DNA from: a virus
Taxonomy: Duplodnaviria; Caudoviricetes
Virus record (IMG/VR): IMGVR_UViG_3300020440_000029
Coordinates: 1 to 40,976 of that record
Strand: one strand, 5' to 3'
DNA: 40,976 bases
Positions 1 to 40,976 of this stretch are shown piece by piece (the stretch's first letter is position 1; each line of letters begins with the position of its first letter). The notes beneath the pieces are model-generated. The model ran no database searches. It saw only the letters and a list, made by a program, of their open reading frames with translations, and was not told the origin of the DNA. Position numbers and translations under genes: made by a program.

Positions 1-30
1 TGACACAACGCCAGATGCTGAAATAGTCAT
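1..30 (-). CDS. 5' end of a putative tail-fibre tip/adhesin protein (runs off the window)
   Basis: ATG at 30 directly after the fibre stop; MTISASGVVS resembles the start of 19976-20719 (MPITASGQLA). Confidence 0.5.
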   Translation of the reverse strand, partial: MTISASGVVS

Positions 31-31
31 A

Positions 32-2041
32 TTAAGGTGTCCCGAAAGCTGAGATGTTGTCGGCAGCTACCACTGCACCAGCACTGGATAGCTTGAAGAC
101 TGTTGTGCCGTTATACTTGAAGTTTAAATCGTTATCGGCTGTGTCTAACTCGATAGTCCACTTGGACGCACCGAACCTAATGGCGTTGCCATTGGTGTCT
201 AACTCACCACCTAGTTGAGGTGTAGTGTCCGACACTAAATCAGTATTGATACCAGTCAGCGCAGAGCCGTCTATAGCTGGTAATGCTGATGGAAAGCGAG
301 CGTCTGGGATTGTGCCTGATGTAAGATTGGAAGCATTAGCTTGAGCAACAGTCAGGCTAAAAGCACCGTAAGCGATGATGTCCACATTGTCATTTGTGGC
401 AGCTGCTGAAGCTAGTGTGATTGATGTTCCGTTAGTTGCAGTGAAGTCTGCCGGCGCAAGTTTAACGCCGTTAAGATAAACATCTACAAACGCCTGACCG
501 CCTATAATATCATAAGTTGCCGGAAATACAGTCGTAGAGCCTGTGTAAGTACCAGCTGAAGTTCCTACAGTGAATGAGCCACGCTCAGTCGTTCCATTAA
601 CGCTTGAACCTGCATCGTTAAATGTAGACCCATCATATACCTTGAGTTTGTTCTGACCTGTGTTTGAATCGAACCACAAATCTCCAGCTGTAAGTTCTGG
701 ACCAGATGGCTGTGTTGTACCTACAAAGTAAGTATCACCAAAGTTGTTTACAGCGGTCAGGTTGTTGTGGACGTTATTAATTGCAGTCAGTGCAGCATCA
801 ACATTGTTAATAGCTGTAAGCGCACCATGAACTGACCCAATAGTGTTCGAGCCTGTCAGGTTGCCAGCTACAGTTCCAATAGTGTCTGTGCCAGCAATAT
901 TAGCAGCCACGTTTCCAATATCAGTTGCATCGTTAGCCACTGCTGTGATGTTTGCTAGGTTTGTTGCGTTAGCAACTGTGTTCACTGAAGTAATGTTGGA
1001 TGCCACAAGTGACAGGTTACTGTTTACCACTGATATGGTGTTGCCCATACCATTGCCATGTACAGTGCAGTAATAACGAAGTGATGATGGCGCATTGGAG
1101 GCAACATCTATCTGTACTTGTGCACCTGTCGAACCTGCTGTGCCTGTTGTAGTGACACCAGTTGTGTAGCTAGTACCTGAGCCATCTTTAAATGCAAGTG
1201 GATGTCCAGTGTTTGTGCTGTCAGACAAATCAAATATGTATGTGTTACCGCTAGTAAATGTCAGCGTCGGATTTGAAACACCGTCTATGTAATAAACACC
1301 GCCTGCAACTGTTACAACGTAAGTTGTTGTTGCTCCGAGAGCATTAGCCAAACTTGTTATATCACCAGAAATAGAAGCTAGAGTGCCTATGTTGGAATCT
1401 CTTGCAGCTACTGTACCTATATCAGCATCTCGTCCGGCTACAGTACCTATGTTTAGGTCTCTTGCAGCTACTGTACCTATATCAGCATCTCGTCCTGCTA
1501 CAGTTGCTATGTTGTTTGTTGGGCTAATCTGTCCAGCAACAGTTGCTACGTCAGTAGACACACCAGCAACTAAGCCAATATTTGTTGCATCTCCTGCGAC
1601 TGCAACTAGATTGTTCGTCGGGCTTATTTGACCTGCGACTGTTGCAATTTCATTGGTCACGGGACCAAGAGCTGCAATGTGATTAGTAGGTGTGATAACA
1701 GAAACTAAAGTGTTGACGCTTGCTTGCTGTGATGAGCTTAAGTTTAATTGCAGCCATGCTGTACCAGCAAGGTCGTATACTTTCATCACATTTAATGTGC
1801 TGTCAAAATACATGGCACCGTCGACTAAAGCGTTACCGTCATTGTCGAGTGTCGGATCTGAGTTCTTTGCGCCTAAAAAACGATCGTCAAATAGGTCGAG
1901 AGCTGTCTCAGCTGCATCTCGAGATGTACCAGCGTTTGTTGCTGCTTGCTCAGCGCTGGTTACGTAACCTTGTAGTTGTTGTGATGTTGTAGTTAACTGC
2001 TGTGGCGTGGTGCCAATGCCTTGATATAATGAGCTGGACAT
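32..2041 (-). CDS. tail fibre protein (669 aa) with internal repeats and a cupredoxin-like module
   Basis: T/G/A/N-rich; DNDGNALVDGAMYF N-terminal anchor segment, GDLWFD motif, IGTVA repeats, GHPL...YYCTVHGNGMG; last gene of the structural operon. Confidence 0.8.
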   Translation of the reverse strand: MSSSLYQGIGTTPQQLTTTSQQLQGYVTSAEQAATNAGTSRDAAETALDLFDDRFLGAKNSDPTLDNDGNALVDGAMYFDSTLNVMKVYDLAGTAWLQLNLSSSQQASVNTLVSVITPTNHIAALGPVTNEIATVAGQISPTNNLVAVAGDATNIGLVAGVSTDVATVAGQISPTNNIATVAGRDADIGTVAARDLNIGTVAGRDADIGTVAARDSNIGTLASISGDITSLANALGATTTYVVTVAGGVYYIDGVSNPTLTFTSGNTYIFDLSDSTNTGHPLAFKDGSGTSYTTGVTTTGTAGSTGAQVQIDVASNAPSSLRYYCTVHGNGMGNTISVVNSNLSLVASNITSVNTVANATNLANITAVANDATDIGNVAANIAGTDTIGTVAGNLTGSNTIGSVHGALTAINNVDAALTAINNVHNNLTAVNNFGDTYFVGTTQPSGPELTAGDLWFDSNTGQNKLKVYDGSTFNDAGSSVNGTTERGSFTVGTSAGTYTGSTTVFPATYDIIGGQAFVDVYLNGVKLAPADFTATNGTSITLASAAATNDNVDIIAYGAFSLTVAQANASNLTSGTIPDARFPSALPAIDGSALTGINTDLVSDTTPQLGGELDTNGNAIRFGASKWTIELDTADNDLNFKYNGTTVFKLSSAGAVVAADNISAFGTP
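1382..1505. repeat. 60-bp in-frame tandem duplication in the tail fibre
   Basis: 1398-1435 is identical to 1458-1495; encodes 10-aa IGTVA(G/A)RD repeats. Confidence 0.85.
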
Positions 2042-2049
2042 ATTGAACC

Positions 2050-2703
2050 TCAGTTAAGTAAATCGTTTTCGTATTGGAATGAAGGCTGTACTGCAGCATC
2101 TACTGTTGCTTCATCTGATGCATCAGCGAGCGCCTGCACTTCTATGTGCAGCTTGTTAAACATGTCTTCAAACACTGCTTTACGCTTATCGTTAAAATAG
2201 TCACAAGCATACAAAGCTGCTGCGTAAGCAAATAAGTCAGGACACACTGTACTTAACACATTTGTGTCAGTTGAATTTACTAGTGCTTGGTCGTCCATAT
2301 AATAGATGACATTAAACACATGACCAGACTGTGGTTTTGGCGTTAGCTGAAATCCGTTTTGTATTCTTGTGTAAAATCTTGGCTTTCCTGTAACACCAAA
2401 ACGAGCCTCTTTTGCTAAAAAATCTCGCAATGGAACTCGCTCAAGCATGTTGTCATCATCATAAATGTAGACAAGCTGAATGAAGTCGGACGGTATAAAG
2501 TAAATGCCAGAAGTCGAGTCATATATAAAGTTTGTTGTAGTACCAACAACGATTTGTTGGCGCTGCTCTAACGCAGGTAACCGCAGCGTGCGCATAATCT
2601 TACGTTGGGCTTGTTGTAAAAACTGCTGCGCAAGTGTGGTGGTGCAATCAGATCTGTTTACGAGATCAATCACATCCTGCTGCAAAGCTGCGTATGTAGC
2701 CAT
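2050..2703 (-). CDS. head-tail adaptor / tail tubular protein A-like
   Basis: 217 aa; MATYAALQQDV N-terminus, GKPRFY and L-x-P-x-P motifs typical of podovirus adaptors; position after capsid. Confidence 0.65.
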   Translation of the reverse strand: MATYAALQQDVIDLVNRSDCTTTLAQQFLQQAQRKIMRTLRLPALEQRQQIVVGTTTNFIYDSTSGIYFIPSDFIQLVYIYDDDNMLERVPLRDFLAKEARFGVTGKPRFYTRIQNGFQLTPKPQSGHVFNVIYYMDDQALVNSTDTNVLSTVCPDLFAYAAALYACDYFNDKRKAVFEDMFNKLHIEVQALADASDEATVDAAVQPSFQYENDLLN

Positions 2704-2704
2704 T

Positions 2705-3001
2705 TTATATCCTCTTATCCGAAGTAATAAAGTGTCCCATTTCGTTATTCTTGAGCCATTTTATAATGTCTTTAATCGGTGCTTTGTAGACGTCTAAACC
2801 TTGCTTCGCCATCTCTTCAACGACGACAACAGGTATCGATGCCATTTTCATCATCTCACCAGATTTTGTCATGCCATTGTCGTTGCGCTCTTCAGCGAGC
2901 TGAGACAGATATGAGTCAGGTATTTCTTGCTGTGTAGTACGCCACAAACCGTCAGTGTCTTGACGTATATTCGTAATCGTATCGATGAGTTTATCACTCA
3001 T
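2705..3001 (-). CDS. hypothetical protein (98 aa) downstream of capsid
   Basis: AAGGAG RBS; ASIPVVVVE motif; tight packing. Confidence 0.7.
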   Translation of the reverse strand: MSDKLIDTITNIRQDTDGLWRTTQQEIPDSYLSQLAEERNDNGMTKSGEMMKMASIPVVVVEEMAKQGLDVYKAPIKDIIKWLKNNEMGHFITSDKRI

Positions 3002-3068
3002 AGTAATCTCCTTATAAGCGTGGGCACTCCTGTAAGGAGAGCAAAACCAGAAGTGCCCACGTTATCAC

Positions 3069-4001
3069 TTAGGTAAGTGCAGTGATCAGACCAGACGCCT
3101 TGTAGTTGGCGTGCTTGAGTCCGTACTCAGTTACCATCATGTGTGTGTCGGCATCGCCAGTCTTTGCGAGTAACTCGCGAGTCATTGGGCGAAGCTCGGC
3201 AATCTTCCAGTTGGCTGGGTCGTACATGAACGCGACATCAGTCTTCAAGAACCGGTTCATGACTACACGCTGCTCACCGTATGGAGAGATGTAGACATCA
3301 ACTACGTTCATCAGTGTGCGACCACCGTTAACGAAGTGCTCTTGACGAGCGTTACCAGAACCAACAGCTGAACGAGTGAAACCAGCGATTACAGTTGAGT
3401 CAGCAGGCTTGATCATCAGAACTGATGCTTCTGCGCCTTCATCATACAGCTTGTCGCCAAGGTTAAGGATCATCTGTTCAGACAGTGCTGCAGTACCACC
3501 AGCTTCTTGAACTGATGAGTCGATCACGCCATTAGAGCCTGCATCGTTACCGTGGATGTTGGCTGTGAAACGAGCTGCTGAGGATGAACCAGCTGCAGCG
3601 TTGTTGCCGCCTACTGTACGGTCACCAACCAAGTTAAATTCGATATCACGCTTAAATTCAGCGGCTTTTTTCGAAAGTTGGTAAGCAGTTTCTTGCGCAC
3701 GACCGTATGCGTCGATTGCGTCTGAAGTCGCAGACACTTTAATTGTCTTTGACTGGATCTGGGTGTAGTTCGAACGCATCACTGTTGGTGTCAGTGTAGC
3801 TGATGAAGCTGTAAAGCCTTCAACTTCAGCATTTTCTGCGACAGCCGCTAGGCTATCTTCTTGCCACTGAAACAGTGTGTTGTGAACTGACTCCTTGCCA
3901 ATTGATGACAAGAAGGGAGTCGTTGTCGGCGTAATATTGCTGATAATATCAGAAATATCTTCTTTGATGCCGACCTGGTTGTAGGTGAGATACGTTGCCA
4001 T
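3069..4001 (-). CDS. major capsid protein (SU10/DUF5309-like)
   Basis: 310 aa; EDISDIISNITPTTTPFLS, QWQEDSL, NYTQI, ELLAKTGD, EYGL motifs; follows scaffold. Confidence 0.85.
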   Translation of the reverse strand: MATYLTYNQVGIKEDISDIISNITPTTTPFLSSIGKESVHNTLFQWQEDSLAAVAENAEVEGFTASSATLTPTVMRSNYTQIQSKTIKVSATSDAIDAYGRAQETAYQLSKKAAEFKRDIEFNLVGDRTVGGNNAAAGSSSAARFTANIHGNDAGSNGVIDSSVQEAGGTAALSEQMILNLGDKLYDEGAEASVLMIKPADSTVIAGFTRSAVGSGNARQEHFVNGGRTLMNVVDVYISPYGEQRVVMNRFLKTDVAFMYDPANWKIAELRPMTRELLAKTGDADTHMMVTEYGLKHANYKASGLITALT

Positions 4002-4016
4002 CTCATTTTCCTTCTC

Positions 4017-5030
4017 TTAGGTTTTGCTGTCAGCAGACCATCTTGCAAGGAACGCATCACGTGCTGCATCGGTTGAACCAGACTTAGCGAGGTTTTCCAT
4101 GGCCTGCTTAGTCACACGTGCTTTTTGTGATGTTGGCTTTGTTGCTCCAGGCTTAAGTATTTTCTTGGGCGCTTTGGCACGTTTCTTTACAGCTACTTTC
4201 TTAGCTGCGTCGTACTTCATTGCTTTCAGAACTAACTTAATGGCTGCTGGATCAACGAGCTGATCAATGTCAGTCTTGCTGATACCTTGGCTAACACCAT
4301 ATTCCCTGAGCTTGTTATAGAGATCCTCAGACCACTCAGGGACATCAGCCTTGAGTGTTTCCATAGTCTCAGCAACCTTTGTCTTGAGTTGTTCACTCTG
4401 GGCTGCTTGTATCATCTCTATATACTTGCCTGTCTCTTGGTTTAGAAACTCATATTCTTCCATTGCCGCAGACGCTTCTTTTCGTAACTGAGCGAAGTCA
4501 TCAGGGTCCATTTGACGACTAGCGACCAGCATATCGATTTCAGCGTACGGCTTTAGCTTTTCTTCTGCCTTCTGCATTAAGGTTTGCAGCACGGCAGCAT
4601 TCTTTTGAGTTTCAGCTTCAAGAGCCTTGCGCATTTCTGCTACTTGTTGCGATTTTTTCGTAAGCGCTTTCTCTTGACCATAAAGTCTCTTTAAGTCTTT
4701 GACAGGTACTTCCAGTTCGTCGTCACCTACTTTTACTTTTGTGACTAAATCATCAGCTGCTATTTCGTATTCAGCTTCTTCTTCAGTCTCGTATTCAGTG
4801 TCGATCTCTTCATCGAGGTCTATCTCAACTTCTTCGATAACTTCTTGATCTTCAAAAGCCTCTTCTGTTTCTTCGCTTACTTCTACATCTACAGATTCGG
4901 CTTCGCCTTCAACAACGGGTTCTGATGTCTCCTCTTTCGGAGAGTCTTCCCAGCGTTGCATAAAAGCACCCATTGCTTCTTGCATTGGGTCTAACGGGGT
5001 CTCGGAGACGCTTTTAGTAGTCTCGTCCAT
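4017..5030 (-). CDS. capsid scaffolding protein
   Basis: acidic N-terminus, KVKVGDDELEV motif, coiled coil, basic C-terminus; directly upstream of capsid. Confidence 0.75.
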   Translation of the reverse strand: MDETTKSVSETPLDPMQEAMGAFMQRWEDSPKEETSEPVVEGEAESVDVEVSEETEEAFEDQEVIEEVEIDLDEEIDTEYETEEEAEYEIAADDLVTKVKVGDDELEVPVKDLKRLYGQEKALTKKSQQVAEMRKALEAETQKNAAVLQTLMQKAEEKLKPYAEIDMLVASRQMDPDDFAQLRKEASAAMEEYEFLNQETGKYIEMIQAAQSEQLKTKVAETMETLKADVPEWSEDLYNKLREYGVSQGISKTDIDQLVDPAAIKLVLKAMKYDAAKKVAVKKRAKAPKKILKPGATKPTSQKARVTKQAMENLAKSGSTDAARDAFLARWSADSKT

Positions 5031-5276
5031 TTATTGCTCCTTGGCCTCTAACAATTGTGTTTTCATGAGGACCTGTTGATTAAGTGTATTTATGATTTCT
5101 TGAACGGAGCGTGCAGCGTAATAAGCAGCTTGCCTTTCTTCTACTTGCTCTGGTTCGGTTGAAAAAAACACGCCTACGTATTGGTCCAGTAGGCTGCGTA
5201 CAGTGCCATTAAAGGCATCTGTAGCGAGCAGCGTCTCAGCACGAGTCCCCTGCTCAATAATTTGTTGTGTCTCCAC
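5031..5276 (-). CDS. hypothetical protein (~81 aa)
   Basis: start moved to GTG 5276 because AAGGAG precedes it; same frame as ORF 5031-5351. Confidence 0.6.
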   Translation of the reverse strand: METQQIIEQGTRAETLLATDAFNGTVRSLLDQYVGVFFSTEPEQVEERQAAYYAARSVQEIINTLNQQVLMKTQLLEAKEQ

Positions 5277-5286
5277 AATGCTCTCC

Positions 5287-5550
5287 TTAACATTTCCAGC
5301 GACGTCGCGCGGCTTTGCCACGCTCACCTGTCCAACCTTTCGATCTGGCACAAAATGATTTGCGTCGTTTAGCAGCTTTGCTGCCAGGCTTAACCTTACC
5401 TGTCACTGGAGCTTTTAGTTTACCACCTGTTGCCCTGTTGTACTTAGCTCTGCCTTTTGCAGTTAAGCCAGCACCTTTGGACGCAGGTAATTTCTCACCT
5501 CGACCGACTGACAGCCGAGGCTCACTTTTCTTCTTTGTCTTAGATGGCAT
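5287..5550 (-). CDS. small very basic protein (DUF6321-like)
   Basis: GLTAKGRAKYN...RRKSFCAR...RRRWKC; family assignment from memory. Confidence 0.6.
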   Translation of the reverse strand: MPSKTKKKSEPRLSVGRGEKLPASKGAGLTAKGRAKYNRATGGKLKAPVTGKVKPGSKAAKRRKSFCARSKGWTGERGKAARRRWKC

Positions 5551-5639
5551 TAGTAGCCACCTTTTCTCTTACGCTTTTTGCATGATTTTGCTGCACGACA
5601 TTGTGTTTTTGACTTGCAGGTTTTACATGTTTTGAACAT
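5550..5639 (-). CDS. 29-aa Cys/Lys-rich peptide MFKTCKTCKSKTQCRAAKSCKKRKRKGGY (not in ORF track)
   Basis: AGGAG RBS, TAATG coupling to the next gene, fills the gap after portal. Confidence 0.6.
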   Translation of the reverse strand: MFKTCKTCKSKTQCRAAKSCKKRKRKGGY

Positions 5640-5648
5640 TCATAACTC

Positions 5649-7682
5649 CTAGGAATTAGGGCTGACTACAGCCGTACGTTCTTCTGCAGGTGTCTGTTTA
5701 GCCATCTGCAATTCTTCGTACGCGACGTCAGCACGGATTTCGCTGTCAAAGTCTTTACGTTCTTCTGTGCTGTAGGCAGTAGCCATAGCAACTTCAGCGC
5801 GCTTCTGCTCAAGTTCAAGACGTGCTTGTTCGAGCTGCAACTTCATCTGTGCTTCTTGTTCTTGCAACGCCACTTTGCGCTCTTCGAGCTCCATTTGTTT
5901 CATTGCAATTTGCTGCTGCATTGCTGCAGCTGGATCAGGCTGTGGCGGAGGCACTTGCTCAGGTGGTGTTAAGAAAGTGTCGACATCCTTAATACCTGCG
6001 TTGAGTAGTGCTTGACGCACCATAGCGTATCTATTCTCGGGAGAATAAAACTGCTGCATGCCTGGATCTTGCGTAAGCATTGCGTGAAGCTGTTGAAACT
6101 TTTGTGCTTCTCTTTCGCTTTCGCCATAACCTAACTTGAATGATACTTCGACATCTCGTCTTTGTTTCCAAGCCTGTGGTTCTATTTCAACATAGTTACC
6201 TGCTACTTCAACGATCTTTTCGTATTGTTCGTTTTCTATTGCAAGTCTGTACACTTCAAGCACAAGTGGCTTTAAGAAATTATTTGCAAAGTTGCGAGCA
6301 ATAATCTTTGAACGCTGCTGTGATAAGCTAACTAAATTCTCGACCATAGCAGCTGAGTTTTGTTTACTCACTGCATCTTTGTTTAAGCCTTGTGACAACT
6401 TACTCACGCCAGATGTATTTTCTGCGTCTTCTTCAAGTTGCTGCATGGACTGAAACACAAATGGGTTTAGTGTGTTTTGCATCAGTGGTGTAACACCATC
6501 AACACGTGTCACATTGACTATGCCGCCTAAACGATTGTCTAGCAGCTCGCGAGGATTAGTTAGTGCACCTTTTTGTACAAGGTAGCGAGGATTAGTTGTT
6601 ACAGAAGCATGGTCAAGGATTGACCTCATCAGTGCTGTTTTTGCGTTCTGTGTTGGCATCAGCTTATAAGCAAAGTTTTCGCCATGAAACGAGTGTGGCA
6701 CTGGTATGGGTGTGAACACAATAAATGGTCTGCGATCAACTTCTTCAATGTCTAGCATTGTGTTGCCAGCAGACATCACTTTATATAAGCGTGCTTCACC
6801 ATCACCTTCCATATCAGCTTCGACATAAGACTCATACACAACAACTTGCTTCATCTGCTCTTGGCGATGATGCTCATCAGGTGTCAGCTTTTGTGGACCT
6901 GTCTGTTCGTGACGGTAATATGTCTCGTCGTAGTTTTCACCTAGCGGATCTTCATCTGAGCCAATGCCTTCAATAAGATCAGCATCGAAACCCATTGCTA
7001 TAAGATCTGCTTTGCGCATCACGCGCCTGTGAGCCACAAAACCTTCGTCAATGCTTGTTGACATTGGATTAATGATAAACTCTTCAGGTGGTATGACTTC
7101 TATGCGCACCTGCGAATTATTAGTAGAGCGTCTTAATACACCTGACAACATACCATTTGAGTCATCCAGCTGTGCGAGACCATCTACATCAGACTGAGCC
7201 ATAAGTGTGTCTAGTTGATCAGCTGACAAGTTGTTAAATTCTTCTTCAACTGTGTCTATCTTCTGATCCCAGTACACCTTTGCAATACCATTACGAGCCA
7301 TTAGTCCGTCGTGAACAATGTCTCTGTACAGACTGAAACCATCGTTCTGTCTATGAATGATATAGTTAGTGTAGCTAGTGCAGACACGAGCCATCTCTAC
7401 ATCTTCAGGACCTTGTGGTGCAAACTGCACAACATCTGTTCCTGCTGAAAATGTTTCAAGCAACAGTGCTTTCAAACCTTCAACACCATCGTACACATCT
7501 TGTGACACATACGAGCTATTACCGTTTGACTGCCGCTCAGGTAGCTCTGCGTGATAGTACCGAAGCATCTGTTGCCGTTCGTGGCTGAGATCGCCGTCGG
7601 AATAACCGATAGAGCCTTTGATCTCGTCTTGAACGAGACTGAGCAGCTCATCTTCTGTTAGTGCTGTAAATGTCTCAGCCAT
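5649..7682 (-). CDS. portal protein
   Basis: 677 aa; YVSQDVYDGVE, DGLMARNGIAKVYWD, IEVIPPEEF; C-terminal coiled coil; follows terminase. Confidence 0.85.
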   Translation of the reverse strand: MAETFTALTEDELLSLVQDEIKGSIGYSDGDLSHERQQMLRYYHAELPERQSNGNSSYVSQDVYDGVEGLKALLLETFSAGTDVVQFAPQGPEDVEMARVCTSYTNYIIHRQNDGFSLYRDIVHDGLMARNGIAKVYWDQKIDTVEEEFNNLSADQLDTLMAQSDVDGLAQLDDSNGMLSGVLRRSTNNSQVRIEVIPPEEFIINPMSTSIDEGFVAHRRVMRKADLIAMGFDADLIEGIGSDEDPLGENYDETYYRHEQTGPQKLTPDEHHRQEQMKQVVVYESYVEADMEGDGEARLYKVMSAGNTMLDIEEVDRRPFIVFTPIPVPHSFHGENFAYKLMPTQNAKTALMRSILDHASVTTNPRYLVQKGALTNPRELLDNRLGGIVNVTRVDGVTPLMQNTLNPFVFQSMQQLEEDAENTSGVSKLSQGLNKDAVSKQNSAAMVENLVSLSQQRSKIIARNFANNFLKPLVLEVYRLAIENEQYEKIVEVAGNYVEIEPQAWKQRRDVEVSFKLGYGESEREAQKFQQLHAMLTQDPGMQQFYSPENRYAMVRQALLNAGIKDVDTFLTPPEQVPPPQPDPAAAMQQQIAMKQMELEERKVALQEQEAQMKLQLEQARLELEQKRAEVAMATAYSTEERKDFDSEIRADVAYEELQMAKQTPAEERTAVVSPNS

Positions 7683-9256
7683 TATATTGCCTCGCTGTAA
7701 TAGTCATCGTAAACAGTTACTGGTTCCCAGCCTTGCTGATGTCCATAATTGGCTAGTGCTAGTGACATGACACAATCGTCATGACATCCAGCTTCAGCCT
7801 CCATGCCGCCAGTTTCTGTTTCGATGTAAGTTAGCATTTCGCGTAGTGTTACTTTGTCATTGATCTGCAGCTCTTGCTCGCGCATAGCAGCACGCAGCTC
7901 GTTAATAACAAGTGGTTTACTCTTAGCTGTTGTAGAAAAACCAAGTTTGATTGTTTCTTTATCAGTGACTTTGTCTACAACAATTTCTGTATGAAAATTT
8001 GCGTAATTATAATCTTTGTATAAACGTGTGCATGTTAGCAAACCGTGCGAGTTACTCTCGCATATAATATATGCATCGTTAAAAAACTCACCAAGTCTGA
8101 GTAGCACATCTGCAAAAAAGTCAGGATGAACATGTGCACGATATGATGCAACATGACGTTTTTTACTATCAAGCACCTGTGCGACCGAATAGTCACCACC
8201 TCTGATGCCCATAGCAACGTCTGCACCTATTGTGTACATCTCGCCTGGATCTACGTCTCTGTATAGAACAAGCTCACCTCGTGGATGAGCGACCCACTCT
8301 TCGTCTTCTAGCGCTAAACGATGTGTATGCGGTTTTGCATATTCCAACATTTCGACTAGCTGCTGTGGGTTAAAGATTGGTCTACCGGATGTCAAAAACG
8401 CTTCATCTGCATTTGATGGATATTCCTGCCTGAATAGATCAATACCGTTTTGTGCTACCTTCTTGCGTCTGAAAGCAAGCTGCTCGACACTTAGATTATA
8501 GTTGTCTTTGAGCTCTTGCTCGTCAGGTGTAAGTTCCATGCCACCAGTAGGCGTTTCAGCGTATTCTTCTTGTATAAACCACGGCAAGAAGACAGGTATA
8601 AATCCGTTAGTTCCTTCACAGGCACCCTTCCATAAATCATAAAATTTTCCAGATACACCATTCGCAGTAGACTCAATAAACACAGCGGTGTTCTGCTTGT
8701 TCGGTACTGCCTGCATAATAGCGTTAAAGTTTTCTTCTGCAGTCGACGGAGACCAGAAAGCTAGCTCAGATAAATGAGCTACAGTCACTGTCTCGCCTCG
8801 TGCCACAGACTCACCACCAGCAGTCGCAACTACGTACGAGCTGTCCAGAACATTGAAGTTCAACTCTCTACGTGATGAGTATTTAGTGCTAGGCTTAATA
8901 GGTTCAGGACAGTTCTCATGATACCTGCGAGTCATATCAAACAAAGCTCGTGTGGAGTCAGCATGATGTGTTACAACTAAGCCACGTTGTGCTTTTCGTT
9001 GTGACAGCCACCAGTACAGATAACCACCTACCATAGTAGACAATCCCATCTGACGAGCTTTGAGTATAATAACTCTTATTTTGCTTTCTTCTGCGTATTG
9101 TTTTTGCACAGCGTCTAATAGTGCTTGCTGCGCTATATTAAGTTGCAGTGGTGTTACGTCACCATCTTTAGTTCTGATTTTGAGCGCGTTTTTTGCGTAA
9201 AAATCAAAATCATCCCTCAATCTTTTGCGTATCTTCGTCGCTTTCGTCTGAGTCAT
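7682..9256 (-). CDS. terL: terminase large subunit
   Basis: ILKARQMGLST Walker A, HLSELAFW Walker B, IESTANG, IGADVA and HDDCVMS nuclease motifs. Confidence 0.95.
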   Translation of the reverse strand: MTQTKATKIRKRLRDDFDFYAKNALKIRTKDGDVTPLQLNIAQQALLDAVQKQYAEESKIRVIILKARQMGLSTMVGGYLYWWLSQRKAQRGLVVTHHADSTRALFDMTRRYHENCPEPIKPSTKYSSRRELNFNVLDSSYVVATAGGESVARGETVTVAHLSELAFWSPSTAEENFNAIMQAVPNKQNTAVFIESTANGVSGKFYDLWKGACEGTNGFIPVFLPWFIQEEYAETPTGGMELTPDEQELKDNYNLSVEQLAFRRKKVAQNGIDLFRQEYPSNADEAFLTSGRPIFNPQQLVEMLEYAKPHTHRLALEDEEWVAHPRGELVLYRDVDPGEMYTIGADVAMGIRGGDYSVAQVLDSKKRHVASYRAHVHPDFFADVLLRLGEFFNDAYIICESNSHGLLTCTRLYKDYNYANFHTEIVVDKVTDKETIKLGFSTTAKSKPLVINELRAAMREQELQINDKVTLREMLTYIETETGGMEAEAGCHDDCVMSLALANYGHQQGWEPVTVYDDYYSEAI

Positions 9257-9734
9257 CTAAACTTGCCAGCCACTCTTCAGCGACTGCCTTCACCTCATGC
9301 TTGTTCACAGGCTTCTGCTTAGTGAAATCCAAAAGAGCTTTTGCAGCACTAGTTTTAACTGTTGCTGCATCAGGTCCTTCAGCTATCTCTAACAGAACTT
9401 GCGTAGCACGCTGAGCGATAGAGTCATCATCAGGTAAAATGCCTTGATCGATCATATCTTTCACTTTCTGTTCTGCTTTTTCTTTTGCTATTTCACGAGC
9501 TTTAGCCAACTGTTCAGGTTGTCGTCCCCAGCCGTCAGGTACTCCTCTAGGCCGATGATTTTTTGCGCCCACGTTTCTTAGCATTGCTAGGTGCTTTTGC
9601 CACCTTGGTCCGCCCTCCTGCTTCATTCGTGTTATCGGGTGCAGGTGTTTGTTCTGCTTTGTCCACGCTGGTTTTTTCTGAGGGTTGGCTCTTAATCTCT
9701 TCGACTTTTGATTTAGCGTTGCGTTCGGCTCCAT
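9210..9734 (-). CDS. putative terminase small subunit
   Basis: immediately upstream of and overlapping terL; RPRGVPDG and AAKALLDFTKQKP motifs. Confidence 0.55.
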   Translation of the reverse strand: MEPNATLNQKSKRLRANPQKKPAWTKQNKHLHPITRMKQEGGPRWQKHLAMLRNVGAKNHRPRGVPDGWGRQPEQLAKAREIAKEKAEQKVKDMIDQGILPDDDSIAQRATQVLLEIAEGPDAATVKTSAAKALLDFTKQKPVNKHEVKAVAEEWLASLDDSDESDEDTQKIEG

Positions 9735-9942
9735 GTATCACCTCGTGAATACTGTTCAGCTTAGTAATTACATATTCGCGTACTGCGTTATGTGTGCTAG
9801 CTGAAGATGTGTTAAGTGACGCAGGAGGCAGCGAGTTAAGATATTCTCGACCCATTGCTGCTCGTGCTTCTAGTGTAAATCGCTCGTCGTTAATGAGCTT
9901 GTCGAAGTGTTCAATCACTCCATATATTTCATAAGGTTTCAA
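9547..9942 (-). CDS. hypothetical protein (131 aa)
   Basis: AAGGAG + TTG start; C-terminal low-complexity part overlaps the next ORF. Confidence 0.5.
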   Translation of the reverse strand: MKPYEIYGVIEHFDKLINDERFTLEARAAMGREYLNSLPPASLNTSSASTHNAVREYVITKLNSIHEVIHGAERNAKSKVEEIKSQPSEKTSVDKAEQTPAPDNTNEAGGRTKVAKAPSNAKKRGRKKSSA

Positions 9943-9960
9943 TTTGCTCTCCTTAAATTT

Positions 9961-12900
9961 TTATGACAGCGCATACATGTTCGGCTCTTGGTCAGTGCCG
10001 AATGTTTGCTGCTTCTGCTGCTCGATTTGCTGCAGTACTTCTGACATTGGTGCTTGAATAGTCTGGCTGCCTTCAGGTGTCATAATGTTAAATTTAACAG
10101 TGACACTTGCTGGGTTCAGACCATTAGCCTCTGCAATCTGCTGATAGATCGGACTGTTAGCTATGTCTCTCAAGATTGACCAGTACAGCTCACGCATTGT
10201 TTCACCGTGCTTTGCATGTGTTGCAAAAGCATCGTGTGTATGCATGAAGCCTGACGCACCAGACTGACGTAAACGGCGTGCTAATTCACGCTGCACATAC
10301 GCATCCAGTGCATGGTTCAAAAATGCTGCAAAGCCTGTAATTGCTAACTTGTCTTTGTAGACAGGAACAGCAATATTCCGAGCACTATCAAGCTCCCACT
10401 TGACACGCTTCTTAGCACTGTCAGGTAGCTTGCCTGTATAGACAGCGACGTCACCATCTGGCAGAGGAACACGCACAGCAAAACCATCTTGGCCTTGTAT
10501 GTCGAACATTGTGCTAGCGATTGCTCTAGCGACACCTTCTGCCATAGCAGCACCACGGAACTTTGTATCAAAGTCTAGCTCAAGATCATTTTGGATCTGT
10601 TTGAGGCTATCTTTGATCTCCTGAGGTCTTCCCTCGCGCGAGTCTGCGTACTCTGGCAGTGACTTAGCTATCTCATCTGCACCAGATTTCATGGCTGTGA
10701 GCTTAACTTGGCCATAAGAACGTCTATTACTAATAAATTTCTTAGTAATCTTACGTGTTTTTGTTTGTGGCAAGTTAAGTGTGCGCTCTAACATCTCAGC
10801 ACCAGGTCGATACAAATCACCACCTGGACCGTCTGGGTCCATAGGGCCAATGTTCGTTTCTGCTGCAAGATTAGCATCACCAGTTAACACAGCATGAAGC
10901 TGATAAGATGATGATGTCCCATCAAACCAAACTGGATAACTGGACTTAAAGTCTGCTAATGCAGCTTGTGCTTCAGGTCTCATAAACAGCTCGCTTGAGC
11001 TCATCTTCTTTGCATCAGGTATGATGTTTTCCAAGAAAGCTCTCATACGACCAAGTTCAACTGCTGCACGCTGCATCTCAAAACCGTGTTCAGCCACATC
11101 AAAAATGGCGTGGTTCTTTTGATACAGAGTTGTGCCAGACTGCTTGTCAAGAAACAGCTTTGGTGTACCACCACGAGTGTGAGAGTAAACGTAGCTGCCA
11201 TCTTGGCCATAAGCGTTGACCAGATAATCGATAAGCGGCATCTGTAAGTCTGCTTCAGGTATTACGTCAGTAACAGGTCGACCTGTAAGTTGCATATATT
11301 CTGCAACTGTACCAAACAAGAAACCAGCACGCATGTTGTACGGTAACTCGTTTGATATGCCGAAGTGATCACGAAGTGAGTGTAAGAACTGCTCAAAACC
11401 AGTTTCGCCTAGTGGTTCCCAGTTAGGAAACTCCCATATAGCTTTACCAGCTTTGCCTTGATATGACGCTGACCCATTGAGTGTATCAATACGCAGTCTG
11501 TCTTGAGCTTGACGCTTCATAAAGACAGGTGTCATACCACCAGTATCTTCGTTCTTGTTGTCTCTGTACTGCTTAATAGCTTCAGCTGACGCTAATGTGT
11601 AAGCACTATCAGTTGTGCCATCTTTCTTGTAGATCAGATCAAGACCACGATGTGTTTGTGGTGTGGACTGCATTTTGTCCATCATCTCGTATATCTTATC
11701 GTTGATAACAAGAGCTTGTTTCTGCTCACGTTCAATAAAGACTTCAGTGTTGTCGTATATTCCAAGTGGATGACCGTTGATCTTAGGCTTGCCACCCCAA
11801 TGAGTTGGCTTTGCTCTATTCTCAAACTTACTGATGTTGTTGAGCTCTGCTTTTTCTACAAGCTCAGGCAACGTTGGTTCAATCATGTGTACTGGGTACA
11901 AACGACCACCTGCTGATGTGCGGAAGGCAAGACCGAAGTCACCAATAATGCCAGCTTTCTGCATTGCCTTGAGAAGTGTCAAAAAGTCTTCACGATACGG
12001 CTGAATAGCCTCTTCCATGTCCATATCTGGATCTGGCTTTGTAACTACACCAGCATCATCCATGACACCAATAGCACGCAGATAGTCTGCAGCAATCATG
12101 CCCATGTCTGTTGAAGGTGTAATACGTGAAAATGTTTTTATTAACACTTCAGGTGTAATCGAAGGCAAACCGAGATTCTCAGCGATGTTCTGCATTGCAC
12201 CGTCATAATTCATATTGACTTCGACACGACGTTCTTTTGCAGAAGCTGCCTTCTGTTCAATTTCTTCAAGCCTCTTTAGCCGCTTAGCGACCATAGGACC
12301 ACCAGCTTTGTCTTTCTTGGCATAGGCTACATCAGGCACATAGAGTTGTGCATAGTGCTCATTTACCTGGCGCTGATAAGTCTTGCCTGTGTAAACATCA
12401 TCTAAGATGCTGTTGACTGTGTTAAAGCCATTGCCATCAATTAAGTTTTTGAAGGCTTCAATAAGATCTTTGATACGAGCAACAATGTATTTGATTGCAC
12501 CAGTGTTCTCACCACGTACATCTTGTATTCTTGCAGCAGTTTCAGCGAGACCTTCAAGCATCTGAGCTGTAGTGTCGAGCTCTGGATATAGCTCTTGCAC
12601 TTCTTGCATAACCTGCTTGTATTCAGGACGAGACTTAATAACTTGCATCTCTTCAGGTGTTAGCCTGTTTTCGATGGCATGAAAGATCTCGTGCAAGACT
12701 TTGCGCTTGTCACCATTTGCTGTGAGTGTGATTAACTGCTGACGACGGTAATAAGCATCCTCAGAAGCATTTAAGGCTACGTTAAAACCATTGCCTAACG
12801 CGTCAGCTACAAGCTGTGCACGTTCGACATCTGTAATCTTGTTGCCTGATTTGTGCAGTGAGCGAGACCTAAATATGTCTGCTGCTGCAAGAGCGTTAGG

Positions 12901-15474
12901 TGATAACACATACTCAGTAATAGTTTGACCAAACGGAGACTTATATGGCTCACGTTTAATCATACCGTTACGAAGCAGCTTTTCGAATATAGACTGTGGC
13001 CACATCATAGTGACACGACCATTATCCTTGGTCTGCATTGTAGTCTGAGCGAAAGCGTCAGCTTCTTGTGGCATTGTAGCTGCGAATGTTCTAGGTGTGC
13101 TAAAACCGCTGTCTTCAATTGCCTGTGCTGACTTCTTGCTTGTACCGTGATTTAGCATAACCATCGGCTCGCCGTACGTTTCACGACCAGCGTCTAGTTC
13201 TTCTTCAATTACTTGTGCCCCAGGCACACCACTAAACCGTGACTCTTGTTTAGGACCGAAGTCGACAAGAGGTTCTAAGATTTGTTTGATGTAGTCTTTG
13301 TGCTCAGGATTTTCCGCAAGAGTTTGTTCGAGCAAAGCTCGTTTTGCCACTTGACTACGAGCGTTAGCAATACTGTTAGCGCGCTGCGCAAGCTCTGGCG
13401 TAGGTGCATTTTGCACAGCGACGTCAGCTGCTCGCATTGCGTTATCAACAGTCGCTTGGTACGCCATCGGATTGATGATACCGTTTGGCCCCATGCTACC
13501 TTGTGGCAACACTTGGTTCGTGCCAGTATTCGCATTTGCTGTCTCCATGCCCAGTTCTTGGGCTGTTTTGCGTATTGCATCCTGTAAGGCGTAGAAATCA
13601 GCAGACGTATTACCTACTTTGGCTTGCTTGCCTTCAAGGTGCGCTTGATACTGATCAATTGTCTGTGCTAGGTCAGGACGAGTGCGCCGCAAAACACGAA
13701 GTGCCTGCGCTTGCTGCTTTCTATTCAAGCCTGTTGCTTGAGCAACCTGACCTTCAGCGTTTGAACCAACAGCAGGCTCTGTGCCAGTTCGCAGACCTGC
13801 CATAGCTGTAGCTTGGCGAGCTGCTTCCTGTTCAGCAAGTGATGTTGCTGCACCTTGTTCTGCTTGTTGTGTCTGACCTTGACCTGCTACGTTTATGCCA
13901 GGTGCTTCACCGTACTTTTTAATAGCTTGTGACACACGGTTACGTGCACCAGTCGCCCGATCAACTATACGGCCACCAAGAACAGCACTACCTGAAAGTA
14001 TAGGATTATAAAAAGCAAATATGCCTGATCCAACTGCTTGTGTTGAGCCAACACCACGACCAAACGTGCCTGCCTTGCGAAGTCCTTCCATAGGGTTCAA
14101 CAAGTCTGTGTATTGGCTTACACCACCCTTGACACCTTTTTGGTTGAAACGAGTGATGATATTCAAGCGGCGTGCAATTGCACCTAGCTCTGGATCTACG
14201 TTATTGAGAAACTCAATGTCAGCATTACTTGCTTCGTTCTTAGCTTTGTTCTTTGCTCTGCGTTCTGCTGTAGCAAAGTCAGCACTGTTTATATCTACAC
14301 CTGCTGCTTTCGCACGACGTTTAGCTGCATCAAACTCTTTCATATATCTTGTGTGAAGATCGTCGAGTGTCTGCTTTGCGTCGTTCAGATTCTTTGTCGG
14401 ATTTCTGTCAGTAAACTGTGTAGCTAGTGTTTGAACATCACGTGCAACATCAGCCATAGCTTCAGTGTCACCACCATGAATATTTTTCATGCTAGTCATA
14501 GCATCCATAGATGCCTGTGCTGCCTTACCAGTTTCTACAACTGTCTGGCCAGTACCTCTGACACCACCACCTGCAGAAAAGCCTGCAAAGAATGACTCTT
14601 TAAAACGAGACCTTGCTTCTTCACCTGATATGTCTTTACCAGCGACAATCGCGGTGCCCATCTTGACACCTTCTTGTGCTGTTTCAGTAAGACCTTCAAC
14701 TGTAGCACCTGTCGTAAATGCAGCAGCAATACGACCTAAGCCTTTACGCTGAAGTATTTCTCTGACACCCTTTACACCGAGTTTGCCAGCAACTTCTTTG
14801 CTTACACCTTTCAGAACAACGCCAGCACCTAAGTTTTCTAGCAGTGCCATAATGACACCACCAGTAGATGCGAGTGCTACACGCTTGTCTTGATCTAAGC
14901 CTTCAATTTCTCGTAGCTCTGCGTTTACTTCACCAGATGTTAACAGTGGTGTGACCATAGGTGCAGCCATAGCTGTCATCATGTATGGTGCAGACTCAGC
15001 AATTTTCTGTGTGCCATATTTTAAAGCAGAACCAACACCAGACACATCATCAGTTGTTAACGATCTGTAGTTGAGTGCTTGTGCTTCTTGCTGAGCTTGA
15101 TCTGCTCTTGCTCTATTAGCAGCAACACCTTGCGCTACATAAGCATCATTATCTATAGGAGCAAAACCTAGTGCTTCACGTATAGGGTTGCCGATAGCTT
15201 CTTGACCTGCGCGAGTAAGTCTACCGTATAAACCATCCTGCATAGCTTCGTTTACATCAGCCACGTAGTCTAGTGTGTTTGCACGTGACATTAACTCGCC
15301 ATGCTTAAAAGCAGTGCCCATAGATGTGTCACCTTGCGGTGCAGCGGTAGGACCACCAAGTTGTGCTAGTATTTCGTCTACAGTCTTACGTTGTTCGTCT
15401 GGTGACAGGCTTGCAAAACTCTCGTCTACTTTAATTGTCGGATAACCGTCGATGTTGAGATCAAGTTGTCCCAT
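9961..15474 (-). CDS. large internal virion (ejection) polyvalent protein: ART-like + zincin peptidase + C-terminal single-subunit RNA polymerase
   Basis: 1837 aa; EGLTETAQE ejection-protein segment; NHGT..GF...EYV (~aa 776-855); HEIFH...EGLAE (aa 928); RNAP motifs PVWFDGTSSSYQLH (D1518), RKITKKFISNRRSYG (R1574), THDAF (D1748). Confidence 0.8.
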   Translation of the reverse strand: MGQLDLNIDGYPTIKVDESFASLSPDEQRKTVDEILAQLGGPTAAPQGDTSMGTAFKHGELMSRANTLDYVADVNEAMQDGLYGRLTRAGQEAIGNPIREALGFAPIDNDAYVAQGVAANRARADQAQQEAQALNYRSLTTDDVSGVGSALKYGTQKIAESAPYMMTAMAAPMVTPLLTSGEVNAELREIEGLDQDKRVALASTGGVIMALLENLGAGVVLKGVSKEVAGKLGVKGVREILQRKGLGRIAAAFTTGATVEGLTETAQEGVKMGTAIVAGKDISGEEARSRFKESFFAGFSAGGGVRGTGQTVVETGKAAQASMDAMTSMKNIHGGDTEAMADVARDVQTLATQFTDRNPTKNLNDAKQTLDDLHTRYMKEFDAAKRRAKAAGVDINSADFATAERRAKNKAKNEASNADIEFLNNVDPELGAIARRLNIITRFNQKGVKGGVSQYTDLLNPMEGLRKAGTFGRGVGSTQAVGSGIFAFYNPILSGSAVLGGRIVDRATGARNRVSQAIKKYGEAPGINVAGQGQTQQAEQGAATSLAEQEAARQATAMAGLRTGTEPAVGSNAEGQVAQATGLNRKQQAQALRVLRRTRPDLAQTIDQYQAHLEGKQAKVGNTSADFYALQDAIRKTAQELGMETANANTGTNQVLPQGSMGPNGIINPMAYQATVDNAMRAADVAVQNAPTPELAQRANSIANARSQVAKRALLEQTLAENPEHKDYIKQILEPLVDFGPKQESRFSGVPGAQVIEEELDAGRETYGEPMVMLNHGTSKKSAQAIEDSGFSTPRTFAATMPQEADAFAQTTMQTKDNGRVTMMWPQSIFEKLLRNGMIKREPYKSPFGQTITEYVLSPNALAAADIFRSRSLHKSGNKITDVERAQLVADALGNGFNVALNASEDAYYRRQQLITLTANGDKRKVLHEIFHAIENRLTPEEMQVIKSRPEYKQVMQEVQELYPELDTTAQMLEGLAETAARIQDVRGENTGAIKYIVARIKDLIEAFKNLIDGNGFNTVNSILDDVYTGKTYQRQVNEHYAQLYVPDVAYAKKDKAGGPMVAKRLKRLEEIEQKAASAKERRVEVNMNYDGAMQNIAENLGLPSITPEVLIKTFSRITPSTDMGMIAADYLRAIGVMDDAGVVTKPDPDMDMEEAIQPYREDFLTLLKAMQKAGIIGDFGLAFRTSAGGRLYPVHMIEPTLPELVEKAELNNISKFENRAKPTHWGGKPKINGHPLGIYDNTEVFIEREQKQALVINDKIYEMMDKMQSTPQTHRGLDLIYKKDGTTDSAYTLASAEAIKQYRDNKNEDTGGMTPVFMKRQAQDRLRIDTLNGSASYQGKAGKAIWEFPNWEPLGETGFEQFLHSLRDHFGISNELPYNMRAGFLFGTVAEYMQLTGRPVTDVIPEADLQMPLIDYLVNAYGQDGSYVYSHTRGGTPKLFLDKQSGTTLYQKNHAIFDVAEHGFEMQRAAVELGRMRAFLENIIPDAKKMSSSELFMRPEAQAALADFKSSYPVWFDGTSSSYQLHAVLTGDANLAAETNIGPMDPDGPGGDLYRPGAEMLERTLNLPQTKTRKITKKFISNRRSYGQVKLTAMKSGADEIAKSLPEYADSREGRPQEIKDSLKQIQNDLELDFDTKFRGAAMAEGVARAIASTMFDIQGQDGFAVRVPLPDGDVAVYTGKLPDSAKKRVKWELDSARNIAVPVYKDKLAITGFAAFLNHALDAYVQRELARRLRQSGASGFMHTHDAFATHAKHGETMRELYWSILRDIANSPIYQQIAEANGLNPASVTVKFNIMTPEGSQTIQAPMSEVLQQIEQQKQQTFGTDQEPNMYALS

Positions 15475-15485
15475 AGACTTCTCCG

Positions 15486-16736
15486 TTATGGTGTATTAGC
15501 TACCTGAGGTGCTGAGACTGTAAAGCCTACTCCTGTGCTAGTTGTGCCTGAACCAGAAGAACCACTACCACCACCAGCTTGTTGCATGTACAGGTTGCGA
15601 ACTTGCGCTTCGATAGTTGCAAGAGTTCCATCAGTGTCGATGTCGTAACCAGCTAATGTGCCGTTCTGATTGAAGTAATTTAGCTGTTTCTGTTTAGCGT
15701 CTAAATATGCTTGAGCCAGCATAGAAGCTGCACGAATACGCTTAGCATTCATTTCTGGGCTTAACTGAGCATTGTATGCACGAGATATGAGCATCATACC
15801 TTCACGTTGTGTAAACTGAGCACCCAGTGTCTCACGTAGATTTTTCTGAATAACGCCAGCAACAACTTCTTGTGTGTCAAAGGAGTCTTTGTCAAAAATT
15901 GAACGAAGACCCATGTCACCTTCTTTGTCTATTAAGCGTGACACTGATTTAAACGGTGCACCCCAACTTAAGCCAGTTTGGTCTGCATTAGGTTCTTCAA
16001 GCAGATCAGCAACCATGTTTAGTGTTGCGATGTTGCCACTAATTGCTGTTGGACTGAACGTACCGATCTCTTTACCAAATGCCTTGTCACGAGCTTTTTC
16101 AGCTTCACTTAGTGGATTCAGATTTACTGGATTCCGTGTATTGGGTTTGTTTGTTACTGCAGGCTTTTTTGATGCCTTAAATGCTTCAATTTGAGCTTGG
16201 CTGTACATGTGTGTAACATCTTCTAGTTGCCCAGTACGTTTATTAAGCTGCATCACACGACCAGTTAAATGATCACCGACCCATTGTGCGTCTGCGGTTG
16301 CATTTTGCTGGTAACTCTGCTGGTCTTGTGCAATCTGACCTCGCAACAGTTGCTGATCCAACGGAAACTGTCGCACGCTTTGGTCCATATTTAGTTGCGT
16401 TTGTTCCATGCCTTGCTCGGTCTGTTTCATACCAAGCTCGGTTCTTCGCTTTTCGAGTTCATCGAGTGACAACTGACGTTTGTCTTGTTGGCGCTGTCTG
16501 AACCTTTCACGAATACCTGACTGGTAATCAGTAATCTTGCCAGTTATGTCACCACCTTGCATGGCTTGTCCGAGCAACGCGAGTTTCATACCAGTATCCA
16601 TATTTCTAGGATTAACTAGTTGCTGCATCATTTCTTGATATTGCGGATGTGCTATGCCTTGTTCATACAACGCTTTGCTTTGGTCTTCAGACAAAACACC
16701 AGCACCACGATTGTTGAGTATATCATATAGCCCCAT
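15486..16736 (-). CDS. internal virion / ejection protein (416 aa)
   Basis: Q/G/A-rich helical composition; located between tail genes and the large internal protein. Confidence 0.6.
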   Translation of the reverse strand: MGLYDILNNRGAGVLSEDQSKALYEQGIAHPQYQEMMQQLVNPRNMDTGMKLALLGQAMQGGDITGKITDYQSGIRERFRQRQQDKRQLSLDELEKRRTELGMKQTEQGMEQTQLNMDQSVRQFPLDQQLLRGQIAQDQQSYQQNATADAQWVGDHLTGRVMQLNKRTGQLEDVTHMYSQAQIEAFKASKKPAVTNKPNTRNPVNLNPLSEAEKARDKAFGKEIGTFSPTAISGNIATLNMVADLLEEPNADQTGLSWGAPFKSVSRLIDKEGDMGLRSIFDKDSFDTQEVVAGVIQKNLRETLGAQFTQREGMMLISRAYNAQLSPEMNAKRIRAASMLAQAYLDAKQKQLNYFNQNGTLAGYDIDTDGTLATIEAQVRNLYMQQAGGGSGSSGSGTTSTGVGFTVSAPQVANTP

Positions 16737-17850
16737 GTGGTCCTCCGTATGGTCTGATAGCTTTATCCATCAAATAACGAAGTGCACGTTTTACAGTAGG
16801 TTTGTTGTGTACCCAGACAGCAAACTTCTCACCATGTGTTGCATATAAATTATGAAGCCAGCGAGGTGCGTCAAAGTACATCCAATGCCTAAACATACGC
16901 CACTTGAAGTTATGCTCACCGTATACTTCACGAGCGACCCAGCAGAACAGTGTCATGCCAGTACCAATTACGTTCATCAGCTGGCCTGCTTGACTTAGGC
17001 CACCTTGTCTGTCGTAAGCACCACCATAACCAGCACCACCTGAGAAACTAGACAGTGGGTTAAACAAATTCATGTAGCTGCCAGCAAGCTGCATTGGACG
17101 ATCTTGTGCCATGTAGAACTGTTTTGCAGCGTCGTCGAGACCACCTTGGTTAAAGCCACGCATAAAGTTACCTGCGTTTGACAACATACCAAGCGAGTTG
17201 TTTGCGTTACCGAAAGCCTGCCGATTTGCACCCATCATGGAGTTGAGTGCTGTCTGCTGCTGACCAATGTTCGTATTGAACTGGTTCATACCTTGGTTAA
17301 ACAAGTTGTTCCGTATTTGTGCAGACATGTCTCCAATGTTTTCTGCTGCAAGACCTCTCATCACACCTTCGGCAACACCAGCACGTGTGTTATTGGTGTT
17401 GTTGCCAGACAGAGCTGTTCTATTGAGCTGTGGAAGCTGACTGTTGAAGAGGTTGCGCTGAATATCACGAGTTGAAGCATCAACCATGCTTTGTGCCATA
17501 GGTGAGCTAGCGAGGTTCATGCCAGCGTTATACCCACCCATAGGATTTTGCAGAGACGTCGCTAAGTTAGCTATACCTTGACCAAAACCAGACGTAGCGT
17601 TGTAGTTATTCATGCCACCTGTCATGCCTAGACCACCAAGTGTCTGCGCATTGTTGTAGTACTGCTGTTGTAGTGGATCTAAGCCAGCGTAAGTCTGACC
17701 ACCGTACACAGGATTTTGCAGATTACTCATTATATTCTGGTCGAGCGTCGGACGTATGCCGCCAAGTGCCCCTTTATACAAATCAAAAGCACCCTGTGCG
17801 ATAGGGTCGGTCGCTTGTATTGTTTTTCTGCTTCCGAATAAGCTACCCAT
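16723..17850 (-). CDS. internal virion / ejection protein with C-terminal CWVAREVYG domain
   Basis: start set at ATG 17850 (GGAG RBS, MGSLFG); G/N/Q/M-rich. Confidence 0.6.
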   Translation of the reverse strand: MGSLFGSRKTIQATDPIAQGAFDLYKGALGGIRPTLDQNIMSNLQNPVYGGQTYAGLDPLQQQYYNNAQTLGGLGMTGGMNNYNATSGFGQGIANLATSLQNPMGGYNAGMNLASSPMAQSMVDASTRDIQRNLFNSQLPQLNRTALSGNNTNNTRAGVAEGVMRGLAAENIGDMSAQIRNNLFNQGMNQFNTNIGQQQTALNSMMGANRQAFGNANNSLGMLSNAGNFMRGFNQGGLDDAAKQFYMAQDRPMQLAGSYMNLFNPLSSFSGGAGYGGAYDRQGGLSQAGQLMNVIGTGMTLFCWVAREVYGEHNFKWRMFRHWMYFDAPRWLHNLYATHGEKFAVWVHNKPTVKRALRYLMDKAIRPYGGPHGAI

Positions 17851-18145
17851 CTTTTTTTCTCCAAAGCCAGATTTGTTTGCCATCTTTCAAAGTTTCGTGA
17901 TGTACAAATCCGAACATGTATAAAAATTTTTCGTGTTTTTTGTCCTTTGGATCGTGCTCTGCATAGATCGGACCGCCATGAGCTGTGTTGACTAAGTGCC
18001 AACCACTCAGCAGCATTTGTTTTGTTAGTTTCGACCACCTTGTGTGGATGTCGCAGTGGGCAAATGTGCCTATACCTGCGACTTCTTCGAAGTAAATTGT
18101 GTAGCACCAGCGTTTAGCTACAGGGACTTTGAATAAATTCATCAC
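17843..18145 (-). CDS. hypothetical protein, possibly GNAT-like
   Basis: coupled to neighbours; HCDI and KFLYMFGF segments; position equivalent to the GNAT-like gene before podovirus core proteins. Confidence 0.45.
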   Translation of the reverse strand: MMNLFKVPVAKRWCYTIYFEEVAGIGTFAHCDIHTRWSKLTKQMLLSGWHLVNTAHGGPIYAEHDPKDKKHEKFLYMFGFVHHETLKDGKQIWLWRKKDG

Positions 18146-18312
18146 AAGCCTCCTGCAGTGAGCCTCGTATCTATCTCATCGAGTAGTGTGAGTATGCGAT
18201 CTACTGATATTTCGATCTTGCGTAGCTCTTCATCAATGTAAGGAACTGTTGACTCAATATCTGCTGGCGGTGTCAAGCGCGTATATGGCTCTTTTTCTGT
18301 ATTATAGGCCAT
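18142..18312 (-). CDS. 56-aa hypothetical protein MAYNTEKEPYTRL...LTAGGL (not in ORF track)
   Basis: AGGAG RBS, fills the gap exactly, GTGA overlap with the next gene. Confidence 0.7.
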   Translation of the reverse strand: MAYNTEKEPYTRLTPPADIESTVPYIDEELRKIEISVDRILTLLDEIDTRLTAGGL

Positions 18313-18313
18313 G

Positions 18314-19966
18314 CTATCTCCCTGATGTTGTATCTACATCGAAGTCTGCCGCACTAAAGTTGAAATAAACGCCACTCGGCTCTTCGATGCGGTAAGCAAG
18401 CAGCCTACCTGACGCCTTGGTGTCGATTTTGTGGTGTGTATTTGGATAAAAGGTGAACGAAGTCACATAATTTGGTGAATCATCGTACGCCAGGTCAGTA
18501 GAACCTAGCTTAACAGTCACTGGATCTGTGCCAGACACTGTTACGATCTGCGGTGTGCATGTTAATAGATGCTTATACGCCCTCAGAGGTGCTTGTGTCT
18601 CATCAAGATCGAGTCCACGTCGCTCTAAAAACGCCAAATTTAGTGCTTCTGGCTCCACTGCTGCGTTAGTCAAACCAGTAAAGAGCATGTCGTTCGCATA
18701 AACTCTGCCTGCTGTGTGACCGTTGGCATCATCTCGCATAGCTGCAAATGCACTAATGCGTGGCGAGTTGTCAGCGAAGCTAGCAAAGTTGGCATTGAGT
18801 GTCTGGTATGTACCAGAAGCGTTGCTGTAAAGCTGACCAGTGTTCAATGTGTTTGTAAAAGCTGCACCTGCTACGTTTGGCAAGTCAACGAATGACCATG
18901 TGTCTGTCTTCAGATTGTAAACTGCTGCTTTGTTGCAGTAGTTTGTTGCTACATAAGCAATGTCTGACTCATCTGAGACATAGCAGAAGTAGATAAGGTC
19001 GTTGACTTCATCCAGATGCACGAAGCACTTGTTCAGCTTTGTTCTATTAATCTCTGAGTAAATACGTTCTCTGACACGGTTGTTAGCAACAGACTGCATA
19101 CGAACACCGTCGTGCTTGTATATGTCAGTGTCACCAAACACATAGTGCTCACGACCAGTGCTAGCAATACAATTAACGTTGATAACACCATCTCGGTCAA
19201 ACAGGTTTCTGAACGAGAACACAAACTGTGAACCAGTGTATTCCATGATTGCTGACTCGGTTGACGAGTAAATCACAAACTGGTTGCCTAACTCCATGCC
19301 GTCAACAAGAGGTGTCGTGAAGTTAGTCAATATGTTGCTACCAGCATTGTTTGATGCTGTTGGTGTCCAAACGACACCTGTTGACAAGCTGGCACGATAT
19401 TGAAGTATGTCGCACCACTTAACTTTTGTATCAAATGTCGTACCACTTTCTGTGACGTTCAGAGCAATAATGAAGTCTCTGAATGTACGCATGGTACGTG
19501 CTCTGTCTGCTGTAGGCCAATCACCTACAGACATCAGAGAATATCTTGTATCTGCCACAGGATCACGCACATAAGGCTCACTTGATCCTCTGCAGAGTAT
19601 AGTTAATCCTGCAACTTCTGCATGTGTCCACGGTGACTGATCATTGCCAGAAGGTGTAACAGCAGCAGGATGAACATCTGCCGACACGCCATCATTGTAT
19701 TCTGTAACACTGTTATCTGCGTTTGCTACGACATACATTGAGCCGTTTGATGGATGGTTGTAGTTAAACACTGACAACGGAATATCTGTCTGAGCTGCTT
19801 GCGTTGTCTGATTAAACAGTGTCTTAAAAACTGGTGCACGAAGCACTCTGTTCTCATTGAAGACAATGTTTCTACCATCACTAAAACCGTTCAAGGGTAG
19901 GTCATGGGGGTTAATGTCAGTAATAACACCGACCTTACCCAAATCTCTGATCGGTAAGTTAGGCAT
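18314..19966 (-). CDS. tail nozzle / stabilisation protein (tail tubular B or P22 gp10-like)
   Basis: 550 aa, beta-rich; GVITDINPHDLP N-terminus; position before core proteins. Confidence 0.65.
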   Translation of the reverse strand: MPNLPIRDLGKVGVITDINPHDLPLNGFSDGRNIVFNENRVLRAPVFKTLFNQTTQAAQTDIPLSVFNYNHPSNGSMYVVANADNSVTEYNDGVSADVHPAAVTPSGNDQSPWTHAEVAGLTILCRGSSEPYVRDPVADTRYSLMSVGDWPTADRARTMRTFRDFIIALNVTESGTTFDTKVKWCDILQYRASLSTGVVWTPTASNNAGSNILTNFTTPLVDGMELGNQFVIYSSTESAIMEYTGSQFVFSFRNLFDRDGVINVNCIASTGREHYVFGDTDIYKHDGVRMQSVANNRVRERIYSEINRTKLNKCFVHLDEVNDLIYFCYVSDESDIAYVATNYCNKAAVYNLKTDTWSFVDLPNVAGAAFTNTLNTGQLYSNASGTYQTLNANFASFADNSPRISAFAAMRDDANGHTAGRVYANDMLFTGLTNAAVEPEALNLAFLERRGLDLDETQAPLRAYKHLLTCTPQIVTVSGTDPVTVKLGSTDLAYDDSPNYVTSFTFYPNTHHKIDTKASGRLLAYRIEEPSGVYFNFSAADFDVDTTSGR

Positions 19967-19975
19967 GACTGTTCC

Positions 19976-20719
19976 TTATCCGGGCTGGTTTTGACTTGTT
20001 AAGCCACCTAAGCCGCTTATTTGTACTGACCCTTTGCCAATAGAAGATGGACGTATTGCTGAGAAGCAGTACCACTTGTAAGCGCTGTTTGGGTTGTTTG
20101 TGACTAGCGAAATCAAACCTGAATTATAAGTGTTCGATGTGTTGGTAACACCAGTAAGCACCCCATCACTATTGAAGTCGATGCGGTAGCCTTTTGCACC
20201 ACCTTGACTACCACTTGAGTCTGCGTCCCATCGCAGCACTACGTTTGTAGCTGTTGATGCTGTTGCACCACCATACATAACAACGTGGCTACTGTTTGTT
20301 GAGCAATCTTCATTTTGGTTAATACTTATGTTCAGCTGTAATATGTAATCATTGCTTGGCTCGTCTGGATTTGTACCTGCTCTAAACACAGGCTGGTAGT
20401 ACCTGACTCTGCTTGTTGTAGAAAACGAAGTTGGTGTCGCTGTTGAGCTCTGAGCAGTGATGCCTGTACCTGAAGAAGACGGACCAACATCGTAACGCAT
20501 GTCAAAAGCAATATTACGAGTTGTATCTGGTGGGCGATTACGTTGTGAGTAAAAGTCACTTACGGCAATTATACCTGAACTAGGTATAGTCGTTGTGTAA
20601 GCGTGTGCCTCTACTTCTGTGCCACCTCTGTAGTATTCGCTCATGGCTATAGGATTACTACCGCCAAACTCAGTCTGCAGCTCACTAAGTGCAAGCTGTC
20701 CACTAGCTGTAATAGGCAT
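19976..20719 (-). CDS. putative tail-fibre tip / receptor-binding protein
   Basis: SGQLALSELQTEFGGSNPIAMSEYY N-terminal motif; S/T/G-rich. Confidence 0.55.
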   Translation of the reverse strand: MPITASGQLALSELQTEFGGSNPIAMSEYYRGGTEVEAHAYTTTIPSSGIIAVSDFYSQRNRPPDTTRNIAFDMRYDVGPSSSGTGITAQSSTATPTSFSTTSRVRYYQPVFRAGTNPDEPSNDYILQLNISINQNEDCSTNSSHVVMYGGATASTATNVVLRWDADSSGSQGGAKGYRIDFNSDGVLTGVTNTSNTYNSGLISLVTNNPNSAYKWYCFSAIRPSSIGKGSVQISGLGGLTSQNQPG

Positions 20720-20728
20720 GCGAGCCTC

Positions 20729-21262
20729 CTACGGAGTTGAGTCAAAGGCGACAACATCACCAGCGGTGCGTATGGTGCCATCACTTTCGATACTTAGTAT
20801 CAATGTTCCGCCGTACTTGATGTGCAGATCAGAACCAAAGGCTTGTACAGAGAAAGCACTGCCTGTGTCTTGAAACTGTATCTCTTTGTTATTGGCGTTC
20901 AGGTTGCCACCTAGTACAGGTGATGTGTCACTTTGTATGTTGGTCGCCTGATTGATGTCTGTGATACCTGACAGCGTGTTTATGTTCGCTGCAGTGACTG
21001 TCACACCATCGAGTATGTTGAGCTCTGATGTGGTGACTGTTGCACCAGCTAATATGTTTAACTCTGCGGTTGTCGCAGTTACTCCATCGAGTTTGTTAAT
21101 CTCTTCATCGCTAGCTGTAACAGCAGCATCGATATTAGGAAATGTAGCTTGTAGTGAGCTCTTGATCAGGCGTAGGTGATCGTCTGCCTGTGAGACGGTA
21201 TCAGTAGCTGTTGGGTTTGTTGCAACTAGCTGATTTATATAGGTTGCTGACTCAAGAGCCAT
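20729..21262 (-). CDS. short tail fibre protein
   Basis: start at MALESATYI (AGGAGG RBS); ADDHLRLIKS, ELNILDGVT repeats; C-terminus paralogous to 32-2041. Confidence 0.65.
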   Translation of the reverse strand: MALESATYINQLVATNPTATDTVSQADDHLRLIKSSLQATFPNIDAAVTASDEEINKLDGVTATTAELNILAGATVTTSELNILDGVTVTAANINTLSGITDINQATNIQSDTSPVLGGNLNANNKEIQFQDTGSAFSVQAFGSDLHIKYGGTLILSIESDGTIRTAGDVVAFDSTP

Positions 21263-21518
21263 GGAAACCTCCTGCATTTATGGGGGCACAAATTGATTAG
21301 TAACATCTAACAACAACAATCCCCGACTTTTTCGAAATGCGATCATTCATTTTCATAACGAAATCGTTCGAAAAAAGGGAGCTTAAGTTGTTGATTTTAT
21401 TAATTATTTTCAAACGAATTAACGAATGTGATTAGATAATAAATCTAATTATAAAATTAAACGAAAAGGATATTTAATTCGAATAAAATTCTTTTTTATA
21501 AAAATCGAATATTTTTCG

Positions 21519-21542
21519 AACGCAAATTTTTATATTTAATGA
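21519..21542 (+). promoter_or_regulatory. class A motif copy 1 (AACGC-N15-ATGA variant)
   Basis: aacgcaaatttttatatttaatga; same spacing as the other copies. Confidence 0.6.
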
Positions 21543-21587
21543 AAGAAATTAAAAAATCGAAATCGAAATTTATTCGAATATTTTTCG

Positions 21588-21611
21588 AACGCGAATTTTA
21601 ATTCTTTATGG
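21588..21611 (+). promoter_or_regulatory. class A putative phage promoter copy 2
   Basis: aacgcgaattttaattctttatgg then acaaa and GGAGA RBS. Confidence 0.75.
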
Positions 21612-21635
21612 ACAAAATAAATTCGGAGAGTTTTT

Positions 21636-21863
21636 ATGAAATTAAATGAAAATAAAATATCGATCGAAATTATAAATAAATATTTCGAAATATTTTCGAG
21701 ATTAGATCCGAAAGAATTCGAAAACGGAATAGATTTATTCGAAGAATTAAACGAAATCGATTCGAGAATTGTAAGCGATATAGAATTTGAGTGTTTCGAT
21801 CGCGATTCGGAAATCGATAATGTTTATAATGTTATTTTCGAAATTATAAAATCGATAAATTGA
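21636..21863 (+). CDS. acidic 75-aa protein, first cassette gene
   Basis: own promoter, RBS and terminator; 19 D/E versus 8 K/R. Confidence 0.7.
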   Translation: MKLNENKISIEIINKYFEIFSRLDPKEFENGIDLFEELNEIDSRIVSDIEFECFDRDSEIDNVYNVIFEIIKSIN

Positions 21864-21889
21864 GAGAGCGAAAGCTCTCTTTTTTTTTT
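21862..21889 (+). terminator. intrinsic terminator T1
   Basis: AGAGAGC-GAAA-GCTCTCT plus T run. Confidence 0.9.
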
Positions 21890-21891
21890 CG

Positions 21892-21915
21892 AACGCAAAT
21901 TTTTCGACTTTATGA
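21892..21915 (+). promoter_or_regulatory. class A motif copy 3 (ATGA variant)
   Basis: aacgcaaatttttcgactttatga. Confidence 0.6.
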
Positions 21916-21948
21916 AATCATTTTAATTTAGTTTTCGAATATTTTTCG

Positions 21949-21972
21949 AACGCAAATTTTAATGCTTTATGG
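21949..21972 (+). promoter_or_regulatory. class A putative phage promoter copy 4
   Basis: aacgcaaattttaatgctttatgg; near-identical context to copy 2. Confidence 0.75.
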
Positions 21973-21998
21973 ACAAAATAAATTCGGAGATCGAAAAA

Positions 21999-22466
21999 AT
22001 GCCTAAAACAATCGAAGTTCGTAATGATGTATTCGTAACAGGTTCAGTCGCGTGTGATTTTAAAGATTTGAGAGAATTTTATCGTTTAAATGTCGAAACA
22101 TTTATTAAAGCATTTGACGAATGTGCGAAAATCTTAAAAGTCAAAAATGCGAAATTATTATTTAATAATATTCGTAAAAAAGGCGAAGTGGGTTGTTACG
22201 TTCATGGAATTCATCAAATCAAAATCGATGTTCGTTCGTTCGACGTAAAGCAAATCGTTTCGACAATTATTCACGAAATGACTCATGCTCAACAAGCTCA
22301 AAACGGAAAACTTTCTCCTTCGAAAGATGGAAAAAGTATGATTTGGGCGAAAAAAGAATTCGCGAAAGCAAAATCTCATGACGAATATTTGAATTTGCCA
22401 TGGGAAATCGAAGCGAGAAAGAACGAAGAAAAATATATCGATCAAGTGATGAAAGCCATCGCGTGA
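21999..22466 (+). CDS. zincin-type metallopeptidase (HExxH)
   Basis: TIIHEMTHAQQ ... LPWEIEAR; start moved to ATG 21999 after GGAGA RBS (ATG 21969 is part of the promoter motif). Confidence 0.8.
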   Translation: MPKTIEVRNDVFVTGSVACDFKDLREFYRLNVETFIKAFDECAKILKVKNAKLLFNNIRKKGEVGCYVHGIHQIKIDVRSFDVKQIVSTIIHEMTHAQQAQNGKLSPSKDGKSMIWAKKEFAKAKSHDEYLNLPWEIEARKNEEKYIDQVMKAIA

Positions 22467-22474
22467 CGAAAACG

Positions 22475-22510
22475 AGAGAGTGAACGTAAAAGTTCGCTCT
22501 CTTTTTTTTT
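22475..22510 (+). terminator. intrinsic terminator T2
   Basis: AGAGAGTGAAC-GTAAAA-GTTCGCTCTCT plus T run. Confidence 0.85.
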
Positions 22511-22596
22511 ATATGAAATTCGACGAAGGCAAAACGAAGTAGTTTATTTTTCGTCAATTTATTTTTTCGATCAATTTAGTTTTCGATTTGATTTCA

Positions 22597-22620
22597 AACG
22601 CAAATTCATTTGCTTTATGG
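22597..22620 (+). promoter_or_regulatory. class A putative phage promoter copy 5
   Basis: aacgcaaattcatttgctttatgg-acaac, AAGGAG RBS. Confidence 0.75.
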
Positions 22621-22642
22621 ACAACAATTTAAGGAGATGACG

Positions 22643-22741
22643 ATGCGTCAATTATTTACGTTCATTTGTGAGTGTTTATTTCTCGTAATGTTATTCGCGT
22701 TCTGTATCGGTTTAATAATCGTGGGAGCACCATTAGCATGA
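22643..22741 (+). CDS. 32-aa membrane peptide MRQLFTFICECLFLVMLFAFCIGLIIVGAPLA (not in ORF track)
   Basis: AAGGAG RBS; ATGA coupling to the next gene; one hydrophobic helix. Confidence 0.65.
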   Translation: MRQLFTFICECLFLVMLFAFCIGLIIVGAPLA

Positions 22742-23034
22742 ACGATGTAAAGAAATTCGGAATAGATCTTGGTCGTTATCAAACTATGTTTGGCGACGAA
22801 CTCGACACCTTAATAGAAAAGTTCGAACATACTCACCTTTACGATTTAGCTGATCGTATTCTTCGTGTTGAGTCACCTCATTTATTTGATGGTGACAACG
22901 ATGTTTTAGAAGAATGTTATGACGATTTTGCTGAACAACTTTTCGAGCTTGTACAAGAACTCGGCAAACACATATTCGGTTATGAATTATACGCTGTGTA
23001 TATAACCGGAGATCGGAATATTAACGATGAATGA
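22738..23034 (+). CDS. acidic hypothetical protein (98 aa)
   Basis: start moved to ATG 22738 (GGAG upstream, ATGA overlap). Confidence 0.65.
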   Translation: MNDVKKFGIDLGRYQTMFGDELDTLIEKFEHTHLYDLADRILRVESPHLFDGDNDVLEECYDDFAEQLFELVQELGKHIFGYELYAVYITGDRNINDE

Positions 23035-23167
23035 AAATCAACTCGCTCGCATAAAAGAACTCGTTGAACTTTTAACGTGGGATTACGACAGACTTTCAAG
23101 TTCTGGTCGTAAAACTATCGATGAATTGTGTAAGGAGTTAGGTATCGATGATGAAGACGGAGAATAA
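23027..23167 (+). CDS. 46-aa protein MNENQLARIKELVELLTWDYDRLSSSGRKTIDELCKELGIDDEDGE (not in ORF track)
   Basis: fills the gap and overlaps both neighbours. Confidence 0.6.
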   Translation: MNENQLARIKELVELLTWDYDRLSSSGRKTIDELCKELGIDDEDGE

Positions 23168-23333
23168 ATATCTCGTTGTTATCGACGAAAGTGGTTACGC
23201 AGTAATTTTGCAAGAACCCGACTGCGATGACATTGAAGAATGGGTCGAAGATCGTTACGGACTTAACTGTCATTATCAATTAGTTTGGTCAGTAATCGAT
23301 CGAAGTGACGTACCAGCAAACGAATTAGATTAG
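23148..23333 (+). CDS. acidic hypothetical protein (61 aa)
   Basis: AAGGAG RBS; stop abuts terminator. Confidence 0.65.
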   Translation: MMKTENKYLVVIDESGYAVILQEPDCDDIEEWVEDRYGLNCHYQLVWSVIDRSDVPANELD

Positions 23334-23356
23334 AGGGCGAAAGCCCTCTTTTTTTT
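23332..23356 (+). terminator. intrinsic terminator T3
   Basis: AGAGGGC-GAAA-GCCCTCT plus T run. Confidence 0.9.
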
Positions 23357-23371
23357 CGTTCGCTTATTACA

Positions 23372-23395
23372 AACGCAAATTTTGTCACTTAATGG
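23372..23395 (+). promoter_or_regulatory. class A putative phage promoter copy 6
   Basis: aacgcaaattttgtcacttaatgg-acaac, AAGGAG RBS. Confidence 0.75.
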
Positions 23396-23416
23396 ACAAC
23401 AATTAAGGAGACGAAT

Positions 23417-23839
23417 ATGTCGTATATTAAAAACTATTCTAATCGTTCTTCATTCGCATATCAGTTTAGCGTTGACAGCAAACAAGACGAAGATCTGATC
23501 GCGCTGCAAGAACGTGTGCGTGTTCATAACGAAATGGTTCGTAAAGCGTGTCGCAGATTTAATCGAGTTAGTTCTTACGACAAACTGCAAAAAGTATCGT
23601 TAATGGCACGTGGCCCTCGTAATCACGATGGTCGCCGTTATCATTCAAATCTTCCACATAAATACGCAGTCTATTTTGATGTGTATTTGTCAGAAGATCG
23701 TGATGCGTTTTTGTCACTTAAAAGAGAAATCGAGGAAGGTTATACGTCTTCAATGTGGCGTAAGAAACGTGATCTCGAACATCAAGTATGGCTTATCGAG
23801 CACGCTGCAAACATGCGTGTTCGTGAAAGGGCAGCGTAA
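23417..23839 (+). CDS. hypothetical protein (140 aa, basic)
   Basis: RBS and promoter; ARGPR motif. Confidence 0.75.
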   Translation: MSYIKNYSNRSSFAYQFSVDSKQDEDLIALQERVRVHNEMVRKACRRFNRVSSYDKLQKVSLMARGPRNHDGRRYHSNLPHKYAVYFDVYLSEDRDAFLSLKREIEEGYTSSMWRKKRDLEHQVWLIEHAANMRVRERAA

Positions 23840-24168
23840 TGAGTACAATCGAGCATAGTTACGGAGATGATTGGATTCTAATCGAGTCCAATTATCCCGA
23901 GATAGAAGACGACTGTCTTGTGTTTAAAAGCGATGAAAATTTTCACATTCAAATCACCGAACACTCGTGTGGTAAATGTGTAATTTACAACGTTGTCGAA
24001 CATATACCGACAAGATACACAAGTGAAAACGGTCAAGAATATGATTATAAATATTGGCTTGAGACCGATAATTTCAACGATGCAGCAGACGAAGTATTTC
24101 GAGAATACAATGCGAGATGCGAAGATGCGATAGAAAATCCGGACTCACCAAAATACACGGATAATTAA
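23839..24168 (+). CDS. acidic hypothetical protein (109 aa)
   Basis: TAATG coupling; followed by terminator. Confidence 0.7.
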   Translation: MSTIEHSYGDDWILIESNYPEIEDDCLVFKSDENFHIQITEHSCGKCVIYNVVEHIPTRYTSENGQEYDYKYWLETDNFNDAADEVFREYNARCEDAIENPDSPKYTDN

Positions 24169-24173
24169 CTAAC

Positions 24174-24198
24174 AGAGGGCGAAAGCCCTCTTTTTTTT
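24174..24198 (+). terminator. intrinsic terminator T4 (identical stem to T3)
   Basis: AGAGGGC-GAAA-GCCCTCT plus T run. Confidence 0.9.
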
Positions 24199-24213
24199 CG
24201 TCCGTTCATTACA

Positions 24214-24237
24214 GACGCATTTTTTGTTGCCTTATGG
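24214..24237 (+). promoter_or_regulatory. class A putative phage promoter copy 7
   Basis: gacgcattttttgttgccttatgg-acaac, AAGGAG RBS. Confidence 0.75.
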
Positions 24238-24260
24238 ACAACAACTACAAGGAGACGATT

Positions 24261-24635
24261 ATGTCATCAATTTTATCTTACTATATCGGCGATCACCAAA
24301 CTGTTGGCGAAAAGCTGTCAAGTTGTGATGCAGGCGATATTCGTGATCTAATACAACATTGTATGGAGCTTCTTCGTGACAACCACGACATTGATACTGA
24401 CGAACTTGAGAATGCTATTGATGCACTCGAAATAGTTCGTGAATACGATGTTTCTGTGACAGTCAGTTTCGATTTGTCAGTACGTGTCAAAGCGAGGAGT
24501 GATGACGCAGCGGAAAGCTACATCAAAGACGACTGCAATGCGATTGATCTCGTTACCGAGATGTACGACGACGATATTATATCTGTCGACACACAACATA
24601 TCGGCATTGATGTTCAAGAAGTTAGCGAAGCGTGA
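24261..24635 (+). CDS. very acidic hypothetical protein (124 aa)
   Basis: start moved to ATG 24261 after AAGGAG; D/E-rich. Confidence 0.7.
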   Translation: MSSILSYYIGDHQTVGEKLSSCDAGDIRDLIQHCMELLRDNHDIDTDELENAIDALEIVREYDVSVTVSFDLSVRVKARSDDAAESYIKDDCNAIDLVTEMYDDDIISVDTQHIGIDVQEVSEA

Positions 24636-24736
24636 TGAAAGCGATATGCAAACTCGTGCTGGTGATAATAGGCCTCGCGCTTGTTATCATCGGCATTTTA
24701 TTTCCAATGATCTTTAAACGACCGAGGGATGACTAG
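24635..24736 (+). CDS. 33-aa membrane peptide MKAICKLVLVIIGLALVIIGILFPMIFKRPRDD (not in ORF track)
   Basis: TGATG coupling; single hydrophobic helix with basic flanks. Confidence 0.6.
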   Translation: MKAICKLVLVIIGLALVIIGILFPMIFKRPRDD

Positions 24737-24738
24737 TT

Positions 24739-24939
24739 ATGACTCGTAAACATTACACAATGCTCGCACAATGGTGCGGGCAAAGTAACGTAAGTGATTT
24801 CCGTGTAGAAAATCTCATGGAATTACTCGAAGAAGATAATCCCAACTTCGACAAATCTAAATTTCGTAAAAAGTTTCTCGAGCATCGAGATAACTACGAA
24901 ACATATAATCGTGAACTAATTGCAAGGCTGAGAGCGTAA
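24739..24939 (+). CDS. small hypothetical protein (MTRKHY...DNPNFD..KF type)
   Basis: GAGG RBS; stop lies in the terminator loop. Confidence 0.7.
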   Translation: MTRKHYTMLAQWCGQSNVSDFRVENLMELLEEDNPNFDKSKFRKKFLEHRDNYETYNRELIARLRA

Positions 24940-24957
24940 GCTCTCGGCCTTTTTTTT
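24924..24957 (+). terminator. intrinsic terminator T5 closing the + strand block
   Basis: AAGGCTGAGAGC-GTAA-GCTCTCGGCCTT plus T run. Confidence 0.9.
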
Positions 24958-25400
24958 CGTTTATTTCTTAAATCGATGTTTAAAGAAAACGATGGTATTA
25001 ATCGCAGTGTTTAACGTGACGGCGAATATTAGCCACAGTTCCCAAAAGTCTGGCAAAACGCTCTCCCTAAAAAGCAATCCATTTATTTTTTCGATTTACG
25101 CTTTTTTGTCTGCGATGCTTTCAAAGCCTTTGCAGTCGGAGCGCCTTTTTGCCCTGGCTTTCTCATTTTCTCGCCTGATCCAGCTTTGATGCGTTTGCGC
25201 TTAGCGTGTATATTATCCCAAAGACCGCGCGGCATTATTTAGAGCCTCGCTTTTTGCCTTTACCACCTTTTTTCTTTCCATAAGCCATTTTATGCTCCAT
25301 TTTTGACATTAGTTCGTTGAACGACGCTCTAGGATGGCCAAGGAGCACACCTCTTCAGGTGCTCCTGTAGCCTAATATCCTAAAAGTACTGAAATGAAAC

Positions 25401-27290
25401 CTAGGCTATCTCACAGGCGCCAGAGGCACATGCAAGCTCTTGAGAGCCAATTGTTTCATCATTTTCTTCTATCATCTGATCCCAGTTGATTTGTTTCGGC
25501 ATCTTCTTCAAAAACGCCTCATACTCTTCTTTGCTGCACTCGGTATATGGTGCTTGTTGATAGCTGCCACCGTCATACGGCAAGAATGAGATACCACTGA
25601 TGTCGTCAAAGTTTCTCCACACCCATGCACCAACTGTTGGCCACTCGTGTTCTTTAACAGACACAGTGATTGATGGTTTGTGTTCACACCAGTTTTCTTG
25701 GTATGTCTTCCACAACTCGAGGTGATCAATAGGTGTCACGTCGTCTCTTGTAAGACACTCATCAGGTGCTTTAATAGGAAACGAAAATACTGTTGTAGTA
25801 TCTGGTTTCATTACACATGGTTCTGCAGGCACACCCTTGTCAATCAAGAACTGTGTCAGTGGATCTTTGTTATCACCACGTACTGTTCGGATGTAATACT
25901 TGCTATGACGAGCATGGATACCAGACGCACTGTTAACGAGCTGTGATACTGTACCCGAAGGTTTCACACAGGTTATCGAAGCTGACCATGGGATCGCTAA
26001 GATCTCTGCCATTTGAGCATTCGCGTGCTCAGCCACCTCACGTAAATCATTTAGTACTGTGGGCAGCAGCTTTTTGTTTTCTTTGCCTTGGCCTGCCATC
26101 AGTTTGTTATCTAAAATGCCTGTGAGACTAACACCAAGTAATCGTTCTTGCTCAGTGTTTGTTTTCCATATCTTGCGTAAGTACGGAAAGTCTGTGAACG
26201 TAGCTTGTATTGTGCCAAGTATACTAGCGACCCTCACCTTTTTCTTGAGAGTATCTATAGTATCGTGTGGTCTAACGACCACTTCGGTTAAATTGCAGAA
26301 CTGGTATGGGCGCAGTATGATCTCACTACACGGATTAGTTCCGAAGTCGTGTTCACTCTCACGCTTGTTATACTTTGCTGCCTGCTTCTGTGAAGCGACC
26401 CGATTGAATATTCCACGTTCACCTGAATGGCTCTCATAGAGTGACTGCCACTCCTGCATAAAAGCACCGACATCAGGTTTTTCTGTGTACGACACACTGT
26501 TGTTTGCTAGGGCTCTTTGTGGATTAGCTTTCCACCAGTCGCCTGATTTAGCTTTGCGCATCCTGTCATCACTGAGGTTACTTAGCGAGATCATTGCTGA
26601 CCTGCGTACACCACCGACAACCACAATCTCACCTATTTTGCACATGAGATCATGACACTCTAACGAGTTCAGGTTACGACCTGCTGCAGCTTTGAATGTG
26701 TCTACTGTAAATCTGAATAAATCTTCCAGTGGCAATGGCCCTGAGGCTCGACCACCAAACTTCTTTAGACGTGCACCTGCTGGTCTCACTTTGCTCGTGT
26801 CCCACTTAGGGATTTCACCAGCATACAATAAGGCAATCACTTGTCTGAATGCCTTAGACCATCCTTCTTTGCTGTCCTTGACCACAATGGTGGTATTAGA
26901 TGCAAATAGTTGTTCTGGTATTTCTGGGAGCTTTGAGATGTACTGGCGCTCAACTGAGAAGCCGACACCTGTACCACACATAAGTATGAACATAGCTTCG
27001 TCGAAAGCCTTGGGGTCATCAACGACAACATAAGAACAGTTATATCCGCATGTGTTGTCTCTGCGGAGAGCTTCACCAGCTGTCATGAGGGCTCTCATGG
27101 ATGGCATTACGTCTTTACGTATTATTGCCTCTTTGACTTCAGCTAGGATCTCTTGTGGTATCTTGCTGCGTTCTTCAGACATGAAGTTGATGTATCTATC
27201 AACTGTTTCTTCCCAATGTTCACGTCTATTTTTTTCGTCGATATATCGTGCATATCGACTCTTATGGATAAAGTCTTCGTATAGGTTCAT
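25401..27290 (-). CDS. nrdJ: class II (adenosylcobalamin-dependent) ribonucleotide reductase
   Basis: VMPSMR, GGVRRSA, TNPCSEI, CVKPSGT, C-terminal ACASGACE; no nrdB present. Confidence 0.9.
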   Translation of the reverse strand: MNLYEDFIHKSRYARYIDEKNRREHWEETVDRYINFMSEERSKIPQEILAEVKEAIIRKDVMPSMRALMTAGEALRRDNTCGYNCSYVVVDDPKAFDEAMFILMCGTGVGFSVERQYISKLPEIPEQLFASNTTIVVKDSKEGWSKAFRQVIALLYAGEIPKWDTSKVRPAGARLKKFGGRASGPLPLEDLFRFTVDTFKAAAGRNLNSLECHDLMCKIGEIVVVGGVRRSAMISLSNLSDDRMRKAKSGDWWKANPQRALANNSVSYTEKPDVGAFMQEWQSLYESHSGERGIFNRVASQKQAAKYNKRESEHDFGTNPCSEIILRPYQFCNLTEVVVRPHDTIDTLKKKVRVASILGTIQATFTDFPYLRKIWKTNTEQERLLGVSLTGILDNKLMAGQGKENKKLLPTVLNDLREVAEHANAQMAEILAIPWSASITCVKPSGTVSQLVNSASGIHARHSKYYIRTVRGDNKDPLTQFLIDKGVPAEPCVMKPDTTTVFSFPIKAPDECLTRDDVTPIDHLELWKTYQENWCEHKPSITVSVKEHEWPTVGAWVWRNFDDISGISFLPYDGGSYQQAPYTECSKEEYEAFLKKMPKQINWDQMIEENDETIGSQELACASGACEIA

Positions 27291-27363
27291 ATAGGTCTCT
27301 CTAAGTATATAAGTATAGGATCTTATTCTTCTTCACTTAGAGAGATCCTTAGGATCTATAGGA

Positions 27364-27385
27364 CTCTCTAAAGTGCGGCGTCTTA
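27364..27385 (-). promoter_or_regulatory. class B T7-like promoter upstream of nrdJ
   Basis: TAAGACGCCGCACTTTAGAGAG matches T7 TAATACGACTCACTATAGGGAG at 17 of 22 positions. Confidence 0.75.
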
Positions 27386-27389
27386 AACG

Positions 27390-27427
27390 AAAAAAAAGTC
27401 CCCCAGCCATTTGCATGACTGAGGGAC
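27390..27427 (-). terminator. intrinsic terminator
   Basis: 13-bp stem with two G-U pairs on the - strand, GCAA loop, U8. Confidence 0.9.
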
Positions 27428-27555
27428 CTGGACAACTACTCGGAGATGAGTAGTATTCTGTGAGTATACTCTGTTATTGCTGCTCTTTCTTCGGATCCCG
27501 AGTGCGAGCAGCAGATTCCTCGGTTAACGTCTTAGCTTCAAGGTGCTAAGATACC
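27390..27555 (-). ncRNA. putative structured small RNA (~166 nt)
   Basis: class A promoter upstream, consecutive hairpins, terminator, no ORF. Confidence 0.6.
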
Positions 27556-27577
27556 TTAGATGGTACAAATTTGCGTC
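27554..27577 (-). promoter_or_regulatory. class A putative promoter copy 8
   Basis: gacgcaaatttgtaccatctaagg; GG at the same offset as in the cassette copies; intergenic. Confidence 0.6.
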
Positions 27578-27584
27578 TCAAACA

Positions 27585-27914
27585 TTATGGGCGCTTATTC
27601 TCCAGCAGATCAAGTAGCATTTGACAGTTTTGAGCTGCCTTGCGCACATCCTCGATCCCGTTTTTGTATTTGTACCGCGAGATATATTTAATGATGCTAC
27701 CGACACAGAAGTCTTCCAACACACCAAGTGACGCCAAATACTCTTTAGGTTGTATTTCGAAATCATAGTGCTTTGGGTTTTTAATCGGGTCGTGTTTAGT
27801 TAATTCGTCTTTAATCCTCTTTTCATCCGCTTCAAACTGACGTCTGATCCACTCTTGTGTTCTGAGTAGTTCGCCTTCAGCATTACGTTGATCTTCAAGA
27901 CTTAAGGTGTCCAT
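27585..27914 (-). CDS. DUF3310 / T7 gp1.7-like protein
   Basis: DPIKNPKHY...FCVGSIIKYISRYKYKNGIEDVRKA. Confidence 0.8.
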   Translation of the reverse strand: MDTLSLEDQRNAEGELLRTQEWIRRQFEADEKRIKDELTKHDPIKNPKHYDFEIQPKEYLASLGVLEDFCVGSIIKYISRYKYKNGIEDVRKAAQNCQMLLDLLENKRP

Positions 27915-28621
27915 AACTTCACTTCTCCTTTTTTCTGATCCCAGTCTTCTGCTCTTAGTATCTTGGCTACTCGTGCCTGCTGCAGTGCATCATCCTCAGT
28001 GAGACCAGCTGCTTTATACGCATCTGCCACTTCAGACCACTCACAGTTTTTGAGTATTGCCTCAGCACGCTTAGTACCAATGCCTGGACAGCCTTTATAG
28101 CCGTCAGCCACATCACCACTAAGTGTCTGCATCAGGTGATATTTGTCAGCTTCTTCTAGCGTGACATCATGCAGCTCACCTAACCTGTATGTTCGACCTG
28201 GTATCGACAACAAGTCTTTGTCATCGGACACAATGATTGTATCTTTATGCTTGCCATTGGTCGCGAAAATACCAAGCACGTCGTCCGCTTCAAGAGTGTC
28301 GATAGTGTGCGACTCAAACTCTTCCGAGATAAACTCGACGAAACGTTTATAGCAGAGAGGCTTTCGTGTCGCTTTGCGGTTGTACTTATACGTGGGTAGT
28401 ACTTCCTTGCGGAAGTTATTAGTTCCTGAGAACGCGAAAATGCAACGCCTAGCATCCAATTCCTCCACTATGTTTTCCATGTAATCAGCGAATGTGACGA
28501 CACAGTCCTCCCACCTGCTGTGCAGTGTGTGAACATCGTCTTCCCATTGCACCTCTGTTTCATGGCCTATGGTTATTTGAAAGGCGACCATGTCACCGTC
28601 TATTAATAGGGTATTAGTCAT
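27902..28621 (-). CDS. 5'-3' exonuclease (T7 gp6-like)
   Basis: LLIDGD, NFRK..YK.NR, LEADD, DKDL, GDVADGYKGCPGIG. Confidence 0.92.
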   Translation of the reverse strand: MTNTLLIDGDMVAFQITIGHETEVQWEDDVHTLHSRWEDCVVTFADYMENIVEELDARRCIFAFSGTNNFRKEVLPTYKYNRKATRKPLCYKRFVEFISEEFESHTIDTLEADDVLGIFATNGKHKDTIIVSDDKDLLSIPGRTYRLGELHDVTLEEADKYHLMQTLSGDVADGYKGCPGIGTKRAEAILKNCEWSEVADAYKAAGLTEDDALQQARVAKILRAEDWDQKKGEVKLWTP

Positions 28622-28955
28622 CTTGCTTAGCTCCAGTATTTAGAGCAAACTGCAAGAACATCAGACCCTCAGCGGTAATCTTCCACAAGTTCGACCAAGT
28701 ATATTCATCGATCTGGTTTGAGATGTAACCGCAGCATGCCAGCATAGCCACAATGTCAGCGTGCTTGCGTGCATAATTGCTTTTAGTAGTAAAGCCTTTG
28801 AAGTGTGCTTCTGCTAAAACTTGAAACGCCTCGGCATCCTCGCTAGTGGGTTGTTGCCCAGCTAGTTCCGACGCTGTATTCGGCGTCAATTCTACATCTG
28901 AAGTCGAAGCTTTCGCCCGCTTCTGTCGCGCTTCCTCGAATGATATTACCGACAT
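28614..28955 (-). CDS. hypothetical protein (113 aa)
   Basis: GAGG upstream; overlaps polymerase end; FTTKSNYAR...A motif. Confidence 0.6.
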   Translation of the reverse strand: MSVISFEEARQKRAKASTSDVELTPNTASELAGQQPTSEDAEAFQVLAEAHFKGFTTKSNYARKHADIVAMLACCGYISNQIDEYTWSNLWKITAEGLMFLQFALNTGAKQDD

Positions 28956-30558
28956 CCTCTGCTATTTCCTTCCTGCAAGCGACTTGCACCTCGTCATGCA
29001 CCCAAGCACAGAAGACATAGTCTTTATCCCAACCATGCTCGTATCGGTGTTTTTTGAGATTGTCTCTTGCTATGATTAGCCAGCGCTTAGCGATCAACGC
29101 ACCTGCAGACTGCAGTAGTAAGTTGACAGCGCTGTGACTTGACCGTGCGTATAGTTTGCGGCGGTCTAAGCCGTATAAGTATTTTCTTGTTTCGACTGTT
29201 TGCTCAATAGCACTACGCAGGCTTTTAATAGCTGGAATTGCAGCAAAGAACTTTTCACGTATCTGTCTGCCTTCGTTCCTGCCCTTACCAATTACCTCGC
29301 CTAGCTTCTGATCGCCTGCTCCATAGATCAAACTATAAATAAAGCGTTTTGCTGCATCACGATCAGGCAAGCCAGCAGCTTCCTGATTTTTGGTGTGGAT
29401 GTCACCATTCAACACCTCGGCAGCGTATTCACCGCTATCCCACGTGTGCATAAAATGTGCGAGGCAGCGAAGCTCGAGACCTGACAAGTCGCAACCAACG
29501 AGAGCCCAATCACTGGGCACAGTAAATAGTGAACGTATTTCGCGTCCGTAAGGCAACCGCATGCTTGGCACCTGTGCAATGTTTGGTGCAAAGTGTGTTG
29601 CTCGACCTGATACTGCTCCATTTGGTATATACCTTCCACGCAACAAGTTGTTATCGTTTACTAATTTCAGATAACCTTGGTTACCTTCAGCTAGCATTGC
29701 GATACGCTTCTCTAACATAAAGTAATCAGCTAAGAGTTTTGCTTCGGGGTATGGTAGTTTTTCCAAGATGGTTTCATCGATCTTGGCTTGTCCTGCAGGG
29801 GTAAACTGAGTTGGTCTCCACTTGTACTTTCCTTGTAGTCGGTCTGCGATTTGCTGTCGCGAGCCTGGGTTGAATGGTACGTATTTAGTCTTCGTTTTGA
29901 GCTTAATGACAGTGGGTTCAAACTCTTCCTCCATTCGGGTTCTAATAGAGTTACGCTTTTCGCTTAATTCAGCGTAAAGTTGAGCTGCTGCATCAGTGTC
30001 AAACACAAAGCCTGTACGCTCCATGTCATGGCACACTGATGCAACTTGATGTTCTAACGTGAACGCTTCATCCGATGGCTCTTGTGCTAGACAGTGCTCA
30101 TATAGTTTGACTGTCACACGCACGTCTTGAACCATGTAGTCCATCATCTCTTGGCTGTATTCTTCGAAGCCTGCATCATACTCATCTTTGTATGTGCCAA
30201 GACGATGTCCCCATGCTTTCAAGCTGTGCTTGCCAAATAGCTTTACGTCCATGCCCTCTGGCCTTGACACAAAGTCTTTGTCTTTAATGTTTGGAAAAAG
30301 CAGTCGTGATAACACAAGTGTGTCGACCACATTGTTTGTTTCAAAGTCAGGATAAATGAGACGTATTGCAGGCACATCAAAACCTATGACATTGTGCCCA
30401 CAAATCGCGTCTGCTTTCGATAATATTTCTACTGCTTCATCTATCTGATCTGGTTCAAAAGTACGAAACTCTTCTGTTGTCGTATTGAACATGGCTAAAC
30501 AATGGATCTTTGTCATATCGTCCAACAAGCCATTGGACTCCAGGTCAAAGATAATCAA
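28843..30558 (-). CDS. family A DNA polymerase (T7 gp5-like)
   Basis: FDLE exo I, HNVIGFD, DLSGLELR motif A, AKRFIYSLIYG motif B, VHDE motif C. Confidence 0.95.
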   Translation of the reverse strand: MIIFDLESNGLLDDMTKIHCLAMFNTTTEEFRTFEPDQIDEAVEILSKADAICGHNVIGFDVPAIRLIYPDFETNNVVDTLVLSRLLFPNIKDKDFVSRPEGMDVKLFGKHSLKAWGHRLGTYKDEYDAGFEEYSQEMMDYMVQDVRVTVKLYEHCLAQEPSDEAFTLEHQVASVCHDMERTGFVFDTDAAAQLYAELSEKRNSIRTRMEEEFEPTVIKLKTKTKYVPFNPGSRQQIADRLQGKYKWRPTQFTPAGQAKIDETILEKLPYPEAKLLADYFMLEKRIAMLAEGNQGYLKLVNDNNLLRGRYIPNGAVSGRATHFAPNIAQVPSMRLPYGREIRSLFTVPSDWALVGCDLSGLELRCLAHFMHTWDSGEYAAEVLNGDIHTKNQEAAGLPDRDAAKRFIYSLIYGAGDQKLGEVIGKGRNEGRQIREKFFAAIPAIKSLRSAIEQTVETRKYLYGLDRRKLYARSSHSAVNLLLQSAGALIAKRWLIIARDNLKKHRYEHGWDKDYVFCAWVHDEVQVACRKEIAEDVGNIIRGSATEAGESFDFRCRIDAEYSVGTSWATTH

Positions 30559-30770
30559 GTGCGTTCACCGTCTGTGTCTACTGTGCAATAATGACCTTTG
30601 AAAACGAATGGCAACTGGTACTGTGTCCACATGCCAATAAGGTCTTTTGTTATTTCAGCTAGCCTTGCTTCACACTGTTCTTGTGTGTTGTAAGGACCTC
30701 GCTGATCTTCAACTTTAATACAGGCTGATTGCGCGCCGATATGGCACGCTACGATCATTGCTTCAAACAT
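30555..30770 (-). CDS. small Cys-containing hypothetical protein (71 aa)
   Basis: AGGAG RBS; four spaced Cys; RGPY...C motif. Confidence 0.7.
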   Translation of the reverse strand: MFEAMIVACHIGAQSACIKVEDQRGPYNTQEQCEARLAEITKDLIGMWTQYQLPFVFKGHYCTVDTDGERT

Positions 30771-30779
30771 GATTGCTCC

Positions 30780-32396
30780 TTAAAAGGGAATGTCGTCGTT
30801 GAAAAAGTCTTCAGACAGACGACCTGTGTCGTTGTTCCAAGTCAGATGGCAGGCTGCCCCTGTCTCGCCAGTGAACCTGTTCTTCACTACACGCACAGTT
30901 GTTTTGTTTTTATCTTCACCTTGTTGATCACGCTCCAGACCAAGCACCATGTCACTTAACTGACCGATGCTGTGACTACCACGCAAACTATTTAGTGAGA
31001 CTTGCAGACCATCTTCGAAGCCTTTGTTGCCTTCAGGTCTGCGTAAGTGTGATACCAGCAGCAAGCCGATACCTGTTTCTTCTACAAGTGTTCGCAATCG
31101 CGTCATGCAGACGTCAATCGCTTTACGCTCGTCCACAATATCCAGCCCACTAATAAGGATAGAAATGTGATCAAGTATAATCCAAGAACACTCGAGTCCT
31201 TTGGCCAAGTAACGTATTTTATTAATGATGTTGTCGACAGCAACGCTGCCAAAGCTATCGTACAAATATACGCTACCGTCGCCAAATACACTGTTAAACG
31301 CACGCTTAAGATCAGCAGTTTTAACGTTTTGAGCGTCAATATGAAGAGACTTGTTGAGCTCAATGCCAAGTAAGCCGAGCGCAGTACGCTTAACACTTTC
31401 TTCAAGTGCAATGTAACCAACACGCTCTCCCTGTTTAACGAGATGGTGAGCGCATTCACGGACAAAAGCAGACTTGCCTATTCCAGAGCCTGCTGTGACC
31501 GTTACTAACTCACCCTTTCGCATGCCTCTTGTCTTTTCGTTCAAGCCAACGAAAGGGTAGTCAATGGCAGGTGCTGCTTCCTGCCTACTCACTACATCCC
31601 ACAGTTCTTTTGCAGCAATGATCCCATCAGGTCTGTACTGCGGTGCTTGCCATACGGCTGACACCAGTTCTTTTATTCGACCTGCTAATATCATTTCGTT
31701 AGCGTCTTTGAGTGGTAGTTGCGCTATGAAGGCTCTGCCAGGCTCAAGTATTTCTGCGCACATTGACGCAGCTTCTTGTCCAGGCTTATCACCATCAAAG
31801 CAGAACACTACTTCATCAAAGTTCTGAAGCCACTCTAGTTCTCTTCTAACAGCCTTGGGTGCACTTTGTGCGCCTTGTGGTACAGAGACTACAGGCCACT
31901 TGTTAGCTAGTGCCTGAGAGAGTGACAGAGCATCAATTTCACCTTCTACTACAAAGACTCTTTTGCCTTTGCTTTGGAGCTGTTGACCAAAGAAAGGTAA
32001 GTTGCTTCCGTCACCAATGATGCGAAAGTTCTTTTGCTTATCTCTAGTCTTGATTGCTATGAGCTTACCGTTGCGATAGTACGGAGCTAGCTGCCGAGAA
32101 GAGTCAACACGGTAGCCGAAGTGTCTCGCTGTATCTGCTGAGACACCTCTGGCTTTGAGTGCTTGTGTTTCACCTTGCGAGTATACAATGTCCGCTTCCG
32201 TTGCACCTGTTGTCGATACTTCGGTGAACGGACTTCTCTCGCCATTAAGTTCCTCTTCATTGGCTTCTCCATAGGTTTCGCAGGAAAAGCAGTATGTGTG
32301 ACCGTCGTCATACAGTGAATTAGCGTCACTGCTTCCACACTTGTCACACGGTAGATGTGCTAAAAACGTCGCTGATGAAGCCTGTGTTGCCGTCAT
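30780..32396 (-). CDS. DNA primase/helicase (T7 gp4-like)
   Basis: CDKCGSSDAN...CFSC zinc finger, EGEIDA TOPRIM, GSGIGKS Walker A, LRGS; start at ATG 32396. Confidence 0.95.
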   Translation of the reverse strand: MTATQASSATFLAHLPCDKCGSSDANSLYDDGHTYCFSCETYGEANEEELNGERSPFTEVSTTGATEADIVYSQGETQALKARGVSADTARHFGYRVDSSRQLAPYYRNGKLIAIKTRDKQKNFRIIGDGSNLPFFGQQLQSKGKRVFVVEGEIDALSLSQALANKWPVVSVPQGAQSAPKAVRRELEWLQNFDEVVFCFDGDKPGQEAASMCAEILEPGRAFIAQLPLKDANEMILAGRIKELVSAVWQAPQYRPDGIIAAKELWDVVSRQEAAPAIDYPFVGLNEKTRGMRKGELVTVTAGSGIGKSAFVRECAHHLVKQGERVGYIALEESVKRTALGLLGIELNKSLHIDAQNVKTADLKRAFNSVFGDGSVYLYDSFGSVAVDNIINKIRYLAKGLECSWIILDHISILISGLDIVDERKAIDVCMTRLRTLVEETGIGLLLVSHLRRPEGNKGFEDGLQVSLNSLRGSHSIGQLSDMVLGLERDQQGEDKNKTTVRVVKNRFTGETGAACHLTWNNDTGRLSEDFFNDDIPF

Positions 32397-32742
32397 GGTC
32401 TGGTCCTTCAAATCCTTCAGGTTTAATTAAATCCCATCCGCCACTTTGTTCTCTGCCTGGTTTGACACCACGCTCTTTTGACATGTTGGCAAGATGGACT
32501 TCATCCCACGCTTCTTGAATGTCGACACCTGCGATGGCTAATGTGCCAAGTGCAAATACCGTTATGTCGATGAGCGCGTCGACCACGCCTTCGGCATCGC
32601 CCTGTGATAGTGCGGCACCATACTCCGCTAATTCTTCTTCTATCTGCTCACCGCGAAAATGTAATTTTCCCATTGATATGGGTTGATGATTAAAACCGTA
32701 TTTTGCTTGTAATGCATAAACGTCAGCTACTATTGAGGACAT
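32344..32742 (-). CDS. MazG/HisE-like nucleotide pyrophosphohydrolase
   Basis: IEEELAE...DALID...VHLANMSK...KPEGF. Confidence 0.8.
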   Translation of the reverse strand: MSSIVADVYALQAKYGFNHQPISMGKLHFRGEQIEEELAEYGAALSQGDAEGVVDALIDITVFALGTLAIAGVDIQEAWDEVHLANMSKERGVKPGREQSGGWDLIKPEGFEGPDHDGNTGFISDVFSTSTV

Positions 32743-32750
32743 TTTCTCTC

Positions 32751-33248
32751 CTAATAAGTTTGCATAATTGCATCTACGAAATCGTTTACATTGACCTTGT
32801 CGTAATCAAATACGTGATAGTTGCCGTACTGACTTGTTGCGACAAGATCGTTAAATTTTGTTATGACTGGACTAATGTCTTTGTACATCTCACGCCGTTG
32901 TTCTTTCATCCTGTTGTGAGTGCTTATCGCGTTCTCTGTAGTGCACAAGATGAATATGGGATTGTACGCAGCAATAGCTTCCTGAGCTAAGCTCACTGTA
33001 TCGTAGCTTGGACCATCTCTGTACACGGAACCATAAGCAGCCTCACTCAAACACCATCGATCCACAACCGCTGGCACTTTAGCTAGTGTCTCTAGCTTGC
33101 CAGCAGTATGAATAATAAGGCGGTGGTAGGTTTCTATGTCCCATTGAGGGTTATAACTACAGTGGAAGTATTGAGCGCTAATCTCATCACAGAACTTATT
33201 GGCAAGTGTAGTCTTACCAGTGCAGTCAGCACCTTCTATGACAATAAT
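32751..33248 (-). CDS. dNMP (thymidylate-type) kinase, ATT start
   Basis: frame stays open upstream of the listed ORF to IIVIEGADCTGKTT (P-loop); DRW..SE..Y motif; GGAG 7 nt before ATT. Confidence 0.75.
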   Translation of the reverse strand: MIVIEGADCTGKTTLANKFCDEISAQYFHCSYNPQWDIETYHRLIIHTAGKLETLAKVPAVVDRWCLSEAAYGSVYRDGPSYDTVSLAQEAIAAYNPIFILCTTENAISTHNRMKEQRREMYKDISPVITKFNDLVATSQYGNYHVFDYDKVNVNDFVDAIMQTY

Positions 33249-34003
33249 TGGTTAGCTCCATTTTCTAAGTTTGAAGTGTACTCATTTGCTGCAATAACTG
33301 CTGCCAGTTTATCGTATTCTACTGACATCTCGTTTCTGTCTGTGGCTGATAACCAGTGTTCTGCATCTACGAAGTGCTGTTCATATATGTGAAATGAACC
33401 TGCTCTTACGTGCAGCTCACCTAACCCAACACAAAGGTCGTAAGTATTGTACAGCATGAGTTGCAAGTATTTAGTAATGGCTGAGAAAGTGAATATATCG
33501 TAAGGCATACCCCATACACAGTCTTGGCTACGCATATTTACTACGCAGTGTAGTGCGTTGCCACGCAGTAGAAACTGCAAGCCTGTTGTGCAAGGCACAT
33601 CTTTTGTTACACCAGGTCGCTCTCGCCAAATGTTGACATAACAGCGTCTGCTGTCAGGATCATTTTTTAGCTCATTAGCCGCCCAGCTAATTTGGTCTGT
33701 TATCTTCGGACCATAAGCACCGTTAAGTGTAACGCCATCATCACTAAATCTACCGTACGTTTTCATGTACTTGCTTATGTAGTTGAGGTCATTGCGACCT
33801 TTCAAAATCCAAGCTGCTTCACCAAACATAAAGGCATAATTAAGATTACGCCCTTTATGCTCTACAACTGGACAGCTGAGGCTGGTGGTGTAGTTGTAGT
33901 TTACAATTTCACGCACCTTCAAGTCTCGTGGCGCTGAGACGTGCTCGTATTTATGAGACACGTCATGCAGCGCTGAGACCCACACATCGGTGGGATCAAT
34001 CAT
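33236..34003 (-). CDS. thymidylate synthase homologue, likely dCMP (hydroxy)methylase
   Basis: DSRR, DVPCT, MRSQD..WGMPYD, SFHIY. Confidence 0.8.
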   Translation of the reverse strand: MIDPTDVWVSALHDVSHKYEHVSAPRDLKVREIVNYNYTTSLSCPVVEHKGRNLNYAFMFGEAAWILKGRNDLNYISKYMKTYGRFSDDGVTLNGAYGPKITDQISWAANELKNDPDSRRCYVNIWRERPGVTKDVPCTTGLQFLLRGNALHCVVNMRSQDCVWGMPYDIFTFSAITKYLQLMLYNTYDLCVGLGELHVRAGSFHIYEQHFVDAEHWLSATDRNEMSVEYDKLAAVIAANEYTSNLENGANQLLS

Positions 34004-34224
34004 TAAGAAGCCTTTTTATGTGGCCGACCAAAGTAGTATTCAGTGTACGGAGTACCACGTGCATCTTGCTTAGTGCGTAGCTTTACGTTGTAGCCGTCTT
34101 TTCTGATCTCTGAGATCATTGCAGTTAAGTTCTGAATGTCGAACTCATGCATTGCAGTGATTCGTGTTAACTTTCTTCCTCTTGTGAGGTGACTTATTGC
34201 TTTTGCTCTCTTTGACTTGCTCAT
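34003..34224 (-). CDS. small winged-HTH protein
   Basis: HL..G..LT...A.......L.A.I.EIRK.GY pattern. Confidence 0.65.
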   Translation of the reverse strand: MSKSKRAKAISHLTRGRKLTRITAMHEFDIQNLTAMISEIRKDGYNVKLRTKQDARGTPYTEYYFGRPHKKAS

Positions 34225-34606
34225 TTATCCATCCTGTTGGTATGAGTTTATCTGCATACTTGAAACCGTATCGTGCGCACCAGTCGCCATAGCTAGTCTT
34301 GCTGCCCTTATTTATTTTTGAGCTGCTTCTGGTAAACACAAAGCGGATGTCAAGCTCTGGGTTTTGCTCTTTGACAAGACGCATTTTGCGCCTGTCTTCG
34401 CTTGTAAATCTGCCTTTGCACTCGACAATAATTCCGTTCTCTAAAATGAAGTCTGGTATGTATTTCGCATCCAGCTGGTATGGAATTCTGTTTGTCTCGT
34501 ATTCAAATGCAGCACCAAGTTCTGTGAGCTGATGAGCCACCGCAGCCTCTAATCCACTGCGGTAGCCGTTCTCAAATTTAATGTGTCTAAAAGTCGAATG
34601 CCGCAC
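34145..34606 (-). CDS. endonuclease I / Holliday junction resolvase (T7 gp3-like)
   Basis: YRSGLE, YIPDF, VECKGRF, PELDIRFVF; GTG start after GAGGA. Confidence 0.92.
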   Translation of the reverse strand: MRHSTFRHIKFENGYRSGLEAAVAHQLTELGAAFEYETNRIPYQLDAKYIPDFILENGIIVECKGRFTSEDRRKMRLVKEQNPELDIRFVFTRSSSKINKGSKTSYGDWCARYGFKYADKLIPTGWINEQVKESKSNKSPHKRKKVNTNHCNA

Positions 34607-35105
34607 CGTTGGTATTTTCCTCTGGCTTTGAGGACTCGTGCACATAGGCACCTTCCTCTGCAGCAAAGCCAGTATCATTGAACTCGACGAGATCGATGAT
34701 CTGGACGGCGTTGAGGTACATTGTGACACCTACAGAGCCTCCTGCGTTGTATGTTGACATCTGACCAGACAGCTTAATGACTGAGCCATTACCAACATTT
34801 AAGTCTTCGTTAATTTTTTGGCCTTGACCGTCAAACAGCACTGGTTTGTTAGTTGATTTTGCACGGAAGCGCACACCACCACTTTCTTCGTCAACTGCAA
34901 AAGGCCATTTAGCCTTTTTGAGGTCTTTCTCGCCAAATTCTTCAATAAAAATTTCTTTCGCCTTTGCCATCAGGTCTGCAGCATCAGCTTTAGGTACTAA
35001 TAAATCGGTTTTATATTTACCCTCAGTATCAAACCGAGTGTCAGGGACCGAAAACCACGGCCAAACTGCAGTACCCTTTGGGGTCTGAAATTTAAACTTG
35101 CTCAT
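34587..35105 (-). CDS. single-stranded DNA-binding protein (T7 gp2.5-like)
   Basis: TPKG, PDTRF, LNAVQIIDLVE, acidic tail ending in F. Confidence 0.9.
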   Translation of the reverse strand: MSKFKFQTPKGTAVWPWFSVPDTRFDTEGKYKTDLLVPKADAADLMAKAKEIFIEEFGEKDLKKAKWPFAVDEESGGVRFRAKSTNKPVLFDGQGQKINEDLNVGNGSVIKLSGQMSTYNAGGSVGVTMYLNAVQIIDLVEFNDTGFAAEEGAYVHESSKPEENTNGAAFDF

Positions 35106-35305
35106 ACAAGTGCTCCTTGAATTAAGTAATCATTTTCAGTTGTTTCAGCAGGTGCATACTTAGATGCAGCCTCTGTAAACAGCCAATTGATGTTGACGCC
35201 GTATTGGTCCAGTTCTGCCAAGACATCTACTGGTAGCGCTACATCGTCTTCAATGAGGTTTACTGCGTAGGCAATAAGCTCCTCACGTCGTTTTTCGTAC
35301 GACAT
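35102..35305 (-). CDS. hypothetical protein (67 aa)
   Basis: GAGGTG RBS; ATGA coupling to SSB. Confidence 0.7.
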   Translation of the reverse strand: MSYEKRREELIAYAVNLIEDDVALPVDVLAELDQYGVNINWLFTEAASKYAPAETTENDYLIQGALV

Positions 35306-35328
35306 ACTTCACCTCTTACTTTTGAGAT

Positions 35329-37824
35329 TTAAGCGAACGCGTAGTGGCTATGCAGAACTTCACGCAGATCAAGATCACCACTTGCTGGAAAATCAACCAT
35401 GCTCATGCGACTGTTATCATTGAGCTGTGAATAAGTGGCATTATACAATCTTTGCATGACGTCAAAGTGCTCATACATAGCTACAAACTGCTCGCGTATT
35501 AAATACCCGAACGTGCCTGTATCACTTGCATGAGTACCGAAACTGTCATGAATTAACATGAAGTCTTCGATGCCTTCATCTAGTGCAGCAATTACACTGA
35601 ACATGAGATGGCTAGCGTCAAGAGAATGGATAAAATTTGGTGCAGCAGCATTACGCTGTTTCATTTTATCCAGAGTGCCTTTCGGCGTTGTGCGCAAGTT
35701 CACCATGATGCAGTTGTAAACATCTCCATCTGCAGTGACCTTACTGTTTTTCGAGGCATCACTTGGTTTTATTTCTTTGTCGTACAAGAAAATTCTAACA
35801 CGATTTATGTTGTAATCTTCATAAGCATGTACAACTGGCAAACCAATAGGTGACGTCCAGATTAAAGGCTTTGCTTCATGAGCACACAACTGTGCACATT
35901 TTTGTATGAAGCGCATGCCTTCTGCTGCTTTAGTGACAACGTCGTTAACAGCATCCCAGACTTTTCCAGCCATATAGGTTGCTGCTTTCGACCCATTGTC
36001 GTCACCAAACGGATGAGTTGACCTGATGCCTTCAAGAACTTCGTCCTCTAATGGCTTCATCAAGTCTTCTATGAGCTGTTGCCTAAAACCAAACTTCTCG
36101 CTTGAATAGGCAAAAGTCATGACGTTGCGCTTCACGACCTTGCGATTTACACCATACTGTTTCCACAGTTCAGCTTCATCACAAGTATCGTGCTGCAACT
36201 CCTCATTAACTCTGTCAGCAACAATTTGATAAACGTCAGCAGGCTTATCTGCTTTTGTGAGATTAACTGTTGCTCCACCCTTAGCATCTCTTAGTGCGGC
36301 ACTATAGTGTTGTACCCCACTGTTTGCTCCATCCATTGCTGGAGGCAGGTGGCAGACATAATCATCGCCCTCTTCAACATATCCAGCAAAAGCTACACAT
36401 GCTGCAAGGAATGAAAATGGTTTATCTGCTTGCTGCCAAAGGTGTCTGGTTAACGCAGGTTTCTTGCCGATAAGATAAAGTGCGCGTTGATTATCGTTGC
36501 ACCACTTTATTCTATCATCCAGCGACTTCTTGCTTATCTTGTCAAAGTCGCCAGTATTAGCGACATGAATACACAACCAATATGCACCATCATTGCCTAA
36601 TGGCTTACCACGTGCGAACTGAAACAGTGCGCGTATGTGATCACTTCGTTGATGGTTAAATGTTGGTATCGGATACACACGTCCACGAAAGTCTAAATTA
36701 TGAGGTAAATAGAACTTCTCGTGTTTGGCTAACTCAACCGCTAAGTTGAGGTCAGTTGTCATATTAACAACATCAGCATCAAATGCTCTGTTGCGTAATA
36801 TGATTTTCTCTTTTGTTTTCTTAACATGCTTGCGCTGCTTAGCATCTAGCTCTGACCAATTTTTAGTCTTACCAGGCACTTTGAGTTTTGCCTTACGAGG
36901 AAACTTGCTGATGATATCACCACGTTCCCAAGCATGCACAACTTCTTGCAGCACAAGCTTGTTAATAGCAAAGGGAGTGGACTGAATAGCGTTCAATGCT
37001 CTCGTTATTCTGGCCATAGCGCCAGACTTAAACGCACCTTCAACCAGTTCCCTTTGCTTCTTACTCACTCGCCGCACTAATGGCACGAGCGAGGCTAGTT
37101 TAGTGTCGTGGTAGCAACCTGAATCGAAGCTAGTCCACAGCTTTGGTTCGACCAACATTGGTTTGAAGATCGGCGACATCCACTTTATTGAGTCAGTCAA
37201 GTCATCAACTAACGCTCTGCCAACTTCTGACAAACCTAAGTTTTTGACGAAGAACTTTTTCTTTGGACGGTCGTAAACTTCAAACAGTTTTGATCCAACC
37301 ATGGTGCAGTTAAGTACAGCTTGACCAACATTCACCAGCTGCTCACTATCCCACCTTTCTACTGGATGGCCTTCTCGACCTGCTACAGCAGACATGGCTT
37401 TCAAACGGTGCTTTGGTGAATTGTGGTTGCGTTTGGCCATTTCGAACAAACGCTTGTACAGCTTAGGGTCTGACTCTTCGAACCGCTTGGCCCAAAGTTC
37501 AATGCAAATTTGCTTACCTATGTTGCTGCAAATGTTGGTTACGTCAGTACATTGACCGACACCAATAAACGCATAATTCAAACCAATATATGCTACTTTG
37601 TCGCTATTAAGGTTACCTAATGCGAAAAACCAGAATGGTCTGCTAGGTGTCTTTTTGACAACTTCTAGTTCATCTAATATCGCTTTGCTTACTAAGGGCA
37701 ATGCGCCTTTTACTAGCTTAGTGTCTACAGTTCCTAGAATACCAGTCTTTGATAGTTTTTCTTCTTGTTCAAGAAATCTATCTATACCTTCTTCAAGCAT
37801 AGAGGTATCGTTAAGAGAATCCAT
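35329..37824 (-). CDS. T7-like single-subunit RNA polymerase (831 aa)
   Basis: DFRGRVY, DGANSGVQH, RKVVKRNVMTFAYS, PNFIHSLDA, IHDSFG. Confidence 0.97.
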   Translation of the reverse strand: MDSLNDTSMLEEGIDRFLEQEEKLSKTGILGTVDTKLVKGALPLVSKAILDELEVVKKTPSRPFWFFALGNLNSDKVAYIGLNYAFIGVGQCTDVTNICSNIGKQICIELWAKRFEESDPKLYKRLFEMAKRNHNSPKHRLKAMSAVAGREGHPVERWDSEQLVNVGQAVLNCTMVGSKLFEVYDRPKKKFFVKNLGLSEVGRALVDDLTDSIKWMSPIFKPMLVEPKLWTSFDSGCYHDTKLASLVPLVRRVSKKQRELVEGAFKSGAMARITRALNAIQSTPFAINKLVLQEVVHAWERGDIISKFPRKAKLKVPGKTKNWSELDAKQRKHVKKTKEKIILRNRAFDADVVNMTTDLNLAVELAKHEKFYLPHNLDFRGRVYPIPTFNHQRSDHIRALFQFARGKPLGNDGAYWLCIHVANTGDFDKISKKSLDDRIKWCNDNQRALYLIGKKPALTRHLWQQADKPFSFLAACVAFAGYVEEGDDYVCHLPPAMDGANSGVQHYSAALRDAKGGATVNLTKADKPADVYQIVADRVNEELQHDTCDEAELWKQYGVNRKVVKRNVMTFAYSSEKFGFRQQLIEDLMKPLEDEVLEGIRSTHPFGDDNGSKAATYMAGKVWDAVNDVVTKAAEGMRFIQKCAQLCAHEAKPLIWTSPIGLPVVHAYEDYNINRVRIFLYDKEIKPSDASKNSKVTADGDVYNCIMVNLRTTPKGTLDKMKQRNAAAPNFIHSLDASHLMFSVIAALDEGIEDFMLIHDSFGTHASDTGTFGYLIREQFVAMYEHFDVMQRLYNATYSQLNDNSRMSMVDFPASGDLDLREVLHSHYAFA

Positions 37825-37845
37825 CAGTCCTCCTATGGTCTCAAT

Positions 37846-37866
37846 CTGCTTTAGTGCGGCTTCTTA
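37846..37866 (-). promoter_or_regulatory. class B T7-like promoter upstream of the RNAP gene
   Basis: TAAGAAGCCGCACTAAAGCAG, shares TAAGA-GCCGCACT--AG with 27364-27385. Confidence 0.65.
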
Positions 37867-37971
37867 GCTACACATTGATTTTTGTAGGGATTTGGTGTTT
37901 GAACAAGACACAGTGATTTGACTCAAATGTGAATCTGAGTTGACATTGGTAGGTAAAGTCGGTTTACGTTT

Positions 37972-38418
37972 TTAGCGTACTTTGCGTGTTGCTTGCAGAC
38001 CTAAATAAAAGTCTACGATGCCTGACTCTTCAACTATTGACTCATGCATTGGCATAAATTCTAAAAAAGCGTTAAAAAGTTCTTCGCTTGCAACGTAACC
38101 TCGATCTTCACACTTGACTATATATTCGGCATCTAAACATTCATGAATCATGTGCGACGTTGCTTGTCTGCTCATGTCGATTGTTTCAGCTACACGAGTA
38201 ATAGTGTACTTGTGAGGTTGTGCATTTAAATAAGAGAGCAGCATCATGCGGGAAAATACAAAACGTCCATCAGTGTGATTGAAATATCTGGTAATTGGCT
38301 TCTGCTCTGCACGCACTCTATGCTTATGCGCGCCAATCACAAGTTTTGCGTAGGCGATCATAAAAGCTGAGTGCATTTTTTTAACTTTTGACATCAACCT
38401 CTCCCATGGTCGAGCCAT
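37972..38418 (-). CDS. HTH transcriptional regulator
   Basis: TITRVAETIDMSRQATSHMIHEC winged HTH; between attP and RNAP. Confidence 0.7.
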   Translation of the reverse strand: MARPWERLMSKVKKMHSAFMIAYAKLVIGAHKHRVRAEQKPITRYFNHTDGRFVFSRMMLLSYLNAQPHKYTITRVAETIDMSRQATSHMIHECLDAEYIVKCEDRGYVASEELFNAFLEFMPMHESIVEESGIVDFYLGLQATRKVR

Positions 38419-38520
38419 ATAAAATCTACTACATTGAAAACTTTACACAATGTAATCAGACGGTCACATTGTGTCCTCTTAACGACAAAAAGCGAAGCCG
38501 TTAAGAAACCTCGTGATTTG

Positions 38521-38585
38521 CAGCTGGATAGAGCACTAGACTACGAATCTAGGGGTCAGGGGTTCGAATCCTCTCGAGCGCGCCA
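38521..38585 (+). other. attP core: 3' 65 nt of tRNA-Arg(ACG)
   Basis: D loop, CTAGA-CTACGAA-TCTAG anticodon arm, GTTCGAATC T loop, CCA end; 5' acceptor strand missing; adjacent to integrase 3' end. Confidence 0.85.
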
Positions 38586-38616
38586 TAACCAGCTGCATTT
38601 TACTGTTTTTTTGTCA

Positions 38617-39441
38617 TTAGGAAGTAACAGCCTCTAGCAGATCTTGGTCATCAATATGAGCATATCTAAGTGTTGTAGATATGTTCGTGTGACCTAACAG
38701 TCTCTGCACCATAGCTATGTTTTTTGTTTTACGTAGCATTCGGGTGGCTGTTGTGTGTCTAAGTGAGTGCAAGACAAATTGCTCATCTTTGCTAAGTCCT
38801 ATTTCATCGCGCACTTTCGCCCAAAATCTATGGACTTGATGGTCTTTGATTTCAAATGGTACATGCTTTTCCAGAAGCTCTCGTGCCTCTGGTGTAAGCG
38901 GTACCGACCTAGCTCGACCAGTCTTTGTCTTCCACAGTCTCACCCATTGACCATCTAAGTTCTCACGAGTAAGACCAAGCACCTCACCTCGTCTCATACC
39001 TGTATCTATGAGAATTTTGATGATTGCTTTCATTTCTTCCCTGTGTTTCCTTGCTATTAGATACCCAGCAGTGTCCATAGCCGCAAAAACTTTTACCTCT
39101 TCATCAGGTGAAAGCCAACGCACACGGTGTCCCGCAGGTCGTTTGCGTGAAAAGTGAGGAAGTTTGTCGATCCAGTCACGCTGCTTTGCATACCTTAGCA
39201 GCGTGCTTAGTACACTAACATTGTGATTGATTGTTTGAGACGCTAAAGGTCTGCCCCGATGGGATTTAAGCTCTTCTAGCTTGTCAATAAACTTATCGAC
39301 CATAGCTGTGTCGATGTCGTTGATCTCTGGATCATTAAGAAAGTTGATGCACCTCCTTGCTTGACTGTGAAAGGTTTTACACCCTTCCTTATCTCTCCAG
39401 AGCTTCATGCCTGCTTCAGCAAGTAGCGCACTTAATAACAT
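38617..39441 (-). CDS. int: tyrosine integrase
   Basis: TGMRRGE, KTK, HSLRH, LLGH...T.RY; start ATG 39441 after AAGGAG. Confidence 0.93.
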   Translation of the reverse strand: MLLSALLAEAGMKLWRDKEGCKTFHSQARRCINFLNDPEINDIDTAMVDKFIDKLEELKSHRGRPLASQTINHNVSVLSTLLRYAKQRDWIDKLPHFSRKRPAGHRVRWLSPDEEVKVFAAMDTAGYLIARKHREEMKAIIKILIDTGMRRGEVLGLTRENLDGQWVRLWKTKTGRARSVPLTPEARELLEKHVPFEIKDHQVHRFWAKVRDEIGLSKDEQFVLHSLRHTTATRMLRKTKNIAMVQRLLGHTNISTTLRYAHIDDQDLLEAVTS

Positions 39442-39464
39442 TTTGTTCTCCTTGTATTTAAGTG

Positions 39465-39494
39465 AAAAAACACCGGTCCACAATTGGACCAGTG
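39465..39494 (-). terminator. intrinsic terminator after lysozyme / in the integrase leader
   Basis: CACTGGTCCA-ATTG-TGGACCGGTG plus T6. Confidence 0.75.
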
Positions 39495-39517
39495 CATAGG
39501 ATGACAAAAATTGCGTC
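39494..39517 (-). promoter_or_regulatory. class A putative promoter copy 9, upstream of int
   Basis: gacgcaatttttgtcatcctatgc; ATG at the conserved offset; intergenic. Confidence 0.6.
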
Positions 39518-39522
39518 TGAAG

Positions 39523-39945
39523 TTATTCTTGGTATTTACCTGTTCGTATTTGCTCCGCAAGCTCTTCGGCGCGCTTGCCAACTTGGGTGCTCCAGCGGCT
39601 GTCTAGCAACTCTGCTGCTGCTGTGTCGAAATCTGATTCCTTTAGCGCTGCCATTGCGTTTTCGAATTTCAGAGCTGTTCCGATGCCTACGTTGAACACA
39701 AAGTTCAGAAGTGCGTCGTATCTCACAGGACTCAGCTGCGCTGACCACGGCATTAACTGTTCTACTTGTGAATTTACACGAGCGAGATCGTTTATTAAAA
39801 GGTACTTTGCCTCTGCCTCTGTTATGCCAACATCCTCTAGATTTCGGCCAACACCTATTGTTAGTTTGTTTGACGTGCATTTGTAAGGCTTAAGCTCCAA
39901 TCCTTCGTGTCTTATAATTTGATCAATTAGTTGTGACGCTGCCAT
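39523..39945 (-). CDS. endolysin (GH24 lysozyme)
   Basis: HEGLELKPYKCT..KLTIGVGRNL, FNVG, LDSRW..QV..RA. Confidence 0.9.
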   Translation of the reverse strand: MAASQLIDQIIRHEGLELKPYKCTSNKLTIGVGRNLEDVGITEAEAKYLLINDLARVNSQVEQLMPWSAQLSPVRYDALLNFVFNVGIGTALKFENAMAALKESDFDTAAAELLDSRWSTQVGKRAEELAEQIRTGKYQE

Positions 39946-40329
39946 TTACTTTTTTCCAAACATCTTAGTTGCACCCTTAATACCGAACGACGCTGACACA
40001 ATCACACCTAACGTATACTTGTACCAGTCGGGTGTCATAGCTAGCGCTTCAAATCCACGCTCTACGTAATCGACAGTAAACGGCAAGAAACAGAGTAAAA
40101 GCGGAATACTAAACAAAATTGTAAGGTACTCATCTTTCCACGAATCTTTTGAACCTTTAACTGCTTCAACATCCCAATCAATTTCGCCTTTAATTTGTTT
40201 TTCCATGAGGCTTGTTTCTGCCTCTATTTTGACGAGCTTTTGCTTAGCCTTTGCTTTTTTGGTTTCCATGTAGCCACCAACAGCTTCGCCAGCAATGCCC
40301 ATTACGCCCTGTATAAGCATTCCAATCAA
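39946..40329 (-). CDS. holin-like membrane protein (3TM type)
   Basis: SWKDEY, hydrophobic helices, ASFG; upstream of lysozyme. Confidence 0.65.
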   Translation of the reverse strand: MIGMLIQGVMGIAGEAVGGYMETKKAKAKQKLVKIEAETSLMEKQIKGEIDWDVEAVKGSKDSWKDEYLTILFSIPLLLCFLPFTVDYVERGFEALAMTPDWYKYTLGVIVSASFGIKGATKMFGKK

Positions 40330-40349
40330 TTTATAATCTCCAGTATTTC

Positions 40350-40829
40350 CTATAGTCGTGCCATGCTAAAAAAGAAAAGGGCCGTTAAAACGACTCCGAT
40401 AGCTGCAACACTAATTGCAATGATGGTGAGTGTTTCTTGGATGTCAGCAATGCGCTTCTGACGTTCCTTGATGCGTATTCGCTCAGCCTCTTTAGCCTCT
40501 CTGATGCGCTTTTGACGCTCAGCTAGGATGCTTGACCACGTACCGTGACCGAAACGCATATCAATTGCTGTTGCGACCTCACGCAGCTTTTCCTGCGCTA
40601 ACTTGTGGTCGATAACTTCTTTAGCAACGCTTTCTGTACTGAAGGCGTTTTGTTTGTTGGCCGATTTGTTACGTGCCTGTTGGCACTGCTTCTCCCCTTC
40701 AAATAATGCGTCTATTTGGCTACCGAGTTCAGCTACTGACTTGTAGGCATTGATGCCTGACTTTATGTGTTCAGCGACCTTGGTGACCAACGCAATCCCA
40801 GCTAGACCAGCTGTGATGGGGTCAACCAT
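40350..40829 (-). CDS. hypothetical protein with C-terminal TM helix
   Basis: start MVDPIT after AGGAG; RFGHGTW motif. Confidence 0.7.
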   Translation of the reverse strand: MVDPITAGLAGIALVTKVAEHIKSGINAYKSVAELGSQIDALFEGEKQCQQARNKSANKQNAFSTESVAKEVIDHKLAQEKLREVATAIDMRFGHGTWSSILAERQKRIREAKEAERIRIKERQKRIADIQETLTIIAISVAAIGVVLTALFFFSMARL

Positions 40830-40839
40830 AATCAAGCTC

Positions 40840-40974
40840 CTATCTAAATATGCGCCAGAGTTTTGCGATGAGGTAACAGATTGAGAGTACCCCAACAGTT
40901 AGGGCTACCCACTCGTTGAGAGCAGGAAGCCATAAGGGGGCAGAAACACCCCCTGTGACTATTGCTATGTCATC
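40840..40974 (-). CDS. 3' part of a small membrane (holin-like) protein
   Basis: DDIAIVTGGVSAPLWLPALNEWVALTVGVLSICYLIAKLWRIFR; open to window edge. Confidence 0.55.
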   Translation of the reverse strand, partial: DDIAIVTGGVSAPLWLPALNEWVALTVGVLSICYLIAKLWRIFR

Positions 40975-40976
40975 GG

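Follow-up and report, generated by a model that had tools for sequence, protein, structure and literature searches.

A predicted T7-type RNA polymerase domain at the C-terminus of a giant cysteine-free protein in the ejection-protein cluster of a small integrase-bearing phage

The window analyzed here, i.e., the whole stretch of 40,976 nucleotides taken from an IMG/VR virus record, carries on its minus strand a giant ORF (P0001) at 9961-15474, which encodes an 1837 aa protein in an uninterrupted reading frame, contains no cysteine and closes the ejection-protein cluster. Two genes lie upstream of it (15486..17883, minus strand), with products of 416 aa (no Cys) and 386 aa (one Cys), and the latter product matches PHROG 4287 ("DNA ejection protein"). 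The order from the tail genes to the PHROG 4287 gene, the 416-aa gene and the giant gene is identical in the distant genome G006. Additionally, a conventional T7-like RNA polymerase (RNAP) of 831 aa is located at 35329..37824 on the minus strand (335 bits), and an integrase at 38617-39507 as listed, with a likely start at 39441. No tRNA gene was detected by ARAGORN. An earlier note on this DNA had proposed that this genome of about 41 kb encodes, beside a fused RNAP, both an integrase and a conventional RNAP of the T7-like type, and this is indeed the case; the note did not recognize the arrangement as described, and in the literature we searched we found no description of it. By the portal, the closest cultured relatives are N4-like phages, Pseudomonas phages of the NV1/UFV-P2 type and pelagiphage HTVC106P, at ~30% identity, and not T7. 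Both the canonical and the fused RNAP are present in the records of all five close relatives, and the two near-complete distant genomes have the canonical enzyme too, which is thus found in 8/8 near-complete or large genomes (the window, five close and two distant). Why a phage that encodes a complete RNAP should require another is not evident, and this counts against the reading of an injected RNAP.

P0001 is not a one-off and, by sequence comparison, belongs to an unannotated protein family. At least 29 clusters of P0001-like giants, proteins of 1300-1965 aa, were found at 50% identity, and one unbroken chain with the same architecture recurs in 35 close proteins and 26 distant clusters from many contigs. 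Annotation pipelines overlook the family because its members are all metagenomic and unnamed. Neither P0001 (at 1e-5) nor the distant giant P0049 matched any of 50,697 phage records by tBLASTn, while the C-terminal domain gave one match (E-value = 1e-3), and no prophage copy of the giant gene was present in genomes of 185,579 species. A search for shorter standalone forms of the giant returned 12 matches, every one of which is a fragment (64-97% identity), and such forms were dismissed. Among the 35 homologues, residues 1250-1750 are ~80% identical and nearly gap-free and the N-terminal half ~45-50% identical, the polymerase portion being the best-conserved part of the giant protein.

Concerning the C-terminus, its ~740 residues (modeled as aa 1101-1837, 9964..12174, minus strand, with Pfam, AF2, Foldseek and VIA as evidence) belong, on profile matches and residue conservation, to the T7-type single-subunit RNAP family, with the catalytic residues kept. 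The Pfam RNA_pol family (PF00940) is matched by the whole protein (E-value = 7e-8, 32.2 bits) and by residues 1101-1837 (E-value = 9e-9, 35.1 bits) above the curated cut-off of 22, as well as by 23/23 close homologues and 19/25 distant giants at E ≤ 0.01. Among the PHROG RNA-polymerase families, P0001 matches 2051 (E-value = 4e-11) and 414 (E-value = 1.9e-9), and all 25 distant giants match PHROG 414 "RNA polymerase" (best E-value = 9.6e-31). The top ESM Atlas clusters are viral PF00940 proteins (score 0.96). An AF2 model of aa 1101-1837, built from 40 alignment rows with canonical RNAPs absent from the alignment, reached a pLDDT of 80.7 and a pTM of 0.78; from the single sequence AlphaFold gave an unusable pLDDT of 37.8. 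Foldseek against the PDB returned solely single-subunit RNAPs among the matches listed (E-values from 2e-13 to 4e-9), and the top BFVD matches of the model are phage RNAPs. In VIA-align the model superposes on T7 RNAP with a Z-score of 22.1 (rmsd 4.0, 483 aa), model residues 118-737 (aa 1218-1837) lying on T7 267-882 through the last residue, followed by yeast mtRNAP (Z 21.3), N4 RNAPII gp16 (Z 18.3, 304/404 aa) and N4 mini-vRNAP (Z 14.6, the lowest among the RNAPs listed). The predicted right-hand fold, with palm, fingers and thumb as in T7 RNAP, is a confident one, and the Pfam match and the model bear out the earlier note in placing a right-hand T7-type RNAP at the C-terminus.

Pairwise sequence comparisons were much weaker. 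The best PDB profile match was 6dt7_B (E-value = 0.0028), phmmer against PDB sequences reached an E-value of 0.31 at best, and pairwise BLAST against the phage's own conventional RNAP gave an E-value of 0.025. By hhalign, the family had a probability of 0.4% with the single T7 RNAP sequence and of 60% with N4 gp16, the latter over motif A only, and yielded no polymerase alignment with N4 mini-vRNAP. The weak pairwise evidence against solved structures (E-value 0.0028, hhalign 0.4%) counts against the explanation preferred below. No sequence match to the N4 virion RNAP, with which the earlier note had compared the protein, was obtained; the nearest in sequence is the N4-type RNAPII (gp15 + gp16).

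We were able to locate all the quoted catalytic motifs at their given places. Motif A (PVWFDGTSSSYQLH, aa 1514-1527) lies at 10894..10935 on the minus strand, its D1518 aligning with T7 D537. Motif B (RKITKKFISNRRSYGQ, aa 1574-1589; 10708..10755, minus strand), quoted as RKITKKFISNRRSYG(Q), has R1574 and K1578 in register with T7 R627 and K631, while its Tyr1587-Gly1588 stands one residue later than T7 Y639-G640 and the motif B helix of the AF2 model stops at the Tyr; the Rx3Kx7YG spacing is exact in the distant clade (LRKLFKKPIGTYLY). Motif C (THDAF, aa 1746-1750; 10225..10239, minus strand) provides H1747-D1748, the counterparts of T7 H811-D812. Both catalytic Asp residues, D1518 and D1748, are kept in at least 90% of the 30 giants of our comparison set, 26 of which share only ~30% identity with P0001. 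In total, 49 positions are at least 90% identical across this set, and they include R1328, D1553/Y1555 of the DLY motif (aa 1553-1555, minus strand, within the ORF at 9961-15474), R1574, K1575, K1578, D1673-G1674, H1721, D1724, H1747, A1835 and S1837. The stretch from PDG through a beta-hairpin to NHALDA (aa 1672-1724, with NHALDA itself at 1720-1725; 10303..10461, minus strand) lies where T7 RNAP has PDG (730-732), the specificity loop and HSQD (784-787), and shares 35% identity with the large subunit of RNAPII from an Alteromonas phage of the N4-like type. The chain ends in YALS-COOH (9964..9975, minus strand), comparable to EYALS of N4 gp16 and FAFA of T7, and (Y/T)A(L/V/M)S is the C-terminus of 30/30 giants.

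The T/DxxGR motif is degenerate in P0001. QDRLRID (aa 1324-1330; 11485..11505, minus strand) opens the series QDRLRID...YQG..GKAIWEF...EPLGETG, which is present at aa 1324-1360 as quoted; R1328 is kept, Gly is replaced by Leu (DRLRID) and the stretch is modeled at a pLDDT below 50. At this point NGRVY or NLRVY stands in the distant clade, whose GANGRVY...TQxGDLMKG resembles DWRGRVY...PQGNDMTKG of T7. The degenerate DxxGR of this clade and the motif B Tyr shifted by one both count against an active injected enzyme. Another stretch, FRTSAGGRLYP (aa 1184-1194; 11893..11925, minus strand), has 9/11 residues invariant and the other two at 90% or more in 23 close homologues, and forms a beta-hairpin in the model ~20-35 residues ahead of the T7-267 equivalent. 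It was considered as the DxxGR motif and rejected because it lies 330 residues ahead of motif A and its hairpin is upstream of the T7-267 equivalent; on the model, it is possibly an intercalating hairpin.

Pfam assigned no domain to the N-terminal part. The sole HExxH of P0001, HEIFH (aa 928-932; 12679..12693, minus strand), is nearly invariant among close homologues and is possibly a zincin-like peptidase motif; no Pfam peptidase family matched, and DUF6938 alone appeared (E-value = 0.017). The nearest ESM Atlas cluster for aa 1-1100 (score 0.88) bears ART-PolyVal in 43% of its members, which we treat as a lead only, and Pfam found no ART, MPTase or LPD-type polyvalent domain.

The absence of cysteine extends over most of the family. 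At the 0.99% Cys of the remaining proteome, 18 Cys would be expected among the 1837 aa of P0001, and none is present (P ~1e-8); of the other giants, 26/29 have none and 3/29 have one. The phage's own conventional RNAP has 13, and 3-9 occur in each of the 14 standalone RNAP-like matches (313-749 aa) whose C-terminus is not IPTA(L/V)S. As controls, N4 gp50 (0/3491), gp51 and gp52 and T7 gp15 and gp16 are Cys-free, and of the cytoplasmic RNAPs T7 RNAP has 12, N4 gp15 four and N4 gp16 nine, those checked spanning 3-13 Cys; such a composition is a correlate of ejected proteins and not a formal criterion. The N-terminus of P0001 has a weak match to PHROG 30152 "virion structural protein" (E-value = 1.9e-4), and one of the 25 distant giants matches an "internal virion protein" PHROG. 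A family HMM of aa 1-1100, together with the neighboring proteins, gave nothing significant against T7 gp13-16, N4 gp51-54 and HTVC106P gp41-43, the targets being single sequences, which makes the comparison one of low sensitivity. Because of its gene position, its Cys-free composition and the weak PHROG virion match, we infer that P0001 is likely packaged in the virion and injected.

The best sequence match of the polymerase domain is N4 RNAPII (gp15 + gp16; PDB 6dt7) with its Schitoviridae homologues. With the family HMM, "RNA polymerase 2" of an N4-like Alteromonas phage scored 45 bits (35% over 123 aa, pairwise E-value = 2e-10) and N4 gp16 22.8 bits. Both enzymes have a minimal size of ~670-740 aa and a C-terminal ...YALS, and the C-terminus of N4 gp15 (DKRGRTY..NYQG..KAVLEF) lines up, at a weak score, with QDRLRID..SYQG..KAIWEF of P0001. 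However, N4 RNAPII is a two-subunit heterodimer, whereas the P0001 polymerase is one continuous chain, sits behind a non-polymerase segment of ~1100 residues, and includes ~85 more residues between DxxGR and motif A. P0001 is also Cys-free and encoded in a structural/ejection cluster, unlike gp15 and gp16. In a quick tree, a rapid search with five rows dropped and N4 vRNAP left out, the giants stand apart from RNAPII-type proteins (SH-aLRT 93). According to PMC4496689, N4 RNAPII is cytoplasmic and alone uses only single-stranded templates. That the nearest relative is cytoplasmic counts against the injected-polymerase reading.

Another close known system is N4 gp50 (mini-vRNAP, PDB 2po4/3c2p). 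Both proteins are giant and Cys-free with a T7-type polymerase module, and both genes come after ejection-protein genes; by inference, P0001 would work like gp50. The gp50 polypeptide also carries an HExxH, as described in PMC5512222, to which HEIFH would be the P0001 counterpart, and a zincin-like HExxH peptidase fusion of the N4-type vRNAP was presented by Iyer et al. (2017). P0001 is, at 1837 aa against ~3500 aa, half the size of gp50, and its polymerase is at the extreme C-terminus and not in mid-protein. The gp50 polymerase lies between injection and encapsidation domains. In sequence no similarity was detected, N4 mini-vRNAP scoring -2.6 bits with the family HMM, and PHROG 2166 "N4-like RNA polymerase" is touched by only 2/25 distant giants. 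The phage also differs from N4 in its genome of 41 kb, which encodes both an integrase and a complete T7-like RNAP.

T7 and mitochondrial RNAPs share with P0001 the fold, motifs A, B and C, PDG, the H784/D787 equivalents and an apparently functional C-terminal tail. Identity is only 12-16%, ~115 residues replace the ~266-residue N-terminal promoter-binding domain of T7-type RNAPs, and the P0001 domain differs in being fused to a virion-type protein and free of Cys. In its setting P0001 is reminiscent of the T7 gp16/IVP-D class, being likewise the largest and last of the tail-to-ejection series and Cys-free as T7 gp15/gp16 are, but no sequence similarity to gp16 was detected and Pfam did not find its lytic transglycosylase domain in P0001. 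Delivery of an RNAP with the virion is known in phages of the N4-like, crAss-like, jumbo and P23-45 types. Internal virion proteins have been viewed as hosts of cytoplasm-destined domains (PMC4819975), and polyvalent proteins delivered by virions include RNAP modules, according to PMC5512222. The virion RNAP of Thermus phage P23-45 is fused to the tape measure (PMC10770324), and this enzyme and gp66 of crAss-like phi14:2 are delivered within a giant virion protein, as proposed here, and are followed by a second, non-virion polymerase with the same logic; those enzymes are two-barrel (cellular-type), whereas that of P0001 is right-hand T7-type.

The window also contains a conserved 24-nt promoter-like motif, ACGCAAATTTT-N4-CTT(T/A)ATGGA(CAA), with seven copies on the plus strand at 21520..24238 ahead of small opposite-strand genes. 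Several copies come directly after terminators, and behind 5/7, GGAG and the start codon (ATG) of a small plus-strand ORF come within ~30-40 nt. The motif is a candidate promoter that one or the other phage polymerase may read. As no more than 3/7 copies have a hairpin, the reading as a hairpin promoter of the N4 type was rejected, the motif differing in this from N4 promoters. A variant (…CCTATGCA) is located on the minus strand at 39493..39516, between the lysozyme stop and a hairpin with a T-run before the integrase, an arrangement repeated in three relatives. It lies upstream of the int-MarR-RNAP genes and a terminator-like hairpin follows at once, which counts against the injected-polymerase reading. 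A search of the main-strand intergenic regions (2,013 nt) for a second conserved promoter class gave no more than two variants of the same motif, and a sigma-70 consensus scan of 21000-40976 found no enrichment (31 sites against 37.9 expected). In the distant genome G006, repeated 12-mers were considered as promoters and discarded as tandem repeats of fibre genes.

Taking these data together, we consider it fairly probable that the Cys-free P0001 is packed in the virion and injected, and that its T7-type polymerase end starts phage transcription without host RNAP. The giant protein, as the largest of the internal/ejection proteins, would be synthesized late and enter the virion with them, and it would cross tail and envelope unfolded alongside the two smaller ejection proteins, a passage that would account for its lack of Cys. 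The free C-terminal polymerase would refold on the cytoplasmic side and transcribe the incoming DNA from phage-specific promoters; the transcripts would yield, directly or via a relay, the conventional RNAP, which would then take over. More tentatively, and with doubts that outweigh our confidence, this may be a second independent virion-RNAP lineage, of ~740 residues, Cys-free and T7/RNAPII-type, carried at the C-terminus of the main ejection protein of marine podophages of ~40-45 kb. Such an enzyme would read the 24-nt promoters ACGCAAATTTT-N4-CTTTATGGACAA (start predicted at GGA) and launch a host-RNAP-free relay from virion RNAP to T7-like RNAP even in a temperate, integrase-bearing phage.

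Other explanations have to be weighed against this one. An injected and active polymerase might serve mainly to pull the genome in, anchored in the ejectosome, or to lay first-round replication primers, and not to make mRNA. Transcription drives DNA entry in T7. The fusion to the largest protein of the ejection cluster and the complete RNAP for gene expression already in the phage agree with such a role, as does N4, whose vRNAP transcription also carries the genome into the cell (PMC4496689); pulling and mRNA synthesis are, however, compatible with each other, and the conserved beta-hairpin at the specificity-loop position, together with the conserved promoter-like motif, suggests specific initiation rather than idling; we regard this as unlikely. 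Slightly less likely still is a pseudo-enzyme, i.e., a polymerase fold that no longer synthesizes RNA and that the ejection apparatus retains for DNA binding or as a scaffold. The degenerate DRLRID and the displaced motif B Tyr would fit it, but a scaffold role would not require catalytic residues, and the metal-binding Asp, the motif B Arg/Lys, the motif C His-Asp, H1721/D1724 and the C-terminal tail are all kept in at least 90% of 30 giants that are mostly (26/30) only ~30% identical to P0001, and no other part of the protein is conserved as well as this domain.

It is also conceivable, and we rate it somewhat lower again, that P0001 is a cytoplasmic multidomain enzyme encoded in the late region, e.g., a late-gene polymerase, and no virion component. 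Its N-terminal part has no detectable homology to the T7, N4 and HTVC106P ejection proteins compared and its nearest sequence relatives, of the N4 RNAPII type, act in the cytoplasm. Against this stand the Cys counts, zero in P0001 and 0-1 in 29/29 other giants compared with 3-13 in cytoplasmic RNAPs and none in the proven ejected N4 gp50/51/52 and T7 gp15/16, the gene position after the tail genes and the "DNA ejection protein" family gene, the weak N-terminal virion match and the "internal virion protein" match of one distant giant. Finally, a chance resemblance of motifs, or an assembly artefact fusing two genes, has nothing in its favor beyond the weak BLAST match to the phage's own RNAP (E-value 0.025), and is refuted, with negligible probability left to it, by the Pfam score above the curated cut-off, the structural Z-score of 22 and the uninterrupted architecture in 35 close proteins and 26 distant clusters.

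If the injected-polymerase explanation is true, the virion-RNAP strategy would extend to small (~41 kb), integrase-bearing podophages with a T7-like RNAP, by means of a virion RNAP half the size of that of N4. The ancestry of the enzyme differs from that of N4 vRNAP, its nearest relatives being RNAPII/T7-type polymerases. The enzyme and its promoter may constitute a new compact single-subunit pair for biotechnology. An enzyme family that otherwise bears Cys has here lost it completely, which offers a natural experiment as well as a simple way to mark ejected proteins. If the polymerase is active, infection would start without host RNAP, which bears on evasion of defence and on inhibition of the rifampicin type.

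The 1837-aa product of the ORF at 9961–15474 on the minus strand (hereafter the giant) carries an RNA polymerase (RNAP) domain at its C-terminus, as the earlier note had proposed from the sequence alone; the motif strings it listed were all found where it had placed them. Pfam family PF00940 (RNA_pol) matches the whole giant with 32.2 bits and aa 1101–1837 with 35.1 bits, above the curated cut-off of 22 bits, and a six-frame search of the record with the same family led to three places, namely the canonical RNAP gene and two stretches within the frame of the giant. Two PHROG 'RNA polymerase' families also match the giant (E-values = 4e-11 and 1.9e-9), and in the ESM Atlas aa 1101–1837 adjoins viral PF00940 clusters (score 0.96, 219 of 256 features in common).

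Modeling of aa 1101–1837 with AlphaFold gave a pLDDT of 37.8 from the single sequence and a pLDDT of 80.7 (pTM 0.78) with an alignment of 40 rows, which comprised the domain and 39 metagenomic homologues of 59–81% identity and left out any canonical RNAP. A right-hand polymerase fold is predicted. The top matches listed by Foldseek against the PDB are mitochondrial and T7 RNA polymerases only (E-values from 2e-13 to 4e-9). With VIA-align, the predicted model superposes on T7 RNAP with Z 22.1 and an rmsd of 4.0 Å over 483 residues (model 118–737 onto T7 267–882), on yeast mtRNAP with Z 21.3, on N4 RNAPII gp16 with Z 18.3 (304 of 404 gp16 residues, model 256–737) and on N4 mini-vRNAP with Z 14.6. 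The model and T7 RNAP end together, hence the polymerase sits at the true C-terminus of the fusion. In T7-type enzymes the C-terminal tail residues form part of the active site, and therefore the polymerase of the giant would need a free C-terminus. Searching BFVD with the model led to phage RNA polymerases; the highest query TM-score in the list (0.57) belongs to the 1463-aa viral protein A0A7S5FRK7, possibly a further case of a polymerase joined to additional sequence in a phage already deposited.

By sequence comparison, the nearest relatives of the domain are the small N4-type RNAPII enzymes and neither T7 RNAP nor N4 vRNAP. When 50,697 phage records were searched with the domain by tblastn, a single match appeared, to the 'RNA polymerase 2' of an Alteromonas phage that is N4-like; over the 123 aligned residues, which run from the PDG hairpin through motif C, identity is 35% (pairwise E-value = 2e-10). 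The family HMM scored this protein at 45 bits, N4 gp16 at 22.8, the window's own RNAP at 10.9, T7 RNAP at 3.6 and N4 mini-vRNAP below zero, while the best profile match in the PDB is N4 RNAPII (6dt7_B). The giant ends in NMYALS, N4 gp16 in EYALS and T7 RNAP in FAFA. Because the C-terminus of N4 gp15 (DKRGRTY..NYQG..KAVLEF) aligns with QDRLRID..SYQG..KAIWEF of the giant and gp16 structurally starts at model residue 256, the domain looks like a gp15+gp16-type minimal polymerase in fused form, with approximately 85 extra residues before motif A.

Concerning the family of giants, a word-indexed search led to 35 proteins of 1703–2134 aa with 61–100% identity within the region searched, and HMMER, run exhaustively over 1.84 billion representatives, gave 51 matches at E ≤ 1e-3. 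Twenty-nine of the latter are giants of 1303–1965 aa matching at their C-terminus, three of them in the window's clade and 26 in a second clade at 27–35% identity, and every giant terminates in (Y/T)A(L/V/M)S. None of the 10 clusters checked bears a name, as two are labeled 'hypothetical protein' and one carries only a sample-gene identifier, and tblastn of the whole giant of the window and of one distant giant against the 50,697 deposited phage records gave no match. Aligned over their last 760 residues, 30 giants share 49 positions that are at least 90% identical. These include R1328 (the DxxGR arginine), Q1339, K1344, D1553/Y1555, R1574/K1575/K1578 (motif B), D1673-G1674 (PDG), H1721 and D1724 (T7 H784/D787 region), H1747 of motif C, A1835 and S1837, as well as D1518 (motif A) and D1748 (motif C), the two catalytic aspartates reported as retained in the earlier note. 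The second clade is nearly T7-like in its wording (GANGRVY...TQxGDLMKG, LRKLFKKPIGTYLYAA, NPIHDSFG). Among the close homologues, conservation of the giant peaks in the polymerase part: aa 1250–1750 match the protein of the window at about 80% identity, nearly without gaps, against about 45–50% for the N-terminal half. In a quick maximum-likelihood tree (48 rows, midpoint root, leaving out N4 vRNAP and five rows without the motif-A pattern), a branch with SH-aLRT 93 separated all 32 giants and three cysteine-free fragments from the T7-type enzymes and ten proteins of RNAPII type. The conserved functional residues, the well-preserved polymerase part and the grouping in the tree speak in favor of an active enzyme and of a fusion with a single, old origin.

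The window is an entire IMG/VR virus record of 40,976 bp with an estimated completeness of 99%, and its minus strand carries nearly all genes. In transcription order, two small membrane-type ORFs and a lysozyme are followed by a tyrosine integrase (PF00589, 89.9 bits), a MarR-like protein and the conventional T7-like RNAP (35329–37824, 831 aa, PF00940 335 bits), so that integrase and conventional RNAP do share the genome, as previously noted. Then come SSB, endonuclease, ThyX, MazG, primase-helicase, DNA polymerase, exonuclease and ribonucleotide reductase. Beyond an AT-rich island of 4 kb, with small genes on the plus strand, lie the tail genes, a gene of the PHROG 4287 'DNA ejection protein' family, a 416-aa gene, the giant and, last, the genes for terminase, portal, scaffold, capsid and tail fibre. 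The tail fibre gene (32–2041, minus strand) has tandem 30-nt (10-codon) repeats at 1377–1650, and a similar block lies at 15034–15209 in the fibre gene of G006, a distant-clade genome whose replication module is on the opposite strand from its structural module. For the portal, the nearest cultured relatives share about 30% identity and comprise N4-like phages, Pseudomonas phages NV1/UFV-P2 and pelagiphage HTVC106P; for the conventional RNAP, the nearest relatives are Ralstonia and Bordetella T7-like phages (33%). From these different affinities the genome is a mosaic. All five related records (four at least 94% complete, one 78%) encode a canonical RNAP (185–337 bits) besides the fused domain. 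So do both near-complete genomes of the second clade, one of 100% and one of 93% completeness, the canonical frames of G006 and G007 spanning about 580–626 aa compared to 831 aa in the window; three further second-clade records are fragments of 32–41%, uninformative on this co-occurrence.

Just downstream of the integrase gene, the plus strand at 38520–38585 repeats 66 nt from the 3′ portion of a tRNA-Arg(ACG) gene, from D-arm to CCA. This copy is probably the attP core; ARAGORN did not call it because the 5′ end is absent. Its sole exact match among the genomes of 185,579 species lies in a MAG labeled Sansalvadorimonas sp. (Hahellaceae, Gammaproteobacteria), a lead toward the host; searching the same set for an integrated phage copy gave none.

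Opposite in strand to both polymerases, the island (21278–25400, plus strand, GC about 37–38%) comprises around eight small ORFs without known function. A 24-nt motif, ACGCAWWTTTT-N4-YTTWATGRA, written in the island as ACGCAAATTTT-N4-CTTTATGGACAA, occurs there in seven plus-strand copies (21520–24238, against 0.11 expected), and downstream of five of these, within about 30–40 nt, stand GGAG and the start ATG of a small ORF on the plus strand. Several copies stand directly behind a terminator hairpin, and most island ORFs have their own motif copy and their own intrinsic terminator (e.g., 21862–21881, 22474–22503, 23332–23349, 24174–24191 and 24924–24951). This organization is kept in five of five relatives, whose genomes hold 5–8 copies each on a single strand, opposite to both polymerase genes, while the reversed pattern gave none. 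The consensus of 38 instances from the opposite-strand islands of six genomes is TTTC..ACGCAAATTTt..c.CTTtATGGACAA. Since conservation extends into GGACAA, which is presumably transcribed, a block rich in T/A immediately precedes the GG and the sigma-70 −10 hexamer is fitted poorly, the motif is likelier a candidate promoter for a phage single-subunit polymerase. Sigma-70-like sites were not enriched in 21000–40976 (31 found, 37.9 expected). A variant, …CATC(C/T)TA(T/A)TGCA, is located in the window and three relatives just upstream of the int-MarR-RNAP genes, flanked by the lysozyme stop on one side and a hairpin with T-run on the other; another, ACGCAAATTTGTACCATCTAAGGTA (27552–27576, minus strand), and a strong terminator-like hairpin (27396–27429, minus strand) both fall in the gap of 294 nt ahead of the ribonucleotide reductase gene. 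The island could be a block of early genes, of anti-defence genes or of genes expressed in lysogeny. Its ORF at 22000–22466 (plus strand) has a HEMTH motif and a weak match, below cut-off, to DUF6782 'putative metallopeptidase' (E-value = 9e-6).

Regarding its possible place in the virion, the giant is the largest and last gene behind the tail genes and the 'DNA ejection protein' family gene, and the order is identical in the distant 45.7-kb genome G006. Its aa 119–312 weakly match PHROG 30152 'virion structural protein' (E-value = 1.9e-4), and of 25 distant giants one has a likewise weak match to 'internal virion protein' and one to 'virion structural protein'. The N-terminal 1100 residues and the two neighbors showed no similarity to the ejection proteins of T7, N4 and HTVC106P in a low-sensitivity comparison with single-sequence targets. 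The strongest line toward a virion-packed, injected protein is the absence of cysteine, 0 in 1837 residues where 18 are expected from the average of the window's other 27 proteins (0.99%; P about 1e-8). Among the 29 other giants, 26 lack cysteine and three have a single one, whereas 14 standalone RNAP-like matches (313–749 aa, not ending in IPTA(L/V)S) have 3–9 and the window's conventional RNAP 13. The same computation gave zero for N4 vRNAP gp50 (3491 aa), N4 gp51 and gp52 and T7 gp15 and gp16, and 12, 4 and 9 for T7 RNAP, N4 gp15 and N4 gp16. Thus, a normally cysteine-bearing polymerase family has lost every cysteine exactly where it is joined to an ejection-cluster protein. Capsid, scaffold, the 416-aa ejection-cluster protein and several small structural ORFs (3069–5351, 15486–16736 and others) are also cysteine-free, portal and fibre have one each, and the replication enzymes contain 1.6–2.6%. 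The giant also has a single HExxH, HEIFH (aa 928–932; 12679–12693, minus strand), nearly invariant among close homologues and assigned to no Pfam family. Together with the stretch …MLNHGTSKKSAQAIEDSGF… upstream of it (aa ~775–800) and an ESM Atlas neighbor cluster carrying ART-PolyVal (score 0.88, a lead only), it hints at further effector domains, although neither a peptidase nor an ADP-ribosyltransferase found a Pfam match in the giant.

On this evidence we consider it rather probable that the giant is packed with the ejection proteins and injected, its polymerase end initiating phage transcription. It would be made late, packed together with two smaller ejection proteins and threaded unfolded through tail and envelope; transcription of the incoming DNA would begin with its C-terminal polymerase, and the conventional RNAP would take over afterwards. 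A cytoplasmic, non-packaged enzyme is considered very unlikely, as the loss of cysteines at the fusion speaks for packaging. An inactive scaffold would retain the predicted fold, yet the preservation of functional residues argues for activity, and we hold this to be quite unlikely. A polymerase active mainly as a DNA-entry motor or primer maker would share both the active enzyme and the packaging, and the candidate promoters would suit a transcribing enzyme; such a main role seems unlikely.

Returning to the injected, transcribing polymerase, virion polymerases are known from N4-like, crAss-like and jumbo phages and P23-45, and the same literature also contains speculation on large cysteine-free proteins in Zobellviridae-like phages (PMC4819975, PMC10386132, PMC5512222, PMC11654794, PMC4496689, PMC10747016). 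In freely readable full-text literature, no phage with a T7-like RNAP was found described in which an ejection-cluster protein ends in a second polymerase of T7/RNAPII type, in line with the earlier note, which did not recognize the arrangement as described for such phages. The fused polymerase is a real feature and would represent a variant of the virion RNAPs already known.
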